A DNA stretch of 64,000 nt from a virus. The DNA lies in the IMG/VR virus record IMGVR_UViG_3300017917_002918, positions 64,001-128,000 of that record; one strand, written 5' to 3'. Below the pieces are notes generated by a model. It was not told where the DNA came from and made no database searches. It saw only the letters and a list, made by a program, of their open reading frames with translations. A program made the position numbers and the translations under genes. Positions 1 through 64,000 of the stretch are shown piece by piece. Within the stretch, counting starts at the first letter, position 1; the number at the start of each line of letters is the position of its first letter.

Positions 1-801
1 CTTATCTTTCTTTTGGTAATTACAATTTTTATAATTATAATTTAATTTATGTACATTGTATTTCGATGACCAATCTATTAGCCATTCAGTCCGTAGTATA
101 TTGGACATTGCAAACTTAATCCCACCACTATTTAATTTATCCAAAAACTCAAATAATTCTAAATCTGAATTTTTATTCCAACCACCATTTTCATTATATG
201 AAGCAATTGTAGCTGAGTAAGGTGGATCTGCGTACACAAAATCATCTTTCTTAATTATGCTAATTGGAAGTGTTACAAAGTCTTTTGATATGAATTTTAT
301 ATTTTTCTTATTAATATGGTTTACAAAAGTAACAAATTTTTGTTCTAATGTAGCATTAAAACTACTTCTATTTTTTCCAAAAGGCATATTAAATTGTCCC
401 TGTTTATTGAATCTTATTTGATTATTAAATCCATAACAGATTAAAGTGTAAAGTATATCCCAGTTTTTATTTCCATTATTATAAGCTTCTCTTAATTTTA
501 GATATCCTTCTTGATTTTCTTTTGATAACGAATATTCATTAATTAAACTATGTATCATATTTGTCATTTCTAAACTACTATATATCTTACAGGCATTCAA
601 AAATTCAATTAACTGTGGCATAATATCATTTGCTATGATTCTATTAGCATTTACATTTATTGATACATTACATCCACCACAAAATAAATCATAAAATGTA
701 TCTATGTTTTCTGGGAACAGTGGTATTATTTGTGGAAGCAATTTATACTTGCCACCTGTATAATTTAAACAGGATTTTATGTATTGATTATTGTTATTCA
801 T
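1..801 (-). CDS. Dam/D12-class N6-adenine DNA methyltransferase (3' end outside window)
   Basis: Not in the ORF track. Manual translation from ATG at 801 gives MNNNQYIKSCLNYTGGKYKLL...DLFCGG...IRFNKQGQFNMPFG...YADPPY, i.e. the alpha-class motifs. The frame is open to the window edge. Confidence 0.9.
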   Translation of the reverse strand, partial: MNNNNQYIKSCLNYTGGKYKLLPQIIPLFPENIDTFYDLFCGGCNVSINVNANRIIANDIMPQLIEFLNACKIYSSLEMTNMIHSLINEYSLSKENQEGYLKLREAYNNGNKNWDILYTLICYGFNNQIRFNKQGQFNMPFGKNRSSFNATLEQKFVTFVNHINKKNIKFISKDFVTLPISIIKKDDFVYADPPYSATIASYNENGGWNKNSDLELFEFLDKLNSGGIKFAMSNILRTEWLIDWSSKYNVHKLNYNYKNCNYQKKDK

Positions 802-809
802 TTACCCAC

Positions 810-1151
810 CTACCTTTTCATATTTACATTACCACCTGCATCAACTCCACCTTCAACCTTACCACAATGGACATTTCCACCAGCGTCTACATTTTTATAC
901 ACATCGCCACAGTGTACATTGCCACCAGCTTCAACATCACCTTTAACATTTCCATTAATAGTAGCATTTCCACCTGTTGACAATGATGCTAAATCACCTT
1001 CAAATTTAATTTCCACTATTCCATTATACTTATCTCCAACTTGAGTACCACCAACATATATTGAATTGTTATTTATCACAATATTAGACGAACCGTTAGT
1101 TTCATATCGTACATGATTTATATATATTGCACACATATTAATTACCTCCAA
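810..1151 (-). CDS. Hypothetical protein with GGNV/GDV repeats (beta-helix-like)
   Basis: Repeated VxAGGNVHCG units; RBS GGAGG suggests a start near 1136. Confidence 0.6.
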   Translation of the reverse strand: MEVINMCAIYINHVRYETNGSSNIVINNNSIYVGGTQVGDKYNGIVEIKFEGDLASLSTGGNATINGNVKGDVEAGGNVHCGDVYKNVDAGGNVHCGKVEGGVDAGGNVNMKR

Positions 1152-1167
1152 TTTTATATTTTAATTA

Positions 1168-1488
1168 TTAATCATTGATTCGTGTACATTTAAAATCAAA
1201 CATCTTACTCTTCCTATAATAGTCTACCTCATAGCAATCCAGATCGGCTAACTCTAGCAACCTAATCACATCATCACACATGGTGAAACTGAGATATGGC
1301 ATTTTAACGATTACAACGCCCGAACCATATCTCTCACTTGTCCAACCAATATTAGCTTTCTCTTTCTTGATGTTGTCATATACTTCTTTGATTTTAACCT
1401 TATGTAGCTCTTTCTTGTCTTCTGACAGATTTTTAATCCGTTGATGTGACTCTAATAATTTAATTAATCTTGAAAATATATAATTCAC
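1168..1488 (-). CDS. Hypothetical protein
   Basis: ORF in co-directional array with RBS. Confidence 0.55.
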   Translation of the reverse strand: MNYIFSRLIKLLESHQRIKNLSEDKKELHKVKIKEVYDNIKKEKANIGWTSERYGSGVVIVKMPYLSFTMCDDVIRLLELADLDCYEVDYYRKSKMFDFKCTRIND

Positions 1489-1562
1489 ACCTCTCTAATT
1501 TAAATTTGTCACTCCCCTAAAAAAATAATAATATATTAATATTATCATAATTTAATTACTTG

Positions 1563-2102
1563 TCAATAGTCTTTCGTTAAACTCCAATCTTCAACTAATC
1601 TCTTTGGTAACTTACTTTGCTTAACTACAACATTTGGTTCAGCATACATAATTTCACGTTCACCTGTAGTTTCATTGATCATCATTAACCATGTAGCCGA
1701 TAGTCCTTCTGGCATATATAATCCATTTGGATCTGCTTGAGGGATTGTTACATTTCCTCCACCACTTTGACCATATTCTAGAATTTGTTGTGGATTTGTA
1801 TATTGAACACTATAAGGCAATCCATACCCAAAACATTTACCTAAATATATAAACTTACCATTCATTGCCTGTGTGTAAGCAAAACAAACTAATTTACTAT
1901 TATCTCTTAACTCGAATATTTCTTTAGCCATTTTCTTTTCATAAAATTCTTTTATATTTGGCATACCTATTTGATTATTCATTTGATTCAATGCTTGTTT
2001 TGTCTGTTGCGTTTGCTTCTCTTCTGCGGTTGGTTTGTACTCTCCACAACCTACAAACAACAATGATAATACTAAGCTTAGTGCAATAATATATTTTTTC
2101 AT
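1563..2102 (-). CDS. Phage lipoprotein
   Basis: Signal peptide with lipobox LFVG-C. Confidence 0.7.
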   Translation of the reverse strand: MKKYIIALSLVLSLLFVGCGEYKPTAEEKQTQQTKQALNQMNNQIGMPNIKEFYEKKMAKEIFELRDNSKLVCFAYTQAMNGKFIYLGKCFGYGLPYSVQYTNPQQILEYGQSGGGNVTIPQADPNGLYMPEGLSATWLMMINETTGEREIMYAEPNVVVKQSKLPKRLVEDWSLTKDY

Positions 2103-2103
2103 A

Positions 2104-2442
2104 TTAATATCCTCCTCTCATTCTTCTTAGAAATTCCTTTAGTGACTCATCTTTTAGTGTCTCAATGTCAAAATCAGCATATTTACTCCTAATTAAATTA
2201 GCTATTGCCATTCTTGCTGTTTCATCTTTTTCTTTTTCCATTTCAAATCTATACTTTGCTAAATCACTTGCCATTCCTTCAATATAAGTTTTATTCTCTT
2301 TAAAGATTTCTCTTTCAACATTAGCTCTTTCAACGCCAAAATATTTGTAGAATTGTAAATCTACCAAACCTAGTCCTGCTGATAAAGCAATTACTAACAC
2401 AAATGCTAAAATTGACAATCCAATACCTTTTAAAATATTCAT
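2104..2442 (-). CDS. Membrane-anchored hypothetical protein, coupled to the lipoprotein gene
   Basis: N-terminal hydrophobic helix; start MNILKG with RBS GGAGGAG. Confidence 0.6.
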   Translation of the reverse strand: MNILKGIGLSILAFVLVIALSAGLGLVDLQFYKYFGVERANVEREIFKENKTYIEGMASDLAKYRFEMEKEKDETARMAIANLIRSKYADFDIETLKDESLKEFLRRMRGGY

Positions 2443-2795
2443 TTTATCTCCTCCGACTTGATTAATTTGTTTATATTTTTTCCACACTTCAAAACAAAAT
2501 CTTCGCTCATATCGACTTGATAATCCATTTTAGTTACAACTTCATCATTAATTCTAATTGCATTTTGCATTATCATTCTTCTTGCGGATGATTTTGATGG
2601 ACATATTTCTTCCCTTAATAACAATTCAATTATATTCATAGTGTTTGTATTACCATCCTTTCTCTTATCAGTTAGTTTCCACAATCCATATTTATAATGG
2701 AATATTTTATTTTCAGTCTCTATCCTCAATTCAGAACACAAAGCTACAATTAGCATTACAATTGATCCTATTGCCAGATATGTCATATTAATCAC
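2439..2795 (-). CDS. S4 RNA-binding domain protein
   Basis: IIELLL...SKSSARRMIMQNAIRINDEVV...VLKCGK resembles the TyrRS C-terminal S4 domain. Confidence 0.7.
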   Translation of the reverse strand: MINMTYLAIGSIVMLIVALCSELRIETENKIFHYKYGLWKLTDKRKDGNTNTMNIIELLLREEICPSKSSARRMIMQNAIRINDEVVTKMDYQVDMSEDFVLKCGKNINKLIKSEEIK

Positions 2796-2820
2796 CCGAA
2801 CCTTTCTTCCCTTTTAATTA

Positions 2821-3090
2821 TTATTGCACTACGTACCAATCTTCCGCAAGGATACTATCGGTAGATGGAGTATAAGGACTAACTTTGCCATCAACATTCC
2901 TAATTGCAAAATATGCATTGTACTTAACCATATCTCCAAATTCCTTTTTTGCTACTTCTGTCCTAGCGGGATAAGAATTTTCAGGTACATAATACACAAA
3001 TACGTCTTCCCTCCATTGTTTGCGAGATACTTTGAATCCTTGTTTCATAGCTACAACTGCCTCTCCAAATGTTTCAATACAAGGTATCAT
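2821..3090 (-). CDS. DUF2829 / Tad2-like anti-defence (signal-sponge) protein
   Basis: TFGEAV.AMK.G.KVSRK.W ... YTPS..SILAEDW matches the DUF2829 pattern. Confidence 0.75.
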   Translation of the reverse strand: MIPCIETFGEAVVAMKQGFKVSRKQWREDVFVYYVPENSYPARTEVAKKEFGDMVKYNAYFAIRNVDGKVSPYTPSTDSILAEDWYVVQ

Positions 3091-3106
3091 TTCTTCATTT
3101 CTCCTT

Positions 3107-3508
3107 TTAATTTAATTTAACTATATATCTAATCAGAGAATTATTCTCTGCTAACCTAATTAAGTGTTCCAAAATATAATCTTTACTATCATAGAACGCT
3201 ACCAATACAGCAACATCATCGTCTTGTATTACATACTCAACCATTTTTTCATTCCTGATATATCCTGCTCTGGACTTGTGTTCTTCCCATTTAATAGGGA
3301 ATTTAGTAGTCCATATACCAAATTCTCTCCCTAAATCCCAAGCCATGTAGTCTATAGTATATGAACCACCTGTAACAAACTCTAAATTGAACTGTGTGAT
3401 GTTGTGATTACTCTTTTTCAACTCTTTCATAATATCCAATACAGTTTTCCTGAAAAAAGAGTAATCACTAAAGTTTCTTGAACCTATAATTATAATTCTC
3501 ATACTCAA
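3107..3508 (-). CDS. SLOG/YspA-like (DUF2493) protein
   Basis: IIIIGSRNFSDY...VTGG...W..HKSRAGYIRNEKMV...LVAFYD. Confidence 0.75.
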   Translation of the reverse strand: MSMRIIIIGSRNFSDYSFFRKTVLDIMKELKKSNHNITQFNLEFVTGGSYTIDYMAWDLGREFGIWTTKFPIKWEEHKSRAGYIRNEKMVEYVIQDDDVAVLVAFYDSKDYILEHLIRLAENNSLIRYIVKLN

Positions 3509-4417
3509 TCACCACTTCGTCTTCATAATAGGCTTAAACACATTATTGCTAACCAAACTACCTAATACATTGCTTTTCATTTTTGACTTATTGCTACTAA
3601 GGCTCATATCATAATCATAAATACAATGACTACATGTTTGAACAACTTTTCTATTCATTGTATTAGAAGGCTCAAACTCAACATTACCACATGACATGCA
3701 GAACACTGTATCATACATAATTTACCCTACCTTTCTCTAGTTCCTCTTTTGCCTTGTAGAGTATACGTTGTGAGTTTCGCAATATATCGCTATCTGTTTC
3801 ACTCATGAATTGCCATTTATCACGAACGTTCATAACTAAGAATACTGCCTCTAAGGCTTCAACTAACTCTTCGTTTTGTGTCTTTAGTCTGTCAATTTCC
3901 ATTCCAGTGTTCATTGCTATAGAATTACTCAAATCAGACAAGCACTTGTTTCTTTGCTCTAGTTGTTTAATCCTTTGCAATAAATCGAACACATCATGCA
4001 TACCATTATCGCTCATAACATCCACCTCACTATGTATTATTTTATTTTTTTGAAATCTGTTACCTCTATTGGTGCTTCCAATTCGGCTTTTGAATCTGAA
4101 AATACAACTCTTTTCTTTAACTTATCTTTCATATTCTTTAACTTTTGTCTATCAACTAACTTACCGATTAATCCCTTTTTGTGCTTTGATAAATTGGTAC
4201 TAAGTTCCTTAAAGTATACTTCTACAGCAGCTAATGGAGCTGACAATGCTTCTCTTTCTGCGTACAGTCTCTTATAATCTTCAAATGCAACTTCCTTGTC
4301 TTGATTATTTAGTAGGTCGAAATTCTTGTCGATTAGATTTAATTGATTGTCTAGTTTTACAATCTTCTCGATACTTTCCTCTACCATTTTAACTGCATTT
4401 AGCACATCATTTCTCAT
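3509..4417 (-). other. Three small hypothetical CDSs (3509-3718, 3711-4025, 4037-4417)
   Basis: Tightly packed co-directional ORFs with RBSs; the first has a CxxC pair. Confidence 0.55.
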
Positions 4418-4450
4418 AAAAAGTCCCCCTTTAATTTTTATATTATTGTT

Positions 4451-5224
4451 TTATTGTTTCTTGGCATTCATTATTTCTTTATACCCTTTGCTTATTGTGC
4501 TAATTATATAATTTCTAGTTTTTTCACTTGCCCAATCAGGTCTTTGTCCATACCTTGACACATAGCAGGTTAAATCAACTCCCGATAAACCTAGTGATTT
4601 ACCTTTGTTGTAGTATCTAACCAATTCTGGCATTTGATAGGTTGCATTATATGTCACATCATATAGCTTATTTTTATCGGCATTAGGATGTGAAAATGTA
4701 TTAACCTGAAATATACCTCTTGAGTCTTCTTTTGCTGTTAGAGTTCTGCATTTTGGATTAAATGAAGATTCATACTTTGCGATAGGATACCACACCGTTT
4801 CAGGAAGTCCTTCTTTATCTCCAACTTCTTTCAAAGCATCAAACACCCATTGTGGACATGTTAATTTAGTATAATCATAACCTCTTGCTTCCGAACCCCT
4901 ATTAACCAATACTACAACTGGTTTAGACGTTGTACCTATTGGACTAACTAAATTTGATAAGTTTGATGTAGGTGATGGAGCAGGATTTGATACTACTGAC
5001 ATCATAATATTCGTAGGTGTATTTATTGTTTTTGGAACTTCAGAAGCCTTAACCTTATCATCATAATCTGGTAGCAAACCTGCCAATGTAACTCCTGCAA
5101 TCATAGCTGGTACAATAAACTTAAATGAAACACTATTGCTTGGTTTGACGGGTTTACCATTTGCACGTTCTATCTTAATCATTTTCGTCACATCCTCTCT
5201 AATTAAATTCAATTTGTTTAACAT
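4451..5224 (-). CDS. Membrane-anchored lytic transglycosylase (SLT/lysozyme-like)
   Basis: IAKYESSFNP...DSRGIFQVN...LYDVTYNA SLT motifs; N-terminal hydrophobic segment and P/S/T-rich linker. Confidence 0.8.
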   Translation of the reverse strand: MLNKLNLIREDVTKMIKIERANGKPVKPSNSVSFKFIVPAMIAGVTLAGLLPDYDDKVKASEVPKTINTPTNIMMSVVSNPAPSPTSNLSNLVSPIGTTSKPVVVLVNRGSEARGYDYTKLTCPQWVFDALKEVGDKEGLPETVWYPIAKYESSFNPKCRTLTAKEDSRGIFQVNTFSHPNADKNKLYDVTYNATYQMPELVRYYNKGKSLGLSGVDLTCYVSRYGQRPDWASEKTRNYIISTISKGYKEIMNAKKQ

Positions 5225-5717
5225 CCGATTTGTTGTTCACAATAGCTTCATATCTACGTTGAAAATCTCTTAATGACAAAATTAAATCTTTTTGGTTCAT
5301 GTGAGCCATACCCGTTACCAAATCATCTGCTGTCAATGTTTCAAATTTATATGTATTGAAGTAGTCAGCAACACTTTTGTTACCCTTATATCTAACATAA
5401 GCAAGGTATATATTACCCTCAGACTTTATAAGTGCTTTGTTATATGCTTCAAAAATCTGTTTAAGTGAATCCTCTGTGATTTGCTTCTTGTCTATTAATG
5501 CCAATGCAACATTTTTGTCCAAACCTACTTCATCAGCTTTAGCTTCTATTATTCTTTGTGCAACTGAGCATTCATCGCCTATGGACATTCCAGCTTTGAT
5601 TTGAGTTAATCCTTTGTCACCATAGGTTTCTTGGTAAGAGAATTTGGCTGACAACACAATAAATGCTACTGCTATAATTGTTACAACTGCGATTGATAAT
5701 TTTTTCATAATTAACAC
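5199..5717 (-). CDS. Secreted or membrane hypothetical protein
   Basis: N-terminal signal/TM segment; overlaps the SLT gene. Confidence 0.55.
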   Translation of the reverse strand: MLIMKKLSIAVVTIIAVAFIVLSAKFSYQETYGDKGLTQIKAGMSIGDECSVAQRIIEAKADEVGLDKNVALALIDKKQITEDSLKQIFEAYNKALIKSEGNIYLAYVRYKGNKSVADYFNTYKFETLTADDLVTGMAHMNQKDLILSLRDFQRRYEAIVNNKSDVKQIEFN

Positions 5718-5767
5718 CCCTTTTTATAATTTAATTTAGTTATATTGGTTATATTGTTACTTATGTA

Positions 5768-6926
5768 TTATTTTGTTTTGTTCTTATCTTCCTCATAACA
5801 CTTAGGTGAACATACCCTAGGATTTATAGGTTGTCCTTTACACCAACAATTCCAACCAGAACAGTGATACTCAGCTTCCCATGTGAATGAATTCTTACAC
5901 ACCTTACAATTAGTTATGCACTTTGTCATTGTCATAAACTTTTCACCCACTCTACTGTATAGTATATAATCGCTGCAATAAATACTAGTGTTAGTAAAAC
6001 TGAATTTACAGCTATACACCAGTATAAAATCATTAATATAGACTCCATGATTTACACCACCTTTTCACGAAGTATTGGAATTAATATATTCTTGCCCATA
6101 GTTCGTATGTAATGTGCTTCAGGATCTCTCTTGCTTATTGTATACATTATGCTTAATGCGTTTTTAACAAGTTCCTCTGGTGTTCGATTATAGTGCTCAC
6201 ACATTCCAAAAATCAGCCTTTCCTCATCTTCATTTAATTTGACATTAATCTCCATTAGCTCAATCATCATAATTATCCCTCCAATTCCTTTGAAAACTCT
6301 TACCTCTTCTTGATATTCCAAGTTCTGCGCTATATTGTCGTAACCTCATTGAATACTCTGGAAACATCTTTGTTTGTTCTTTACTCTCAAAAATATTAGT
6401 TATAAGACACCTTTCATCATCTACAACTACTCTCATATTACCTATTAAATAAACAGATTTTGTTGGACTAATATCTCTGTATAATCCGAGTTCATCACAG
6501 GTTTTTATATGTGCAGTCAATCTTCTTTTTGGTAATTCGCCAGTATGGTCGATCAATGCTCCATTATGCAATCTCTCATACTCCTTCAATGCTTTAAAGC
6601 TAATTTTAAATGGTTGCATAATTATCAGCTCCTTATTGGTTGATTTTTCATTACTGGATTTTTAAACAATAACCACAAAGTTACAACTACCACTATTACC
6701 TTTAAAACTAGAGCCTCACTCATCGTAATCACCCCACCAATCTTTGTTCTTTGCACATATTGAGTGCTATTCCAAAAACCCTTATGAAATCTCGCATTGT
6801 CGGATTTGAATAATGATATGTAATATCTGCATTTGCACTTCTTAAAGCAAATTCATATTGTCCCTGTGTCATTTGACCAAATTCACTTTCCATTATTGAT
6901 TTTGAAATATTCCACTTTCTAATCAT
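5768..6926 (-). other. Small hypothetical CDSs (5768-6019, 6052-6321, 6260-6619, 6729-6926)
   Basis: Co-directional ORFs downstream of the promoter at 7139-7167. Confidence 0.5.
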
Positions 6927-7138
6927 AAGCCACCTCCATAATCATAATTTAATTACAAATTCTTTTAAATTAATTGAAAACAATTCATACTATCCAATTA
7001 ACCCACTTTATAACTTGATTACTTTACATTGCTATAGTTTGCTAATTCTTCTGTCGATTTAAAAGAATATCTGAAGGGTCTTTTCACCCGAACATAGAAT
7101 TAAATCTATTTAAAGAGTTTTCTTAACTCCATAATTTA

Positions 7139-7167
7139 ATTATACAGCATAGGAAATATATTGTCAA
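7139..7167 (-). promoter_or_regulatory. SigA-type promoter flanked by operator motifs
   Basis: TTGACA-17bp-TATAAT; operator copies at 7130-7142 and 7175-7189. Confidence 0.8.
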
Positions 7168-7201
7168 TACTATTATCATAATTTAACTATATAAAATAAA
7201 A

Positions 7202-7224
7202 ATAGGGAGAATAATTCTCCCTAT
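7202..7224 (-). terminator. Intrinsic terminator after ligA
   Basis: ATAGGGAGAA-TAA-TTCTCCCTAT hairpin followed by a T-rich run on the minus strand. Confidence 0.7.
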
Positions 7225-7236
7225 ACCTTACCATGA

Positions 7237-9234
7237 TTAAAATAAATCAATTCCGACAAACTCCATGAATTCAATTTCATTCATGATTTGTACACCATGC
7301 TTCTGTGCATCTTGACTCTTTTTACTACCCGAACCCTTATCATTTGATACCAATATGTTTGTTTTAGCTGATACAGATCCAGTATTCTTCGCTCCAAGTG
7401 AAACGATTAATTCTTCAAGTTTCTTCCTTGGTTTATAATGAACAAAATCACCTGTGATACAAATAACCATACCTGATAAGTCCTTTAATCCTGTATTCTT
7501 GTTCTCTACAGGTTTCTTTATATTAACAATACCTGTCAATTCTATAAGGTCTTGAATGTATGTGTTAAAGTACCAGTTATATATGGAATCATGTGTCGTA
7601 GTACCAAAATCCTCTATAACAGTAAAGTCAAATCTATTAACTAAGGCACTCAAGAATTTGTCCATATCATGATTCAAATGTTTTGCAATTGCCTTAGATG
7701 CTGACCTACCGATTAATGGTATACTTTGCGAATAGATTACTCTATACATTTCAGTATCTTTAGCTTTTTCAATTGATTCAATTAATTTATTGTATGATTT
7801 AGTTCCAAATCCATCCATTTTAATGATTTGAGCCTTGTATTGTTCGAGTTTAAATATATCATTAAATTTCTTAATAAAGCCTTTCTCAACTAATTTTTCG
7901 AGTGTCTGTTCACTCAATCCATCTATGTTCATTGCATCCCTAGAAACAAAGTGTGATAATTTCTTTATAAATTTAGCTGAACAATTTTCATTTGTACAAA
8001 TTAATACTTTACTCGCATTGTCTTGTCTGATCTCTACCTCACCTTTACAAACAGGACACTCACAAGGAATAACAATGTTATTGCTTCTCGTACTATTTTC
8101 TACAACTTGAGGTATGATTTGATTTGCCTTAATTACACCAATTGAATCACCTATACCAAGCTCTAATTCTTCCATAATACTAATATTATGCAGACTTGCT
8201 CTAGACACAGTAGTACCATCTATTTCAACTGGCTCAAATATAGCAACTGGTGTGATATAATTCTTGCCACAACTCCACTCTATATCTAACAATTTGGTTT
8301 CGCTTACTTCATCCTCAAACTTATATGCTAGACTATCTAGTTTGTGATGTGAAGTTGCACCCAACGTCTCACTATACGACACTGATTCATAACTAATTAC
8401 TAGACCATCAATGGGTAATCCTCGTTGTTGAGCTATCCATTTCATATCTGCAATACATGTTTCAAGAACTGTTGAATTTGGATCTTTATTGTCTTTTTCA
8501 TACTCTTTATTATACTTCATATTATATATTGTCCAGAATCCTTGTGAGCCTAACCACTCTAATCTTTCTGACTTATAATCGGGTAGTTCCATTTCACATT
8601 CAAGCACACTGAACGCATAAAAGTATACATGTCTGTCAGCACAGTTTTTACTATTTAATTGTCTAACACTACCAGATGTAAGGTTTCTAGGATTTTTATA
8701 CTTTTCTTCGTCAGGCAACTTAGAATTAATCATTTCAAAATCATTGTAATGAATTACTGCTTCACCTGTTACAACAAGTCTACCTTGATATGGTATAGAT
8801 AATGGGATGTTTTTAAACGTCTTTACATTCTGTGTGATTTCTTCGCCAATTGTTCCTGAGCCTCGTGATGATCCTTCAATTAATTTCCCATTCTCATATA
8901 CAAGTTTTACAGTTAGTCCGTCAGCTTTAGTCATAACGAGCACATCTTTATCACCTATAAACATTGACAAAGCATCTATTGATTTTGTTTTGTCTAGACT
9001 CAAAAGTGGCACAGAATGTTCTATTTTGTTTAATTTACTTGTCACTTCGTAACCCACGGTAATTGTTGGGCTATTAGAGATTACATAACCTGTTTCTTTT
9101 TCAAGCTGTGATAGTTCGTCAAAAAGCTTGTCATAGTCGGAATCACTAACTGTCGGTTGTGCAAGGTTATAATACTCGTGACGATATTGATTCAATTCAT
9201 TTGCCAATTCATTAATTCTCTGTATTTTCTCCAT
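7237..9234 (-). CDS. ligA: NAD-dependent DNA ligase
   Basis: KADG adenylation motif, NPRN, DGLV, C4 zinc finger, HhH repeats, C-terminal BRCT. Confidence 0.97.
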   Translation of the reverse strand: MEKIQRINELANELNQYRHEYYNLAQPTVSDSDYDKLFDELSQLEKETGYVISNSPTITVGYEVTSKLNKIEHSVPLLSLDKTKSIDALSMFIGDKDVLVMTKADGLTVKLVYENGKLIEGSSRGSGTIGEEITQNVKTFKNIPLSIPYQGRLVVTGEAVIHYNDFEMINSKLPDEEKYKNPRNLTSGSVRQLNSKNCADRHVYFYAFSVLECEMELPDYKSERLEWLGSQGFWTIYNMKYNKEYEKDNKDPNSTVLETCIADMKWIAQQRGLPIDGLVISYESVSYSETLGATSHHKLDSLAYKFEDEVSETKLLDIEWSCGKNYITPVAIFEPVEIDGTTVSRASLHNISIMEELELGIGDSIGVIKANQIIPQVVENSTRSNNIVIPCECPVCKGEVEIRQDNASKVLICTNENCSAKFIKKLSHFVSRDAMNIDGLSEQTLEKLVEKGFIKKFNDIFKLEQYKAQIIKMDGFGTKSYNKLIESIEKAKDTEMYRVIYSQSIPLIGRSASKAIAKHLNHDMDKFLSALVNRFDFTVIEDFGTTTHDSIYNWYFNTYIQDLIELTGIVNIKKPVENKNTGLKDLSGMVICITGDFVHYKPRKKLEELIVSLGAKNTGSVSAKTNILVSNDKGSGSKKSQDAQKHGVQIMNEIEFMEFVGIDLF

Positions 9235-9271
9235 TTTTAAATCTCCTTATTTTGATTATTATTTTATATTA

Positions 9272-10225
9272 TCATAAATTAAATACTAGGTCAATTATTT
9301 TATCCTTTACATTTCCATTAATTGGATTTCCTCCAGCCGAAAAATGACCTCCACCGCCCATTTGTTTGGCTACGACACTCACATCCACCTTACCAGTACC
9401 TCTATAGCTTACTGCATAGGATGGATTAATCATTGCAACAAAATCTATATCAGGATTTAACTTACACAATGTGTTACCTAATTCAGATGTATACATCTCA
9501 GAGAATACAATTCCAACATTATAACCCATTATTTCTCTCTTGATTATGTATTTGTTTTTAGTTTCAATATACTTGTCAATATCACGTTGTCTATACTCTA
9601 ATAGTTTTAAATCAAATTTATTCAACTTTACAGCTACTTCATTTTTGATCTGTATCTCAATTTTAGACACAAACTCATCTCTACCAATTATGTACAATAA
9701 ATCGTTAAATTGTTTTGGTGTTACATCGTTATATTTTGTTTGCCATAACCATGTGTCATATTTTCTAACTATTTCACAATATGAGCGCAATCTGTCATAC
9801 ATATCTTTGTTCATTTCACTTAATTCCCACATGCGATTAAGACAATTGAGAAACAAACTAGTACCACATGTCAATTCACCATTAACTTCAACAAGAACTC
9901 CTGCCCAATCATAGTTATTCAAGTATTCTGCTGTTTTGTGGTGATCTCGTAATGTTACCATATTGCACAGTCTATGTACTTTATTTGGTGTTATTGTTAC
10001 TTCAGATTCTATTAACTCTGCTACTTCCACACTCACCGACAAATCAGTTATGTACACATGATCATAAGCTAAATATTCTTTGTTAGTAATGAATCTTTGT
10101 ACCTTTTCATTAATATCTCCTGGATGTGCATATTCAATGTCTACATCTTTGTTGTAGACTACTTTTGCAACAATTCCACATGAAATACCATCTAAATCGC
10201 TGTCTGTAAATAATTTAACTTTCAT
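9272..10225 (-). CDS. DHH/DHHA1 phosphoesterase (NrnB/oligoribonuclease-like)
   Basis: DSDLDG, TD, DHH and GGGGH motifs. Confidence 0.88.
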   Translation of the reverse strand: MKVKLFTDSDLDGISCGIVAKVVYNKDVDIEYAHPGDINEKVQRFITNKEYLAYDHVYITDLSVSVEVAELIESEVTITPNKVHRLCNMVTLRDHHKTAEYLNNYDWAGVLVEVNGELTCGTSLFLNCLNRMWELSEMNKDMYDRLRSYCEIVRKYDTWLWQTKYNDVTPKQFNDLLYIIGRDEFVSKIEIQIKNEVAVKLNKFDLKLLEYRQRDIDKYIETKNKYIIKREIMGYNVGIVFSEMYTSELGNTLCKLNPDIDFVAMINPSYAVSYRGTGKVDVSVVAKQMGGGGHFSAGGNPINGNVKDKIIDLVFNL

Positions 10226-10318
10226 AAAGTCACCATCCTTTTCTTTGTTATAGAAAAATTCTCTTACATTAATTATAACATAAGAGAATTTAAAGTCAAT
10301 ATTATCATAATTTAATTA

Positions 10319-11980
10319 TCAACTAATTTTAAATAAATTTTCAAATATTTTTTCTAAGACATCGACCACTATACTGTTTCCTGCGCACTTATACATTTGT
10401 GTCCTAGACATACCGACCGCCTTACACTTTTCCACATCTTCGTCCGTAAAGCCCATCAAACGCCATGCTTCTTTTTCTGTAAGTTTTCTAATCCTGTATT
10501 GTGGAGTTAAATATTTAAGAGGATCTTTGTATTCTCTTGATGATATGCATGGTAGAATATGTTCACTACTATAAACCCTGTTGTTATGTTCGTATCCATC
10601 TCCTAATGAGCCAATTTGTTTGCAGCTATTAGTATGGTCTATTATCTTTGGAGAATCAGTTCTGTTAAGTATTGTAGGACTTATACCATTCGAACTATAA
10701 ACCCTACGCTGACGTTCATTGTCGTTTATTATATCTAGTGGTATATCAAACTGCTTAATAATTTCATTTGGTTCAAGTATCTTAATTTCCTGATTGCCAC
10801 CAGTTACGGTGGTTATTGTTGGTGAACATCCTTCAGAGGAGTATACACGTTTTAGATAATCATGACCATTGATATTATCTAGTCTACCAATGCAATCACA
10901 CTCGTTATCATTAAGTAATACACCATGTCTATCTTGTGCCGTAAGTGTAAACATGGAATCACCATCTTCCTTAAATCGTCTACCATTTTGTCTTTTATTT
11001 ACTCTGTCTGGTGTTATACATGGAATAGCAATATGTGTTCTTTGTCCATGATTATCTAGTCCTTTATGATAATTTGAATCAATGCAATTTGATATGTCGC
11101 TAGTTTGAATCCTTAACTTTTCATGGTCTTGTAATACTGGTGATTGATTGTGTAATTGATCCTGCTGTTTTAAAGTTTCTATTAATTTCTTAGTTTTTTC
11201 TTCGCTTATGTAATATTTTTCATCTACTTCTTTTTCAAGAAAATCTTTAAGTCTTAATCCATTGTCAAAAGGTTCTGGGAATTGAAATGTACCATCATCT
11301 ATATCTTTTCTAATACTAACTATGTAAATTCTTCTTCTATTTTGTGGTACGCCATAATTTTTTGAATTTAAGACTTTGTGATAATTGTTATACCCAACTT
11401 CTTCTAAATCAAATAAAATTGATTCAAATTCATTTTTAAATTTCTTATGTGTCAAAGCTTCTACATTTTCAATAATTGAATACTTAGGTTTATTATATTT
11501 TAATATTCTCAATCCATCGTAATATAATCCGCTTCTTGTTTTATTACCTTCTTCGTCTACAAATCCTTTTTGTTCCCCCGCAATGCTGATATCCTGACAA
11601 CAAAATCCCCATGACATCAAATCAAATTCGGGCAATATTTTTTCATCAATATCAATTATGCTCCCTAAATTTTTACTTCTTTTGTTTGCATTATATAATT
11701 GTCTAAGTTTATCAGGCTTTATTTTATTTTTATCACATGGTTTTTTACCATCTGTTGTAAATGTAAAGCTTTCTAATTCCTTCAATATTTCATCTTTGCT
11801 CATATCTCTAGAATAATCAATACCATCATTTGTATGTATTGCATCATATGATATTATTGCATTTACATCCCATTCTGATATACCAATCATTTCATAATCA
11901 ATGTCTAGGTTTGTCAAAGATCGTTCGAACGCTCCAATTCCTGAAAAAAGAGATAATACTTTTAATTTATTTAACATCAT
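10319..11980 (-). CDS. C5-cytosine DNA methyltransferase with an expanded multi-TRD variable region
   Basis: FSGIG, GFCCQ (PCQ variant), ENV, QNRRR, RKLT..EAWRLMGF, GNS; several repeated RVYS..G.SPT blocks. Confidence 0.92.
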   Translation of the reverse strand: MMLNKLKVLSLFSGIGAFERSLTNLDIDYEMIGISEWDVNAIISYDAIHTNDGIDYSRDMSKDEILKELESFTFTTDGKKPCDKNKIKPDKLRQLYNANKRSKNLGSIIDIDEKILPEFDLMSWGFCCQDISIAGEQKGFVDEEGNKTRSGLYYDGLRILKYNKPKYSIIENVEALTHKKFKNEFESILFDLEEVGYNNYHKVLNSKNYGVPQNRRRIYIVSIRKDIDDGTFQFPEPFDNGLRLKDFLEKEVDEKYYISEEKTKKLIETLKQQDQLHNQSPVLQDHEKLRIQTSDISNCIDSNYHKGLDNHGQRTHIAIPCITPDRVNKRQNGRRFKEDGDSMFTLTAQDRHGVLLNDNECDCIGRLDNINGHDYLKRVYSSEGCSPTITTVTGGNQEIKILEPNEIIKQFDIPLDIINDNERQRRVYSSNGISPTILNRTDSPKIIDHTNSCKQIGSLGDGYEHNNRVYSSEHILPCISSREYKDPLKYLTPQYRIRKLTEKEAWRLMGFTDEDVEKCKAVGMSRTQMYKCAGNSIVVDVLEKIFENLFKIS

Positions 11981-12183
11981 TTCATCCTCCGATGTGTTGT
12001 TATACTACTTATTAATTTTAATGCCTCAGAACGCCTCGTAGGGCTTCCTAAATTTTTACAAAATAGATTTAAATTAATATAATTTATCATAATTTAATTA
12101 TTAATTATTTTACAAAAATTTCATGTAAAACTGTTAATTTAGCTGAATTTTTGTGACCTAAAACCGTTGACACATCTATGTTG

Positions 12184-13200
12184 TTAAATATTACCAATGT
12201 CACTATTTAATGAATTTTTGTGATTTTCTATCCTAATATTTGCCAAATTAAAATATGTTTCATCCATTTCAAACCCTATGTAATTTCTATTAGTATTAAC
12301 ACATGCAATGGCTGTAGTCCCACTTCCCATAAATGGATCAAATATTGTCATATATTCATCACTGCTGTGTTTTATTATATTTTCAATTAATTCAACTGGT
12401 TTTGGTGTAATGTGTCCATGCTTGGGTGCAGGAGGATATAACCATACATTACTATTAGCCCTCAAATCTTCTTTAACTGTAGCTGTATTAAATTTATATC
12501 TTAAATCTTCATATTCTCTTCTTAAATCTTCATATTCTCTAAACCCAGCCCATTTATTAATATTTAGTTTGTCTACCATTTCTTGATAAACTTCTTTTGT
12601 GCCTAAATCCCATTGGGTTGTTTTCCAGTAAAAAGAATGTTCGGCTTTTCTATGTCCTAATTGCTCATTGATTTTTTTTAGTCCCAACCCTATGTATTCT
12701 TGTAAATCTTTAAAATATTTTCTTAATGAAGAGAAGTTATTGGTGTCCAGCATCACAGTATTTAATCCAGTTTCATCTTGAAAGGTATAATACAATATAT
12801 ATTCGGTGAAACCATTATAATAATTTCTCATCATATCAATACTTAATCTTTGCTGAACATATCCGTAATTTTTAAAATTTGGATCAATTTTATTCCATGT
12901 TATCAATTGTTTAAATACAAATTTACTATTTTTATTCAGCCAATTTTGCAATTCTACAATCTGCATAAAATCATTGTGAAAGAAATAAAAACTACCATTG
13001 TCTTTCAATACTCTTTGACATTCAGTAAACACCTTACCCATAAAATCTATGTAATCACTTTTATTTTTCCATTTATCCCATCGCTTATCTTTCCCAATGT
13101 TATATGGAGGATCTGCAACTATTAAATCGATACTCTTGTTTGGCATCAGTTTCATACCCTCTAAACAATCCTGATTATATATTTTATTTATCTCTAACAA
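12184..13200 (-). CDS. Beta-class N4-C/N6-A DNA methyltransferase
   Basis: DPPY near the N-terminus; H.TPKP and DPFMGSGTT near the C-terminus. Confidence 0.93.
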   Translation of the reverse strand: MLEINKIYNQDCLEGMKLMPNKSIDLIVADPPYNIGKDKRWDKWKNKSDYIDFMGKVFTECQRVLKDNGSFYFFHNDFMQIVELQNWLNKNSKFVFKQLITWNKIDPNFKNYGYVQQRLSIDMMRNYYNGFTEYILYYTFQDETGLNTVMLDTNNFSSLRKYFKDLQEYIGLGLKKINEQLGHRKAEHSFYWKTTQWDLGTKEVYQEMVDKLNINKWAGFREYEDLRREYEDLRYKFNTATVKEDLRANSNVWLYPPAPKHGHITPKPVELIENIIKHSSDEYMTIFDPFMGSGTTAIACVNTNRNYIGFEMDETYFNLANIRIENHKNSLNSDIGNI

Positions 13201-13236
13201 ATCAATTCACCTCATTATTATTTTTTGATTACATAA

Positions 13237-13722
13237 TCAAATACTCGTTTTATTTCGATTTCCCCTACTAAGCTCATCGAGGTTATCTTTTAAATTACAA
13301 TAATGAACATTAGAAAAACTAAGTTTTACCATACCTTCATGTCTTAACCAGCCTGTATTTTTCTCTAGTAATTCAATATCATATGATGTTTCACCATTTA
13401 CTTTATTAATTTTTGTTATTTTACACTTTTTGCCATAGTATTCGTTATCCATATTGATATAAAGTATATCGCCTATATTCCTCATAATAACCCTCCTATA
13501 AAAATTCGATTTTATTTACAATCTTCTTCCACACATAGGACAAAAATTTATTCTTTTATCTATACCAAAATTTACTTCTAATTCATTGCTATCAACTGTT
13601 TTAACTCTTATATGTCTTAATTTTGGAATAAATATTATATCTAAACTTCTTATAGTTCCATCTGATGATTTATAATCTTCAAGAATTGTTTGTTCAACAT
13701 TACAGTAATCGCAGTCACACAT
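13237..13722 (-). other. Two small hypothetical cassette genes (13237-13485, 13516-13722)
   Basis: Each is bounded by the junction motif; the second ends in FCPMCGRRL (Zn ribbon). Confidence 0.6.
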
Positions 13723-13752
13723 TAATATATTTCCTCCTCATCAAATCTTACC

Positions 13753-14598
13753 TTATTGTATTTCTGGTATTTGTTCTTTTATGTATTTATAAACGTGCCA
13801 TTGTAATAAATTCGGAGTAGCAGTCATTGGATATATTTCTTCCCAAATGACATCTTTTAATAGGCTTATTATTATTTCTTTATATTCTTTTTTATTGATT
13901 TTTATAAAAAACTCTTTAGCGTATTGCCTATCATTGTCTGATAAGAACCCACCTAATTTCAGTCCATTTTGACCAGTTCCCCATGCAAGTATTCTAATGT
14001 CATAATCAAAAATATCTTTAGTTATTACTTTTTGTCTTTTGGGGTTGCTATTTTTTATACTTTCCCTTATTTCCCTTATTTCCATTATTTCCATTATTTT
14101 ATAATTTTGTTTTTTATTTAATCCATTGTAGGGTCTTTTATAAATATTAAAACAACAATGCACTTTTCGATCACTATATTGTCTTATTCCCAAATCCTCA
14201 CTATGTATTAAATCAAATTTATATATTGATTGAGTGTTATTTAATTGGCTAATTGGAAGTATAAATGCCACATAATCCGACAATTCAAAAGACTTATTAC
14301 AAAACGCCTTAGTTAAATTATTTTTATTCCCATATGGGGGATTTCCGATTACACACCTTCCAGATTTATATTTCAAATCATTTATTAAATAATCTTGTTT
14401 AATAATTCTATCGTCTTCTGGTTCTATATCATAAGCTAAAGTTTCTTTTGGCAAATAATTCAGAAACACACCTGCTCCTGCACTCGGTTCTATGTATTCT
14501 GATATATTTTGCTCACCTATTATTTCTTTTGTTTTATTAACTATGTATTCTGCTAACTCTTGCGGAGTATAATATTTATCATTCAATATTTTAGCCAT
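13753..14598 (-). CDS. Gamma-type N6-adenine DNA methyltransferase, paralog 1
   Basis: DKYYTP, IEPSAGAG, GNPPYG. Confidence 0.88.
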   Translation of the reverse strand: MAKILNDKYYTPQELAEYIVNKTKEIIGEQNISEYIEPSAGAGVFLNYLPKETLAYDIEPEDDRIIKQDYLINDLKYKSGRCVIGNPPYGNKNNLTKAFCNKSFELSDYVAFILPISQLNNTQSIYKFDLIHSEDLGIRQYSDRKVHCCFNIYKRPYNGLNKKQNYKIMEIMEIREIRESIKNSNPKRQKVITKDIFDYDIRILAWGTGQNGLKLGGFLSDNDRQYAKEFFIKINKKEYKEIIISLLKDVIWEEIYPMTATPNLLQWHVYKYIKEQIPEIQ

Positions 14599-14667
14599 AA
14601 TATACCTCCATTATTATTTTTATTCTTATATTTTGATTATTTAACTTCTGATCAAATCTTACTTTTA

Positions 14668-15051
14668 TTACCATGTGATTGTGGGATAAATTTCTTCACA
14701 TTTTCCATTTTTAAAAACCCATCTCCACAAATTATCATCTTCTCCACTCATTTCAATATATGAATCCTCTTCAACGTAAGGAGCTATAGAATTAAATATT
14801 TCTAAATCATCACCTAGTTTTTCTCCTGAGAAATAATCAATTTTATAATCGCCATTTGTATTTTCAACTAGAGGGTATCTAATTTCTTCAAATGCTTCTT
14901 CTATGGTTTCACAATCTAAAATTGTATCAATATCTACCCACATTAATTTTTCCTTAGTTTTAACAAAATCTTTTAATGCTTTCAAAACAAAATTGGCATT
15001 TTCTTTCTTTATAACAAATCTAATTTCGTTACTTTCTATACAATATCCCAT
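14668..15051 (-). CDS. Hypothetical phage protein
   Basis: ORF with RBS, bounded by junction motifs. Confidence 0.65.
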   Translation of the reverse strand: MGYCIESNEIRFVIKKENANFVLKALKDFVKTKEKLMWVDIDTILDCETIEEAFEEIRYPLVENTNGDYKIDYFSGEKLGDDLEIFNSIAPYVEEDSYIEMSGEDDNLWRWVFKNGKCEEIYPTITW

Positions 15052-15080
15052 AATAAACCTCTCCTTATAAATACTTAAAT

Positions 15081-15878
15081 TTATTGTATTTCTGGTATGT
15101 ATTTTTTCAACACATCATTAATGTGAAATTGTTGAATTTTTAACATTGCAATACAGTTTAATTCTTTTTTCCAGTCTACATTTTTCAAAACATTAATTAT
15201 TTCGTTTTCTAAGACTTTGTTGTTGATAATTATTTTGTATTCAGCAGAATAACTCTCATTATCATTTAATATTTTTCCTGCGGAAGAATCTCCCCAATAA
15301 CACATTCTAATATTGTAATCTTTGATTGCATTAAACTTTTTACTATCTTGTCTTACTATGGTGATGTCTTTTAATTTATTTTTTTGCTTTTTATTAAACT
15401 CTCCGTTTTCAGGTCTTTTATAAATATTAAAACAACAATGTAAATCTATATTAGAATATGTTTGAACTCCTAAATCTTCACTATGTATTAAATCAAATTC
15501 ATATAAACTATTTGTATTATTTAATTGGCTTATAGGTAGTATAAAAGCTACATAATCACTGAGTTCTATTGCTTTTTTGTAAAATTTTTGTGCCATATGC
15601 ATATTTCTTCCGTATGGAGGATTTCCTATAATTAATCTTCCCCATAAATATCCGCACCCCAACTCCAAAAAATCTTGTCTTTTTATTGTAGGATGCTCAG
15701 GTTCAATATCATATGCCCAACATAATGACGGAACATTTAAACTAAAGCTTCCATTCCCTGCCGATGGTTCTATAACTTCAGAAATATTTTCTTCACCTAT
15801 GATTTCATAGGTTTTATCAATACAATATTGTGCTAAATCAACAGAAGTATAATATTTGTCTAATGCTATTTTGCTCAT
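15081..15878 (-). CDS. Gamma-type N6-adenine DNA methyltransferase, paralog 2
   Basis: DKYYT, IEPSAGNG, GNPPYG; shares ELSDYVAFILPISQLNN and C-terminal IPEIQ with paralog 1. Confidence 0.88.
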   Translation of the reverse strand: MSKIALDKYYTSVDLAQYCIDKTYEIIGEENISEVIEPSAGNGSFSLNVPSLCWAYDIEPEHPTIKRQDFLELGCGYLWGRLIIGNPPYGRNMHMAQKFYKKAIELSDYVAFILPISQLNNTNSLYEFDLIHSEDLGVQTYSNIDLHCCFNIYKRPENGEFNKKQKNKLKDITIVRQDSKKFNAIKDYNIRMCYWGDSSAGKILNDNESYSAEYKIIINNKVLENEIINVLKNVDWKKELNCIAMLKIQQFHINDVLKKYIPEIQ

Positions 15879-15939
15879 ATTACTTCTCCTATCATTATTT
15901 TTATATTTTGATTATATAAAATACAATAAATTCCACAAT

Positions 15940-16910
15940 TTATTTACTTCTAAATTCTTTCATATATTCAATAGTTTCTTCTGTTAAGGGCTTACCATTT
16001 ACCATGTGATTTAAAAATTCTTGTAATTGTTCTATTTTTACCCAATATTTAGATGGGGCTTTCAACCACCAATTAGAAGTCTCACATTTCTTAAATTCAT
16101 TAATAACATCCAATGCTATCATTAATTCTTTTATGTCTCGTTTTGACTTTAGAAAGTCAGTAATCATATAAATTACCTCCTTATAAATTCACAATTTTAT
16201 ACACTCTTTTTTATGGTTTCCAAAATTCTATCGCTCAAAGAATACGAAAGGGCTTCTATTATTTTATCATTATAAGAGTCATCTTCGATTTGTTGTATTT
16301 TTGTAATTAATAATTCAGGATTATCTTGTAAGTATTTTTCTATTATTGCCCCACCCCCACACTCCATAACTTTAAAAATAAAATAACTTTCTTCTTCTAT
16401 TGATTCTTTCACCCTATTACTCAGTTCCTCTTTATACAATGGGATTAAGTCACGAATTAACCCATCTCTTATGCTTTCTGTGATAAGTTCAGCCAAATAC
16501 TTTTGTCCTATATTGGCAATTTTGTTTCTCAATTCAGAAATTATTATTTCTTTAATTTCAAACCTGTCTAAGTAATTTTCGATATTTATATCCACAAATA
16601 TTCACCATCCTTATAAATTCATAATTTATCTATATTCCCATTCATTTGTTTCCTCGTTAAATATCATAAAAGCTCTATCCATAATACACTTCTTATCATC
16701 TAAATTCCAAAGTTCCTGTAAATTATCTCTTTCAGAATTAGTATCTGTGTCGATAGACGTTAATTTATTGTCTTTTTCGGACTCTTCTCTTACTTCAATG
16801 AGAATTTTTAATGCATCCAATACATCTCCGTTAAAATCATCTGGTAAATTTAGCACTAACTCCCTTATGTAAAATATTTTTTTTGATTTCATATTATCCT
16901 CCTTATTCAA
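15940..16910 (-). other. Small hypothetical cassette genes (15940-16167, 16197-16595, 16626-16910)
   Basis: Stop codons lie inside junction motifs. Confidence 0.6.
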
Positions 16911-17226
16911 TATCTGGTAATTCGATAGTCTTACCAGCCATCATATGTGTACAATCTGACAAGTATTCAATTATCCCATCTGTTACGAATGAATGACAAA
17001 CTTCTGTTACATACTCACCTTCCCACCCTTTAGGAGCTGGATTTTCATTACTGTAACCTTTAGGATGTTTCCATTTAACTAACATTGATGCCCTAAATGT
17101 TGGGTTATTAACGTCACCATTAAACGCCCATCTACTATCAAACATATGGCTTCTTCTACAAGCAGGACATTCTATTAGATAGTAAATTGTGCCGTCATTG
17201 TTGATTCCTTTTAATACTTTTGACAT
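16903..17226 (-). CDS. DUF6527-like Zn-binding protein
   Basis: CPAC..SH.F...WAFNG....PTF..S...CHSFVTDG.IEYLSDCTH.MAG. Confidence 0.7.
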   Translation of the reverse strand: MSKVLKGINNDGTIYYLIECPACRRSHMFDSRWAFNGDVNNPTFRASMLVKWKHPKGYSNENPAPKGWEGEYVTEVCHSFVTDGIIEYLSDCTHMMAGKTIELPDIE

Positions 17227-17360
17227 GTTGTTCTCCTTATAAAGTTCATGATTTATTGCATCCCTACATATCTGTATTCGGCAAGATCATCTAGTGCCTT
17301 CTTTGTTCTTTTACACTTATTTTTATATCTACTAATATTCCTCTTATAACTCATCAAATA

Positions 17361-18152
17361 TCACCTTTTTCTATACAATTTAGCTATTCCCAGTATCTTT
17401 TTATTCAAATCAGCTCTTTTCTCATCAGAAATAGTATAGCTATATACTGTCATAAAATCTCCAACCATAATCTCTGTGTTTCCATATTCAAATGTTTCAG
17501 AGTATAAATTACAATTTGTACAACTATATTTAAACTCTACTTCTGATTGTTCGTCTGAATAACTATAAACTTTTATTAAATCTTTATCACATATTGGACA
17601 TTTAATCATCGCAATTCTCCCAAAACTCTATCATAACTATTCCATGTAAGTTTAATTACTCTTCTATCACCATTAGTTGAATATACAACTTCTGCTTCTG
17701 AGCTACACTTTGAACATCTTAGCCAATCTATTCTAACTGAGATGTCATTCACATCATTATAGCAAGCCATTTCTGTTTTACATTTTATACATTTCATGAG
17801 TTCGCATCCTCCTGATCAAATACTTCATTTATTGTTATTACTTATAAAATATCTTTCTACAATCTGGACACTTCCACATCTGTTTGATTACTGAGTCACT
17901 AAACTTCTCACAATAACCTGTATTAAAAATGTTTTCATGATTACACATCTCTTGTGTTAATCGCCTTAATTGTTCAGTTCTGTTTTTTATTCCATTTTGA
18001 ATCTCTTCAATGTGATTTTCTAATTTTGGAATGATACTATCTAAGTGTTTCTTTGCACAAATAGGGCACAGTGACTTTTCTTTGCAACGTCCAATAGGAT
18101 AAATCTTCTTTGTTTCAGTGCCACACCAATTACAAAATACCATTAATCTCAC
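17361..18152 (-). other. Small Cys-rich (Zn ribbon) hypothetical genes (17361-17609, 17606-17797, 17838-18152)
   Basis: CxxC pairs; cassette organisation. Confidence 0.6.
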
Positions 18153-18406
18153 ACTCCAATCAATTTGTTTTATCTTGTTTTTTTAATACTCCCAATGTCC
18201 CCAGTAAAATGTTACCAGATAACTCCCACAGTCTTTACAATAAAGACTGAATTCCACTTCGATTGTATCATTTTCGTCTTTAGTTGTTTTAATGTTTCTT
18301 TTTTCATGATTAGTAGAATTGCATTTATGACATGTATAAGTATCTATCACACAACCATCTCCTTATAAAACATAGATTTTACTTGCTTTTACGATCTCTA
18401 AAACTC

Positions 18407-19345
18407 TTATGTATCAACATTATTATTTTTTAATAAATTATCTACAATGAGCTTAACGACATTTAAACTCATAGCATTTCCAAATAGTCTATATGCCTGT
18501 GTATCACTAACAACAATCTTATATGTATCGGGCAAACCCTGTAGTCTAGCACATTCTCTAGGAGTTAATCTTCTTAGATTCGTCTTGCCAATTGGGTTGT
18601 ATTCTGTGTGATAATAATTGTCTTGACTTGCCCTGTGCATTTTGAATAATGTTGAACATAGCGGTCTTGCTATTTTTAAATCTGTCTCTGGGTTTGCATC
18701 CCAACCACCTGTCCCTCTGCTTAAAACTGTTTTTAACATTTTTTCTGTAAGATAGTATTTATCATCTACCTTTGGTTCAAGTAAATCTTGAACACTCAAA
18801 TTGATGGATTGGTGTTTAGGAAACTCAAAATTAAATTCACCAAAATCTTTATGTTGTCCAATAATATAAACTCTCCGTCTTGTGTGTGGTATTCCGTAAT
18901 CCGAAGTATTTAAAATTTTATAACTAATATTATAATTTAATTCAAACAGTTCTTTTACAATTTTAAAATCATTTTTATTATTTGAAGTTGTTAGTTTTTG
19001 AACATTTTCAAATATAAAATATCTAGGTAATTTATAATTTAGTATGCGTATGTAATCATAAAACAACTTACTAGCACTCCCTTTTAATCCCATCCCATCT
19101 TTCTTCATTAAAGATATGTCAGTACATGGACTTCCACCTATCAAAATATCAAAATCAGGCAATTCCTTTTCATTAATTTGTGTAATATCCCCATAATTTT
19201 GTCTATTGGGGAAGTTTTCATTATAATTTTTTTCTGCATAAATATCTATTTCAGAATATCCAACGCAATCAGCATATAAATCTAAAGCCATACCACCTAT
19301 TCCAGTACCAGAAAATAATTCAAAATATTTTAATTTACCCATCAC
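18407..19345 (-). CDS. C5-cytosine DNA methyltransferase (single-TRD size)
   Basis: FSGTG, GGSPC, ENV, RRRVY, RRLTPRECARLQG, GNA. Confidence 0.93.
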   Translation of the reverse strand: MMGKLKYFELFSGTGIGGMALDLYADCVGYSEIDIYAEKNYNENFPNRQNYGDITQINEKELPDFDILIGGSPCTDISLMKKDGMGLKGSASKLFYDYIRILNYKLPRYFIFENVQKLTTSNNKNDFKIVKELFELNYNISYKILNTSDYGIPHTRRRVYIIGQHKDFGEFNFEFPKHQSINLSVQDLLEPKVDDKYYLTEKMLKTVLSRGTGGWDANPETDLKIARPLCSTLFKMHRASQDNYYHTEYNPIGKTNLRRLTPRECARLQGLPDTYKIVVSDTQAYRLFGNAMSLNVVKLIVDNLLKNNNVDT

Positions 19346-19395
19346 TTTTCTCCTACTATCATTTTTTAACTCACCATCCCAATAAAATATTCCTT

Positions 19396-19698
19396 TTACT
19401 TATTTTTTAATTCTTGCAATAAATAACTGTAATGTATTATAAGAGCTTCATTTTCTGCGATTTCTTTTTTGTATTTTTCATTATCTCTAATACAGATATC
19501 TATAATATCACTATACTGTCTTATTAAATCATCTTTATTGGGTTGAATTGTTTCGATTCTCACATATTCTTTGTAGCACGTTGGACACATATTGTAGGGA
19601 AGCCTACTTGTCATATATTGAAAATATTTATTGCAAATTTTACAATGACACATAAATAACACCACTCTTTTATTTTTAATTTGATTTATTCTTGCCAA
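19396..19698 (-). CDS. Hypothetical Zn-finger protein
   Basis: CKIC and CPTC motifs. Confidence 0.55.
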   Translation of the reverse strand: MARINQIKNKRVVLFMCHCKICNKYFQYMTSRLPYNMCPTCYKEYVRIETIQPNKDDLIRQYSDIIDICIRDNEKYKKEIAENEALIIHYSYLLQELKNK

Positions 19699-19855
19699 AG
19701 TTACCAGAGCAATTCCATACTACACCCACAGAACCGAATACTCGCTCAATCTTCTCATTACCACACTTAGGACATTGTTTTAGCGGAATTTGACTCATTT
19801 TTAACTCTAACTCTATTTCACCACAAGTCTCGCACTTAAACTCATATGTAGCCAT
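19676..19855 (-). CDS. FmdB-family zinc-ribbon protein (59 aa)
   Basis: Not in the ORF track; manual translation MATYEFKCETCG...QCPKCG..KIERVF. Confidence 0.75.
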   Translation of the reverse strand: MATYEFKCETCGEIELELKMSQIPLKQCPKCGNEKIERVFGSVGVVWNCSGNFGKNKSN

Positions 19856-19864
19856 CTTTTTACC

Positions 19865-21828
19865 TCACATTTCTTTCATATTATAATTATCTCTAACATG
19901 GTCACTAATGATTTGTATTTGACTCATCACAAATTCATCATTGGCTATAGTAGGATGCAATCTCGCCGTACAAGTTAATTCCTTACCCATTTGTTTGTAT
20001 TTGCCATAATTAAACAGCAGTATCACCAGTGGTATTTCTGTACGATTCTTTGTCAATAGTTTTTGCAATAATTTAAATATCATAATTCAATTAACCTCGT
20101 TTCAAATTAATATTATTGTTTAATTATGTCCTACAGTCTATATAGCCCTGTTTTACAATAGTATCAAACTCTTTTTTGCTTAGAGTCATGTAATATTCGT
20201 TAGAGTGTTCAAATTGCATATAGTACACGACAATTCCGAAAGCTCCGCCACGATAATGGCTTGTTAGTCTTAATTTAGAATCAACTATTGTTATCACTCC
20301 AATCTCATGAGCAGTTTTAATCTACAAATTCATAATCTGTCCATCCAAGTTCACAATATTTCTGCTTTATTTTTGCAATCTCCAACCATCTAGTTTCATT
20401 ATTTATCCTACGTGGTGTATAAACACGCCAATTTGCCACATAATCCGAATCTTCACACATATATTCGATTGAAAATTTAGTCTTGCGATGTCCCTTTAAA
20501 TAGAAAAACTTATTGCCAATCTTCTCAACGGTTGCTTCTTCAATATGATCAATGATATCGTCTGTTATATATCGAGATTTATTATTTATTGGTTTCAAAT
20601 ATACTATTTGACCAACTTTGAGTTTTTCCATATCAACATCATCCTTTTTAATCTATTTTAACACATGTTTATTTACCAGTGAGATAATCTAATCTAGATT
20701 CCACTTCGTCCCATTCACCACAATTATTGTCTTCTGCCCATTCATCATCTGGATTCCATTTAAAACCATCGTCATCTATTACCAATACAGATATTTTTCC
20801 GCATTCATTAATATTTCCAAACGAATAATAAGCATTAAGAATATGTTCGTCTACTTCTGATTGTAGGCATTCCTGATTGTATACTTCTTCATTAAATAAA
20901 TACCCTATAACTCTCGCCACATTTATACCCCCAATATTCCAAATAAAATTTAGTTTTTACACACTTTAAATTTCAGCTTCATCGAATCCATTCTTAATTA
21001 CATTGTCACTAAAGCTAACGCCCTTTAAAAAATCTACAAATAAATCTACAACATCATGAATATCCTCATATTCATCAAATGTCTTTGATACAGTTACAAC
21101 TCTACCATCTGCCTCTACATATTGAAAGCTATAAGTTGTTCTATTGTTTTCCATCTCAATCATTTTTACACCATCCTTATATAATTATTTATCACCTGTT
21201 TGCCATAACCACGCCAAACAATAACCCAAAAATCCAAACGCTCCGAACGAAAACACACCAGTGTTATAAGAAATTAACGCATCAAATATGTAAAACAAAA
21301 GCCATAATGTTAAACCTTTTGCTAGTGAGTATTTACGTAATTTATCCAATATGATTTTCACAAAAATCACCTCACTCTTTACTCAGTCATATAAGTTAAT
21401 AACCCACCATAACAATACCAACATTGCCATTAGAAAATATACAATGATTAATACTAAATTTGCATATGCAATTATAATAAACGGGAACAGCATATAACTA
21501 TACTTTCTGAAGCTATTTAGATTGTTGGTAGGTGTGTGCAGAAAGTGAATTAAATTATGTATTACCAAGAATCCTACTGCACTTAGTAATATTCCTGCAA
21601 AATACAAATCGTAATACATCATTCACACACCTTTGCAACAGTAAATATTATTAAAATAAGAACAACTAATGCTATTGGAATCAATATTGGACTTAATACC
21701 CACCACCATGACCAAGCTATGAAGTTTGTTAACTTCAGCCCAATGAATAGAATTGTGAGTAATCCCAAAAATCCTATTCCACCACTATTATTGCTACTAT
21801 TATTGTTTGATGTCGCCATGAAAATCAT
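19865..21828 (-). other. Array of small hypothetical and membrane proteins (19865-20083, 20317-20631, 20669-20920, 20966-21163, 21185-21370, 21383-21622, 21619-21828)
   Basis: Co-directional ORFs with RBSs; the last three are hydrophobic with about two TM segments. Confidence 0.55.
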
Positions 21829-21877
21829 CTCCTTTACCTTGTTATGTGGCTATATAATCATAAGTTAATTACAAACC

Positions 21878-22092
21878 CTGAATCTCTGCACGAGCTAAAG
21901 CTCGGCAGGTTCTTACATACTATTCAACTTCTATAATAAATCTCGATTTATTATCACTTTATTATCACTAATTGATTTCTGTAAGACTTTCACTAACAAG
22001 AGTTACAACTAACTCATTGACGTTAGTATATAGGCTCAATTCAAAACCTGTTTCATATCTATATTACATTTTTCAACGCATTATTTAAGTAA
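21878..22092 (-). mobile_element. Non-autonomous IStron-like / IS200-IS605 right-end relic
   Basis: 3' end AAGAACCTGCCGAGCTTTAGCTCGTGCAGAGATTCAG resembles an IS605/IStron right-end hairpin ending in TTCAG. The interior GTGAAAGTC...GATAATAAAGTGATAA resembles group I intron P4-P6. It is preceded by GTGAT (TTGAT-like target). Confidence 0.45.
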
Positions 22093-22176
22093 ATCACATA
22101 GCCACACTTGGTTATATATTAATATTACACTACTTATGTTGAATTGTCAATATAATTATCATAATTTAATTATAAA

Positions 22177-22747
22177 TCACTTATTTTTACCAATTCCCAT
22201 GATTTTACCTGTAATGAACGACATAACAAGCACATACACAGTAACGGCAACCCATGTCGGAAGTATGTACAGTAATTGAGCTACACCCATAATGATTGCT
22301 AGAATTGGTACAGTAACTAACAAACCCATACCTGTTGTTTTGAAAAATGACTTAATTTTATTCATCATATTACTTTTCTCCTTTCGGGTTTAATTTATAA
22401 AACTCTTTAATTTCGTTATATGTACTACCAATTACATTTTTAAAATCATTAACTTCATTAATCGCTTTCTTGAATAGCTTCTCTTTAACTGTCAGGTTAT
22501 AAGCACCAATTGATATTGCTAACCAATCACCATAATATCCAGTCCATTTCCACGTGTTAGTATTTTTATCAAGCAATTCTAATTCCATTTGTGAATCTTT
22601 AACTACAGCTCTAACATAATCATTAAACATTACAATAGTTGACCTAGGTTCAACTTTTTTTCTTTTAACTTCACCATCTTCAGTTATTTCTTCCATATCT
22701 TCAATTTCAACTTGATCTAAATCATCTCTTTCATCATCCATAACCAT
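22177..22747 (-). other. Two hypothetical CDSs (22177-22368 membrane; 22370-22747 with acidic N-terminus)
   Basis: ORF track; RBSs. Confidence 0.55.
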
Positions 22748-22764
22748 ACCTCCATAGTCTTATT

Positions 22765-23340
22765 TTAATTACAGCATTTGCATTTTACGTCAAACAAATC
22801 ATTTACAAATATTTCAGCGGAGTCCTTTAGTTTACTTAAATCTCCGTCGTTTTGAACTATGTAATCATATGCGAAGTCAAACACATTTGCATCTGCTTCG
22901 TTGGTTAAAATCTGTGATATTCTTGAGTTTACCACAAGCACTGTCACAACTTCATCCTCATTGAATTGGTCTTTTAGTTTTTGAATCTCAATTGGTTCAC
23001 GAATATGAACGCATATGATTGACCTATCTGAATTGAGTCTCACCAATCTAAAATCAGATATTCTTTTCATCATATACTTCAATGGTGAATCATAATATTT
23101 TGTTGCTAAGTCCTTTAGCTCAGCTAAGAAACTTCTATCACGCTCATATTTACAACCATTCCACCCTAATATTTTTCCTGCAAACTTCACTTCGTCTACA
23201 CTTGAATAGTTTTCTACATAGCAGACCTCGCCTAGTAGTTTCGAAAATGTATCTTTACCTGTACCACCAGAACCATTAAGTATTACAATTTTTTGCACAT
23301 TATCACATCCTTTACAAGAATAAAATATCCAACCTCTCAA
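22765..23340 (-). CDS. P-loop kinase, dNMP-kinase-like
   Basis: IVILNGSGGTGKDT Walker A; R.FL.ELK; HIREP.E; YDYIVQND. Confidence 0.7.
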   Translation of the reverse strand: MRGWIFYSCKGCDNVQKIVILNGSGGTGKDTFSKLLGEVCYVENYSSVDEVKFAGKILGWNGCKYERDRSFLAELKDLATKYYDSPLKYMMKRISDFRLVRLNSDRSIICVHIREPIEIQKLKDQFNEDEVVTVLVVNSRISQILTNEADANVFDFAYDYIVQNDGDLSKLKDSAEIFVNDLFDVKCKCCN

Positions 23341-23946
23341 TCATTTCATTAATACTTAGTTCCTTGTTCAGTCTTTCCCTGAAGATAGCTCGCAAGCTAT
23401 CACCTTCAGTTCTACTTACTCTTACATCTAACCAACCATCCTTTTGCCTTATTTCAGCGTACTCATCTTTTTCGGTTATTACCCTAATCTTCTTTAACTC
23501 AACTTCTTGAACAATCTCAATTATATGTTTAACACTTACCATTACTATTGTTATACCTCCATAATCATATTTTAATTACTATAACTAATTATAACATAAT
23601 TGCGAATGTTGTCAAGAGAAAATGAAAAAAACAACAACATATTTCAATTATATATTGTTGCTTTTTCGTGATCTCACTCAGAAAACACAATCACGCTTCC
23701 ATTTAATAGTACCAATGTTACAGCATTTAACATATCATCATATTCACACTTTACAATGTCACTAATGATAATACTCATGTCTGCGTAATCCTTCGTACTT
23801 CCAAAATACAGAATCAAATCTTGAACATCATAATAGAAATCTTCCAAAATAATGTTACCCATAATTCCTGTTACTAAGTTCATTGTTACTGATTTTCCTT
23901 TAAGGTTAGACAAACCTTCTGACAAAATCTTCTGATATGTAGTCAT
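23312..23946 (-). other. Two hypothetical CDSs (23312-23542, 23674-23946)
   Basis: ORF track; operator motif directly upstream of each. Confidence 0.5.
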
Positions 23947-24003
23947 AATAACACCTCTTAAATATTATATTTTAATTATATGTAAAGAAAGGCAAAGCCT
24001 TTC

Positions 24004-24948
24004 CTATAGCATCTCTTGTAGTCTCGCCTTAGTCTTCGTCCAGTAACCAGCACTATAGCCAAATCTCTCATTAATTACAATCCAATCTTCCTTGTCTAGC
24101 TCGCCTTTCTCTTCCTTGATTTGTTTAGCCATGTCTAGCATACCTGAGTACCACATTCCTGTAACAGTCCAGTATTGATTTCCCCAATATTGCTTAATTC
24201 TATTCAACCTTGCAGTTATGTTTGTTGCTTTAATTGCTCCTTCACATTGTCTAGCGGCAACTCTCAACACGTAATCTGTTTTTGTTATGACATAATGATT
24301 AGATTTAAGATCTGGTGAATCCTCCCCATTATTCTTATAGTAGAATTCCTCATCTAATGCTCTCCTAATGTAATCTATAGCCAAATCGGACACTATAATC
24401 TTTCTAGTTTCACCATTGTTTTTAGTTAACGTCAATTCATTTGAAATAAATCCTACATCTGACTCTTTTAAGTTGATAATCTCTTCTGCATCTTCACCTT
24501 TAACACCTTCAAATGGCAATATCAAACATAATGCATCCTGTGCATTAACACATGAACCTGCAATTTCTTCTAATTCTGCACGGGTAACGTATTTCTTTCC
24601 CTGTATATTTACATCTACATACTTTAATAAATCTTCATAACCACCTATGCCTTGCAAATAATTAACTTTTGTTTCAATATATCCTTCTTTGTTCGCAAAG
24701 TCTAGGTATATTTTTAACACAGATAATACACTTGCTACAGCCTGAACACTACCATTACAATAACTTTTCAACAAAGAATCTAATTCATTATTGTCCATCT
24801 CATATATGTCTTTATTAAGCATTGATTCTGTTTCATAAGATTTTTGAAGAATGTACTTATAATAAATTTGTGTACTTGCAGAGTAATTTTCCAAAAATCT
24901 ATTTTTAAAATCTTGATTATACAAGACTTGACTTAAATATTTGTTCAT
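24004..24948 (-). CDS. MrpR/YopR-like phage repressor (degenerate tyrosine-recombinase fold)
   Basis: YN..FK.RFL...E..LNKDIYE; NAQD...L.LPFEGV.G...EEI.NLK; lacks the catalytic R and HxxR; lies downstream of a yopQ-like gene as in SPbeta. Confidence 0.72.
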   Translation of the reverse strand: MNKYLSQVLYNQDFKNRFLENYSASTQIYYKYILQKSYETESMLNKDIYEMDNNELDSLLKSYCNGSVQAVASVLSVLKIYLDFANKEGYIETKVNYLQGIGGYEDLLKYVDVNIQGKKYVTRAELEEIAGSCVNAQDALCLILPFEGVKGEDAEEIINLKESDVGFISNELTLTKNNGETRKIIVSDLAIDYIRRALDEEFYYKNNGEDSPDLKSNHYVITKTDYVLRVAARQCEGAIKATNITARLNRIKQYWGNQYWTVTGMWYSGMLDMAKQIKEEKGELDKEDWIVINERFGYSAGYWTKTKARLQEML

Positions 24949-24973
24949 AATTTCAAATCCCTTCTATACTATA

Positions 24974-26260
24974 TTAGTTATTATTAATATTTTCAGATAT
25001 AATATCGACCAATTTTTTCATGCTCTGTTTATTGATACTTTTTATATCACTAATATTAATTTTGCTATTTAACGAATCGTTGTCTAGCAACTCTAATATA
25101 ATATCTTCCCAATTCCCCATTTCATAAGTAGCATATATTAAACAAATATAATATGCCCAAGTAGTTTGTTCTACTGCCACCTTGATCAAATCTTGTTTCA
25201 ACTCTATAATGTGATTCAATCCATCAATGATACGCTTACTATACTTTACAATATCTAGTCTTTCCTTTGGTTCAAAAGTATATTCAATTGCATCAGCTAG
25301 TATATCAAATGCAACAAATGCTTTACCTTTTTTGATCATGAAGTCATCAAACGATACTAAACCTTTGAGGTATGAATTAGAATTCTCATTGATCTTCTTA
25401 ACTATTAAATTTGAAATACTATCTGAGTTCAATGATTTAATATATTTCTTATTCATTTTGTTCTTCTTATCTTCTTGAACAATATACCTTCTTGCCTTAT
25501 CTAAGTCAAAATTTGTGATACTCACACCTGTTCTAAACTCAACATTAGGATTCTCTTGTACAGCATAAATCATGCCTAAACTTCTATGGAATCCATCAAG
25601 AATATTTGTTTCTCCTGCATATATAGTAAGAGTTTTTTCTTTCTCATTATATTCAAATTGTTCCTCGCCACTTTGCATTATGTTAAAAGTGATATAGTTT
25701 GATATAAATTTAGAAGAAAGAATATCTTTCTTTATTTCTTGAATAGATGTCTTATTGATATCTATTTCTTCGATAATCTTGTCTTTATATTCCTTCTTCT
25801 TCAGTGCTCTCTGTGTTTCGGGATTGTATATGATAACTCGTCTACTATATAGTTCAGCTATCTCTTGAGCAGTCATATATGTTACCCACATGTCTGAATT
25901 AATCTTCTCTACATTTTTAAATACAATCGGATATTTTGACTTTCCCTCAATATCAGCCTTCCAATTGTCACCTTCCTTGATTTCAAGTTCTGTAAAGAAC
26001 TTTTCTGGATTGATTCTTTCTTCACTCGTAGCTTCATATAATGATTTTGTAAATATATACAACATAACTTGACTAATTGTATTAATTGGTGTTAGTAACA
26101 TCAAAATCGAATTAGCATCACCAGCTAATAAGTTATGTCCCTTGAATATGTCTGCTACCTTCATTTTAACATGCCTATTCTTTGCATATTCACTAATCAT
26201 TATTGTTAATTCTTTCTCTAATACGTCTCTTTTTGTTCTCATAATTAATATATCCTCCAT
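24974..26260 (-). CDS. YopQ-like DndB/DGQHR-domain (ParB-like fold) protein
   Basis: YNPETQR, ITFN and ILDGFHR motifs; synteny with the mrpR-like gene. Confidence 0.72.
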   Translation of the reverse strand: MEDILIMRTKRDVLEKELTIMISEYAKNRHVKMKVADIFKGHNLLAGDANSILMLLTPINTISQVMLYIFTKSLYEATSEERINPEKFFTELEIKEGDNWKADIEGKSKYPIVFKNVEKINSDMWVTYMTAQEIAELYSRRVIIYNPETQRALKKKEYKDKIIEEIDINKTSIQEIKKDILSSKFISNYITFNIMQSGEEQFEYNEKEKTLTIYAGETNILDGFHRSLGMIYAVQENPNVEFRTGVSITNFDLDKARRYIVQEDKKNKMNKKYIKSLNSDSISNLIVKKINENSNSYLKGLVSFDDFMIKKGKAFVAFDILADAIEYTFEPKERLDIVKYSKRIIDGLNHIIELKQDLIKVAVEQTTWAYYICLIYATYEMGNWEDIILELLDNDSLNSKINISDIKSINKQSMKKLVDIISENINNN

Positions 26261-26402
26261 TATTAAATTTGCATCTATAATTAGTTTATAATATTATTGG
26301 CACTAAGTCAATAATATATGTATAAAAAAGGAAAATTAATTTATGTTCATAGATTTACTAATTGACATATTATCATATGCTCGTATATTGCGTCAAGAAT
26401 AA

Positions 26403-26705
26403 TTAAATCATAGCGTACAATTTAATTAATTTAGTATCCATTCCCTTACGATTTAAGACATAATCATCATGACGTTGTATGTAATCAAATACATCTGACA
26501 AATCATAATACTCTCTGTCCCACATGTGCTGATAATGATATTCTTTTGTGTTTCGTCTTGTATTCTTATGCATTAATTGAAATATATCATCATATATATC
26601 CACTTTCCACGAGTCTAATTTTGAGGACACAAGAACTACGTTTTGTAGCACTTGCACCCTAAAACCATAACTCATTGCTAATGTTACAACATCTGTCTCA
26701 CACAC
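26403..26705 (-). CDS. Hypothetical protein
   Basis: ORF downstream of the mazF-like gene; LMHKN...YHYQ motif. Confidence 0.55.
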   Translation of the reverse strand: MCETDVVTLAMSYGFRVQVLQNVVLVSSKLDSWKVDIYDDIFQLMHKNTRRNTKEYHYQHMWDREYYDLSDVFDYIQRHDDYVLNRKGMDTKLIKLYAMI

Positions 26706-26726
26706 AATATAATAAACACCTGCTTT

Positions 26727-27314
26727 CTATACATATACTAATTCTTTTGTTTTAAAATACTCTTTAGTTTCCTTTATAACTTCTTTATAATCTCTGCCTA
26801 ATTTTGCACAATACTCCATTAATTCTTTCATTAGTAATTGTTTAGCTTTTATTTGTTGATTTAATTGTTTAGCCAATATATCCAACTGCCTAATACTAAG
26901 CATTATTTCCCTGACATATTCAAAATTCAAACTCATAATTTGATTATTGATACCGACTTGAATCATTACTGCATTTTCAAGTTGTGCCATGGTAGTTTCT
27001 GTAACTTCGCCAATTTTAAATTTTAATCTAGATTTGTCTATAGTTTGTGATTGTTCACACAACGCTATTGATTCTGATTTCAAACCCGAATCTAAACCCA
27101 CTAACACATGAGTTGGAACTTTTTTCATTTTATTTATGTTTGATGATAATGGTATCACCGTAATTGTTGGACTATAAGTATTACATTTATTGTTGCTTAA
27201 ACAAATTACTGGTCTTAAACCTTGTTGAATACTGGTTTTTTCTGAACTACTCATATAATTCAAATCTGCAAACCATATTTCACCCCTTTTTATTGTTGTA
27301 ATTGTGCTGCTCAT
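26727..27314 (-). CDS. PemK/MazF-family endoribonuclease with a C-terminal helical extension
   Basis: KRGEIWFADL..Q.GLRPV...SN...N.YSPTITVIPLSS..PTHV...S.ALCEQ..TIDKSRL. Confidence 0.88.
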   Translation of the reverse strand: MSSTITTIKRGEIWFADLNYMSSSEKTSIQQGLRPVICLSNNKCNTYSPTITVIPLSSNINKMKKVPTHVLVGLDSGLKSESIALCEQSQTIDKSRLKFKIGEVTETTMAQLENAVMIQVGINNQIMSLNFEYVREIMLSIRQLDILAKQLNQQIKAKQLLMKELMEYCAKLGRDYKEVIKETKEYFKTKELVYV

Positions 27315-27440
27315 ACTACCAAACTCCCTTCAAATCATCTTATAATTAATTTATTGTTGCTTCTTGAAACTATAATACCACCAAATTATTACAATGTCAA
27401 CAAAAAAGATCATAAATTAATTATAAGATTTTTAATTTTA

Positions 27441-30400
27441 TTAAATTAACTGTTGAAGCTCCTCTCTAACATCGTCATCGAGGATATCTCCGACCATATC
27501 ATTTAATTTAACTAACATCGACTTGAGTTTATTATATGCAATAATTGAATCGTTATACATTAATTTGGCAGATTCAACATCATTTTTTAATTTTATAACT
27601 TCTTGCTGAAGTTGATACATTTCTAAAGTTTTGAAGGGTAGATATGATTGTAATTGCAATTGCAATTGATATATGTGAGATAATAGCTCATGTTCTCTAT
27701 CTGCTGTTATCTGTGGTGATTTATTCTCTAATTCTTCTGACATAGTTACATCACTTCCTGTACTTGATTATTCATTATTTTAATATGTTCTTTGTCATCT
27801 TTCCAAACATATTCGACTCTGTAATCGCATTTGACACACCATCCTAATTTACCATTCGTTGCAATTTGATTCAAGCAATTAGGACATTTTTCGTTTCTGT
27901 ACCAACAAGTATGCAATGTATTGTCCATTACTTTATCACTCCAATTCATACTTTATTTATTCCACGTCTCGGATATTTCACCCGTTGCACCACAATTATT
28001 GCAATAAACAGGGTAGGTTTCCACATCTTTTGCCATGCCTTTTAAATATGTAATTTCACCGAATTTTACTTTTGGACTTTTGCATTTAGGACAATATATG
28101 AGAGTCCCTTCGAATCCAAACCACCAATTACTAATTGCTTTATATATTGATTTCACAGATAATACACCTACGCTTTCACATTTAATTTTGCAAAACTGTT
28201 CTTGCAGTAATCTTTAGCCTTTTTTAATGCTATTTTCCTATCTTTATCACCAATCCCGAAAACTTCGATATGGGAATATCCAGTCCTAACCAAACAAAAC
28301 CAACCATTTTCATTGATAAAATCGTACTGTCTCATAGCTTTATCACCTCATAAATTTCTCATTTTATTATCCTTTTATCTAATAAAAGAAATAATTTATT
28401 GTTATTTCAACCTACCCAATATTGATAATATTGTCCATATACACACTATAGTTCCAGCTAAATAAATGTAAGACGAAATATAATTTTTTCTTAAACTATA
28501 TTTAATGGCAAGTATGCTAAAAATTAATTGTAATATAAATAATATAAATACCATCACTCAACACTCCCATCTTCAATTTTAACATCCCATGATTCTGAGT
28601 CTGTTGAATAAATCACAAATTGTTGCTGAAATTCATCTTCAGGCACTTCTATTACTAACACATCAAGTTTAATACTACGTATTACGGCGTAATCTCTAGG
28701 TAAATATCCCTTGAATTTAAATGATACTTTCATTCCTACTTTTAATATGTCCTCATCCCAAACTAATATAGGTATCATTTTTTGCTTAGTCATTACTCAC
28801 CACGCTCCTTATCCTTCTCTGCCTTACAAAACTCTTCAAAGCTTAGTACATCGGTATCAATCAAATCATCTATACCTCCAGTTAATAAGTCCAACAAATA
28901 TGCATCATACTTGTCTCTCATTACTATAAGATCGCCTCTCTTACTTAGTGTACCTTTTTCTGCTGAATCAATTGTTGTGATTGAGCTTCCATTTACAAAT
29001 TCTATTTTCATACATACTCCTTATAAAATCAGCATTTTACTGTAGTTAATTTGTTCTCTTTTCATAAAATTTAATGATGTTGTATATCATTTTTAAAACA
29101 TTATCGGCTGTTATTTCTTTTTCTGTAGCTTCAAGCACAAGAGACATAATTGTTGTTCTAAAAACATAGTTTTTTTCAAAAAATTCCTTGTAATCATTAT
29201 TAGAATTAATTAATAGCTCAACTTCAGAAGTTTTCATAATTCACATCTCTTTTATATTACTGACTAATTTGTTTTTTACAAGAGATAGTCCGTAAAGATT
29301 CAAATTTTCAAAATCCACAGGTGAACTATCTAGGTACTCAAAATATTTTGCTTCCGCACAGCTAGGAGAACAATAAAATTCAGTCAACCATTTGCTATAC
29401 TCAACTTCCATACCTTTAACCAATACAACTTTACATTGTCCACATAATATATTTTTACTCATATTAATTATTAACCCCCTGTTTTATCTTCTTTTACAGA
29501 ATAATATTATATCAATTTAATATTGAATATTAAACTACCAATAAATTAATTAATTTGGAATTTCACAGAGTCTATTTACTATTTCGTAAAACATATTAAG
29601 ACATTCAGAGCTACAAAATTTTCCATGAGATAATATTTCAACATAGTTAGTTTCATCATCACACATTAAGCATTTGTCATATTTGTCTTTTTTCATTAAC
29701 ATATATATCCCCATATCATTATCTGTAAATTTCAACATTATCACCATCCTTATTATTAAATTATACCTTATAAACCAAGTGTCTTATTTCCTTGTGTGTT
29801 ACAGTGGTTATGATACAGCTTAATTTATAATTAGTTACTACTAAATCTGAAATAATACATTCTTTGGGAATACTAATTCCATAACAATGACCAATTACAG
29901 ATGATCTTTTTATTGCTATTTTATTTTTAATCTCTTCAACATAACTTTCCCAACTCTCCACTTCAATTACTCTTGATTGAAAATCTTGATCATATATATT
30001 TGTTTCAATGACCATAATCATCTAAATCACCATCCTTATAAATTCGTTCTTTTATTACAATTTTAGCTTCTTTAGTTCCTTTATTAATTTGTTTACTTCT
30101 TTGACACAAAATTCTTCTAATCCACCAGCTTCTTCGATCTCATCGCTAGAATCTAATTCAGAATTATATATCTGAATTCCTATGAACTCTATTATAGACA
30201 CAAACCCATCTGTTATTAGATCAAATCTAAATCTACTAAAATTATCTTCTTTTCCAAAAAGTCTTATTTCAAAAAGTCTATCATTTAAATTAGATACCAC
30301 ATCTACTTCATTTATCATTTAAATCACCTCTCGATCAAATCATGTTTTTATTACGTTATTTTGCGAAAGAAATCCCAAGGTAAAGACTTTGTTTTAACTG

Positions 30401-31285
30401 TGGTAGATGGTGGAACTGGTTCAGATTTCTTTGTTTTTTCTTTATTAACAAAATCCAATATCTTCTCAGTTAATTGCATTGCTCCTTCTGTTGTGTGAAA
30501 AACCAAACCTCGCTCATAATTCCTATTATCAAACCCATCATCCTGCCAAGTAAGCTGAGTATAACCTTTATTATCGTCAATGCTTGTAAGATAATAAATA
30601 TCCCCTACTTTGGGCTTTCCGATTTTTCTTACCGTTATAAAGCCTCTGATTAAATCCAGTAAAACATCATCGTTTCTATCGCCATTTTTATCTTCTACTC
30701 CATCTTCGGTCATTTTAAATATTAAATTATCCATAAACTCATTGATTCCAAATAATTCTCCTAATTCTAAATCAAACATTTTGGCTATTTGTTCCATTCT
30801 CTCCATCTAAACCATCTCCTTTTAAGTACTTTTCATAATATTCCTGCTTCTAAATATGCCTTACTTATGTTTTCAGCATTATTAACTATATTAATCATTT
30901 CTTTTGCTCTTAGCTCAATTTCTTCGTTTGACTTACATTGTTCAAGTATTTCTAAAATAATTTTCATAAAATCATGTTTATCCATAACAACAATCTCCTT
31001 TATACCCTCTTCCCGATCTGAATGTCGGAAACATATTTTGCTACCGATCTTAATGTCGGGAGCACACTTACCGATAAAATGAAAGTTTTACAATATTTAC
31101 TTCACATTACTTGAAGCATTAAACTCACGATTCTCATTAACTATTTTCTCCATAATATGTAACAATGCTTGATAATTGCATTTACCACATGACTTATTGC
31201 TACTTCCGAACTCGCATGGTAAACATTGCTCATTAACCACTTGATTAAACAATAAATCCATTTTTTCTTTAATGTTCTTTTCCAT
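27441..31285 (-). other. Second array of small hypothetical genes (about 14 ORFs of 50-150 aa)
   Basis: Co-directional, RBS-led, many Cys-rich; several separated by the junction motif. Confidence 0.6.
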
Positions 31286-31319
31286 AATTCACCTCGTTAT
31301 CATGATTTAATTATATATT

Positions 31320-31431
31320 GAGAGTAGAAGGGATTCGAACCCTCACTATATGCACCTTACCCTACTAACCACCTGTGCATATCGCCCGTGCAGACCCACG
31401 CAACTGCTTTTACCATTTAGCAACTACTCTC
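31320..31431 (-). ncRNA. Atypical tRNA-like RNA (112 nt)
   Basis: Acceptor stem GAGAGTAG/CTACTCTC, D arm GCT-AAATGGTAAA-AGC, T arm GAGGG-TTCGAAT-CCCTT. Anticodon arm is non-canonical, the extra arm is 35 nt, and no CCA is encoded. It has its own promoter. Confidence 0.7.
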
Positions 31432-31449
31432 ATATATAATCATAATTTA

Positions 31450-31477
31450 ATTATAAACTATTTAATTAAAATGTCAA
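31450..31477 (-). promoter_or_regulatory. SigA-type promoter for the tRNA-like RNA and downstream array
   Basis: TTGACA-16bp-TATAAT; operator motif overlaps the -10. Confidence 0.65.
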
Positions 31478-31517
31478 TAGTTTATGCTGTTATTTTTACG
31501 GTTTATCATTATTCCTC

Positions 31518-31814
31518 TCAACCATAGATTGCATTAAATTCACTTTCCCATTGTTGACAGTTAGAAATACCACTACCTTTCACAAATATCTCTAATCCTG
31601 TTAAACCACATATAGTTTTGTCATGCAATATCATATTAATACATGTTGCACATGATTTTGTAGCTTCATTATAGAAACACTTTTCCTCATGCTTTTGTGC
31701 TTCTTTTTCTTTTGCATAAGATTTCTTACAAAAATCACATTTAAATCTAATGATTTGTTTCGGCATTATGAATCTCCTCTCTATTGTTGTATGTATCTCT
31801 GTACTCAGCACCAA
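31518..31814 (-). CDS. Cys-rich hypothetical protein
   Basis: FKCDFC..HE.KC..SCATC. Confidence 0.55.
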   Translation of the reverse strand: MVLSTEIHTTIERRFIMPKQIIRFKCDFCKKSYAKEKEAQKHEEKCFYNEATKSCATCINMILHDKTICGLTGLEIFVKGSGISNCQQWESEFNAIYG

Positions 31815-32331
31815 CCCATATTAAAAACGCAACCATTTTCCATCCATGTTGCTCAATATCTGTAACAAGTAGATCCACCAACTTCCATGTGTCAGGATGC
31901 ATTTTAAACTTATCTTTGTGCCTGTCCCAATATTTCTTAGGATCTGCGTTTGTCCATGGATCTTTATTATACGCTTGACCTGCTGCTTTCCAGTCACAAA
32001 TCAGCTCAATAACATCCCAATATGGCATTTTATGAACCATAATTTCACCACTAACTGGCTCATAATCTATCCAGTGCGTCCAATGGTGGGTATTTCTACC
32101 CTTATGATGCATCCATGCTTTAGAGTAACCATATTTTTCTTTTGCAACATCTACAGGACTCTTGCCTGCAACATAATTTGAAGCATACTCAATAAATTCA
32201 ACTGGATTAAGTTTTGACATATCATGCTTGATACCACGCCACGTTATACCACAGTCTCTACAAGCCAAGAATACATAATACTTATGTCTGCATATTGTCC
32301 AAAAGTGTTTAAAATAGTTTTTAATATTCAT
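31747..32331 (-). CDS. DUF5662-like HD-type metal-dependent hydrolase
   Basis: HK..V, HDMSK, AW.HH...N.HH, ELICDW.AA. Confidence 0.72.
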   Translation of the reverse strand: MNIKNYFKHFWTICRHKYYVFLACRDCGITWRGIKHDMSKLNPVEFIEYASNYVAGKSPVDVAKEKYGYSKAWMHHKGRNTHHWTHWIDYEPVSGEIMVHKMPYWDVIELICDWKAAGQAYNKDPWTNADPKKYWDRHKDKFKMHPDTWKLVDLLVTDIEQHGWKMVAFLIWVGAEYRDTYNNREEIHNAETNH

Positions 32332-32353
32332 TTACACATCCTCCATTCATTTT

Positions 32354-33277
32354 TTAATGTGCTAATTTATCGGCTTCATGTAAAATCATTAATTGATTAT
32401 AGAAATTTTGACCCATCAAATTAATAATTCTTTCTTTGCTCTTGTAAGAATCACAATTATACGGTCGCATATGCCATCTAATTAGTTGACAAATATATAA
32501 CAAGTCCTTTGTACTACAACGATTTTGCAAATAAAACAAAGCCATATAAGCAGATATTTGTTCGTGATTATAATAGTGAGCCATACTTGTTGTTTCACCT
32601 TTTTGATTCTTGAATTGCTTCACAAAAGCCTTTCCTGCATCATGTAGCAATCCTGCTATAGCTAAGTCACAATCATCTGTCATTAGTTGAACATGTCCTG
32701 AACATCGCAAGCAATGCTCACCAATGGTATATTGATGATTGATATTATCTTGATTGACACTGTTCAAGCCATTAACACCATTAAACAGCTCATGTAACGC
32801 ATTAATATTATATTGTTTCGTATTATTATAAATTATCTCTATTTCATCATAGCCCTCGAAGTAGGCAGGCACATCGAAGTTTAAATACATACGTTTAATA
32901 ACTTCTTCTGGTACAACTCGTTCTCTTTCCTTGTTTTGCTCCAAACATTGTTCATAGGGAGTTGCAAGTAAAAGGCAAATTTTATCACAAGGTACTTTCT
33001 TTAGCTCATACAACAATGCCATGCGTTTTTTATAGCTTACATTTGTTGCGTCCATGATTACGTTCTTTCCACTTATTAAATCGTTTTTGACTCTTTTATG
33101 TAACTCTGCAAATATATCTTTATTGGCTGATTGGTCATTTATATTATTTAATAATTCAACTCTTAAATCATCTGAGCTATGAATAGTTGCACTATAGTCA
33201 AGATCTAATTCTTTTGCCCATACTGACTTACCGCTTGCGGGCAGTCCTACTAGAAGGAAAAATTTATTATTCATCAT
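32354..33277 (-). CDS. Polynucleotide kinase (AAA_33 P-loop) fused to HD phosphohydrolase (RNA end-healing)
   Basis: LVGLPASGKS, DATN, R.R.VP; C-terminal H...LLHDAGK..H..HE..HM..AD; start trimmed to MMNNK. Confidence 0.87.
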   Translation of the reverse strand: MMNNKFFLLVGLPASGKSVWAKELDLDYSATIHSSDDLRVELLNNINDQSANKDIFAELHKRVKNDLISGKNVIMDATNVSYKKRMALLYELKKVPCDKICLLLATPYEQCLEQNKERERVVPEEVIKRMYLNFDVPAYFEGYDEIEIIYNNTKQYNINALHELFNGVNGLNSVNQDNINHQYTIGEHCLRCSGHVQLMTDDCDLAIAGLLHDAGKAFVKQFKNQKGETTSMAHYYNHEQISAYMALFYLQNRCSTKDLLYICQLIRWHMRPYNCDSYKSKERIINLMGQNFYNQLMILHEADKLAH

Positions 33278-34595
33278 CTTCACCCACGCTCTCTGCTTCT
33301 TCCATATCAAGAACATCAGATGTTTTAATAATTCCTTCCAAAATTTTAAACGACACGTTTTTGTGTTTATATGCCTCAAATTTATTAGAATTTTCTTTAC
33401 GAATACAAACTCCCTCCCTAACGTGTACTTTTCCTATAGGATCTGGACCATCAGAAAACTTATCAACCCTCTCTTCTAAGTCTTCAATAGATGTAAAGAA
33501 AAACTTATCTAATACTGGTACGCATTTAACTGCCATTTGCTCACATCTTGCTTTAATTTGCTCTGTAGAGTACTCAAATACCACACCATCTTCATTTGTC
33601 ATCGTCATCCTATAAACATAAATATCATTTTGTCCTTGCTCACAACCATATGTAAATCTTGTAGTATTCCCGTATTGTTTTATAAATTCTTTATCCTTAG
33701 TTTTAGAGTTTTGACACTCTGGCATTATAAGTTGATTAACATTTACCCATGCAACTATCTCATAATAAATCGTCTCGCCTTTATGTAACTTACCAACGAA
33801 GTAATCGTGCCATTTCTTCCTGAATTCAGCACTACCATAGAACCCACCATCAAAGTTTTTCAATACTACTCTTCTTGATCCTGATACATACTTCCAAGTT
33901 TTTGTTGGCTTTGATTCAAGTTTTAAAAATTTCAATGTCCTATATAACCAATATGGTAATATACGCTTCTTTTCTTCAATCGAACGGGATGTGCGGGCAC
34001 TCGTGCCATGGCATTTGAGGGTTATGTATAATAAATCTCCTTGCTTAAATTGATGCTTATTATATGCAAATTGTTGAGTATCAACATGTTCTGCAAACAG
34101 TGGATAAGATGTAGGCTCTATACTTTTCGTTCTACCAGAATTACCACTATTATTTTCACCACTTCTATTTCTTCTTGGAATGTATTTTTCACAAATAACA
34201 ATTCCATTTAATACCGATATTGCATCCCCTTCTTTTAATTTACTTACATCTGTAAATGTTGATAAACTGTCAATTGACATAAACAAACCATCACTTATTT
34301 CCCCACGTAGTTTTAATGTTGATATATGACGTTTGTCTTCATCGAGATAGCCATACAAATGATTGCCATTTTCATCTTTAGTTCTGATTAACTTATTTTC
34401 TTTTGCAAACTCTAATCCAACTTTTGAATCCGTTGGAAAATAAATACCTAATTCACCTTCATAAACATCTAATCCAACAATAACTGAATTACTAAAGCAA
34501 CTACCAACCATTAATCTATCAGCGTTGATATGCCTTCTTAAATCTTTAATTCTTGTTACATATGCAACTACACTCACTTCAACCATACCTTTCAT
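33267..34595 (-). CDS. ATP-dependent RNA ligase, DRB0094/Rnl5-like, with N-terminal OB-like domain
   Basis: HINADRL...LRGEISDGL N-terminal domain; motif I TLKCHGTS, YYEI, REGVCIR, YKHK. Confidence 0.85.
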   Translation of the reverse strand: MKGMVEVSVVAYVTRIKDLRRHINADRLMVGSCFSNSVIVGLDVYEGELGIYFPTDSKVGLEFAKENKLIRTKDENGNHLYGYLDEDKRHISTLKLRGEISDGLFMSIDSLSTFTDVSKLKEGDAISVLNGIVICEKYIPRRNRSGENNSGNSGRTKSIEPTSYPLFAEHVDTQQFAYNKHQFKQGDLLYITLKCHGTSARTSRSIEEKKRILPYWLYRTLKFLKLESKPTKTWKYVSGSRRVVLKNFDGGFYGSAEFRKKWHDYFVGKLHKGETIYYEIVAWVNVNQLIMPECQNSKTKDKEFIKQYGNTTRFTYGCEQGQNDIYVYRMTMTNEDGVVFEYSTEQIKARCEQMAVKCVPVLDKFFFTSIEDLEERVDKFSDGPDPIGKVHVREGVCIRKENSNKFEAYKHKNVSFKILEGIIKTSDVLDMEEAESVGEDDE

Positions 34596-34604
34596 TATTA
34601 TAAT

Positions 34605-35039
34605 TTAAATTATAGAATTACCTTTGTTAAAATTACATATTGTACACATAGTTTGATAATTGTCTACAATACATTTACCACCTTTACTCTTAGGTAGAAT
34701 ATGATCCTTAGTCATTAAGACTTCTTCACCACTTTTATCTTTTGCATATAGATTTAAATGGTACTTGTTTGTTTTTGATATTGCGTCTTTTTCCAATGCA
34801 AAATATTCGCCCTGTATCCCACATGTTACACATTTATAACCCTTGGTGAAAAATGTCTTATATCTATCACTAAGAGCATTTATTTTTTCACCCATTATTA
34901 TTGTTGTAAGCTTAGTGTTTTGCTTGGACTGATTTAAATTTGAACAAACCAAATTCTTTAATGTGTCTTCTACATGCTTAATATCTACTGTACACTTTCT
35001 TACATAAGGCTGTAACTTGATTCCAATGTCCTTGTTCAT
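34605..35039 (-). CDS. HNH endonuclease
   Basis: CVTC...TKDHILPKSKGG...NYQTMCTICN..KGN. Confidence 0.85.
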   Translation of the reverse strand: MNKDIGIKLQPYVRKCTVDIKHVEDTLKNLVCSNLNQSKQNTKLTTIIMGEKINALSDRYKTFFTKGYKCVTCGIQGEYFALEKDAISKTNKYHLNLYAKDKSGEEVLMTKDHILPKSKGGKCIVDNYQTMCTICNFNKGNSII

Positions 35040-35094
35040 TTTAATACCACCTTACATCATCATAAATTAAATATTTACACACCGAATTAAAAAA

Positions 35095-35532
35095 TTATTC
35101 GGCAAATTTACTTTTACTAAACAATACCCATTTATTATTTTCCTCATCAACTAAAACTTCATAATGCCCGTACATATTAGCTTCTTTAACTTTATATATA
35201 GCACCTTTTCTCAAAAACGCTTTACATTTATCATCGTTTATACATTTTTTCGACATTATAGTAACTTTATCGACTTTTTTAAAGGTGTTATCTCTATTCC
35301 AACTATTACCACCGAAGTCTCGCCAATCGCAATCGTCACAATAATAACATGACATAATTAATGGCGTGGAATTTGTGGTTGTGGTGAACTCTGAAACATT
35401 GATTTTACCATCAACTTCAACAGAATAATGCCTTCTTACAGACACAAGTGTTTGTTCACTAAATACTATATTTTTGCTGTCGCATTCAGGACAACGCTTG
35501 TACCATCTTAACTTTGTAATATCGTAACTCAT
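35095..35532 (-). CDS. Zn-ribbon hypothetical protein
   Basis: CPEC and CDDC motifs. Confidence 0.55.
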   Translation of the reverse strand: MSYDITKLRWYKRCPECDSKNIVFSEQTLVSVRRHYSVEVDGKINVSEFTTTTNSTPLIMSCYYCDDCDWRDFGGNSWNRDNTFKKVDKVTIMSKKCINDDKCKAFLRKGAIYKVKEANMYGHYEVLVDEENNKWVLFSKSKFAE

Positions 35533-35564
35533 TTAATCACTCTTTCTTATACATGATTAGTTAA

Positions 35565-36914
35565 TTATATCACAGGTTTTAACTCATCTTCAGCAATTTT
35601 AATTAGCCTTTCCCTATCGTTTAATTCTGGTGACTCTATGACCATATCAACTAAAACATTTATTAATCTTCCTACAATTTTACCCTCCTTGAATCCCAAT
35701 TTAATCAAATCACTACCATTTATGGCTAAATCTTTTTTACTAAAACATTGATTGTCTGCTATTATTTCATTTAACAAAACTTCAATCTGCACCAAATTAT
35801 CCTTCTTTCTGTCATAGGCTAATTGACTCTGTGCTATCATATCAGCATATTTAAATTTCAGTAAGTCTCTAAAGTTTTCTTCACCAATTTTATTCAACCA
35901 CTTCTTAATACTTCTCTTATTAACTGAAATTTCAGCATCGTGATGAAGAACCAAGTTCCTAACTTTCATTATAATGTGATTGTCGTATCTTAATCTCCTT
36001 AATATTTCAACTGCCATATCAGAGCCAACAATAGGATGATTGTAAAAATGATCAATTCCGTATTCATCGGTAGTCTTGCACAGTGGTTTTGCTATATCAT
36101 GCAATAATGCTGTGAGTCTCAAATGTAACGTAGGCTCAATAGCAATTACAGATTTGATAATGTGATCAAATACATCGTGGTTGTGATATGGATTGTTTTG
36201 TTGAACATTGATAGTTGTATTTAATTCTGGGAGAATATACTTTAATATATTTGACATTTCCAAAAGTCCAAACCCATAGCTTACATTGTTACTTAATAAT
36301 ATTTGATTTAACTCACTCATGATACGTTCTTTAGAGACAACCATAATTTTATCTGCATTTTTATAAATAGCGTCCAACGTGTTTTCGTCAATTATAAACC
36401 CAAACCTCGAAGCAAATCTAACTGCTCGCATCATCCTCAATGCATCTTCGCTAAATCTTTCGTTTGCATTTCCAACACATCTAATCACGTTGTTAATTAA
36501 ATCCATACGACCACCAAATGGATCAAACAAGCCTTCTGTAAAGTTAAATGCCATAGCTCCAATTGTGAAATCCCTTCTGCTCAAATCCTCAACTAAATCA
36601 TCTGTAAAAGTGACTTCATCTGGATGCCTATTGTCGCTATATTTCCCTTCTTTCCTGAATGTTGTAATTTCATAGCCGATACCATCTGCCATTACTGTTA
36701 CAGTACCATGATCAATTCCTGTTGGAATAACATTATGATCTCTAAATACATTCATAACCTGTTCTGGTAACGCATTTGTAGTTATGTCCCAATCCTTTGG
36801 TGTTATGCCCAATATCATATCTCTTACACATCCACCGACTACAAAAGCTCTAAATCCTTTGTGTTGTAACGTATCTATTATATACTGTACTTGATTTGGC
36901 ATATACATACTCAC
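35565..36914 (-). CDS. cca: CCA tRNA nucleotidyltransferase with HD domain
   Basis: VGGCVRD, DWDITT, EITTFR, EDLSRRDFT, RFSEDALRMMRA, LLHDIAKP. Confidence 0.93.
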   Translation of the reverse strand: MSMYMPNQVQYIIDTLQHKGFRAFVVGGCVRDMILGITPKDWDITTNALPEQVMNVFRDHNVIPTGIDHGTVTVMADGIGYEITTFRKEGKYSDNRHPDEVTFTDDLVEDLSRRDFTIGAMAFNFTEGLFDPFGGRMDLINNVIRCVGNANERFSEDALRMMRAVRFASRFGFIIDENTLDAIYKNADKIMVVSKERIMSELNQILLSNNVSYGFGLLEMSNILKYILPELNTTINVQQNNPYHNHDVFDHIIKSVIAIEPTLHLRLTALLHDIAKPLCKTTDEYGIDHFYNHPIVGSDMAVEILRRLRYDNHIIMKVRNLVLHHDAEISVNKRSIKKWLNKIGEENFRDLLKFKYADMIAQSQLAYDRKKDNLVQIEVLLNEIIADNQCFSKKDLAINGSDLIKLGFKEGKIVGRLINVLVDMVIESPELNDRERLIKIAEDELKPVI

Positions 36915-36915
36915 T

Positions 36916-37683
36916 TCACCACCTCTCTGTTAATGCTCGTTTATTTAGATCTATCAACCATTCATTTATTTTATTATAGTCAGGATTTTTTGGAATTACA
37001 TTACTATTATCATATAGTTCATTTAATTCCTTGTCTAAATCGTCAATAATAACCAATATTTGCTCAAGTGTGTATTTACCATTTCTAATTGCTATTAATT
37101 CATCTCTATTAGGTCTAAATGTTGAAAACGTACCAGTTTTTAGTATTTCTATTGCAGAAGTTAACAATCTAACAGAATGTGCTCCAAATTTTACATCATA
37201 ACCATATGTTTCTACTAAGTCACACCTACCTGTTCCATTGCTACTTTTTGTTTTGAGTTTCTGTATTTGTGAATGAGCATAACCACCCATTTTGTGTTTT
37301 ATTACTTTAGATAAAAAATCTTGTCTGTGACTTATTAATTCCTTTCCAAATTGGTTGATTTCAATGATATGTTCCTCATTAACAAACAGTATCTCAATAT
37401 TATTAGGAACTCCTTGCATTGCATCATTTACAAATTTATTGATATGCATTATAGAAACGTCTACATCATCCTTGGTGTTTTTATAGTTCTTACCACCAGT
37501 GTTGTTATATTCATTAAATGTCTTTAATCCAAAGAAATACTCTTCAGGAGGAATACAAACGCCCTTATAATCTATATCGCTACCATCTATGTTTGTACCA
37601 TATGCATGTGAACCTGTGGTTGTAAGTAATATTAATCTATCACTTATCCAAGGCTGTGAATCTTTTGATATTTTAAAAGTCAT
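36916..37683 (-). CDS. Pol-beta superfamily nucleotidyltransferase (YcgL/Nuc-transf-like)
   Basis: GSHAYGTN..GSDIDYKG; PN.IE.LF; YD.K...H.VRL. Confidence 0.85.
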   Translation of the reverse strand: MTFKISKDSQPWISDRLILLTTTGSHAYGTNIDGSDIDYKGVCIPPEEYFFGLKTFNEYNNTGGKNYKNTKDDVDVSIMHINKFVNDAMQGVPNNIEILFVNEEHIIEINQFGKELISHRQDFLSKVIKHKMGGYAHSQIQKLKTKSSNGTGRCDLVETYGYDVKFGAHSVRLLTSAIEILKTGTFSTFRPNRDELIAIRNGKYTLEQILVIIDDLDKELNELYDNSNVIPKNPDYNKINEWLIDLNKRALTERW

Positions 37684-37789
37684 GTTTTATCACCTCATTT
37701 TATAATTTTATATCCCTACTATTAATTATAAACTATTTACATTAAAAGTCAATACATTATCATAAATTAATTACGAAACCACAAAAAAT

Positions 37790-37819
37790 AAAGACTTAGT
37801 GTAATCTACTAAGTCTTTA
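37790..37819 (-). terminator. Terminator after the TROVE gene
   Basis: AAAGACTTAGT...ACTAAGTCTTT hairpin with T-run on the minus strand. Confidence 0.65.
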
Positions 37820-37840
37820 CTGGAGGTGAACCATGAACGA

Positions 37841-39316
37841 TTATTTGAAATAGTAGCCTTCAATTTCTTGAATTAAACTATTTGAACCCTTTTCCACTAA
37901 ATCTATATATTCTAAAGTCTTTTCTGACCATCCAGAAATTATATTAACATTTTTACCCATGAATTGTTGTGTACCATAACCTTGTAAATCAATAGCATGA
38001 ACCCAAACGTCAGGATTTACTTCTTGCCTATACCGATCAACCAATGCTTGACATTGTACAGATCTACTATTACGCCAAAACGAATTTGTCTGAACCCAAC
38101 CACTATTGATTTCATTGTCTGAGAAAATAATAATTCTATCTACAAACATCTTGTTATCTAATGCCCATTTAATTGGTAGTGTTATGTCAGTTCCTCCACC
38201 GTTAACATTAATACTTTTGGCATTTGAAATTATACCGTTTGATGACGCTAGGTTGCATTGATAAAGCTTTGTGTCAAATGCAGTAGTGAACGTATCTTCA
38301 CATATATAATTTGCCATAGACATCATTAATGTTGCAATATCTGAACAAAGTACATCACTTTTTGCACTAATTCCACTATTCATTGAACCCGATACATCGG
38401 CACTCAACAATGTTTTGCCTTGAAGTTTATTTATATTTCTTGTGCTGATTTTAATTGCTTTTTCCAATGTATCGATTACTTTAGAACTTACCAACCCTTC
38501 ACTTGTCAATGCTTTATATGCTGAATAATATCTAAATGGCAACAACTTATTCTTTAACACCTTTTCTTCATCACCAAGAAACTCATATACCTTATCAATA
38601 TTACTTGCTCCTGATTTGATTATATTTCTTAAGTTCCTAATCATTGCCATATAACCGAGTTTATTATCGTTTATTAATTGTTCCCAAACTTCCTTAGTGT
38701 TGCCTTTTGCTGATAACTCTGTTTCCCAAGTCACAGGTGTTTTTAATCTATCTTCCAATAACCTTTTGAACATGTCACTTTGTTCATTTGTTTTAGGCTT
38801 CGGATGTACTAAACACAATATATCTCTAAGTTTAACCGCTTTATTCTTTCCATTATATTTTTGTAAACTATATTCATTAAACCTAAGAAATGAATCTGCC
38901 AACCCCTTTTTCATTGAGTTTGGAATAGGTTTGTTATACTTATTTATATAATATGATAGAATCTCGCTCATATCATCTACACGCTCAACCACTTTACCAA
39001 TAGTTTTTCTTGCAAATGGTTTACCTTGAATACTTTTAGCTAATTCAGCAGTAAGTACATGTGATATTGAACGTAAGTGAAACTCGTTTCTTGCGAATAA
39101 TGCTAAATTAGCAATAAACTTTGGATCATATTCGAGAATACTTTGAATCGTATTTATAATTTCATTATCATTATTGCCATAAAATTTGTTTTCACCAAAA
39201 AATGTAGTGAGAACCTGTGTAACTAACTTTTCCTTTTCATCCATCTTGAATGCTACAACACCAGATTTATTGACAGTTTTATTGACATTCTGTGTTGACG
39301 TATTAAATTTTGACAT
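37841..39316 (-). CDS. Ro60/Rsr TROVE-vWA RNA-binding protein
   Basis: FY...ALFAR..HLRS, KY, HPKP, TWETELS, YMA.IRNLRN, LPFRY, DVSGSM (MIDAS), GGTD, SDNE; start trimmed to MSKFN (RBS AGAGG). Confidence 0.93.
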   Translation of the reverse strand: MSKFNTSTQNVNKTVNKSGVVAFKMDEKEKLVTQVLTTFFGENKFYGNNDNEIINTIQSILEYDPKFIANLALFARNEFHLRSISHVLTAELAKSIQGKPFARKTIGKVVERVDDMSEILSYYINKYNKPIPNSMKKGLADSFLRFNEYSLQKYNGKNKAVKLRDILCLVHPKPKTNEQSDMFKRLLEDRLKTPVTWETELSAKGNTKEVWEQLINDNKLGYMAMIRNLRNIIKSGASNIDKVYEFLGDEEKVLKNKLLPFRYYSAYKALTSEGLVSSKVIDTLEKAIKISTRNINKLQGKTLLSADVSGSMNSGISAKSDVLCSDIATLMMSMANYICEDTFTTAFDTKLYQCNLASSNGIISNAKSINVNGGGTDITLPIKWALDNKMFVDRIIIFSDNEINSGWVQTNSFWRNSRSVQCQALVDRYRQEVNPDVWVHAIDLQGYGTQQFMGKNVNIISGWSEKTLEYIDLVEKGSNSLIQEIEGYYFK

Positions 39317-39341
39317 AATTAATTCCTCTTTTCTTATTAAA

Positions 39342-39419
39342 TTTTTATTCCAAAGGAAAGCCAAGTTGCTATTTTTTCGCCTATGAAGTAAGCAACTTGA
39401 GCACTGTTGGAATTTAAAA
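39342..39419 (-). ncRNA. Y-RNA-like element 5 (minimal scaffold only)
   Basis: ATTCCAA-CAGTGC-TCAAGTTGCT-TACTTCA...AGCAACTTG-GCTTTCCT-TTGGAAT; same scaffold as its neighbours. Confidence 0.65.
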
Positions 39420-39424
39420 CAATA

Positions 39425-39564
39425 TAATAATATGGGGAAATTCGAAGAAATTCTGTAGTGTGACTCATGGAGATCCACACAATAATACTTAGCCAATAGG
39501 TTAAAGTATCCACATAATAATCTTTTTATCTGAAGAAATTTTCTTCTTCACCACCATAGTATTA
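39425..39564 (-). ncRNA. Y-RNA-like element 4 (two-hairpin, non-tRNA effector domain)
   Basis: Terminal stem TAATACTATGG/CCATATTATTA, GGTG, GAAGAAA/TTTCTTC stem, TTCTTCA motif, two internal hairpins. Confidence 0.6.
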
Positions 39565-39573
39565 ACAAAATTG

Positions 39574-39712
39574 TCAAGGGAAGAAAATCTGATTGAGATA
39601 TTATCGTGCGCTACCACTGCGCCACACACTGTATTAACATACAGCATGACAGGATTCGAACCTGTGACCCCGTCATCCAAATTGAAGTAGCCCAATCATC
39701 ACTTTCCCTTGA
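39574..39712 (-). ncRNA. YrlA-like Y RNA 3 (circularly permuted tRNA module)
   Basis: Terminal stem TCAAGGGAA/TTCCCTTGA; T arm ACAGG-TTCGAAT-CCTGT precedes a loop-closed acceptor stem and D arm GCGC-AGTGGTA-GCGC. Confidence 0.82.
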
Positions 39713-39719
39713 TTATATA

Positions 39720-39866
39720 TAACAATTGTTAAAAGAAAATCACAAAGTCCATTTGTTCCGATTGCTCTCCCAACTGAGCTATATAGATTTAACTATAGAT
39801 GGACTCGAACCATCGACACATTGGTTTCTTGAAGGATTACTTTGCTGTACTGCTTAACAATTGTTA
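39720..39866 (-). ncRNA. YrlA-like Y RNA 2
   Basis: Terminal stem TAACAATTGTTAA; T arm GATGG-TTCGAGT-CCATC, closed acceptor TATAG/CTATA, D arm GCTC-AGTTGGGA-GAGC. Confidence 0.82.
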
Positions 39867-39876
39867 AATATCAATG

Positions 39877-40029
39877 TGTTAAATCAAGAAAAGAAAATCT
39901 AGCCAAGAGGTTTCGTACTCTGCCAATTGAGCTATATACCATATTAATATGATATAGTGGGACTTGAACCCACAACCCCGTCATTAAAAGTGAAGTATCT
40001 TGTCTATTGCACTGCAACTTGATTTAACA
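39877..40029 (-). ncRNA. YrlA-like Y RNA 1
   Basis: Terminal stem TGTTAAATCAAG/CTTGATTTAACA; T arm GTGGG-TTCAAGT-CCCAC, closed acceptor, D arm GCTC-AATTGGCA-GAGT. Confidence 0.82.
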
Positions 40030-40053
40030 AGGTTTAATCAACCTTATATATTT

Positions 40054-40082
40054 ATCATACCACACATTAAATCAAATGTCAA
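40054..40082 (-). promoter_or_regulatory. SigA-type promoter of the Y-RNA/Ro60 operon
   Basis: TTGACA-17bp-TATGAT with extended TG; operator-like motif at 40097-40111. Confidence 0.75.
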
Positions 40083-40160
40083 TAGTTTTGAACAAATTTA
40101 TAATTTAATTACATCCAATAACAAAACCGCCAAAACTCAGCGGTTTACTCATTCCCTAAA

Positions 40161-40454
40161 CTAATTTAACTCAACATCTGCACATAATGTTATAGTATCA
40201 CCATTATCCATGTCAAACTTAATATAACCCCATCCAATTTCAAACTCCACTATTCTGTGCTTAAATATACGGTAACTAACAAATGCTTGTCCTTTTTCAG
40301 AAAAATCATAAACGTAATCTCCGCAATGTAATTCAAGATCTTCAAATATCATTGTAATATTGCAATCTACATCTTTCTTTTCCAATGTAACTACCTTGCC
40401 ATGTATAGTACTCAAAATATTTTCGATACTTGCGACACTAGAAGAATAATCCAT
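40161..40454 (-). CDS. Hypothetical protein
   Basis: ORF with RBS AAGGAG. Confidence 0.55.
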   Translation of the reverse strand: MDYSSSVASIENILSTIHGKVVTLEKKDVDCNITMIFEDLELHCGDYVYDFSEKGQAFVSYRIFKHRIVEFEIGWGYIKFDMDNGDTITLCADVELN

Positions 40455-40537
40455 ATTTAATCTCTCCTTAATTAAAATAAGATAATATTAAACATATATA
40501 ATTTATTGTTTGCATTAATATAATATCACAAACAAAA

Positions 40538-40684
40538 GTGTCAAATATAGTGTCAAATTTGGGTTTAATGTGTCAAATTTAGTATTAAACAAGGCTAATT
40601 CTACTCAAAAATACACCATTATTATTGCCAAAAAGTATCAAATATGATTTGTCAAGTATCAAATGATTAAAAAAGGTGTCATTT
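40538..40684 (+). repeat. Clustered GTRTCAAAT direct repeats upstream of the GNAT gene
   Basis: GTGTCAAAT at 40538, 40550, 40570; GTATCAAAT at 40635, 40656; GTGTCATTT at 40676. Confidence 0.7.
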
Positions 40685-40776
40685 TTACTTGAAATTATCA
40701 CAAGAATAAAATGTATGGACATACTTATTGTTTTGATATAATATATAAATAAATATTAATAAAAAGGGGTTTAAAA

Positions 40777-41241
40777 ATGGAAAATTTGTATATTGTTGAC
40801 TACGATGACGAATATAAGGATGAATTTCAAAAATTATCTCTTGAATGGCTTATAAAATATGCTTCCGTTGAACCTGAAGATGAACGTATTTTAGAAAATC
40901 CTCGAAAAGCAATATTGGATGACGGTGGACATATCTTCTTCGCAAAATATAATAATGAAATTGTTGGTACGGTTGCTCTAATTAAAATCGATGAGAACAC
41001 GTATGAGCTTGCTAAATTAGCAGTAACGGAGAGATATAAAGGTTTGGGAATAGGAAATGAATTAATGAATAAGTGTATGGAACAAGCCGAGAAAGATTTA
41101 ATTACAAAAATGATTCTGTACACCGCAGATTTTTTAATTCCTGCTGTAGCATTATACAAAAAATATGGATTTACGCCAGTTCCATCAAAAGATAATAAAT
41201 ATATAGAATCCAACTTAATAATGGAAAAATATTTTTTATAA
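40777..41241 (+). CDS. GNAT-family N-acetyltransferase
   Basis: IVGTVAL..YELAKLAV.ERYKGLGIG..L...A.ALYKKYGF. Confidence 0.92.
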   Translation: MENLYIVDYDDEYKDEFQKLSLEWLIKYASVEPEDERILENPRKAILDDGGHIFFAKYNNEIVGTVALIKIDENTYELAKLAVTERYKGLGIGNELMNKCMEQAEKDLITKMILYTADFLIPAVALYKKYGFTPVPSKDNKYIESNLIMEKYFL

Positions 41242-41302
41242 ACAAATAAATAAAAAACAGGTTCAAACTTAATACCTGTTTTTTATTTATTTGTTTATAA
41301 AA
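41234..41302. terminator. 29-bp perfect inverted repeat, probable bidirectional terminator
   Basis: TTTTATAAACAAATAAATAAAAAACAGGT-11nt-ACCTGTTTTTTATTTATTTGTTTATAAAA between convergent genes. Confidence 0.8.
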
Positions 41303-41325
41303 CTTAGTCTAAAACCATTATATAT

Positions 41326-42489
41326 TTAAGATTGAGTATTTATTTCATATCCGATTTTATCTAAATTATCAATTGAGTATTGATATATTATTTTATCTTT
41401 AAAAATGTCTGGATAGTAGTCATGATTATATTCTTTTTTAAAATTTTTAAACTCTTTAATTGCTGGCTGATTATTCATTTTAATGCTATCTGCATTATCA
41501 TCTATATAACATAAACATAAATTGTCATTATAATCATCCACTGCTACGCAAAGATGAGCTACATCCATTCCTGTATGATTACCAAACACAAGATAATTAT
41601 TAAAGGGCGCTAAAGGGTTGATTCTAGCTGTGCTATTTTTTTCTGTATAACATACACAAATTTCTTCATATTCACCTGGATTTAAGTCATCTTTTAAAAT
41701 TATATATCCATGATAAGTTGCTGTTACGGATTTACTAGAAATTATTTCAATGTCTAAGCTCGCCCTGTGTTTTATTGTGTATACTGATATATCAAGTTTA
41801 TCAACGGGATAGGGGAAGTCGCAAAAAAACTTCCATTTTATTCTTTTTGATTTTTTATTTGATATATTTTTAATTTTAAACTGTGAAAACGTTGTCCAAC
41901 TGAAATCTTGCGAATTATAATATACTATCTTGGTGAAGCACTCATAATACAAATCTGTTTCGGCAATATGAGATTTAACATCTTGGTTGCGATTGAAAAA
42001 TATTGTATTATATTTGGATGAATATGCTCTAATTTTTAAGTCAACAAATACATCTTTTTCATGCTCGTTTACATCAGTTTTAATTATTTTACTTTTATTA
42101 TTCTGGACTTCTCCTGTACCTAAAAACATATGGGCTATTTTGCAATTTTCATCTAAGTGATTCGAATTTATATTTTCTATTATTGTATTGTATAGTAATT
42201 TTAATTTGTTTTCTTTTTCTACTTGACTCAACTTCATTCTCATTATTGCGTCATATAACATTTTTGCAATCTTATGTATTTTCTGTGTTCTAAAATTGTC
42301 ATCATTATCAAAGTTTTTTCCAAAATCACCTCTTTCATATCTCATTACTGTAGATTTGCTTATTTGCAAAAAATCCGCAAATTCATTCGAACCCATATTA
42401 TACAAAGTTCTACGAATTAATTTTAACAATTGAGAAATAGTTTTATTTGATATAGGATTAGTCATTTTAATTCCCCCTAATAGAAGCAA
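41326..42489 (-). CDS. XRE-family HTH regulator with a large C-terminal domain
   Basis: LKLIRR...EFADFLQISKSTVMRYERG. Confidence 0.75.
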   Translation of the reverse strand: MLLLGGIKMTNPISNKTISQLLKLIRRTLYNMGSNEFADFLQISKSTVMRYERGDFGKNFDNDDNFRTQKIHKIAKMLYDAIMRMKLSQVEKENKLKLLYNTIIENINSNHLDENCKIAHMFLGTGEVQNNKSKIIKTDVNEHEKDVFVDLKIRAYSSKYNTIFFNRNQDVKSHIAETDLYYECFTKIVYYNSQDFSWTTFSQFKIKNISNKKSKRIKWKFFCDFPYPVDKLDISVYTIKHRASLDIEIISSKSVTATYHGYIILKDDLNPGEYEEICVCYTEKNSTARINPLAPFNNYLVFGNHTGMDVAHLCVAVDDYNDNLCLCYIDDNADSIKMNNQPAIKEFKNFKKEYNHDYYPDIFKDKIIYQYSIDNLDKIGYEINTQS

Positions 42490-42605
42490 TAATAAACTAA
42501 ATTAATACATATATAATACCACAAACTGTTGCTTTATCAATATATTTTTCTAAATATATTGAAATTTAATTACTGAATTTTGCAATATTAATATATAATT
42601 ATAAT

Positions 42606-43049
42606 TTACATATCACTAATTACAACCATATTGACTTCACCAAAATATTGAACTTTCATACCTAATGTTTCACTTATAAATCGCAATGGCACATATGTAA
42701 CCGCGTCAATTTTAAAAGGTTTAGCACTCATTGTTTGTACTTTACCATTAATCATTACTTTATCACTACCTAATGTCATTTTAACATTTAATGAATCATT
42801 CTTAAGTGTCACACCTAATGTTTTTGCGTCCCAACCAACTTGCATACCAAATGTCTCACATGCTTTGCGCACAGGAATATAAATCCTTCCCTGTTCCATT
42901 ATTGGATATTGAGAAAAATGAATTTCACGATTATTATATACCACTCTAATATAATCTTGCTCAGTTATTGCACTAACTGTAATGCCCGAAACAAATATAA
43001 CCACTACTATTAAAATTGCACTAAAAATTTTCATAATAACAACCTCCAT
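42606..43049 (-). CDS. Secreted copper amine oxidase N-terminal (stalk) domain protein
   Basis: Signal peptide; GRIYIPVR...G.QVGWD...TYVPLRFISETLG. Confidence 0.85.
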   Translation of the reverse strand: MEVVIMKIFSAILIVVVIFVSGITVSAITEQDYIRVVYNNREIHFSQYPIMEQGRIYIPVRKACETFGMQVGWDAKTLGVTLKNDSLNVKMTLGSDKVMINGKVQTMSAKPFKIDAVTYVPLRFISETLGMKVQYFGEVNMVVISDM

Positions 43050-43107
43050 AAATTATTTTATTTTAATTATACTTACCGAAATACCAAATAACTTAATCAC
43101 CACTATC

Positions 43108-43584
43108 CTATCTGCCATTCAACATACTATTATTTTCCAACTCTACACTAAATCTATCGTAATATAGCATAGTAGTTTTAATACTTAACTCAAATTTCTT
43201 TGCTGTTGCATCCAATCCATTTTCTTTATAATACTCCACAAACCTCTTTTTTCTTGGTACAGTCCATAGCAAATTCATATTACCTCTAAATTTCTCGTCT
43301 GAAACTTCACTCTCGACCAATAATTCGTCATATGGAATGTTCAAAGTGCCACATATTATTACTATATTCTCAAACATCACTCTACTTGGATGGGACACAT
43401 TAACCATAGATTGAAAAGTTGACCTTGTGAGTCCTGTCGTTTCAATTAAAGCATCTCTACTTTCAAATTCTGAATATCTAGCTTGTACCGCTACCAATAA
43501 ATTATACTTCAGTGTCTTTGTTTCAATATTCATAAACTTTTTGTAAATCTCCAAAATGTCTTGTTCTATTCCCATTGTAATCAA
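43108..43584 (-). CDS. Putative HTH DNA-binding protein
   Basis: L.ETTGLTRSTFQSM...FENIV.IC..LNIPYDEL (XRE-like). Confidence 0.55.
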   Translation of the reverse strand: MITMGIEQDILEIYKKFMNIETKTLKYNLLVAVQARYSEFESRDALIETTGLTRSTFQSMVNVSHPSRVMFENIVIICGTLNIPYDELLVESEVSDEKFRGNMNLLWTVPRKKRFVEYYKENGLDATAKKFELSIKTTMLYYDRFSVELENNSMLNGR

Positions 43585-43605
43585 ATCTCCCTTAAAATTA
43601 AATTA

Positions 43606-44402
43606 TTACTTCAATTCGTTCCATAATACTTCTGGACTTCTGTATCTCTTGTACATGACTTCTTTTGCTCTGTCAAAGTCTTGCATTGACCATTCTGGAG
43701 CTTCCGCCAATATATCTGCTATCTTATGCAACTCATCCTTGATTGTGTTGTGACACAATATTTGTCGCACACATACATTTTGCTCATTAAACATATGCGT
43801 AACTAGGAAGTCTTGATTTTTCCATAGATTCATAGCATGCTTGTTATCTGATATTGCGCAATAATTAAAATATCCTTCATACAACATCTCAAAATCATTG
43901 TTAATAAGCAACATAATTGGCACTACCAATACTTTATCCATCTTTATTATACCTGTTTTAAGATGCATTTTTGGCTTATCATGCCTAATTATATAGTTTG
44001 TATCTTCTTTGATTAATAGTGCGAATTCCTCAACATTATTTTCTGGATTGTACACTACACTAGACAACATCACTCCCGATGTTGCATTAAACTGTTCAAA
44101 TGGATTTGTTCCTGTAAAATTACCCAAAATAAATCACCTCAATTAATTATTGTACAGGATTGTGAGCAAATATTCAATAACCATCTCACAATCCTGCATA
44201 TGTATTAAACTCTGTCCAATATATATCTTTCAACTCCTTGCCATATAGCTAGTACACTATACTCTTCTGCTTCTGAACCAGTTAAATTACCCTTAATAAA
44301 CTTATCATAACCTGTTCTTTTAATATTAAGCAACGCATTATTTCTTGAATTCCTTAACTCAGTTTCACCGAAAAATCTTACTATCTCGTTCATTGTTCTC
44401 AT
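43606..44402 (-). other. Two hypothetical CDSs (43606-44127, 44205-44402)
   Basis: ORF track; RBSs. Confidence 0.55.
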
Positions 44403-44640
44403 AATAACATCTCCTTATCATAAATTAATTATAAAACGATTTGTTATGTTCATCTCAGATGTGGATTCAAGTGTTTCGATGTAAATTAATAACTCTAAAT
44501 TAGTGTTTTCAAATTCGGTAAATCGCCACCTATTTATAAATTAATTATCTCCTACTATTAAATCATAACATATTTTTTATTATATTGTCAATATATTTTC
44601 ATAAATTAATTATATACTAATTTCCCATACTATTTTAATT

Positions 44641-45153
44641 TTACTCGCAATCTTCCCAACTTTTACTAAATTCATTATTTGCAAACGCCTCTTTAAGACC
44701 TGTAATTTGTTTGAGTCTAAGTATTTCATCGAGATCCATACCTAGATGTTTTGCTATCCATTCATCACTTCTACCTATGTTGTGTATTTCTGCAACTATA
44801 TTACTCATTAAATCTACATCATGCGATCCTCTTGCTCTATTATGTCTTATAGTTGAAGCCATTCTTTCTTCCAAAGGTTTATCTATTATTGAAACAGGAA
44901 GCATACCATTTTCTCTATCATATATATCCTTATGTTTTAACATTATTGTATATCTATGAAATCCATCTACTATAACATATTTATCAATTTCTTTATCATA
45001 ATAACAAACAATAGGCATTGTATATCCATCTTCCTTAATACTCAAATATAATAGCTTCATTTCAGGTGGCGCAACTGAATTGGGATTATATTCATTTGAT
45101 ATAATTTTGTCAATTGGAACTGAAATAATATTATAAACTGGACTTTTAAACAT
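44641..45153 (-). CDS. ibrB: IbrB-like ParB/Srx-fold protein
   Basis: NEYNPNSVAPPEMKLL.LSI.EDGYTMPIV...IVDGFHR...ASTIRHNRARG. Confidence 0.85.
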   Translation of the reverse strand: MFKSPVYNIISVPIDKIISNEYNPNSVAPPEMKLLYLSIKEDGYTMPIVCYYDKEIDKYVIVDGFHRYTIMLKHKDIYDRENGMLPVSIIDKPLEERMASTIRHNRARGSHDVDLMSNIVAEIHNIGRSDEWIAKHLGMDLDEILRLKQITGLKEAFANNEFSKSWEDCE

Positions 45154-45166
45154 AATAAATCCTCCC

Positions 45167-46477
45167 TTAAATATTTTTATATTTTTCCTTTATTACTTTT
45201 ACTTTCTCTTGTTGTTGTTTGGTTAAACCGAACCCCATAAATTTACACATATGATCATTTTTCAAAATACAGAAACACATTCTTTTCCATGATGGAATAT
45301 CAATTGTAGATTTTACATCATCCGTATCATCTGGTATTTCCCCGTCAAAGATTATTCTTGTTTTTCCATCCTTACTATAATTTGAAATTCCATTTTTACG
45401 AATCCTGTATCCACATTGTTCTATTTCATCTATAACATCTTGAGAGAAACCTCCTCCCGTTTTTTCCCAAAACTCAGCTGAAGTTTTAAACTTATCTAAA
45501 TAGTTATTCCTAACATGCGCTGGAAGTGTACTTAATAAAAATTCCGTATAAGATTTCCACGTGTGACCTGCTGGTAAAGAAATTTGCCTATATCCTAAAG
45601 CTTTTGTTCCTCCATATATAGCTCCAAAATTCGCCCCTTTAACTCTTCCTACTAATTTCGCCCATGTTCTTGGTTCTATTATTCTGTAAAGATTGAGACT
45701 ATCTATTGCCCATTCGTTAAATGGAGATGCAACTCTCATTTTATCTATTGTTACACCTGCTTTGTAATATAAATCATATAATTTATTATAATCAAAATCA
45801 AATTTACCATTTGCAATCCATATATCTTCAACAGTCCAATCATAAAGGGGAGAAGCACTCCATACATTTTTGTGACCTTCTGTTATATATTTTTTACCTT
45901 TATAATCGTATTTTTTATTTATAATACCACTATAACGATGAAGTGACTCATCTGCTCGTATTCCTATAAGCCCAATTGTCTTACCACCACCATTTTTGTT
46001 TTTATACCATCTCCCAAATTGTTTATATAAATCTTCCTGATGCATTTTTAAGGTATAAAAATCAAATGGATTATTATTTAAATTTATAACATACGAATGA
46101 GTAGGCATATCTCGTACCCATATATCTTTTTTCTCTTCATCCCAAGGATACCAAAACATTTCATAATTACTTAGAGGCGTTTTAGAAGCCATGGGTAAAC
46201 ATACCCAATATGGTTCAACTTCATCATGTAATCGCTCGAATGTTCTTGTTACATATTCAGTTGTTTTTTCGTATTGTGCTTCAAAATCCTGATGAAATAA
46301 ACCTATTTTTTTAGTTATTCCATTTTCTTTTTTATATTTCATTACTAAATTAAGTAAAGTACCGCTATCTTTGCCACCAGAAAAAGAAATATAAATATTA
46401 TCAAATTCTTCAAATATAAATTTTAGTCTTTCCTGTAACGCTTCATATACACTTATATTTTTATATATCTTCTGCAA
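45167..46477 (-). CDS. ibrA: IbrA-like PAPS-reductase/PP-loop protein (DUF3440)
   Basis: SFSGGKDS, DFEAQY, GIRADES..R, PLYDW...DIW, PSWKRMC..ILKND. Confidence 0.87.
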   Translation of the reverse strand: MQKIYKNISVYEALQERLKFIFEEFDNIYISFSGGKDSGTLLNLVMKYKKENGITKKIGLFHQDFEAQYEKTTEYVTRTFERLHDEVEPYWVCLPMASKTPLSNYEMFWYPWDEEKKDIWVRDMPTHSYVINLNNNPFDFYTLKMHQEDLYKQFGRWYKNKNGGGKTIGLIGIRADESLHRYSGIINKKYDYKGKKYITEGHKNVWSASPLYDWTVEDIWIANGKFDFDYNKLYDLYYKAGVTIDKMRVASPFNEWAIDSLNLYRIIEPRTWAKLVGRVKGANFGAIYGGTKALGYRQISLPAGHTWKSYTEFLLSTLPAHVRNNYLDKFKTSAEFWEKTGGGFSQDVIDEIEQCGYRIRKNGISNYSKDGKTRIIFDGEIPDDTDDVKSTIDIPSWKRMCFCILKNDHMCKFMGFGLTKQQQEKVKVIKEKYKNI

Positions 46478-46479
46478 TT

Positions 46480-47865
46480 TTATCCCTCCGCTCCATCAAT
46501 CCATTTATACAAATCTTTTTTATCCTTCATTTGTTCGATCAACTCTTTAAAACTATCAACAAGTCTTTCTTTTCTATTCAAACATTTTATAATTCTTTCA
46601 TCTAATGTAAATTTAGCACAAATATCAGTTATATAAACATCTAGATTTTGTCCAATCCTATGCACTCTATCTTCAGACTGTATTCTAGTTGCATAATCCC
46701 AATCATTAGAGTAGTATATAATATTGTTACAAAATTGTAAATTTAAACCATAACCTGCACAAGTTTTATTTGCTATAAAAAACTGAGCTTTATTTTCGAA
46801 CTTTTCTAATGATCGTTGCCTTTGTTTTTTACTTATTTCACCATAAAACTCAACTACAGAATCATTACCATATTTATTAAATAATACTTCACTAATTATT
46901 TTTATTTCTGAAGTATATTTGCACCAAATTATTGTTTTTTCATCATCTAAAATATCTAAAAGTTTAATTATTCTGGGATTCTCCAATGGATTTTTAAAAA
47001 ATGGCTCTATTTTTATAGACTCGGTATTTTTTGAAATAATCTTATTCCCACTAATAACATGTTGACAAGCTGTAAATAGTCTATATATGGTTGATGGTTT
47101 TAATTCGTCTAGTAACATTAAAAATTCATTTTTGACATCCTCATAATGTTTTTCTTGCTCATCTGTAAGATGAAAATATTTTTGATTATATATTTTTTTA
47201 GGTAAGTTAAGACACTCTTCCTTTTTAACTTGATATGTGTATGGTGCAATTTTTCGCACTAAATAATCTGTATTTAAAGTCCTTGTAATTCGACCTTTAA
47301 TTCTTTCATCATATTCAAGATGATTAGCTGCGAAACTCCAGAATGACTTGTATCCAAGAATTCTCCAATCTAATATGTACCATTGAGCAAAAAGATCTTT
47401 TTCACACTTTGAAATTGGAGTTCCGTTTAAAATAAGTTTATAACTACAATATTCAGCAAGCCTTTCAATATTCATTGTGCGTTGTGCTCTGTGATTTTTA
47501 ACCAAATTACTTTCATCAACAATTAAATAAACTTTCTTAGATTGTACTAATTTTAATAATTCAAAATTTAAATTAATACTTGAAGATAAACTTTCGATAC
47601 CTTCAATTCTAAAGTATTCTATTCCATTTTCAATATGTTTTTCAAGTTCTTTCTTTATAGTGCTTTTAACAGAACATGGACAAAGCCACAATACTGCTTC
47701 TACTTTTTCAGCATCAATACGTTGTTTGATTAACTCTAAAGTTGTTCTTGTTTTACCAGTACCCATTTCCATATATAATGCACCAATTTTAATTTTTGAT
47801 AATTTTGTTACCGCTGCAAGTTGATGATGTTGCAATTTAGTCTTTAAGATCATCAAGAATATCAT
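46480..47865 (-). CDS. SNF2-family helicase/ATPase
   Basis: MEMGTGKT, VDES, LNGTP, GYGLNLQ, QSEDRVHRIGQ. Confidence 0.9.
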   Translation of the reverse strand: MIFLMILKTKLQHHQLAAVTKLSKIKIGALYMEMGTGKTRTTLELIKQRIDAEKVEAVLWLCPCSVKSTIKKELEKHIENGIEYFRIEGIESLSSSINLNFELLKLVQSKKVYLIVDESNLVKNHRAQRTMNIERLAEYCSYKLILNGTPISKCEKDLFAQWYILDWRILGYKSFWSFAANHLEYDERIKGRITRTLNTDYLVRKIAPYTYQVKKEECLNLPKKIYNQKYFHLTDEQEKHYEDVKNEFLMLLDELKPSTIYRLFTACQHVISGNKIISKNTESIKIEPFFKNPLENPRIIKLLDILDDEKTIIWCKYTSEIKIISEVLFNKYGNDSVVEFYGEISKKQRQRSLEKFENKAQFFIANKTCAGYGLNLQFCNNIIYYSNDWDYATRIQSEDRVHRIGQNLDVYITDICAKFTLDERIIKCLNRKERLVDSFKELIEQMKDKKDLYKWIDGAEG

Positions 47866-48925
47866 CTCCTGAATTCAAAATATCTTTTAATCCATCTTTA
47901 GGTTTATTAATTTCAACAATGTTAGCCACCACAATATTTTTTTCTTTAGTTTTTTCATTATTTATTATTTCAAACGCCATTTCGCTAATTTTAAAATCGT
48001 TTAGTTCCGCATACTCTTCAATTTCTTTATAATGTTTAGGATTTATTAATATAACTGGATTATCCCAAATCGAACCTTTAATTCTTCGTGCTAATTGATA
48101 TAACCTATCATTTCTTTCTTTGAACCAAATTGCAAACCAACCTTCGTATTTTCCGTTAGTTCTAACTAAAATCCATCTGGTACATTCTGCTTCAAAGTCT
48201 CCTGTAATTGCATTTTCTCTAATTTCTTTATCATAAATTGTTATTCCAAAACCATTATTAAGAAGTTTATTGCCTAATTCTGCAACTCTATCTTTTATTT
48301 TTCCACTTGTTTTATCAATTTTTCTACTCCAAACACCATTCCACTTATATTCAAGACTCTTAATGATTTCTATAAACTTATCATTTTTTTCAAAAAATAC
48401 TTTAATTGTATCGTTTTCAAACTTAATTTCTACTGGTACATTTGAGATTACATTTTCTGGGTATACAGTTGATTCTTCTTTTAATTGATCTAATATAATT
48501 TTTTCTTTATCTTTTTTATATTTTATATTCATTTCTTCTTTTATATTATTCAAATTCACTATATTAAATATATTCGTATTTCTATTGTCTATCCACCAAC
48601 TTGCGTTGGTTTTATTTGTAATAATATATTCTAATAAATCAATATTTTCGTTTTTTGCTATAGTATTTTCAATTATTTTTATTCTTATTGTATTTGCCCA
48701 AACTATTTGTTTTTCTGTTCCCTTCAATTCAGGTAATTCCATTTCAATTGCCTTCATCATATTTATCTCATTTTCTTTGTCGGCTTGTATTTTAAAGCAA
48801 GCTGGGCAAATTTCTGAAAAATATTTTTCTATTTTCCATTCTCGTACTTTATGTGGTCCAATTAAATCTACATTTCCATCATGTCCACAAGAGTGAGTAC
48901 CTTTATAATTAGCCATAATGCACAT
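47837..48925 (-). CDS. Conserved hypothetical protein heading the SNF2-ibrAB operon
   Basis: HSCGH...CPAC, LPELKGTEKQIVWANTIR; overlaps the helicase gene. Confidence 0.65.
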   Translation of the reverse strand: MCIMANYKGTHSCGHDGNVDLIGPHKVREWKIEKYFSEICPACFKIQADKENEINMMKAIEMELPELKGTEKQIVWANTIRIKIIENTIAKNENIDLLEYIITNKTNASWWIDNRNTNIFNIVNLNNIKEEMNIKYKKDKEKIILDQLKEESTVYPENVISNVPVEIKFENDTIKVFFEKNDKFIEIIKSLEYKWNGVWSRKIDKTSGKIKDRVAELGNKLLNNGFGITIYDKEIRENAITGDFEAECTRWILVRTNGKYEGWFAIWFKERNDRLYQLARRIKGSIWDNPVILINPKHYKEIEEYAELNDFKISEMAFEIINNEKTKEKNIVVANIVEINKPKDGLKDILNSGDDILDDLKD

Positions 48926-49150
48926 CCTTTTTAGTATTTAATACAAAAATTACTACTTAATCTTAACATGTTATACAATATATTGTCAATATATTATCAT
49001 AAATTAATTATATGAACTTAACTTTTCTGAATTCTTGTTTTGTTGTGATTTTCTCAACCTATCTATTACATCCATTTCGACTATAATCTAAATTATAAAG
49101 CAACTTAACATATTTATAACGTGCTTTTGCTTTTTTGATTGTCATTTTAA

Positions 49151-50686
49151 TCACTCTCCATTTCCAACTTCTTCGGCGCAAAGTGGTAAATACAAAACTT
49201 CATTCTTTACATTCGAAGCAAAACTACACCATGAACATCCTTCATTGTATTCCTCACAATCATCTTGAGCACAGCCATCACACCTAAAGCCAACTTGTGC
49301 AGTTGTGTAATATATTTCATTACCTTGCAAATCTACAAATTGACCATCAAGAATATAACTTCCTGCTTCAGCAATTTCTTGCCAAAACTGTGACACTTTT
49401 GTTATATCTACTTTTATTATCAAAACTGGTGATTCCTCAATACTTCTTTCATAAAATTTAATAGTTTTTAACATATTCAAAACCTCCATATATTAATATT
49501 TAACATATAATAATATAATATCAAAAACAACATTATATTGTCAATACAATATTTAAAATTAGTTCTATTAAATATATCCACATTCTTTGAGATCCGAAGC
49601 ATATAGATCACTAAAGACATCTTGAACATAATATGATTCAGATTCTCTATCATAATGCCATAATTTTAAAGGAATTAAATTAATTATACAATAATTAATT
49701 ACTGATACTAAAGCTACAGTTAATCCAGTTACATATACTTCTAAAGATGTCACATCTCTCAAAGCCTTGTGACACATTTCTGATATCGATCCTTCAACGT
49801 CTATCGGATTAATATTATTTCCAAATATAAATTCGTTGATTTTTTCACCATCATTTGTTATAATTTCATGTCTACCTTCGCACAACCCCATTATCTTTTT
49901 CATAAAATTCCTCCCTCACCAAGTATGTTGTCTTTCAATTGTTACTGTGCCATCTGGCATTGCATATTTAATTACTATATCCATATTACACTCTTCGTTT
50001 GCGTCACAACATGACTCGGTAGCTCTGGATAGCTCTTGTTTAATCCCTGTTTGCTTTGCTAATGCAAAAATGGAAGTTCTATGTTGCTCATGTTTATTAG
50101 TTTTAATATTTATCATATCTAAATATGGAGTAACTAGATCCATAAAGTTAACTTGAAACATGTCACCTAAATTTAGACGATTAAAGTCTTCGCCATATTT
50201 GAATTTTGCACAGTTTGCCAAAAAATCACAAGCATTAGTGAATGTTTTAGGACTTACAATTTTAATGGCAGATGCCATTATGTCTTGAACATCAAATGGT
50301 TTTTCAATTTCTTTGATCCATGCTTGATAATGTACATAATCACAACCAACTTGTGAAAAGGTTATATTTAATCTACCTTGAACTAAATCATCTACCAAGC
50401 TATTAAATGTGTTCATAAAATTCAGTTTTTCCGATCTAGCAAACTCTGCAACTTTTACCAATTCGTCAGGTGGTAATTTAACACCATTTACATCTTTTCC
50501 ATTAACTTTAATTTTACACAGCATAGCTTCATTCTTTAAATCAAATTCGCTTCCATAATAGAATCCATCATTACCATGTTTATTCTCACATCCAGTTGCT
50601 TTGTATTCAAATTCAACTTTATGACCGTTATATTTTCCATTTCTAAATTCAAATACAATTCCAGATTTCTCAAATTTCATATTCAT
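49151..50686 (-). other. Hypothetical CDSs (49151-49489, 49568-49903, 49916-50686)
   Basis: ORFs with RBS, most with a TTGACA promoter upstream. Confidence 0.55.
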
Positions 50687-50815
50687 TTTATTCGCCTCCC
50701 ATATATCTAATAATTAACTTATAATAATATTATAGCATACATTAATTTGTATTGTCAATACATTGTTTAAAATTTTATTAAACTTATTATATCACAAATA
50801 CTGGAATTACAATCA

Positions 50816-51238
50816 TTATTCTTCAGATTCAACATATCTTTGATTTTTAATATTCGTGAGCCACTGTCCCAAAAATCTATTCAACTCTGTTTTGTACTTT
50901 GAAATGAATTTGCCTGATTCGGGATACACCACTTGATAAATGCCCAAATTATCTTGCTGATATGTTAATGCTTCTGCCATCTTAATATCATGATATACGG
51001 CAATTTCCATGTCTGGATCAACCATTAAGTCACCATTTTGCTCATAATAATGTGATAGGCTATATATCTCTGCTTCTTTCTTGTTTATATCTCTAGTCCC
51101 CAATCTCTCGACCACTAAATCCATGAATCCACTAGACTTTAACCGTTTATGGCAATTGTCCTCAAAATCCATCCCTTTAATCAATGGTAATAATTTTTCA
51201 TAATTTACTTCATACACTGTTCTTCTCATAACAATCAT
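50816..51238 (-). CDS. DUF1249/DUF6908-like protein
   Basis: GFMDLVVE...SLSHYYEQNGDLM.DPDME...LN.FL.QWL.NI. Confidence 0.72.
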   Translation of the reverse strand: MIVMRRTVYEVNYEKLLPLIKGMDFEDNCHKRLKSSGFMDLVVERLGTRDINKKEAEIYSLSHYYEQNGDLMVDPDMEIAVYHDIKMAEALTYQQDNLGIYQVVYPESGKFISKYKTELNRFLGQWLTNIKNQRYVESEE

Positions 51239-51299
51239 CCTTTCACACTCTATAGTAAGCCACTGAGGGCTATTCCGATATTGGTCGAATTACAAAAAT

Positions 51300-51824
51300 C
51301 TAAACACCACTTAAATCAATATCATCTTCAATTTCATATTTCTCTTCCAATTTATTTAAATCGAGTTGAACGTCTTTTCTAGTCTTACAGGTCTCATATA
51401 TAAAATCATATAATTCTTCAGACATTCCGCCTTCGTTTAATTTTATAAGTACAAATCTACCTTTTTCATAATTCATAACACCAACAGTTCTTTCCTTAAA
51501 ATTAATTGTAATATCTTTTTCACCAGCGATTGAAATTGGAAATTGTAAATATGATTTATCATCAAGGCTGAATTTTATTGCAGTTAATAGATTATAACTA
51601 CAAATATCTTTTCCTATACGCTTTCTTACCGTCCAAATAGCGTTTGTGAATTCTAGCAATTTTTCATAGGATTCTTCTTTATTTTCAATAAGGTCAAGCA
51701 GTAAATCTCCAAGTTGCCCATTAATATTTTTTTCCATTTCCGTCCATTCTGTACCTACTTTTTCTAAGCATAAACACCCATCTTCTAATGATTTCCCACA
51801 ATAAGCACAATATAATTTTTTCAT
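51300..51824 (-). CDS. Hypothetical protein
   Basis: N-terminal CxxC; own promoter. Confidence 0.5.
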   Translation of the reverse strand: MKKLYCAYCGKSLEDGCLCLEKVGTEWTEMEKNINGQLGDLLLDLIENKEESYEKLLEFTNAIWTVRKRIGKDICSYNLLTAIKFSLDDKSYLQFPISIAGEKDITINFKERTVGVMNYEKGRFVLIKLNEGGMSEELYDFIYETCKTRKDVQLDLNKLEEKYEIEDDIDLSGV

Positions 51825-51953
51825 AATAATTTCTCCTCTAATTTCTATTTTTGGTAAATCACTTGATCACAATTAAATATTACCACACTCGCTACTATAT
51901 TGTCAATACATTTTATAAAATTATTTTTTAATTATATAGAATGTTTTCTCAAT

Positions 51954-52532
51954 TTACTTAATCACATACGTATTACCTTGTTTACCCTTGATGTGACTCT
52001 CTTTTACCCAAACTACCTTACCACTCTTACATTGTCTATAGTGTCCTCTGCGGTTATGTGGACTCTTTGGTGAGCCTGTAGCATGTTCGTCTCTATTGTG
52101 GTAGTAATACTTCTTTTTCGTAATGTAGATGACTTTAGGTTTCAGCTCATTTGTTTTTGAACCAGATTCCAAATTCCTAGATTTATACACTCTTTCTTTA
52201 ACCTTGTCTAGCAAAGTGTTACTCGATTCTCTCTCAATCACAATAGGTTTGGCATTGATGTAGTCTATAACATACCACACAACTTGCAATACATACTTTG
52301 TGTAGTTTGCTATTTTACAATTTGCTGTTCTAGATGTCCTCAAGCAAAATTGTTTAGGGAATAATTCTGTTGACACATGGTGGTCACAATGTTCAGGACA
52401 CAATACATAGAATCTAGGTAACTTATCAAACTTTATGGACACTGAAGTTATTGTATTCTCTAATGTTTTGTCAAATATTTGTACCGACATTAAGTTGTCA
52501 TCTACTAGTACCCAAACGCCTATGCTATCCAC
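51954..52532 (-). CDS. Phage protein with C-terminal H.RRGH.R motif, separated from its RBS by IS607
   Basis: SPKSPHNRRGHYR...GKVVWVK; probable GTG start just beyond the IS right end. Confidence 0.55.
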   Translation of the reverse strand: MDSIGVWVLVDDNLMSVQIFDKTLENTITSVSIKFDKLPRFYVLCPEHCDHHVSTELFPKQFCLRTSRTANCKIANYTKYVLQVVWYVIDYINAKPIVIERESSNTLLDKVKERVYKSRNLESGSKTNELKPKVIYITKKKYYYHNRDEHATGSPKSPHNRRGHYRQCKSGKVVWVKESHIKGKQGNTYVIK

Positions 52533-52534
52533 TC

Positions 52535-52701
52535 CCGTTACAGAAAACTTATAAAAAGTTATAAAAACAACCAAAACATTATAACTTTAATGTTTCTTTC
52601 CTTGTTCATCATGTTCTTTTTCACATTATCGCTAATGCTACTAGAGTTTGTTTAACACTCCAAAGGCTTAATCTCCCCACTAACGTATGGGTACATTATA
52701 T
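52535..52701 (-). ncRNA. Putative TnpB omegaRNA scaffold (IS right end)
   Basis: Non-coding ~165 nt between the tnpB stop and the right end, the standard omegaRNA position. Confidence 0.55.
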
Positions 52702-53874
52702 TTACGCTATTTTATATTCATTATAATCTCTTAAATTTAATGAAGCATTATGGTCTCTGTCATGAATTACTCCACAAGAAGGACATATCCATTCTCTATC
52801 ATTTAAATTTAATGCCTTATTTATATATCCACAATCATGACAAGTTTTAGAACTTGGATACCATCGACTCACAACTCTAACTTCAGTGTTATTCCATTTG
52901 CTCTTGTATTGCAATTGTAGTCTAAACTCATATAATGATTGTTGTTGTATTGCTTTTGATAAGTGCTTGTTCTTCATCATACCTTTGATATTCAAGTCTT
53001 CAATTACAATAAAGCTTGGTTTTCGCTTTATTATTTCAGAAGTTACTTGATGATTATAGTTATTCCTAGTTCCATTTAATTTATGTTGTACAGTTTTGAT
53101 TTTTTTTTCAAGTTTAATTATATTTTTAGTTTTTACAAACTTTACACCATCTTTGTTTTCTTCATATTTTCTTGACACTTGACGTTGTAATCTTTTCTTT
53201 TGTTTTTCAAGTTTTCTAATCTTATCAGATTTATTTATATTTTTATAAGTTATATTATCTGAGCATATAGCAAGATCTTTAATTCCAACATCAATACCAA
53301 TTCCATCATTTTGAGGTGTTTCAAGATTATCAGGGAATTCAACACCAACACTTATGAACCAATGTAAACCATCGTGAGATACTCTAGGATTTACATATTT
53401 AACATCTTTCCCGAAAGGAATTCTATTATGTTCAGCTAATCTTACCCAGTTTAATTTCTGCTTGTTTTTCTTGGAACTTTTAGCAAATCCTTCGAATTTA
53501 ACATGTGTAGCGTTAAACTGTATTTTTATATTGTCTTGATAAAATTTGGGTGGAGATTTCTTACGACTTTTAAATTTAGGGAATTTTGCTAATCCTTTAA
53601 AGAATTTTTGATATGCAATACAGGCATCTTTAATTGCTTGTTTTGATACATTATTAGAAGTATCGTTTAGCCACTTAAATTCTTCGATTTTCTTCAATTG
53701 TGTGAACTCTTTTCTTAAATCATTGTCACTTATAAATTTACCACCATTATCATAATTCTCTTTTTCTCTTGCCAGTGCCCAATTATAAGCGAATCTCTTG
53801 ACTCCTGCGTTTTGAAACATTAGTGTATTTTGCTTGTTATTAGGTACTAGCATTACTTTCATTCCCTTTATCAT
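52702..53874 (-). CDS. tnpB: RNA-guided endonuclease TnpB
   Basis: HTH N-terminus; RuvC GIDVG / IEDL / DRDHNA intact; CHDC..CPSC zinc finger. Confidence 0.95.
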   Translation of the reverse strand: MIKGMKVMLVPNNKQNTLMFQNAGVKRFAYNWALAREKENYDNGGKFISDNDLRKEFTQLKKIEEFKWLNDTSNNVSKQAIKDACIAYQKFFKGLAKFPKFKSRKKSPPKFYQDNIKIQFNATHVKFEGFAKSSKKNKQKLNWVRLAEHNRIPFGKDVKYVNPRVSHDGLHWFISVGVEFPDNLETPQNDGIGIDVGIKDLAICSDNITYKNINKSDKIRKLEKQKKRLQRQVSRKYEENKDGVKFVKTKNIIKLEKKIKTVQHKLNGTRNNYNHQVTSEIIKRKPSFIVIEDLNIKGMMKNKHLSKAIQQQSLYEFRLQLQYKSKWNNTEVRVVSRWYPSSKTCHDCGYINKALNLNDREWICPSCGVIHDRDHNASLNLRDYNEYKIA

Positions 53875-54493
53875 CGTTTTCATCTCCTTCCTCAATTAAT
53901 ACATCAATCATTTTTCTAGCCTTATTGGCTCTTTTACCCTGCAATCTACAACTAAATACTGTAACTATTTGAATTAAATCTTCTACCAATTCCTGTTGTT
54001 CTGTTTTTTCCGTACTATCTAATATTTCAATTTCACAACCATTTAAATTCGCTATATATTCTACTAATTCGAAACCAAATCTCAAAAGTCTATCTTTATA
54101 GAGAATTACTATTTTATCTATCTCTTTGTTATTTATTTTTTTTAGCAAATCTCTAAGTCCCCTTTTTTTATAATTAATACCACTTCCAATATCAGTTATG
54201 ATATCATAAGGTTTGTTAAGAGAGTCTAGATATCTTGTCATGTTTTCAACTTGTCTAGCTAAGTCGTCTTTTTGCTTGTTTGAAGACACTCTACAATAAC
54301 CAATTATTACTTTGGGTTTTGTTGTGTCATCGCTAATATTTAAAACTTCTTTTAATTGTTCATGTGAATAATACCTATATCCACCTGCTCCAGTGTGATT
54401 GGGTTTTAATTTTCCCGAAGAATCCCAATTTCTCAATGTTTGTGGTGTTCTTCCTATAAGTTTGGAAAATTCATGTATGCTATAATACTTCAT
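53840..54493 (-). CDS. tnpA: IS607 transposase TnpA (MerR-HTH plus serine recombinase)
   Basis: TLRNWD..G...GGYRYY; YCRVSS..QKDDL.RQ; DIGSG; DRLLRFG. Confidence 0.95.
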   Translation of the reverse strand: MKYYSIHEFSKLIGRTPQTLRNWDSSGKLKPNHTGAGGYRYYSHEQLKEVLNISDDTTKPKVIIGYCRVSSNKQKDDLARQVENMTRYLDSLNKPYDIITDIGSGINYKKRGLRDLLKKINNKEIDKIVILYKDRLLRFGFELVEYIANLNGCEIEILDSTEKTEQQELVEDLIQIVTVFSCRLQGKRANKARKMIDVLIEEGDENDDKGNESNAST

Positions 54494-55266
54494 AATTATC
54501 ACCTCATAAATATATTGTAGCATACATGTTATAATTTGTCAAGTATTTTTATAACTTTTTATAACTTATTTAAAACAGTCGACCACCTCTCATGTTTATA
54601 ATGCAATTATTTAACTTATAAATTAATAATAACATACTTATTATTATTATATTGTCAATATAATTTTATACATTTTTATAAATTAATTTTAATTAATATA
54701 AAGTCCATCTTTTATCGGATAATTTAAAAATACAACTCTTGCAGGACAAGAGTTGTAGGTGTGGGAATTACTGTAATTAATGTGGATGAGATGGATTTGG
54801 ATTAAATTGGAAGTGAAATTTCTAGATTTGTGAGTTATGATTTAGGTCAAAACTTTGCAAAAATAGTAGTACGCAAGAACATAGTAATAGCAAGGTTATT
54901 CATAATTGTGTTATTATATATCATTGATCTTTAATCCTAACACTACTCTAACACATACGTATCAATGGTTATGGAGTGAAAAACGATAAACATATACTTG
55001 TCCCCTCGTGGTAGTTCAAAGTCAAGTACAGCTTTGCACAGCGTAAATGCCTTGGTGGCATTTCCTCGTAGCATTATAAATGCTCTGTGGCGCATTTATA
55101 ATATATACTATTAACTTTTTCTTTCGTCCGTGGAATCCGATGAATGAAGGAATATAATAAATGGATAATTGCACGAAGTGCAAACCAAGCCCATGGGGCG
55201 CGGTAGAACGATTCTTGCTATTGTTGTATTAAATCCGATACCAATTTTCTATTTTTTCAATTTAAC

Positions 55267-55334
55267 TTAATTTACCCCCTCAAAATAGGAAATTACTATT
55301 ATATAGTGTTTTCCTAAAACAGGGGGGTAAATTA
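55267..55334. repeat. Long imperfect palindrome downstream of the helicase gene (candidate origin element)
   Basis: TTAATTTACCCCCT..TAGGAAA..ACTAT-TAT-ATAGT..TTTCCTA..AGGGGGGTAAATTAA. Confidence 0.7.
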
Positions 55335-55339
55335 AAAAA

Positions 55340-57010
55340 TCATTCAATAAGTTTCATTATTTTCCATGCACTTTTATATTTTTTCTTTTTTCCATCAATA
55401 ATTCTACTGGTTTCAAATTCTTTAATAGTAAAATTACTATTTATTTCATTTAAATAACTGTTGAGTGTATCAATATTTTTCAATAACTTAATATTATTAT
55501 TTTTAATATTAGAATTATGTGTATCGATTAAATTTATTTTATTTATTAATTCATTCCTATCTTTTGATTCTAACATTACGTGACCGACTATAGAATCAAG
55601 ATATTGTTCAAGACTTTCTAATTCTTCGTTGTCATAAGTATTAGCTATCCAATTATTTTCCATATATCTTCCTCCAATCCATGATAACTGCTCACGAATA
55701 AAAACATTACCATCAATTTCTTTAAATTTCTTTATCATATTTTCGCAAAAATCCTTCAATTTCAAATGTGACAATAAAACCAATCTATTAATTTCCCACT
55801 TTTTGCGTTCTGTTCCTTGTTGTGCCAAATGATCCTCCACAACATAGAATAATCCTTTTGCTAAGTTATGATAGCCTCTATCATACTTCTCAGCAAATTT
55901 TAGTTTATTATCCCTGTACTCTTTTAATTGTCGTTCAGCAGGTTTAATACTAAGATTCAATATTGATTGAAACGTTCGGGCATCTCTTTTCTTTATGTAT
56001 AAATTAACTCTATCAGGATTATTAATATCAATTCTTTTCCTACCAAAGAATTGAATGAAATCAACCTTATTAATACTAATTATGACTATGTGTTTAACTC
56101 GTGGATCTTTAATGTTAACTCCATTATCTAATGCTTTAGTTGCAATTAAACATTTACATTCAAAGAATGATTGTTCAATTATAGTTTCCCTAGTTAATTC
56201 ACACATATGATCTGCATAATTATTATCTTCAGCACAAACAAATTTTGAACCCTTGATCCTGTTTAATAGTGTAATTGCGGTAGTATTAGAGTCAATAAAT
56301 ATCAACCATTTGTCACCAGAAGTATCGTTATTAATAGTGTTTATTATGTCATCATTGTGTTTGAAATAGAATGTATCCACATATGAATAATCTCTTCCAG
56401 TTGAATACTCATACAACTTGTGATTCTTGCATTGTTCACTGAAAAATTTAATCACAGAACCCTTCAAATTATCCATTGTTGCAGATATAAAGATAGATAT
56501 AACTTTATTATTATATTTTCTCATATAATCGAAAAAGAATATATCTGTCATTTCATTAAATGATGCATCTTGAAACACATAATGAGCCTCATCAAATACA
56601 ATATAATCGTATTCAAAGGGCTTTTCATAATCAAATATAATCTGTTCATTATTAGGAGTATTGTGTATAGATTTGTTATATTTTGATTGATATAGATCTG
56701 TAGTTATTTTTTGATAGGATGTAACAGTAATAGAACCTAATCCACTCATCTTTCTTAACTCGTCTTTGGGTAGAGTTATGCCATATTCGGCAAATAGATC
56801 AGTCTTGATTTGATCCTTTAGGTTAATACGGTTACATATGTATAGAATTGATTTGTCATTTGATTCAGCATAGTTTTTTAATTTGTTTATTATGAAGTTT
56901 GATTTACCTGTTCCAGTTTGGGAATCTATAATTATATAGTCTCCTTGATTCCATTGTTTGTATTCTTCACCAATAACTTCTGAAACATATTTTAGATTTA
57001 GTTTAGTCAA
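55340..57010 (-). CDS. SF2 DEAH helicase, putative replication initiator / origin-binding protein
   Basis: SQTGTGKS, DEAH, SAT, ATKALDNGVNI, IQFFGRKR. Confidence 0.8.
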   Translation of the reverse strand: MTKLNLKYVSEVIGEEYKQWNQGDYIIIDSQTGTGKSNFIINKLKNYAESNDKSILYICNRINLKDQIKTDLFAEYGITLPKDELRKMSGLGSITVTSYQKITTDLYQSKYNKSIHNTPNNEQIIFDYEKPFEYDYIVFDEAHYVFQDASFNEMTDIFFFDYMRKYNNKVISIFISATMDNLKGSVIKFFSEQCKNHKLYEYSTGRDYSYVDTFYFKHNDDIINTINNDTSGDKWLIFIDSNTTAITLLNRIKGSKFVCAEDNNYADHMCELTRETIIEQSFFECKCLIATKALDNGVNIKDPRVKHIVIISINKVDFIQFFGRKRIDINNPDRVNLYIKKRDARTFQSILNLSIKPAERQLKEYRDNKLKFAEKYDRGYHNLAKGLFYVVEDHLAQQGTERKKWEINRLVLLSHLKLKDFCENMIKKFKEIDGNVFIREQLSWIGGRYMENNWIANTYDNEELESLEQYLDSIVGHVMLESKDRNELINKINLIDTHNSNIKNNNIKLLKNIDTLNSYLNEINSNFTIKEFETSRIIDGKKKKYKSAWKIMKLIE

Positions 57011-57043
57011 GTGTATTCTCCTTTTTGTTTTACTGTTTAATAG

Positions 57044-57241
57044 TTACGGTTTTTTATTAAGACTCTCCATCATTAATTCTCTTATATTACCTTCTTCGCG
57101 AAATGCAAATACCGTTCTTGCAGGATCATATTTATCAGGCTTGATATCTACAATTGTAAAACCCAGCTTTAATAATTGTCGTGCAAGTCGTGATGTGAAA
57201 ATTAAAATTACTTTTTCGTTATTCAAAGTAACTGAAGCCAT
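57044..57241 (-). CDS. DUF5659-like small DNA-binding protein
   Basis: IFT.RLARQLLKLGF.IVDIKP.K.DP.RTVFAF. Confidence 0.65.
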   Translation of the reverse strand: MASVTLNNEKVILIFTSRLARQLLKLGFTIVDIKPDKYDPARTVFAFREEGNIRELMMESLNKKP

Positions 57242-57487
57242 TTGTAAATCCTCCTTGTTTGTGTACTTTTTGTTTGAGACATTATAATTTAATTACCTAC
57301 CAATCAAATTAACCACTTTCTTCCATATATCTATATAACAAAAATTAGAGAAAAGATTATACTTTCCCCTAATTATAGTATAGCACACTTTTTATAATTT
57401 GTCAAGTGTTTTATGCCCTTGTCATAAATTGATTACATACAAATAAATTCAATTGTCAAGTTTCTAGTTTTTCATATTCCAATGCTA

Positions 57488-57790
57488 TTATCTCCTCAAA
57501 TAATTAATTGAATAAGCATCTGCACAACTTACACCATTGTCTGGAGCATTAACATTACCTCTTGCATGTTTAGCAGGCTTTGCGTAGCAAGCAGGTTTGA
57601 ATATGTCACCAGTTTCTTTGTCTATAAACGCATAAACTGAATCTTGACCATATACAGTTTTGATTACTTTGTAATACTTCTTACCCAATGTTACAGTAAG
57701 TGTTGCAGGGGATGTTGTGTAAACAAGGTCAATCTTCTCTTGTACACCTGCTATAAATTTTTTAACATTATCATATAATTCTGTGTTCAT
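57488..57790 (-). CDS. Conserved phage hypothetical protein
   Basis: GKKYYKV...SVYAFID..TGDIFKPA.Y.KPAKHARGN. Confidence 0.65.
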   Translation of the reverse strand: MNTELYDNVKKFIAGVQEKIDLVYTTSPATLTVTLGKKYYKVIKTVYGQDSVYAFIDKETGDIFKPACYAKPAKHARGNVNAPDNGVSCADAYSINYLRR

Positions 57791-57947
57791 GATTCATACC
57801 TCCAATATATTAGTAATTATAATTTAATTAATAAACACATTTTAGATGCTACTCGACCTCACACAAGGTCACAGGAGCAATTTATTTTACATTGACGTAA
57901 ATTCATACTATTTATTATGTCGATGGATTATACGGTCAATTATGATT

Positions 57948-58658
57948 CTAGTCACGTTGTGACTTCCTAAATGGTAATAGTAATATATCCTGCATTGATG
58001 ACGTAATGAATACTGGATTAACTGGGCTATTAGCAGGTAAATGTAATGTTAGTGTCTTGTCTGTAATTAAGTCTACAGCATCGATCAATAGCTTTAAGTC
58101 ATATGTGTAATCCGAATGTGGTTGCTGATATTTTCGTGATTCATTTGTGTATTTAACATTTATAGTTGAGTGAATTGGTTCTGAATTTGCAATTAGTGAT
58201 TTATCAATTTTCGGTAAATCTAATTCAAATGAAATAGGAATTTCTAGATTTATAATTCTTCCATAATCTGAAATTTCTGAATTTTCAATTTCTAGATTTA
58301 CAAGTTTTCTTGATTTTCTGTGTACCTTGTTTAGTTGCTTCAGATTATCTTGTAACATTGTTAATAGTTCTCGCTTGTCAAAGGTAATTTGGAATGGATT
58401 ACCTGTGTCTAGATTAGCCTTGACATTTATTATAGTGTAGTTCATAAGGCTTTGCATTTCCTTGTCCTCAATTCGGGTATAGTCATTCTTTGTGTTATCC
58501 TTATAGCACATAGCCATCATGAATCTATTGGATGCAATGTAGTATGACTCAGACTCATGTACATGTTGTAACATCGGGAGCTTGGGATCTTCTACTGTTA
58601 TTTTGCTTAGTTTCTTGATCATACGATCGTGTGCTGTTCTGTTAGTGTTATTTGTCAT
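57948..58658 (-). CDS. Truncated DNA polymerase III beta-clamp-like protein
   Basis: PMLQHVH...IASNRFMMA and YDLKLLIDAV..I....LTL....PVNPV.I.....LLLPFR resemble DnaN domains 2 and 3. Confidence 0.5.
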   Translation of the reverse strand: MTNNTNRTAHDRMIKKLSKITVEDPKLPMLQHVHESESYYIASNRFMMAMCYKDNTKNDYTRIEDKEMQSLMNYTIINVKANLDTGNPFQITFDKRELLTMLQDNLKQLNKVHRKSRKLVNLEIENSEISDYGRIINLEIPISFELDLPKIDKSLIANSEPIHSTINVKYTNESRKYQQPHSDYTYDLKLLIDAVDLITDKTLTLHLPANSPVNPVFITSSMQDILLLPFRKSQRD

Positions 58659-59188
58659 TTTCGTTTACCTCCGCAGGTGTAGTAAATACTGGTACTTCTT
58701 GTGATACTGATATTGTTGGATTAGCTGTTTTAGCATAGTGTAATATCTCTTGCTCTATTTCTATTGGTAATGTGTCATAGAACTTCACTTCCCTATCAGC
58801 AGATATATGAGCTATTCTTTTGTAATCACCATGTTGTGTCTCTAGTGAGTTCCAAACTGTAATGCCATTTCCAAAGTGTCCATAACCTAATTTATATTGT
58901 GTCATTGTCGTTTCCTCCTGTTCTTGTTATAAATTTTCCAGTAGAATCACCAAGTACAATTGGTGTTGTCTTTCTCATCTTCTTCTTATACAGTCTACCA
59001 TGTGAGTCCTCAGTTTCAAGTTCCAAAGTCTTGGATGTGACTGCTGTTATGTTAATGATTTTTGCCAAGTAGCCAAAATTATATACTCTGTAATCACCCA
59101 CTTGTGCATATTGTGCTTCTGTAGCAGGACACGAACCAATTGACTGTAACTGTACTGACTTGGTATTTGTCATTGTTATCATCTCCAT
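58648..59188 (-). other. Two hypothetical early genes (58648-58905, 58892-59188)
   Basis: Overlapping ORFs with GGAGG RBS; TTGACA promoter near 59245. Confidence 0.55.
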
Positions 59189-60369
59189 TTCATATATTTA
59201 ATTTATGACTTTATATTTAGTTTAGCAGAGTTGAATTGTATTGTCAATATATTATTTGTAATTAATTTATAATTTATTCATTGTGGTATTGTTTGGTTGT
59301 ATTAGTTAGTGCTGTGTGAGCTTATACAAGGCTACAGAGGGATATATTATTAATTATATGTGAAAATATGTGGGTGAGAATTTTGGTTCTGTTCTATAGT
59401 GTGATATAGTTTAATTTTCGGTGGACGCAGAAACCGTTGCTGTTCTATAGGGGATAAATTGAAAAATGTGGGTCAAAAAAGCGTTGCTGTTCTGTAGGGC
59501 AATTTTTTGTGATTGTCCTCCCTCCTACCCTGTGGGACGGCGTGCCGGTCGCCGGGGCTTGATGCAGCAGCTCCTGCCAGTATACGGGATACGATGTGAA
59601 CAAACGTTTAGGCTGCTGATCCAAGGGAAAATATATACAGATGTTTGGACAAATATATACATTGGAGCTATGGCAGGAGATCGGGAAAATACACTAGAAA
59701 CGGAAAATAAAATTGTATATATAAAGGAAGGAATACATATTTTTTTGATCTAGCAGAATCTATATAATTGTATGATGCAGTAATGGCAAGTTATACATGG
59801 TTATTTGATATAATGCATATTGATAAACATAAATAATAAATAATATGTATATAATGAAGCAATTAAATTATAATTATTGTGATATTGGATGAATAATTAA
59901 GATAATAAAAGGATATACTAGTTATATAATTGTAATTGTATTATATCGGGTAATATGTGGATTGATGTATAAAATATAATAGTGTATTATAAAAGAGTAG
60001 TAAATATTGTTGTTTGTTCTTTGAAAATTGAAAATTGTTTGATTGTGTCTTTAGTTTATAGCCTATTTTTTTTGTAATACATATAATTAAAATAAATAAT
60101 TGGAGGCGTAAACAATGGATAGATGGGAACAAATATATGAAAATAGTGAAGAATCAAAAGCATTAGGTCGCTTTGAATTTGGTATGAAAGAATTAGAGAA
60201 ATTAATTAAACTAGTAAAAAGAGGTTTAATTAAAAAATCTGAATATAATAAGGCAAGAAAGGAAATTGAAACGCAATTATTAAGAATATAATCTATTTTT
60301 TTTGAAATAGGTTATAAATTAAAGACATAATCAAAAAATAAAATAATATTTAATTTTTTAAAGATTATA

Positions 60370-60399
60370 TTGACAGTATATTATTATGTATGATATAAT
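60370..60399 (+). promoter_or_regulatory. Strong SigA-type early promoter
   Basis: TTGACA-18bp-TATAAT with extended TG. Confidence 0.75.
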
Positions 60400-60530
60400 G
60401 AAATAGTAAGTTAATGGTCAAACTACTGCAAGAGGTGACTTGCAGATCATCGGTCAATGTGGTGACGTAGGATCAACCGTCACAAAAAGTAATACATAAT
60501 TAAATTATAATAGTAAAATCAATATTTTAT

Positions 60531-60809
60531 TAGGTCTAAAGACCTAGAAAGGGTAAAAGGTGGAATTATGATGTACAAACTAAAACCCTATGAAAATTGC
60601 ATACAAAGGATAATAGATATTATAAGTGTAATTGAGTTGACTCGTGACTATACAAATGTATCAATTACTAACGAATGGGAGACAGAGACTCACGTATATG
60701 AGGAAATAGCATATACTAATGACATAATGCAACCACGACAATTTTATACAACAAAGTCAAAAAAAATATAGGTCTAAAGACCTAGAAAGGGTAAAAGGTG
60801 GAATTATGA
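60531..60809 (+). repeat. 41-bp exact direct repeat of a hairpin+RBS+start leader
   Basis: TAGGTCTAAAGACCTAGAAAGGGTAAAAGGTGGAATTATGA at 60531-60571 and 60769-60809. Confidence 0.9.
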
Positions 60810-62318
60810 AACAAGAAATTAAAATAGAATATAATAATACATGTGTGTTCTTTTGGCAACATACTTTTAGAACTGCACTTACTCACGCTAATTATTTTAT
60901 TGAAAGAAACAAAGGTAACTTTGAAATGAAAGTATATTTATTAAATGAAAGTTATTTTGGTGAAAAATGGAAATTATTTAAAACAATTAAATAAATAGGA
61001 AATAAAAGTAAAATTTTATAAAAAAATGGAGGTAATAAAAATATGAAAATTTATAGTGAAATGTCATTATCAAATTTTGAATTTTGGAGTGGTGCAAAGG
61101 TTAACGCCGAAAAGCTCACTCTAAAAGAGATGGATCAAATTGAAAATATACTCGAAGATCTATATTCTGAGGGTATGAGCGAAACGGAAATTAATGACTT
61201 ATTTTGGTTCGACTTTGAAAGTATTTTGGAATGGATCGGGAAAAAAGAATGTGATCAATGTGGGGAAATATATGAAGGTCATTTTTGTGAATGTGAAGAA
61301 GAAGAAGAAATATAAAACTACAATTTTACTAGGAGCTTACACGCTCCTAGTGAGATAATAAAGTTCTGATTTTATTAACAAATAGTTAAAAAATAATAAT
61401 AAAACCTTGAATTTATTGTAAAAGAAGGGATTGATAAAACATGGTAAAAAATAAAGAGGAATTAAAACCGATCGGATCTTTTTGTATCTCAAACAATATG
61501 GCAATAGTGATTTATGATATAATCTATGGAATAGATGATAGTATTTTAGCAGGTTACAACGATAAAAAACCTAGAAAGTATAGACTTTATTATAATTCAA
61601 AAGGTGCATATTTTAATTTCGGTAAAATAAGGGTATACATGGATCGAGTTATGAGACTATAAAATATAACATTTATTGTTAAAAATTGGAGGTAAAAAAA
61701 TATGAGAGAATATAGTTTTATATTTGAAAATGGAATATATACGTTAATAAACACTAAATATAATAATATTGAAGTTTTTGGAATAGGACACAAAGATCGA
61801 AAAATAGCGTTAAAAAACGCAAAAAACTACTGTAAGAACACATTTTCAAAACTAAATGTTTTAGCATAAAACAAAGGAGATCTATTATGAATAATAAAAT
61901 TGAGGCATTGAGGAAATATTTAGGAATTAATGAAGAAGTTGAAATAGTTGAAGGTTATGACACAAATATATTTGAAGTTGAGGGATCGGAGTATCTAGTA
62001 TTAACTAATGAAGAAGCGAACGAAAAAACACAGGAATATATACTTGAAACGTTATGGGCTTTTAATGCAGATTTTATTCTAAAAAATTCAGTTGTAATTA
62101 ATTGGAATAATGACACAAAAAAAGCATTAACAGAAATGCAAAGTAAACTTTGTGAGGGATCAAACGAAATTATCAAAGCAATAATAAAAGATATGGATCA
62201 ATTTGTTGAAAAGGCTATTGATGCAGATGGCAGAGGGCATTTTTTATCAACTTACGACGGGAACGAGAATGAGGAAGAAGTTAACGGTGTGACTTATTAT
62301 ATATACCAAACAAACTAA
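60568..62318 (+). other. Plus-strand operon of small early-type genes (60568-60771, 60806-60994, 61043-61315, 61441-61662, ~61702-61869, 61887-62318)
   Basis: Strong RBSs; acidic products (NFEFWSGAK; DADGRGHFLSTYDG) typical of phage early genes. Confidence 0.65.
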
Positions 62319-62339
62319 TTAATTTATGATAGAAACATC

Positions 62340-62370
62340 AAGAGGATCTAAAAATAGATTCCTCTTTTTT
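62340..62370 (+). terminator. Intrinsic terminator
   Basis: AAGAGGATCTA-AAAA-TAGATTCCTCTT followed by a T-run. Confidence 0.7.
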
Positions 62371-62641
62371 GTTTATTTGTCTTTATTTGTATATATACAT
62401 TAACATATTATACTATTATTTAATTATTGCTATTAGTTGCTTTAAAATTGACTCGTGAAGAATCGGGATCTGGTGTAATGATATTATATTGCTAGGCGTG
62501 AATTAGTTGATTATTAGTGGTATTTTAAAGGTTAATATTTTTAGGTGTGGAGTATAATTAATCAATTTATGATTTAAAACTTTAAGTTATATTGCCAATA
62601 TAATTAAATTATATTGTTTATTGGTTTATTTGTGATTTATA

Positions 62642-62671
62642 TTGACAGTATAATAATTAGTGTGGTATAAT
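62642..62671 (+). promoter_or_regulatory. SigA-type promoter
   Basis: TTGACA-18bp-TATAAT with TG; operator-like motif at 62601-62615. Confidence 0.7.
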
Positions 62672-63157
62672 TGTATTAAGGTAATTAAATTAAATATATG
62701 GAGGTTTTCTATTATGTTAGAGTCAATCAACGCATATTTTCCCGATGAATCAACAAATAATGATGTAATTGTTAACTTAAAATACAGGGACTATAAAAGC
62801 AAGTACGCAACAAATAAGACTGTAATTGGTAGTTATGACGCAACAAACAAGACTATAGATGTTATATTTCCCAAAGATCAAGCCGAAAAACTAAATAATT
62901 TGGGTAATAAGTATCAACAAGAAACATTTAGTTTTTTATTTCAAAAAAATGACGGTACTATGATTGTTTTAGACTTCGAAGCTAAAACAAAAGATAATGC
63001 AATTAAAAACATGGAAAAATACACAAAAGGTTTGTTTCTTTTGTATATTAGAGAAGTGATCGCAGGTGATGGCAGTTATGCAAAATACGAAAGATATAAT
63101 ATATCTAGAGGTGACATAAATATAAATTACTATTTCGGAGGAAAAATAAATGTATAA
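62660..63157 (+). CDS. Hypothetical early protein
   Basis: Probable start at ATG ~62713 with RBS GGAGG. Confidence 0.6.
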   Translation: MWYNCIKVIKLNIWRFSIMLESINAYFPDESTNNDVIVNLKYRDYKSKYATNKTVIGSYDATNKTIDVIFPKDQAEKLNNLGNKYQQETFSFLFQKNDGTMIVLDFEAKTKDNAIKNMEKYTKGLFLLYIREVIAGDGSYAKYERYNISRGDININYYFGGKINV

Positions 63158-64000
63158 ATTGATGAATGATATTAAAAGATTGAAGGAAATAATTATTATC
63201 TATAGTATGAGAGGCTATAGAGAACACAAGGATGTATTATCTAGGGCTTTACGGTTATTAGAGAAAAAGGAAATAGAAGTAGATAATATATATGAAGAAT
63301 AGCCCACAAGGCTATTTTTTTGTTTGTTTTTTTGGTGTTAGTTAGTTAGTTATATATTGTGATATTGTGATATATAGATATAGATATAGATATAGATATA
63401 TAATGTTGGTGATATTTAGCGTGTTGCTTACTTATAGTTAGTGACTATGATATTATTAGTATATATAATTTAGTATATAGATATAATTTAGTAAGTATTT
63501 ATTTATATGTTTGTTTATTTGCAATCACTTCACCAAGGTCCGCCGTGTTGTATACGACTTTACAATTATTCCCATTTCACATAGTATATATCAATTTTTT
63601 ATTACAGCAGTCAAAAAAACAATAATATCAATAAGTATAATATATTAATAGTATGTATGTTCTATAAATAATAATGGTCATCTAATGATCAATGCTAAAA
63701 AATAGCTCCATAAAAAAACATCAAGATCGGGCAATATAAAGTATGTTATACAGGATCAGTTTACATAAGTAGGGGGTACTTTACAATTTTTGGATCGGTA
63801 AATGTGGGATAACGTGGGTAGTACATCTACCCACATACCTAACACTAATTTACCCTCATTTTTCCTTACTCCCATCTACATATCCTCTCCCTCATCTCCC
63901 TCTTATATACGTCCCCTTCTGACTCACATCCTAATCGATTCCATATCGCTAATCATCCCACTCATTCCCTATTATAAATTAACTAATAGTACATTAAATT

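Follow-up and report, generated by a model that had tools for sequence, protein, structure and literature searches.

The 167-kb genome of an uncultivated phage carries two promoterless operons in which a short site recurs between successive small genes. Both were analysed in a stretch of 64,000 nucleotides (the window), whose coordinates are used below unless genome positions are named. Array A (13237..22150, minus strand) contains promoterless small genes and four DNA methyltransferase genes and is read from a sigma-A promoter at 22150. Array B (27441..31477, minus strand) is a run of promoterless small genes read from a consensus promoter at 31477. The site-bearing spans of the two operons are 13.2-21.0 and 28.2-31.1 kb. 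Strong minus-strand sigma-A promoters were found at 31477, 27400, 23615, and 22150. Each array has one such promoter upstream, and no consensus promoter or terminator was found inside the arrays. A gene for an MrpR/SroF (YopR)-like integrase-fold protein lies between the arrays (24004..24948, minus strand).

The initial annotation described a cassette-like order in which a site is followed by a Shine-Dalgarno (SD) sequence and a promoterless ORF whose stop codon lies in the next site. This order is real. The left arm of the site is usually the TAA stop of the upstream gene, and the right arm usually adjoins the next SD. The overlapping gene pairs 16903/16910 and 17606/17609 lack an internal site, as had been claimed. 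The genes flanking the sites are unrelated to one another, except for one paralogous methyltransferase pair; the duplicated methyltransferase unit has a site at each boundary. Paralogy was rejected as the origin of the repeated junctions, since this is the only paralogous pair among the flanking genes.

Sites at the array junctions

The site was designated m1; its coding-strand (minus) sequence is RTAAAW-N6-WTT(T/G)AT, which corresponds to TAAA-N8-TTKA. It is a short palindrome of 18 bp (coordinates refer to the 16-bp core) with arms of 5-6 bp that consist of A and T only. All 17 exact TAAA-N8-TT(T/G)A sites listed earlier were verified at their positions on the minus strand, and their spacers all differ from one another. 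Three further listed sites are present in inexact form: the site at 16614 has an N7 spacer, that at 13741 has a TAAG left arm and an N7 spacer, and that at 17354 has no recognisable left arm.

In array A, the left arm is the stop of the upstream gene at 15068..15083 (gene 15081-15878), 16184..16199 (16197-16595), 16614..16628 (the N7 variant; 16626-16910), and 17240..17255 (an uncalled 33-codon ORF, 17253-17354). At each of these the right arm adjoins the next SD, which belongs to gene 14668-15051 at the first site and to 16903-17226 at the last. The left arm is also the stop at 15927..15942 (15940-16167), where a methyltransferase leader follows, and at 19383..19398 (19396-19653). The homologue of gene 19396-19653 in relative L021 likewise has an m1 site after it. 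The sites at 13499..13514 and 18366..18381 adjoin the SDs of genes 13237-13485 and 18183-18350, respectively. An in-frame back-up stop is provided at 17816..17831 (a TTGA variant that adjoins the next SD) and at 20944..20959, upstream of gene 20669-20920. The site at 14652..14667 lies directly 3' of a TAA stop, giving a second in-frame TAA, and is followed by a methyltransferase leader. At 13237..13252, the TGA in the right arm is the stop of gene 13237-13485, and the AATCAAAA leader of an N6/N4 methyltransferase gene comes next. An m1-type palindrome with no SD behind it was also found at 12126..12141, 43 nt past the last gene of array A. All of these sites are on the minus strand.

The sites of array B are on the same strand. 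The site at 29024..29039 adjoins the SD of gene 28793-29011, and those at 30039..30054 and 30335..30350 (a TTGA variant) form tandem in-frame stops and adjoin the next SD. The site at 31075..31090 follows the first gene of the array, and hairpins rather than an SD come next. An m1 pair at 28351..28398 consists of sites at 28383-28398 and 28351-28366, 32 bp apart, with a 4-codon mini-ORF alone between them. On the metagenomic contig L182, an m1 site is followed by a gene whose N-terminus resembles that of 28793-29011 in a by-eye reading made without an alignment tool.

The genome is about 70% AT, TAAA is the most frequent stop context, and the bare pattern is also found in coding sequence. The site could in principle be a functionless by-product of AT-rich composition, TAA stops, and strong SDs. 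Enrichment over shuffled sequence, which the initial annotation had named as a check, was confirmed at two scales. In the whole window, TMAA-N8-TTTA matched 83 times versus 37 +/- 7 in dinucleotide shuffles, and 16 sites were present in the 29 array junctions (1,578 nt) versus 0.75 +/- 0.88 expected. When the spacing in the array junctions was varied from N4 to N13, N8 alone was enriched, and every other spacing gave 0-2 sites. The preference for N8 was also seen in independent data sets. In the co-directional gaps of five pooled phage genomes, there were 204 sites at N8 versus 59-79 at the other spacings from N5 to N11. The excess in this pool was limited to co-directional gaps, with none in coding, convergent, or divergent regions, and the site was depleted in divergent, promoter-bearing gaps. 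In the present genome, 13 of 22 co-directional junctions in the arrays bore a site versus 4 of 57 in the rest. Reversed-pattern controls were 5-10 times lower. The spacing and shuffle controls already contradict an origin in composition, and its probability is negligible. A stable RNA hairpin was likewise ruled out as the nature of the site by folding energies (mean MFE -0.85 kcal/mol); 7 of the 17 sites were unfolded, and the hairpin was lost in longer context.

Occurrence in other phages and homology breakpoints

We examined the occurrence of m1 in other phage records, all of which were picked via one bait gene. The palindromic form outnumbered its reversed control in four AT-rich phages, G005 (43 vs 4), G006 (32 vs 5), G007 (14 vs 3), and G011 (8 vs 1). 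These motif-rich phages have only four ORFs in common with the phage studied here, and one of the four is a Xer-like recombinase. The site was not enriched in three candidate host MAGs, which were assigned as hosts only through short binned contigs with the bait methyltransferase. A general signal in common with the host was rejected on the basis of these unenriched MAGs. The new observations are the enrichment of the motif in AT-rich phages with almost no common genes, the lack of enrichment in candidate hosts, its restriction to gaps between co-directional genes, and the homology breakpoints at its edge.

Close relatives of this phage were not found in nucleotide searches of the phage collection. 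Exact-protein look-ups returned the same sequence in only one further sample, IMG/VR searches with two array proteins gave a single weak match, and a word-based search with gene 19396 returned only itself. As no close relative was found, gene gain and loss cannot be mapped in this genome itself. Homologues of the other array genes in the compared phages were few; a flanking site was present at the 3' end in 1 of 44 and upstream in 3 of 45. Because the homologues are few and mostly without flanking sites, they do not show frequent cassette traffic. There was no sign in the compared phages that other array genes had moved together with the site.

Breakpoints of homology were available from metagenomic relatives, which are not close relatives of this phage and gave three informative mosaic joints only. 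Contigs L182 and L184 are 100% identical over 945 bp and diverge exactly past the right arm of a site, and L163 and L168 are 98% identical and diverge at the same point. In L213 and L217, the segment in common starts immediately after an N7 site. The three other junction breakpoints (L181/L210, L160/L190, and L211/L212) lie away from any site. Three of six junction breakpoints thus fall at the site edge, two of them clean and one involving the N7 variant. Joints in intergenic spacers are also what selection by itself would let survive, so position at a junction says little about mechanism.

Recombinases and the MrpR/SroF-like protein

In a tyrosine-recombinase core, the overlap region is identical between recombining partners. 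The geometry of such a core, inverted arms around 6-8 bp, is present at m1, with very short arms. Like integron arrays, the present arrays contain co-oriented promoterless ORFs of unrelated genes under one upstream promoter, with an imperfect palindrome repeated at the 3' ends, often including the stop, and with the next cassette beginning right behind it. Unlike integrons, they have no IntI, no attI, and no adjoining recombinase. The best recombinase in the genome stays below the cut-offs of the integron integrase model TIGR02249 (90 bits against 265) and of NF011946 (57 bits against 435), and looks Xer-like instead. An attC site is an imperfect palindrome of 57-141 bp that has extrahelical bases and cores of the form RYYYAAC and GTTRRRY. 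In contrast, the sites here span 16-18 bp and have neither these cores nor extrahelical bases. The PF00589 genes map to 1.0, 38.5, and 131.7 kb of the genome and the arrays to 77-95 kb; the recombinases are at least 38 kb away from the arrays. The integron-like mechanism proposed earlier was not upheld: IntI, attC features, and a recombinase beside the arrays are all missing, and the 17 sites have 17 different spacers. The accompanying suggestion that the recombinase lies outside the window was partly right. Three catalytic-type tyrosine recombinases are encoded outside, but the integrase-fold MrpR/SroF homologue, which lacks key catalytic residues, lies inside.

A true site-specific cassette system would involve a phage tyrosine recombinase, for example a Xer-like one, that acts on the two arms, exchanges strands at the 6-8 bp centre, and moves SD-ORF-site units. 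The inverted arms around a variable centre, the apparent joints at the 3' edge of the right arm, the adjacent site pair without a gene between, and the Xer-like recombinase common to the five motif-rich genomes are consistent with such a system. In addition, every motif-enriched record has 2-4 PF00589 recombinases (three in this genome), whereas five of six non-enriched jumbo records have none and the sixth has a sub-threshold 17-bit match. However, this association is confounded with lifestyle and genome size, and one bait gene chose all records. The arms are also much shorter than those bound by tyrosine recombinases at loxP, FRT, and dif, integron integrase is absent, and the recombinases are distant from the arrays. 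The differences among all 17 spacers disfavour classical reciprocal exchange between sites, while one-strand exchange is not argued against. We consider a system of this kind quite unlikely. In its fullest form, a Xer-like recombinase carried by AT-rich phages that are otherwise unrelated would cleave at either border of the variable centre and move the units within and between phages; this has a small chance of being correct, and would amount to an integron equivalent in phages that uses a minimal site.

The MrpR/SroF-like protein is probably a repressor, not a recombinase. The sites might be operators or roadblocks (stoperator-like) of a phage repressor, possibly this one, that silences the accessory operons. 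Its gene lies between the arrays, next to conserved YopQ-like and MazF-like genes, and motif-dense regions occur near the MrpR-like gene in G000, G005, and G008. Stoperators lie in short intergenic gaps within operons, are oriented with transcription, and are immunity-group specific. They set a precedent for numerous repressor sites located in such gaps (PMC9283540). Like m1, the stoperators of cluster A mycobacteriophages are many short sites across a phage genome (PMC9283540, PMC6550527); unlike m1, which is symmetric and common to unrelated phages, they are described there as asymmetric (PMC9283540). About 10 copies of the MrpR box of SPbeta (SPBRE) are found in promoter regions, and those at yopM and yopV adjoin an SD (PMC10516654), as m1 usually does. 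The phage elements here also resemble SPBRE and the phi3T box in being repeated, AT-rich, and with A-tracts, and in that an MrpR/SroF homologue is encoded.

The differences are that m1 is palindromic, intercistronic, and conserved across phages, including G006, in which 32 palindromic sites were counted and no MrpR homologue was detected. SroF acts as a monomer; its box is asymmetric and 26 bp long, and even close phages differ in the specificity of the protein (preprint 10.1101/2025.11.27.690993). The arms of m1 are conserved among phages with an MrpR identity of only about 30%, and m1 is depleted in the divergent, promoter-bearing gaps where an SPBRE-like box of early-gene promoter regions would lie. 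A second motif, m2 (RTAATTAAATTATRAT), is abundant in promoter regions and is a better fit than m1 to SPBRE placement and to the phi3T box. We rejected m1 as a degenerate form of m2, as the two have different position matrices and stand in tandem ahead of the methyltransferase genes. Scanning IMG/VR for exact m2 and m1-plus-SD patterns gave single scattered matches only. The MrpR/SroF-like protein is a poor match for the m1 site, and MrpR was considered an unlikely binding partner, given that one complete genome has the motif but no MrpR, and that promoter gaps do not contain it. These results make an operator role for m1 very unlikely.

Translation signals and module exchange

To our knowledge, the acquisition and reshuffling of small accessory genes by phages is poorly understood outside the T4 group. 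We tentatively favour the possibility, at somewhat less than even chances, that m1 is the core of an intercistronic connector that punctuates translation and also serves as a joint for module shuffling. This connector of about 30 nt would consist of (stop) TAAA, 8 nt, TT(T/G)AT, the SD, 7 to 9 nt, and the start codon, with m1 as the conserved core, and would link promoterless accessory genes within long early operons. In its first role, the left arm would be the upstream TAA stop or an in-frame back-up stop, and the right arm would lie directly 5' of a strong SD. In its second, gene modules would be joined and exchanged by recombination between connectors.

The evidence for the first role could also be explained by a pure expression signal on the polycistronic mRNA, acting in termination-reinitiation, translational coupling, or as a target for early-message shut-off, with no part in recombination. 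T4 RegA and RegB are the comparison for such shut-off factors. The excess of the site is strictly intercistronic. In three genomes, the left-arm TAA is the stop or in frame with the stop in 55 of 83 junction sites. Among 370 genes with a TAAA stop context, TTKAT peaks sharply at +12 from the stop (39 genes; 0-9 at other offsets). The right arm adjoins the SD and is 12-23 nt upstream of the start codon in about half of junction sites, and TTKAT plus SD ahead of a real start is rare outside the arrays. However, the RNA hairpin is marginal, many sites here (12126, 31075, and 15927) and in other phages have no SD next to them, and the core operons of this phage make no use of the motif. The candidate host genomes are unenriched, and a conserved RNA-binding protein common to the motif-rich phages was not found. 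A role in expression alone is doubtful. If it were correct, m1 would be a novel kind of punctuation between cistrons. We also rejected m1 as a promoter used by a phage sigma factor or RNA polymerase, as it is too near the start codon; neither a phage sigma factor nor a multisubunit RNA polymerase was detected, and the search for a single-subunit enzyme carries no weight because its control matched no genome.

For the second role of the connector, many co-occurring phages carry one and the same short sequence around genes that are unrelated, which suggests a place of module exchange. We infer that recombination uses the site and that the moving unit would be the SD, the ORF, and the next site. 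Exchange would most likely proceed by short homology rather than by a dedicated recombinase, and the arms may be kept by selection for the double role. Arms of 5-6 bp are, however, very short for homologous exchange. The element itself is precisely spaced, tied to a stop codon and a ribosome binding site, and common to phages with almost no shared genes. If it guides gene exchange, it would explain how orphan genes and DNA methyltransferases pass from one phage of anaerobic Firmicutes to another, unrelated one, and would offer a simple sequence marker for finding such arrays.

The proposed connector resembles the promoter-early stem-loop (PeSL) elements of T4-type phages, which have been proposed as exchange points between otherwise unrelated sequences (PMC2839356, PMC4122927). 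In PeSL, an early promoter is combined with a stem-loop that resembles a terminator, and every unit is transcribed on its own. In contrast, m1 is an 18-bp AT-only palindrome within polycistronic operons, fused to a stop and an SD, and occurs in AT-rich phages with strong SDs of the Gram-positive type; neither a promoter nor a terminator-like stem-loop was found at the sites, where the hairpins had the low mean energy given above. As with PeSL, a short conserved motif flanks small, mostly unknown genes in variable regions. With PeSL, homology between related genomes breaks at the motif; here, three of six junction breakpoints in metagenomic relatives fall at the site edge.

Anatomy and placement of the junction site

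The virus record is a single sequence of 167,401 bp with direct terminal repeats and ~30% G+C. The window covers its bases 64001-128000, and from 12 to 33 kb of the window the gene direction is the minus strand. The initial annotation had placed a repeated site at the junctions of small genes in this region, which form two runs, array A (13237-22150, minus strand) and array B (27441-31477, minus strand). On the coding strand, this site (m1) reads RTAAAW-N6-WTT(T/G)AT, that is, TAAA-N8-TTKA. All 17 exact sites were found at the listed positions. The other three listed are variants: the spacing is N7 at 16614 and at 13741, where the left arm is TAAG, and 17354 has no left arm.

Enrichment at junctions was confirmed. 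The 29 array junctions (1,578 nt) contained 16 copies of m1, compared with 0.75 +/- 0.88 in mononucleotide shuffles of the same junctions, and spacings from N4 to N13 other than N8 gave 0-2 matches. A compositional by-product, ranked last of the five readings that we weighed, is practically negligible. Co-directional junctions carried m1 in 13 of 22 cases in the arrays and in 4 of 57 in the rest of the genome. When five genomes were pooled, the N8 excess was limited to co-directional gaps (204 sites, against 59-79 at N5-N11), and none was found in coding sequence, convergent gaps or divergent gaps. In the TAAA stop context of 370 genes, TTKAT lay at +12 in 39 and at any other offset in 0-9; the same test inside coding sequence was flat. 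Of 83 junction sites, 55 had a left-arm TAA that either was the stop codon or shared its frame.

The commonest junction was 29-34 nt long and consisted of TAA(A), 8 variable bases, TTTAT or TTGAT, an AAGGAGG-like Shine-Dalgarno (SD) sequence, 7-9 nt and the start codon. TTKAT plus SD before a real start occurred almost only in the arrays, with the left arm also present in 12 such copies. On the minus strand, strong sigma-A promoters were found only at 31477, 27400, 23615 and 22150, and no terminators were found inside the two arrays, so the arrays are promoterless polycistronic units. The cassette-like architecture described earlier (site, SD, promoterless ORF) was upheld. As RNA, the m1 palindrome was barely stable, with a mean of -0.85 kcal/mol; 7 of 17 copies were unfolded, and the hairpin was lost in longer context. 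Overall, m1 is a genuine element of phages that lies between cistrons with precise spacing and is fused to translation stop and start signals. That m1 is purely an expression signal was ranked second and is possible but rather doubtful.

Some copies of m1 had no SD behind them. Those at 13237, 14652 and 15927 (minus strand) were followed by a common leader, AATCAAAATATAA, before three methyltransferase genes, and that at 31075 (minus strand) by hairpins; an m1-type site at 12126 (minus strand) lies beyond the last gene of array A. The three DNA methyltransferase genes belong to two unrelated families and share the leader AATCAAAA[A/T]ATAA... between m1 and SD (13200-13236, 14599-14651 and 15879-15926, minus strand), which is an m2-like sequence (m2 is a second repeated motif, described below). 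The leader also precedes a homologue of a bait methyltransferase gene (see below) in contig L164. In the gap at 30986-31096 (minus strand), two CCGACATT(A/C)AGATCGG-type hairpins stand between m1 at 31075 and gene 30833-30985. An uncalled 33-codon ORF (17253-17354, minus strand) occupies the 134-nt gap between 17361-17609 and 16903-17226 and ends in the TAA that forms the left arm of m1 at 17240. In a plus-strand cluster at 60500-61700, m1-type palindromes were seen in junctions at 61003, 61359, 61400 and 61660, 6-10 nt from the SD.

Distribution of m1 and mosaic joints

With the Eco57I-like methyltransferase pair as bait, 80 loci were fetched from metagenomes and 80 from IMG/VR. The 74 non-redundant metagenome loci had 109 copies of TAAA-N8-TTKAT on one strand and 94 on the other, compared with 16-59 at other spacings. 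The bait gene had this site at its stop codon in 20 of 71 loci and upstream in 18 of 77. Over whole virus records, the palindromic form exceeded a reversed-pattern control in G000 (15 vs 3), G005 (43 vs 4), G006 (32 vs 5), G007 (14 vs 3) and G011 (8 vs 1), and the excess was weak or nil (14 vs 18 to 15 vs 7) in the larger records G013, G014, G019, G020, G021 and G023. A single 20-kb stretch of G005 held 14 stop-site-SD junctions. Only 0.3-4 kb could be aligned in most pairs of complete genomes, and just four ORFs of this phage, encoding a Xer-like recombinase, a primase and the two bait methyltransferases, had homologues in all of G005-G008. By sequence comparison, the phages that carry m1 are otherwise unrelated, and m1 is common to unrelated AT-rich phages. 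Three bait-carrying MAGs, weakly assigned as hosts, showed no real enrichment (Clostridium, 184 vs 137; Clostridiaceae, 57 vs 58; Bacillota, 115 vs 94). In G005 (contig L255, 4327-12400) and in loci L182, L191 and L194, many m1 copies were followed ~20 nt on by another repeated palindrome, GTGTTGAAATTTCAACAC.

Since no close relative of this phage was found in the collections searched, its own gene gains and losses could not be mapped. Among AT-rich metagenome loci, a few pairs were near-identical in part. L182 and L184 shared 945 bp at 100% identity, covering a methyltransferase and m1, and were unrelated immediately past the right arm. By our by-eye reading of the DNA, one continued into a small gene with an N-terminus like 28793-29011 and the other into a gene with an N-terminus like the N6/N4 methyltransferase 12184-13200. 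L163 and L168 (98% identity) broke at the same point, after the right arm, and the segment shared by L213 and L217 started directly 3' of an N7 site. Three other junction breakpoints lay 10 nt from a site, or near an SD without a site. Of these six junction breakpoints in metagenome loci, three fell at the edge of a site, one of them at the N7 variant.

Within this genome, a duplicated methyltransferase unit had m1 on both sides. The genes flanking m1 were unrelated except for one Eco57I-like methyltransferase pair (49% identity), and most array genes beside m1 matched no Pfam family. In relative L021, the homologue of gene 19396 was followed by m1 and then by a different gene. In the phages compared, homologues of the remaining array genes seldom had a flanking m1 (3' end, 1 of 44; upstream, 3 of 45; background, 6%), and this rarity counts against frequent traffic. 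We tentatively rank first a reading of m1 as a connector like PeSL, the promoter-early stem-loop of T4-type phages, in which m1 would punctuate the operon and act as a joint for module exchange.

An MrpR/SroF-like protein and a second motif

Gene 24004-24948 (minus strand), between the arrays, matched Pfam MrpR_N_CB and MrpR_C_cat. Its product was 27% identical to SPbeta YopR/MrpR over the full length, and a PDB search matched only MrpR/SroF structures. In the family alignment, the first catalytic arginine was replaced by lysine and both histidines were missing. MrpR has an integrase fold but is no longer catalytic; it is a repressor, and its binding site is the repeated element SPBRE (PMC10516654). 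Its homologue in phi3T, SroF, is a monomer when bound to its box, which is asymmetric, AT-rich and 26 bp long (preprint 10.1101/2025.11.27.690993).

We first took m1 for the operator of this protein because the SPbeta box abuts the SD at yopM and yopV. This was dropped as the main reading: m1 was present in the complete genome G006, where an MrpR homologue was not detectable, promoter-bearing divergent gaps had no m1, and m2 fits better. A repressor roadblock at m1 was ranked fourth and is very unlikely.

The distinct motif m2, RTAATTAAATTAT[G/A]AT (15-16 bp), had 64 copies at <=1 mismatch in the whole genome, 60 of them intergenic and 59 co-oriented with local genes, and its conservation was far above that of m1. 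Copies preceded a TTGACA box by 2-8 nt, overlapped the -10 box and the start site, or adjoined an SD; examples on the minus strand are at 10318, 12100, 22172, 23578, 23978, 27423, 31313 and 31453. Before methyltransferase genes, m1 and m2 stood in tandem. Since m2 agrees with the phi3T SroF box at 12 of 16 positions and has the placement of SPBRE, it is a better candidate than m1 for the operator of the MrpR/SroF-like protein. The relatives L021, L023 and L024 have variants of m2 next to promoters.

As in SPbeta, a YopQ-like gene precedes the MrpR-like gene. The conserved module in metagenomic relatives comprises MazF-like, small, DndB-like and MrpR-like genes. In this genome (24004-27314, minus strand), the module starts with gene 26727-27314 for a C-terminally extended MazF/PemK-like protein, followed by genes for a 100-aa protein, for a YopQ/DndB(DGQHR)-like protein (24974-26260) and for the MrpR/SroF-like protein; this order recurs in metagenomic relatives and, in part, in SPbeta (yopQ-yopR).

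Recombinases and the integron label

The genome encodes three PF00589 recombinases and one IS607-family serine transposase. Among these there was no integron integrase, and not one of the four adjoined either array; the integron label was not upheld on the features tested. Every motif-enriched record had 2-4 PF00589 genes, and of the six jumbo records that lacked enrichment, five had none, in a small sample that was selected by one bait gene and in which genome size and probable lifestyle are confounders. The sixth, G020, had a single 17-bit match below the cut-off. The 17 m1 spacers were all different, and this counts against a reciprocal exchange like that of Cre/FLP. A dedicated site-specific system, as the initial annotation proposed, was ranked third and is unlikely; the weight left over from the five readings belongs to mechanisms not considered here.

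The IS607-family transposase (~53840-54523, minus strand) scored 219 bits on NF033518 and adjoins an ORF of 397 aa. Directly behind the consensus promoter at 31477, Rfam assigned 31320-31430 (minus strand) as a 111-nt tRNA (40 bits, full model), and ARAGORN called no tRNA anywhere in the window. This element may be an insertion-bearing tRNA or a tRNA mimic.

What the first reader, a model, noticed from the sequence alone, without database searches (positions are those of the whole stretch)
39342..40082. Tandem array of five Y-RNA-like ncRNAs with a shared non-canonical scaffold, upstream of a phage Ro60
Seen: five self-closing hairpin units lie head-to-tail between one SigA promoter (40054-40082) and the TROVE gene. 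All share: terminal stem - RGTR - ~9-bp stem - T(A/C/T)CTTCA - [variable domain] - stem - GATTTTCT-like pyrimidine tract - terminal stem. The variable domain is a circularly permuted tRNA module (T arm, loop-closed acceptor stem, D arm) in three units, a two-hairpin domain in one, and nearly nothing in one. Knowledge: bacterial YrlA RNAs have this permuted tRNA mimicry and lie next to rsr/Ro60 genes. Unusual here: five diversified copies in a phage, and no canonical GGUCCGA/UUGACC Ro-binding helix that I could find. Inference: a modular RNP system in which one Ro60 is loaded with interchangeable adaptor or decoy RNAs.
Basis: partly seen in the sequence, partly recalled or inferred. Interest (0 to 1): 0.85.

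Follow-up and report, generated by a model that had tools for sequence, protein, structure and literature searches.

The report
Five Ro60-partner RNAs in a phage
A 167-kb phage, probably of Clostridium, transcribes five small structured RNAs in a row in front of its Ro60 gene; they belong to a widespread, poorly catalogued variant of the known bacterial Y RNAs (YrlA type), so this is a good new example of a known kind, not a new system.

Summary
On the minus strand, five self-closing units (40027-39346) lie between one consensus promoter (40082-40054) and a Ro60 gene (39316-37841). No promoter-like or terminator-like site lies between them.

All five share one "handle": terminal stem, RGYG, 7-10 bp stem, U(N)CUUC, apical module, return strand, U-rich tract, terminal stem. 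Three modules are permuted tRNA mimics (T arm, closed acceptor hairpin, D arm). One is a two-hairpin domain and one is a bare loop.

The handle is not peculiar to this phage. A covariance model of it hits 126 units beside Ro60 genes in Clostridia, Bacteroidota and cultured phages, all on the Ro60 strand. 92.7% of helix cells pair, against 55.7% in shuffles. Arrays of 3-13 units are common: Caulobacter phage CcrPW has 8, Xanthomonas phage Usaquen 5, and the nearest phage relative 5.

The architecture equals YrlA, but Rfam's YrlA model stays below threshold (37 bits against 69) and the GNCGAA motif is replaced by RGYG.

Downstream lie genes for an RlaP nucleotidyltransferase, a CCA-adding enzyme, an RNA ligase and a kinase/HD protein. 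That makes this a tRNA-repair cluster.

Ro60 binding, processing and function are inferred, not shown. This scan has noted similar arrays on much other DNA.

The parts
40124..40146 (-). Terminator-like hairpin that ends the upstream gene (40454-40161)
   Evidence: 10-bp stem, then a T-rich tail.
40054..40082 (-). Sigma-A type promoter of the array and the Ro60 gene
   Evidence: TTGACA, 17 nt, TG-TATGAT, 11 of 12 positions. It is the only promoter-like site on this strand before the Ro60 ATG.
40028..40044 (-). Small 5' leader hairpin (AAGGTT-GATTA-AACCTT)
   Evidence: Read from the sequence. Role unknown.
39879..40027 (-). Unit 1, YrlA type: handle plus permuted tRNA-like module with a 7-bp closed acceptor stem and Levitt pair A15:U48
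   Evidence: Rfam YrlA 27.0 bits over the tRNA-like part. Handle model R2 12.0 bits, E 0.018 in the 1.4-kb region. Fold. Levitt pair.
39720..39866 (-). Unit 2, YrlA type: AGUA and UCCUUC variants of the handle, short 5-bp acceptor hairpin, Levitt pair G15:C48. Both arms of the terminal stem are palindromic.
   Evidence: Rfam YrlA 37.4 bits, full length. Handle models give only 10.0 and 5.9 bits. Levitt pair.
39574..39712 (-). Unit 3, YrlA type: the best match to the family handle, 7-bp closed acceptor stem, Levitt pair G15:C48
   Evidence: Rfam YrlA 35.6 bits. R2 38.7 bits. Fold z-score -3.6.
39429..39560 (-). Unit 4: handle with GGUG(AA) and UUCUUC, and a two-hairpin apical module that is not tRNA-like
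   Evidence: R1 16.2 bits and R2 16.5 bits, E about 1e-3 in the region. Fold. No Rfam family matches the module.
39346..39413 (-). Unit 5: bare handle, a hairpin whose 20-nt loop starts with UACUUCA
   Evidence: R2 46.4 bits. Fold z-score -4.0. It was a seed of R1.
37841..39316 (-). Ro60 (Rsr-like) gene, 491 aa, with its ribosome-binding site 8 nt upstream. The MIDAS D-x-S-x-S motif is conserved.
   Evidence: Pfam TROVE 3.9e-33 and vWA_Ro60 4.5e-15. PDB 9KOP/9L5Y 2e-36 over residues 16-481. Invariant D307, S309 and S311.
37787..37821 (-). Terminator-like hairpin after the Ro60 gene
36916..37683 (-). RlaP-family nucleotidyltransferase, with its own promoter at 37752-37725
   Evidence: Pfam PF10127 1.9e-18. 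phrog_388 3e-70.
35565..36914 (-). CCA-adding enzyme with an HD domain
   Evidence: Pfam PolyA_pol and related domains. NCBIfam NF009814 290.7 bits against a cut-off of 290.
33267..34595 (-). Probable ATP-dependent RNA ligase
   Evidence: Pfam PHA02142 OB fold and RNA_ligase, both just under cut-off. TIGR02306 1.8e-11. A weak assignment.
32354..33379 (-). Polynucleotide-kinase-like P-loop kinase fused to an HD phosphohydrolase. The true start is probably downstream of 33379.
   Evidence: Pfam AAA_33, KTI12 and HD. Partial match to the kinase part of bacterial Pnkp.

Best explanation
The stretch is a polycistronic array of five Ro60-partner noncoding RNAs, that is, bacterial-type Y RNAs. Three are YrlA-like tRNA mimics and two are not tRNA-like.

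Proposed sequence of events:
1. The array is transcribed with the phage Ro60 mRNA from one early-type promoter.
2. Host RNases cut the precursor in the short AU-rich spacers.
3. Each RNA binds the phage Ro60 ring through the shared handle: the two closing helices plus the conserved single-stranded RGYG, UACUUC and U-rich elements.
4. Each apical module brings a different partner or substrate to the ring. For U1-U3 the likely partners are proteins that recognise the tRNA elbow.

The RNP most likely works with the RNA-repair enzymes encoded just downstream (RlaP, CCA-adding enzyme, RNA ligase, kinase/HD) and perhaps with host PNPase. Together they would survey, repair or degrade damaged tRNA and other structured RNA during infection.

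What is shown and what is inferred:
- Shown: the anatomy, the conservation, the covariation and the link to Ro60.
- Inferred: processing, Ro60 binding, the partners and the biological role.
For: - Single promoter, no internal promoter or terminator, and a Ro60 ribosome-binding site 20 nt after U5.
- U1-U3 align to Rfam YrlA over the T arm, closed acceptor and D arm.
- The tertiary Levitt pair 15:48 is A:U or G:C in 16 of 16 tRNA-like units, with both states present inside this array.
- A handle model built from other phages picks the five units as the top five hits in the region. In the whole 167-kb genome it hits only this locus.
- 126 of 126 handle hits in Ro60 loci, found through the protein alone, lie on the Ro60 strand.
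- Helices: 92.7% paired against 55.7% shuffled; 705 cells with changes on both sides against 230; slid registers give 40-50%.
- TROVE genes lie within about 7.5 kb of the arrays in 4 of 4 complete IMG/VR genomes checked, and directly adjacent in three.
- The nearest phage relative, L004 (Ro60 49% identical), also has five units with a similar mix.
- The Ro60 is closest in sequence to phiLo Ro60, which binds two phage Y-like RNAs and forms a ternary complex with host PNPase in vitro (PMC12135203).
- In M. smegmatis two Y RNAs are cut from one precursor upstream of rsr (PMC4201824).
- A repair cluster lies downstream. Clostridium intestinale has the same handle RNAs between a 2H phosphoesterase and Ro60-RtcB.
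Against: - No expression, processing or binding data exist for this uncultivated phage.
- Rfam YrlA scores (37.4, 35.6, 27.0) are far below the gathering score of 69.
- The published GNCGAAN0-1G motif is absent.
- U2's handle is not significant on its own, and those of U1 and U4 are only weakly so.
- The covariation alignments were fitted to the model.
- The invariance of UACUUC is partly favoured by how the seeds were collected and by model scoring. Even so, 118 of 126 units found through the protein carry exactly TACTTC.
- The link to the repair genes rests on adjacency. They have their own promoter, and a terminator separates them from Ro60.
Confidence: 0.8

Rival explanations
1. Decoy panel. 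The three tRNA mimics, which lack an anticodon loop, serve mainly as competitive inhibitors or sponges for host tRNA-cleaving defence nucleases or other tRNA-binding factors. Ro60 serves chiefly to stabilise them.
For: - Three different tRNA-like modules with an intact elbow.
- A tRNA-repair cluster next door implies that tRNA damage matters to this phage.
- The same idea is published for Salmonella YrlA, which the anticodon nuclease does not cut (PMC7790460).
Against: - U4 and U5 carry no tRNA-like part yet keep the full handle.
- Hairpin-only units are common in the family.
- Anticodon nucleases usually read the anticodon loop, which these RNAs lack.
- Nothing here separates this reading from the adaptor reading, and both could hold.
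Confidence: 0.2
2. Cis-acting leader. The 730-nt structured region is only a 5' untranslated region that controls the stability or translation of the Ro60 mRNA, for example through autoregulation by Ro60, and gives no free RNAs.
For: It is co-transcribed with Ro60, and U5 ends 20 nt before the ribosome-binding site.
Against: - In Bacteroidota, crAss001, Atuin and L012 the same units lie downstream of Ro60 or among tRNA genes, where they cannot act as a leader.
- Homologous YrlA and YrlB are stable trans-acting RNAs (PMC4201824).
Confidence: 0.05
3. Decayed tRNA gene cluster. The T and D arms are remnants of tandem tRNA genes, and the shared motifs are leftovers without function.
For: - Rfam tRNA gives sub-threshold hits (24.9 and 23.9 bits against a cut-off of 29) that join the D arm of one unit to the T arm of the next.
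- Chen et al. warn that dimeric tRNAs can mimic YrlA.
- A dimeric-tRNA origin of YrlA has been proposed (10.1101/312249).
Against: - ARAGORN finds no tRNA in the window.
- Within each unit the order is T arm, closed acceptor, D arm, enclosed by two helices that covary across 126 units.
- The two tRNA-free units keep the handle.
- All family hits are strictly tied to Ro60 and to its strand.
Confidence: 0.03

Closest known systems
YrlA RNAs (Rfam RF02553; Chen et al. 2014, PMC4201824; structure in Wang et al. 2018, 10.1101/312249)
   Same: - Encoded next to Ro60 and on its strand.
- 5'/3' closing stem, internal loop and second stem leading to a permuted tRNA-like domain (T arm, closed acceptor hairpin, D arm).
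- Conserved UA(Y) after the second stem.
- Levitt-pair covariation.
- Found in phages as well as bacteria, with several Y RNAs per locus.
   Different: - Scores are only 27-37 bits against a gathering score of 69.
- The GNCGAAN0-1G motif is replaced by RGYG. U4's GGUGAA is one transition away from it.
- The 3' strand of the loop is a U-rich tract.
- UACUUC is nearly invariant.
- The handle model finds nothing in the Bxz1-type mycobacteriophage ScottMcG, whose YrlA-like hit scores 36 bits. So there are at least two handle classes.
YrlB / Yrn2-type hairpin Y RNAs (Salmonella, M. smegmatis, D. radiodurans; PMC4201824)
   Same: - A second, non-tRNA-like Y RNA encoded beside YrlA.
- In M. smegmatis it is cut from the same precursor upstream of rsr.
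- U5, and loosely U4, fill this role.
   Different: [quoted passage not shown] U5 has a 20-nt loop that opens with UACUUCA and is A-rich. No sequence model of YrlB was available to test.
Thermus phage phiLo Ro60 with Yrl1 and Yrl2 (PMC12135203; PDB 9KOP, 9L5Y)
   Same: - The closest solved relative of this Ro60 (2e-36, full length).
- Phage-encoded Y-like RNAs beside the gene.
- Binding and PNPase recruitment shown in vitro.
   Different: - phiLo has two RNAs, defined by a CGAA motif and placed upstream.
- The handle model gives only two weak hits there, and they lie downstream (21.6 and 20.7 bits).
- This phage has five RNAs with RGYG.
rsr-yrlBA-rtcBA RNA repair operons, and RlaP / CCA-adding / ligase sets of jumbo phages (PMC7790460; PMC7824862)
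   Same: Ro60 and Y RNAs sit beside RNA end-healing and sealing enzymes. Clostridium intestinale has a 2H phosphoesterase, two handle RNAs, Ro60, RtcB and a WYL regulator in that order.
   Different: This phage has no RtcB or RtcA. It carries an ATP-dependent ligase-like gene, RlaP, a CCA-adding enzyme and a kinase/HD protein, transcribed separately from Ro60.

Membership tests
YrlA (Rfam RF02553 / Chen et al. 2014) | Encoded within 4 kb of a Ro60 ortholog and on the same strand | tested here: met
   The units end 30 nt before the Ro60 ATG, on the same strand.
YrlA (Rfam RF02553 / Chen et al. 2014) | tRNA-like domain in permuted order: T stem-loop, closed acceptor-like stem-loop, D stem-loop | tested here: met
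   Met for U1-U3 (cmscan alignments; covarying T, acceptor and D helices in 16 relatives). Not present in U4 or U5.
YrlA (Rfam RF02553 / Chen et al. 2014) | Levitt pair 15:48 kept by compensatory change | tested here: met
   A:U in U1 and G:C in U2 and U3. Compatible in 16 of 16 units of the family.
YrlA (Rfam RF02553 / Chen et al. 2014) | GNCGAAN0-1G motif near the 5' end (putative Ro60 contact) | tested here: not met
   No match in 40082-39317. RGYG sits at the equivalent place. U4 has GGTGAA. A GGCGAA lies in U5's loop, which is the wrong place and could be chance.
YrlA (Rfam RF02553 / Chen et al. 2014) | Conserved YUAY after the second stem | tested here: inconclusive
   CUAC in U3 and UUAC in U5. 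AUAC in U1, AUCC in U2 and UUUC in U4 depart from it. The wider family has (Y)UACUUC.
YrlA (Rfam RF02553 / Chen et al. 2014) | Reaches Rfam's gathering score (69 bits) | tested here: not met
   37.4, 35.6 and 27.0 bits. Also no hit at the gathering score in 20 of the 80 related bacterial loci or in the 27 phage loci scanned.
YrlA (Rfam RF02553 / Chen et al. 2014) | Bound by Ro60; modified by TruB and DusA | not testable with these tools
   Needs pull-down and modification mapping.
Animal-type Y RNA (conserved bulged helix GGUCCGA / UUGACC) | The conserved helix in the 5'/3' stem | tested here: not met
   Neither strand is present. The only one-mismatch hits are the T loops. No Y_RNA hit in Rfam at E up to 10.
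Handle class defined here (models R1 and R2) | Two covarying helices around RGYG, UACUUC and a U-rich tract, beside Ro60 | tested here: met
   R2 scores: U5 46.4, U3 38.7, U4 16.5, U1 12.0, U2 5.9 bits. They are also the top five hits of R1. U2 is marginal. U3 and U5 were in the training set of R2.
tRNA (RF00005) | Cloverleaf in normal order with an anticodon arm, reaching the score threshold | tested here: not met
   ARAGORN finds none. The Rfam tRNA hits score 24.9, 23.9 and 14.5 bits against a cut-off of 29; the best one (24.9 bits) spans two units.

The most novel reading that the evidence does not exclude
The RGYG / UACUUC / U-tract handle defines a large Ro60-partner RNA superfamily that is missing from RNA catalogues. 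In it one constant Ro60-docking module is combined with many different apical modules: several tRNA mimics, hairpins and other folds.

This phage would use a five-member panel to point a single Ro60 ring at several targets, as the recognition arm of a phage tRNA-repair pathway (RlaP, CCA-adding enzyme, ligase, kinase/HD) that defeats host tRNA-cleaving defences.
Probability: 0.3. Interest if true: 0.75.

Novelty: new variant of a known kind. Interest (0 to 1): 0.5.

Why it matters
Ro60 and Y RNAs are studied mainly in animals, in connection with lupus autoantigens, and in three bacteria. What the RNA's variable part recruits is still open.

Arrays like this one offer a natural experiment. One ring protein meets a set of RNAs that keep a constant docking handle and differ only in the effector module, and the whole set sits next to tRNA-repair enzymes in a phage.

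The handle consensus found here is missed by Rfam's YrlA model at its threshold. Used as a search model, it would let Ro60-partner RNAs be annotated in Clostridia, Bacteroidota, crAss-like phages and jumbo phages.

It also gives clear mutational targets (RGYG, UACUUC, the U-tract) for mapping how bacterial-type Ro60 reads its RNAs.

For this window alone the result is a well-supported annotation, not a surprise.

Tried and rejected
1. Rfam at gathering thresholds finds nothing in the array. Sub-threshold YrlA hits gave the first lead.
2. blastn of the array against 50,697 phage records gave no match. blastn-short of each unit against all fetched loci found only T-loop identities. The units are related by structure and short motifs, not by sequence.
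3. A pattern scan of IMG/VR (CAGTG..TACTTC..GGTTCRAA) returned 119 stretches. My own estimate puts chance at roughly 200 hits, and only about a dozen loci proved real by model search. The raw count is therefore not evidence.
4. My ad hoc helix finder was noisy. Its extra candidate at 53682-53572 lies in a coding region next to a RAGATH-18 element and was dropped.
5. MAFFT misaligned the outer helices, so RNAalifold recovered only the tRNA-like arms. I bootstrapped a model from seven well-aligned hairpin units instead.
6. I could not settle whether RGYG corresponds to the GNCG core or to the trailing N-G of GNCGAAN0-1G. Spacing arguments point both ways.
7. Pairing of AGUG with UACU was considered and rejected. 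Both lie on the same strand at opposite ends of the second stem, and the Y position varies without compensation.
8. Two reviews on bacterial Y RNAs (PMC10870794, PMC6047535) and the supplementary tables of Chen et al. 2014 are not held. I could not check how many YrlA copies per phage were already listed.
9. Literature searches for descriptions of such arrays found none. The library is incomplete.
10. Earlier scan notes liken such handles to Dictyostelium Class I RNAs. I did not test this.
Full report
**The locus.** The window is bases 64001-128000 of a complete 167,401-bp IMG/VR virus record with direct terminal repeats. Everything relevant is on the minus strand.

- A terminator-like hairpin (40146-40124) ends the upstream gene.
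- A near-consensus promoter follows: TTGACA, 17 nt, TG-TATGAT at 40082-40054.
- No other promoter-like or terminator-like site lies on that strand until a hairpin at 37821-37787.
- Between them lie a 730-nt region without a credible ORF and a 491-aa gene (39316-37841) with a GAGG ribosome-binding site.
- The protein is a true Ro60: Pfam TROVE 3.9e-33 and Ro60 vWA 4.5e-15. Its best solved relative is the Ro60 of Thermus phage phiLo (9KOP/9L5Y, 2e-36 over residues 16-481). The MIDAS residues are invariant among eight phage relatives.

**The five units.**

| Unit | Coordinates | Apical module |
|---|---|---|
| U1 | 40027-39879 | tRNA-like |
| U2 | 39866-39720 | tRNA-like |
| U3 | 39712-39574 | tRNA-like |
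| U4 | 39560-39429 | two hairpins |
| U5 | 39413-39346 | 20-nt loop |

- They are separated by AU-rich spacers of 7-17 nt and preceded by a small leader hairpin.
- Each folds alone into a closed structure: terminal stem, internal loop, second stem, apical part.
RGTR lies 10-13 nt before TNCTTC in every unit. That composite motif occurs 11 times in 128 kb of both strands, five of them here at a spacing of 147-162 nt, against 0.035 expected.
- A U-rich tract (GATTTTCT in U1-U3, GAATTTCC in U4, CTTTCCTT in U5) lies between the return strand of the second stem and the terminal stem.

**The apical parts.**
- U1-U3 align to Rfam YrlA across the T arm, a closed acceptor-like hairpin and the D arm. 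Scores are 27.0, 37.4 and 35.6 bits, all below the gathering score of 69.
- In 16 such units from this and other phages, the T, acceptor and D helices covary.
- The tertiary Levitt pair 15:48 is A:U in eight units and G:C in eight, with no exception. U1 is A:U; U2 and U3 are G:C. This is the signature that Chen et al. 2014 (PMC4201824) and Wang et al. 2018 (10.1101/312249) describe for an L-shaped tRNA mimic.
- U4 carries two unrelated hairpins. U5 carries only a 20-nt loop.
- These are not tRNA genes. ARAGORN finds none. The sub-threshold Rfam tRNA hits join the D arm of one unit to the T arm of the next.

**The handle in other genomes.**
- The nearest phage relative, L004 (Ro60 49% identical), has the same layout by eye. 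A promoter is followed by units that read ...CAGTG-stem-TACTTCG...stem-CTTTTTCT..., and then by Ro60.
- I built model R1 from seven hairpin-type units of seven phages, with the two helices specified.
- With filters off over 39000-40400, R1's top five hits are the five units. The next hit scores 6.7 bits.
- Model R2, built from 36 hits, finds only this locus in the whole phage genome.

**An independent sample.**
- I fetched 80 bacterial and MAG loci through Ro60 protein similarity alone. The closest are Clostridium species at 57-64% identity.
- R2 hits 126 units there at E up to 0.01, all on the Ro60 strand, in 58 of the 80 loci. They lie upstream of Ro60 in Clostridia and downstream in Bacteroidota.
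- Units per locus: 1 in 22 loci, 2 in 15, 3 in 13, 4 in 5 and 5 in 3.
- 118 of the 126 carry exactly TACTTC.
- I then re-ran R2 at E up to 0.001 on the 58 of those loci with hits plus five cultured-phage loci, which again gave 126 units. In that alignment 92.7% of helix cells pair, against 55.7% in shuffles. 705 cells show changes on both sides, against 230. Slid registers fall to 40-50%.
- The alignment is fitted to the model, so these numbers lean its way. The margin is still large.

**Arrays are common.**

| Source | Units | Position |
|---|---|---|
| Caulobacter phage CcrPW | 8 | upstream of Ro60 |
| Xanthomonas phage Usaquen | 5 | upstream of Ro60 |
| Rhizobium phage RHph_TM3_3_6 | 5-7 | upstream of Ro60 |
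| Arthrobacter phage Atuin | 6 | among tRNA genes around Ro60 |
| crAss001 | 3-4 | downstream of its TROVE gene |
| L004 | 5 | upstream of Ro60 |
| L012 | 6 | downstream of Ro60 |
| L116 | 12-13 | upstream of Ro60 |

. In four of four complete IMG/VR genomes with such arrays a TROVE gene lies within about 7.5 kb; in three it is directly adjacent. Five units in a phage is therefore typical of large phages, and at the top of the range seen in bacteria.

**Relation to canonical YrlA.**
- The architecture is the same as in the Rfam consensus: closing stem, 5' loop, second stem, then CUA.
- The UAC of the handle matches the published conserved YUAY. Its UA makes a kink in the crystal structure (PMC4201824; 10.1101/312249).
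- The differences are the 5' loop (consensus G-Y-R-G-Y-G-W instead of GNCGAAN0-1G), the U-rich 3' loop, and the near-invariant UACUUC.
- Rfam YrlA reaches its threshold in none of the 20 related bacterial loci or 27 phage loci scanned.
- Conversely, R2 finds nothing in the Bxz1-type mycobacteriophage ScottMcG or in Streptomyces phage Sushi23. ScottMcG has a 36-bit YrlA-like hit. So there are at least two handle classes.
- Intermediate forms suggest a continuum, not an unrelated invention: UGCGAAAG in the Rhizobium phage, GGCGUAAG in L060, GGUGAA in U4.
- The animal GGUCCGA/UUGACC helix is absent. Salmonella and Mycobacterium YrlA keep only the 5' strand motif, so the full helix is not expected here (PMC4201824).

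**Context and mechanism.** Downstream, on the same strand and under their own promoter, lie:
- an RlaP nucleotidyltransferase;
- a CCA-adding enzyme, at NCBIfam's equivalog cut-off;
- a 145-aa unknown protein;
- an HNH endonuclease;
- a ligase-like gene;
- a P-loop kinase fused to an HD domain.

This is the RNA end-healing and sealing set that Iyer et al. describe for jumbo phages (PMC7824862). In Clostridium intestinale two handle RNAs sit between a 2H phosphoesterase and Ro60-RtcB-WYL. That is the Clostridial counterpart of the Salmonella rsr-yrlBA-rtcBA operon (PMC7790460).

From established knowledge:
- Y RNAs are modular.
- The closing stem binds Ro60.
- The other end tethers an effector such as PNPase.
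- phiLo Ro60 binds two phage RNAs and recruits host PNPase in vitro (PMC12135203).

On that basis I infer that the five RNAs are cut from the common transcript, dock on the phage Ro60 through the handle, and give it several specificities. tRNA-binding repair enzymes are likely clients of U1-U3. None of this is shown. A decoy role for the tRNA mimics is a published alternative, and the data do not separate the two.

**Verdict.** The identification as Y-RNA-like partners of Ro60 is well supported. The claims that the array is unusual are not.

The family-level point is worth recording: a conserved handle class, missed by Rfam, carries interchangeable modules in arrays. I found no paper describing it in the library searched. 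This scan has already noted the same kind of array in many other genomes.

Noticed in passing
window 31320-31430 (-): A tRNA-like gene at the far end of the repair cluster. Rfam tRNA gives 40.4 bits over 111 nt, which implies an insertion of about 40 nt. Default ARAGORN misses it. With introns allowed it calls tRNA-Val(cac) with a 20-nt intron and a weak anticodon stem.
   Followed up: partly
window 32354-37683 (-): RNA-repair gene cluster: RlaP, CCA-adding enzyme, a 145-aa unknown, an HNH endonuclease, an RNA-ligase-like gene and a kinase+HD gene, followed by DUF5662 (31747-32331).
   Followed up: partly
window 52598-52666 (-) and about 53500-53800 (-): A RAGATH-18 RNA (58.5 bits) next to what reads like a TnpB-type ORF. 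This fits earlier scan notes of TnpB guide-RNA copies in this phage.
   Followed up: no
window 39381-39376 (-), loop of U5: GGCGAA, the core of the canonical YrlA GNCGAA motif, sits in the apical loop of the minimal unit and not in the handle. About 0.7 such hits are expected by chance in the array.
   Followed up: no
window 39854-39866 and 39720-39732 (-), U2 terminal stem: Both arms are the palindrome TTAACAATTGTTAA. Each could therefore fold on itself instead of closing the unit. U2 also has the most deviant handle (AGUA, UCCUUC).
   Followed up: no
L128 1265-2458 (Caulobacter phage CcrPW, MH588545.1): Eight tandem handle units fill the stretch upstream of the Ro60-like gp146c, which is annotated as almost empty. 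The small opposite-strand ORF gp147 (2303-2431) lies inside the array and is probably not a gene.
   Followed up: partly
L127 4016-4082 and 4206-4288 (Thermus phage phiLo, MH673673.1): Two weak handle hits (21.6 and 20.7 bits) lie downstream of the Ro60 gene and overlap the annotated hypothetical CDS phiLo_25. The published Yrl1 and Yrl2 are upstream. These may be further partner RNAs.
   Followed up: no
L131 4016-4735 (Bacteroides phage crAss001, MH675552.1): Three or four handle units (41.4, 22.9, 19.9 and 11.8 bits) lie in the unannotated 900-nt gap after the TROVE gene gp96.
   Followed up: partly
L116 1148-5200 (IMGVR_UViG_3300022173_000112): Twelve to thirteen handle units within 4 kb upstream of a TROVE gene in a complete 112-kb phage. 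This is the largest array seen here.
   Followed up: partly
window 44641-47865 (-): A ParB-like nuclease, a PAPS-reductase/DUF3440 protein and an SNF2-type helicase lie in a row. It may be a DNA-modification or anti-defence module and is unrelated to the finding.
   Followed up: no
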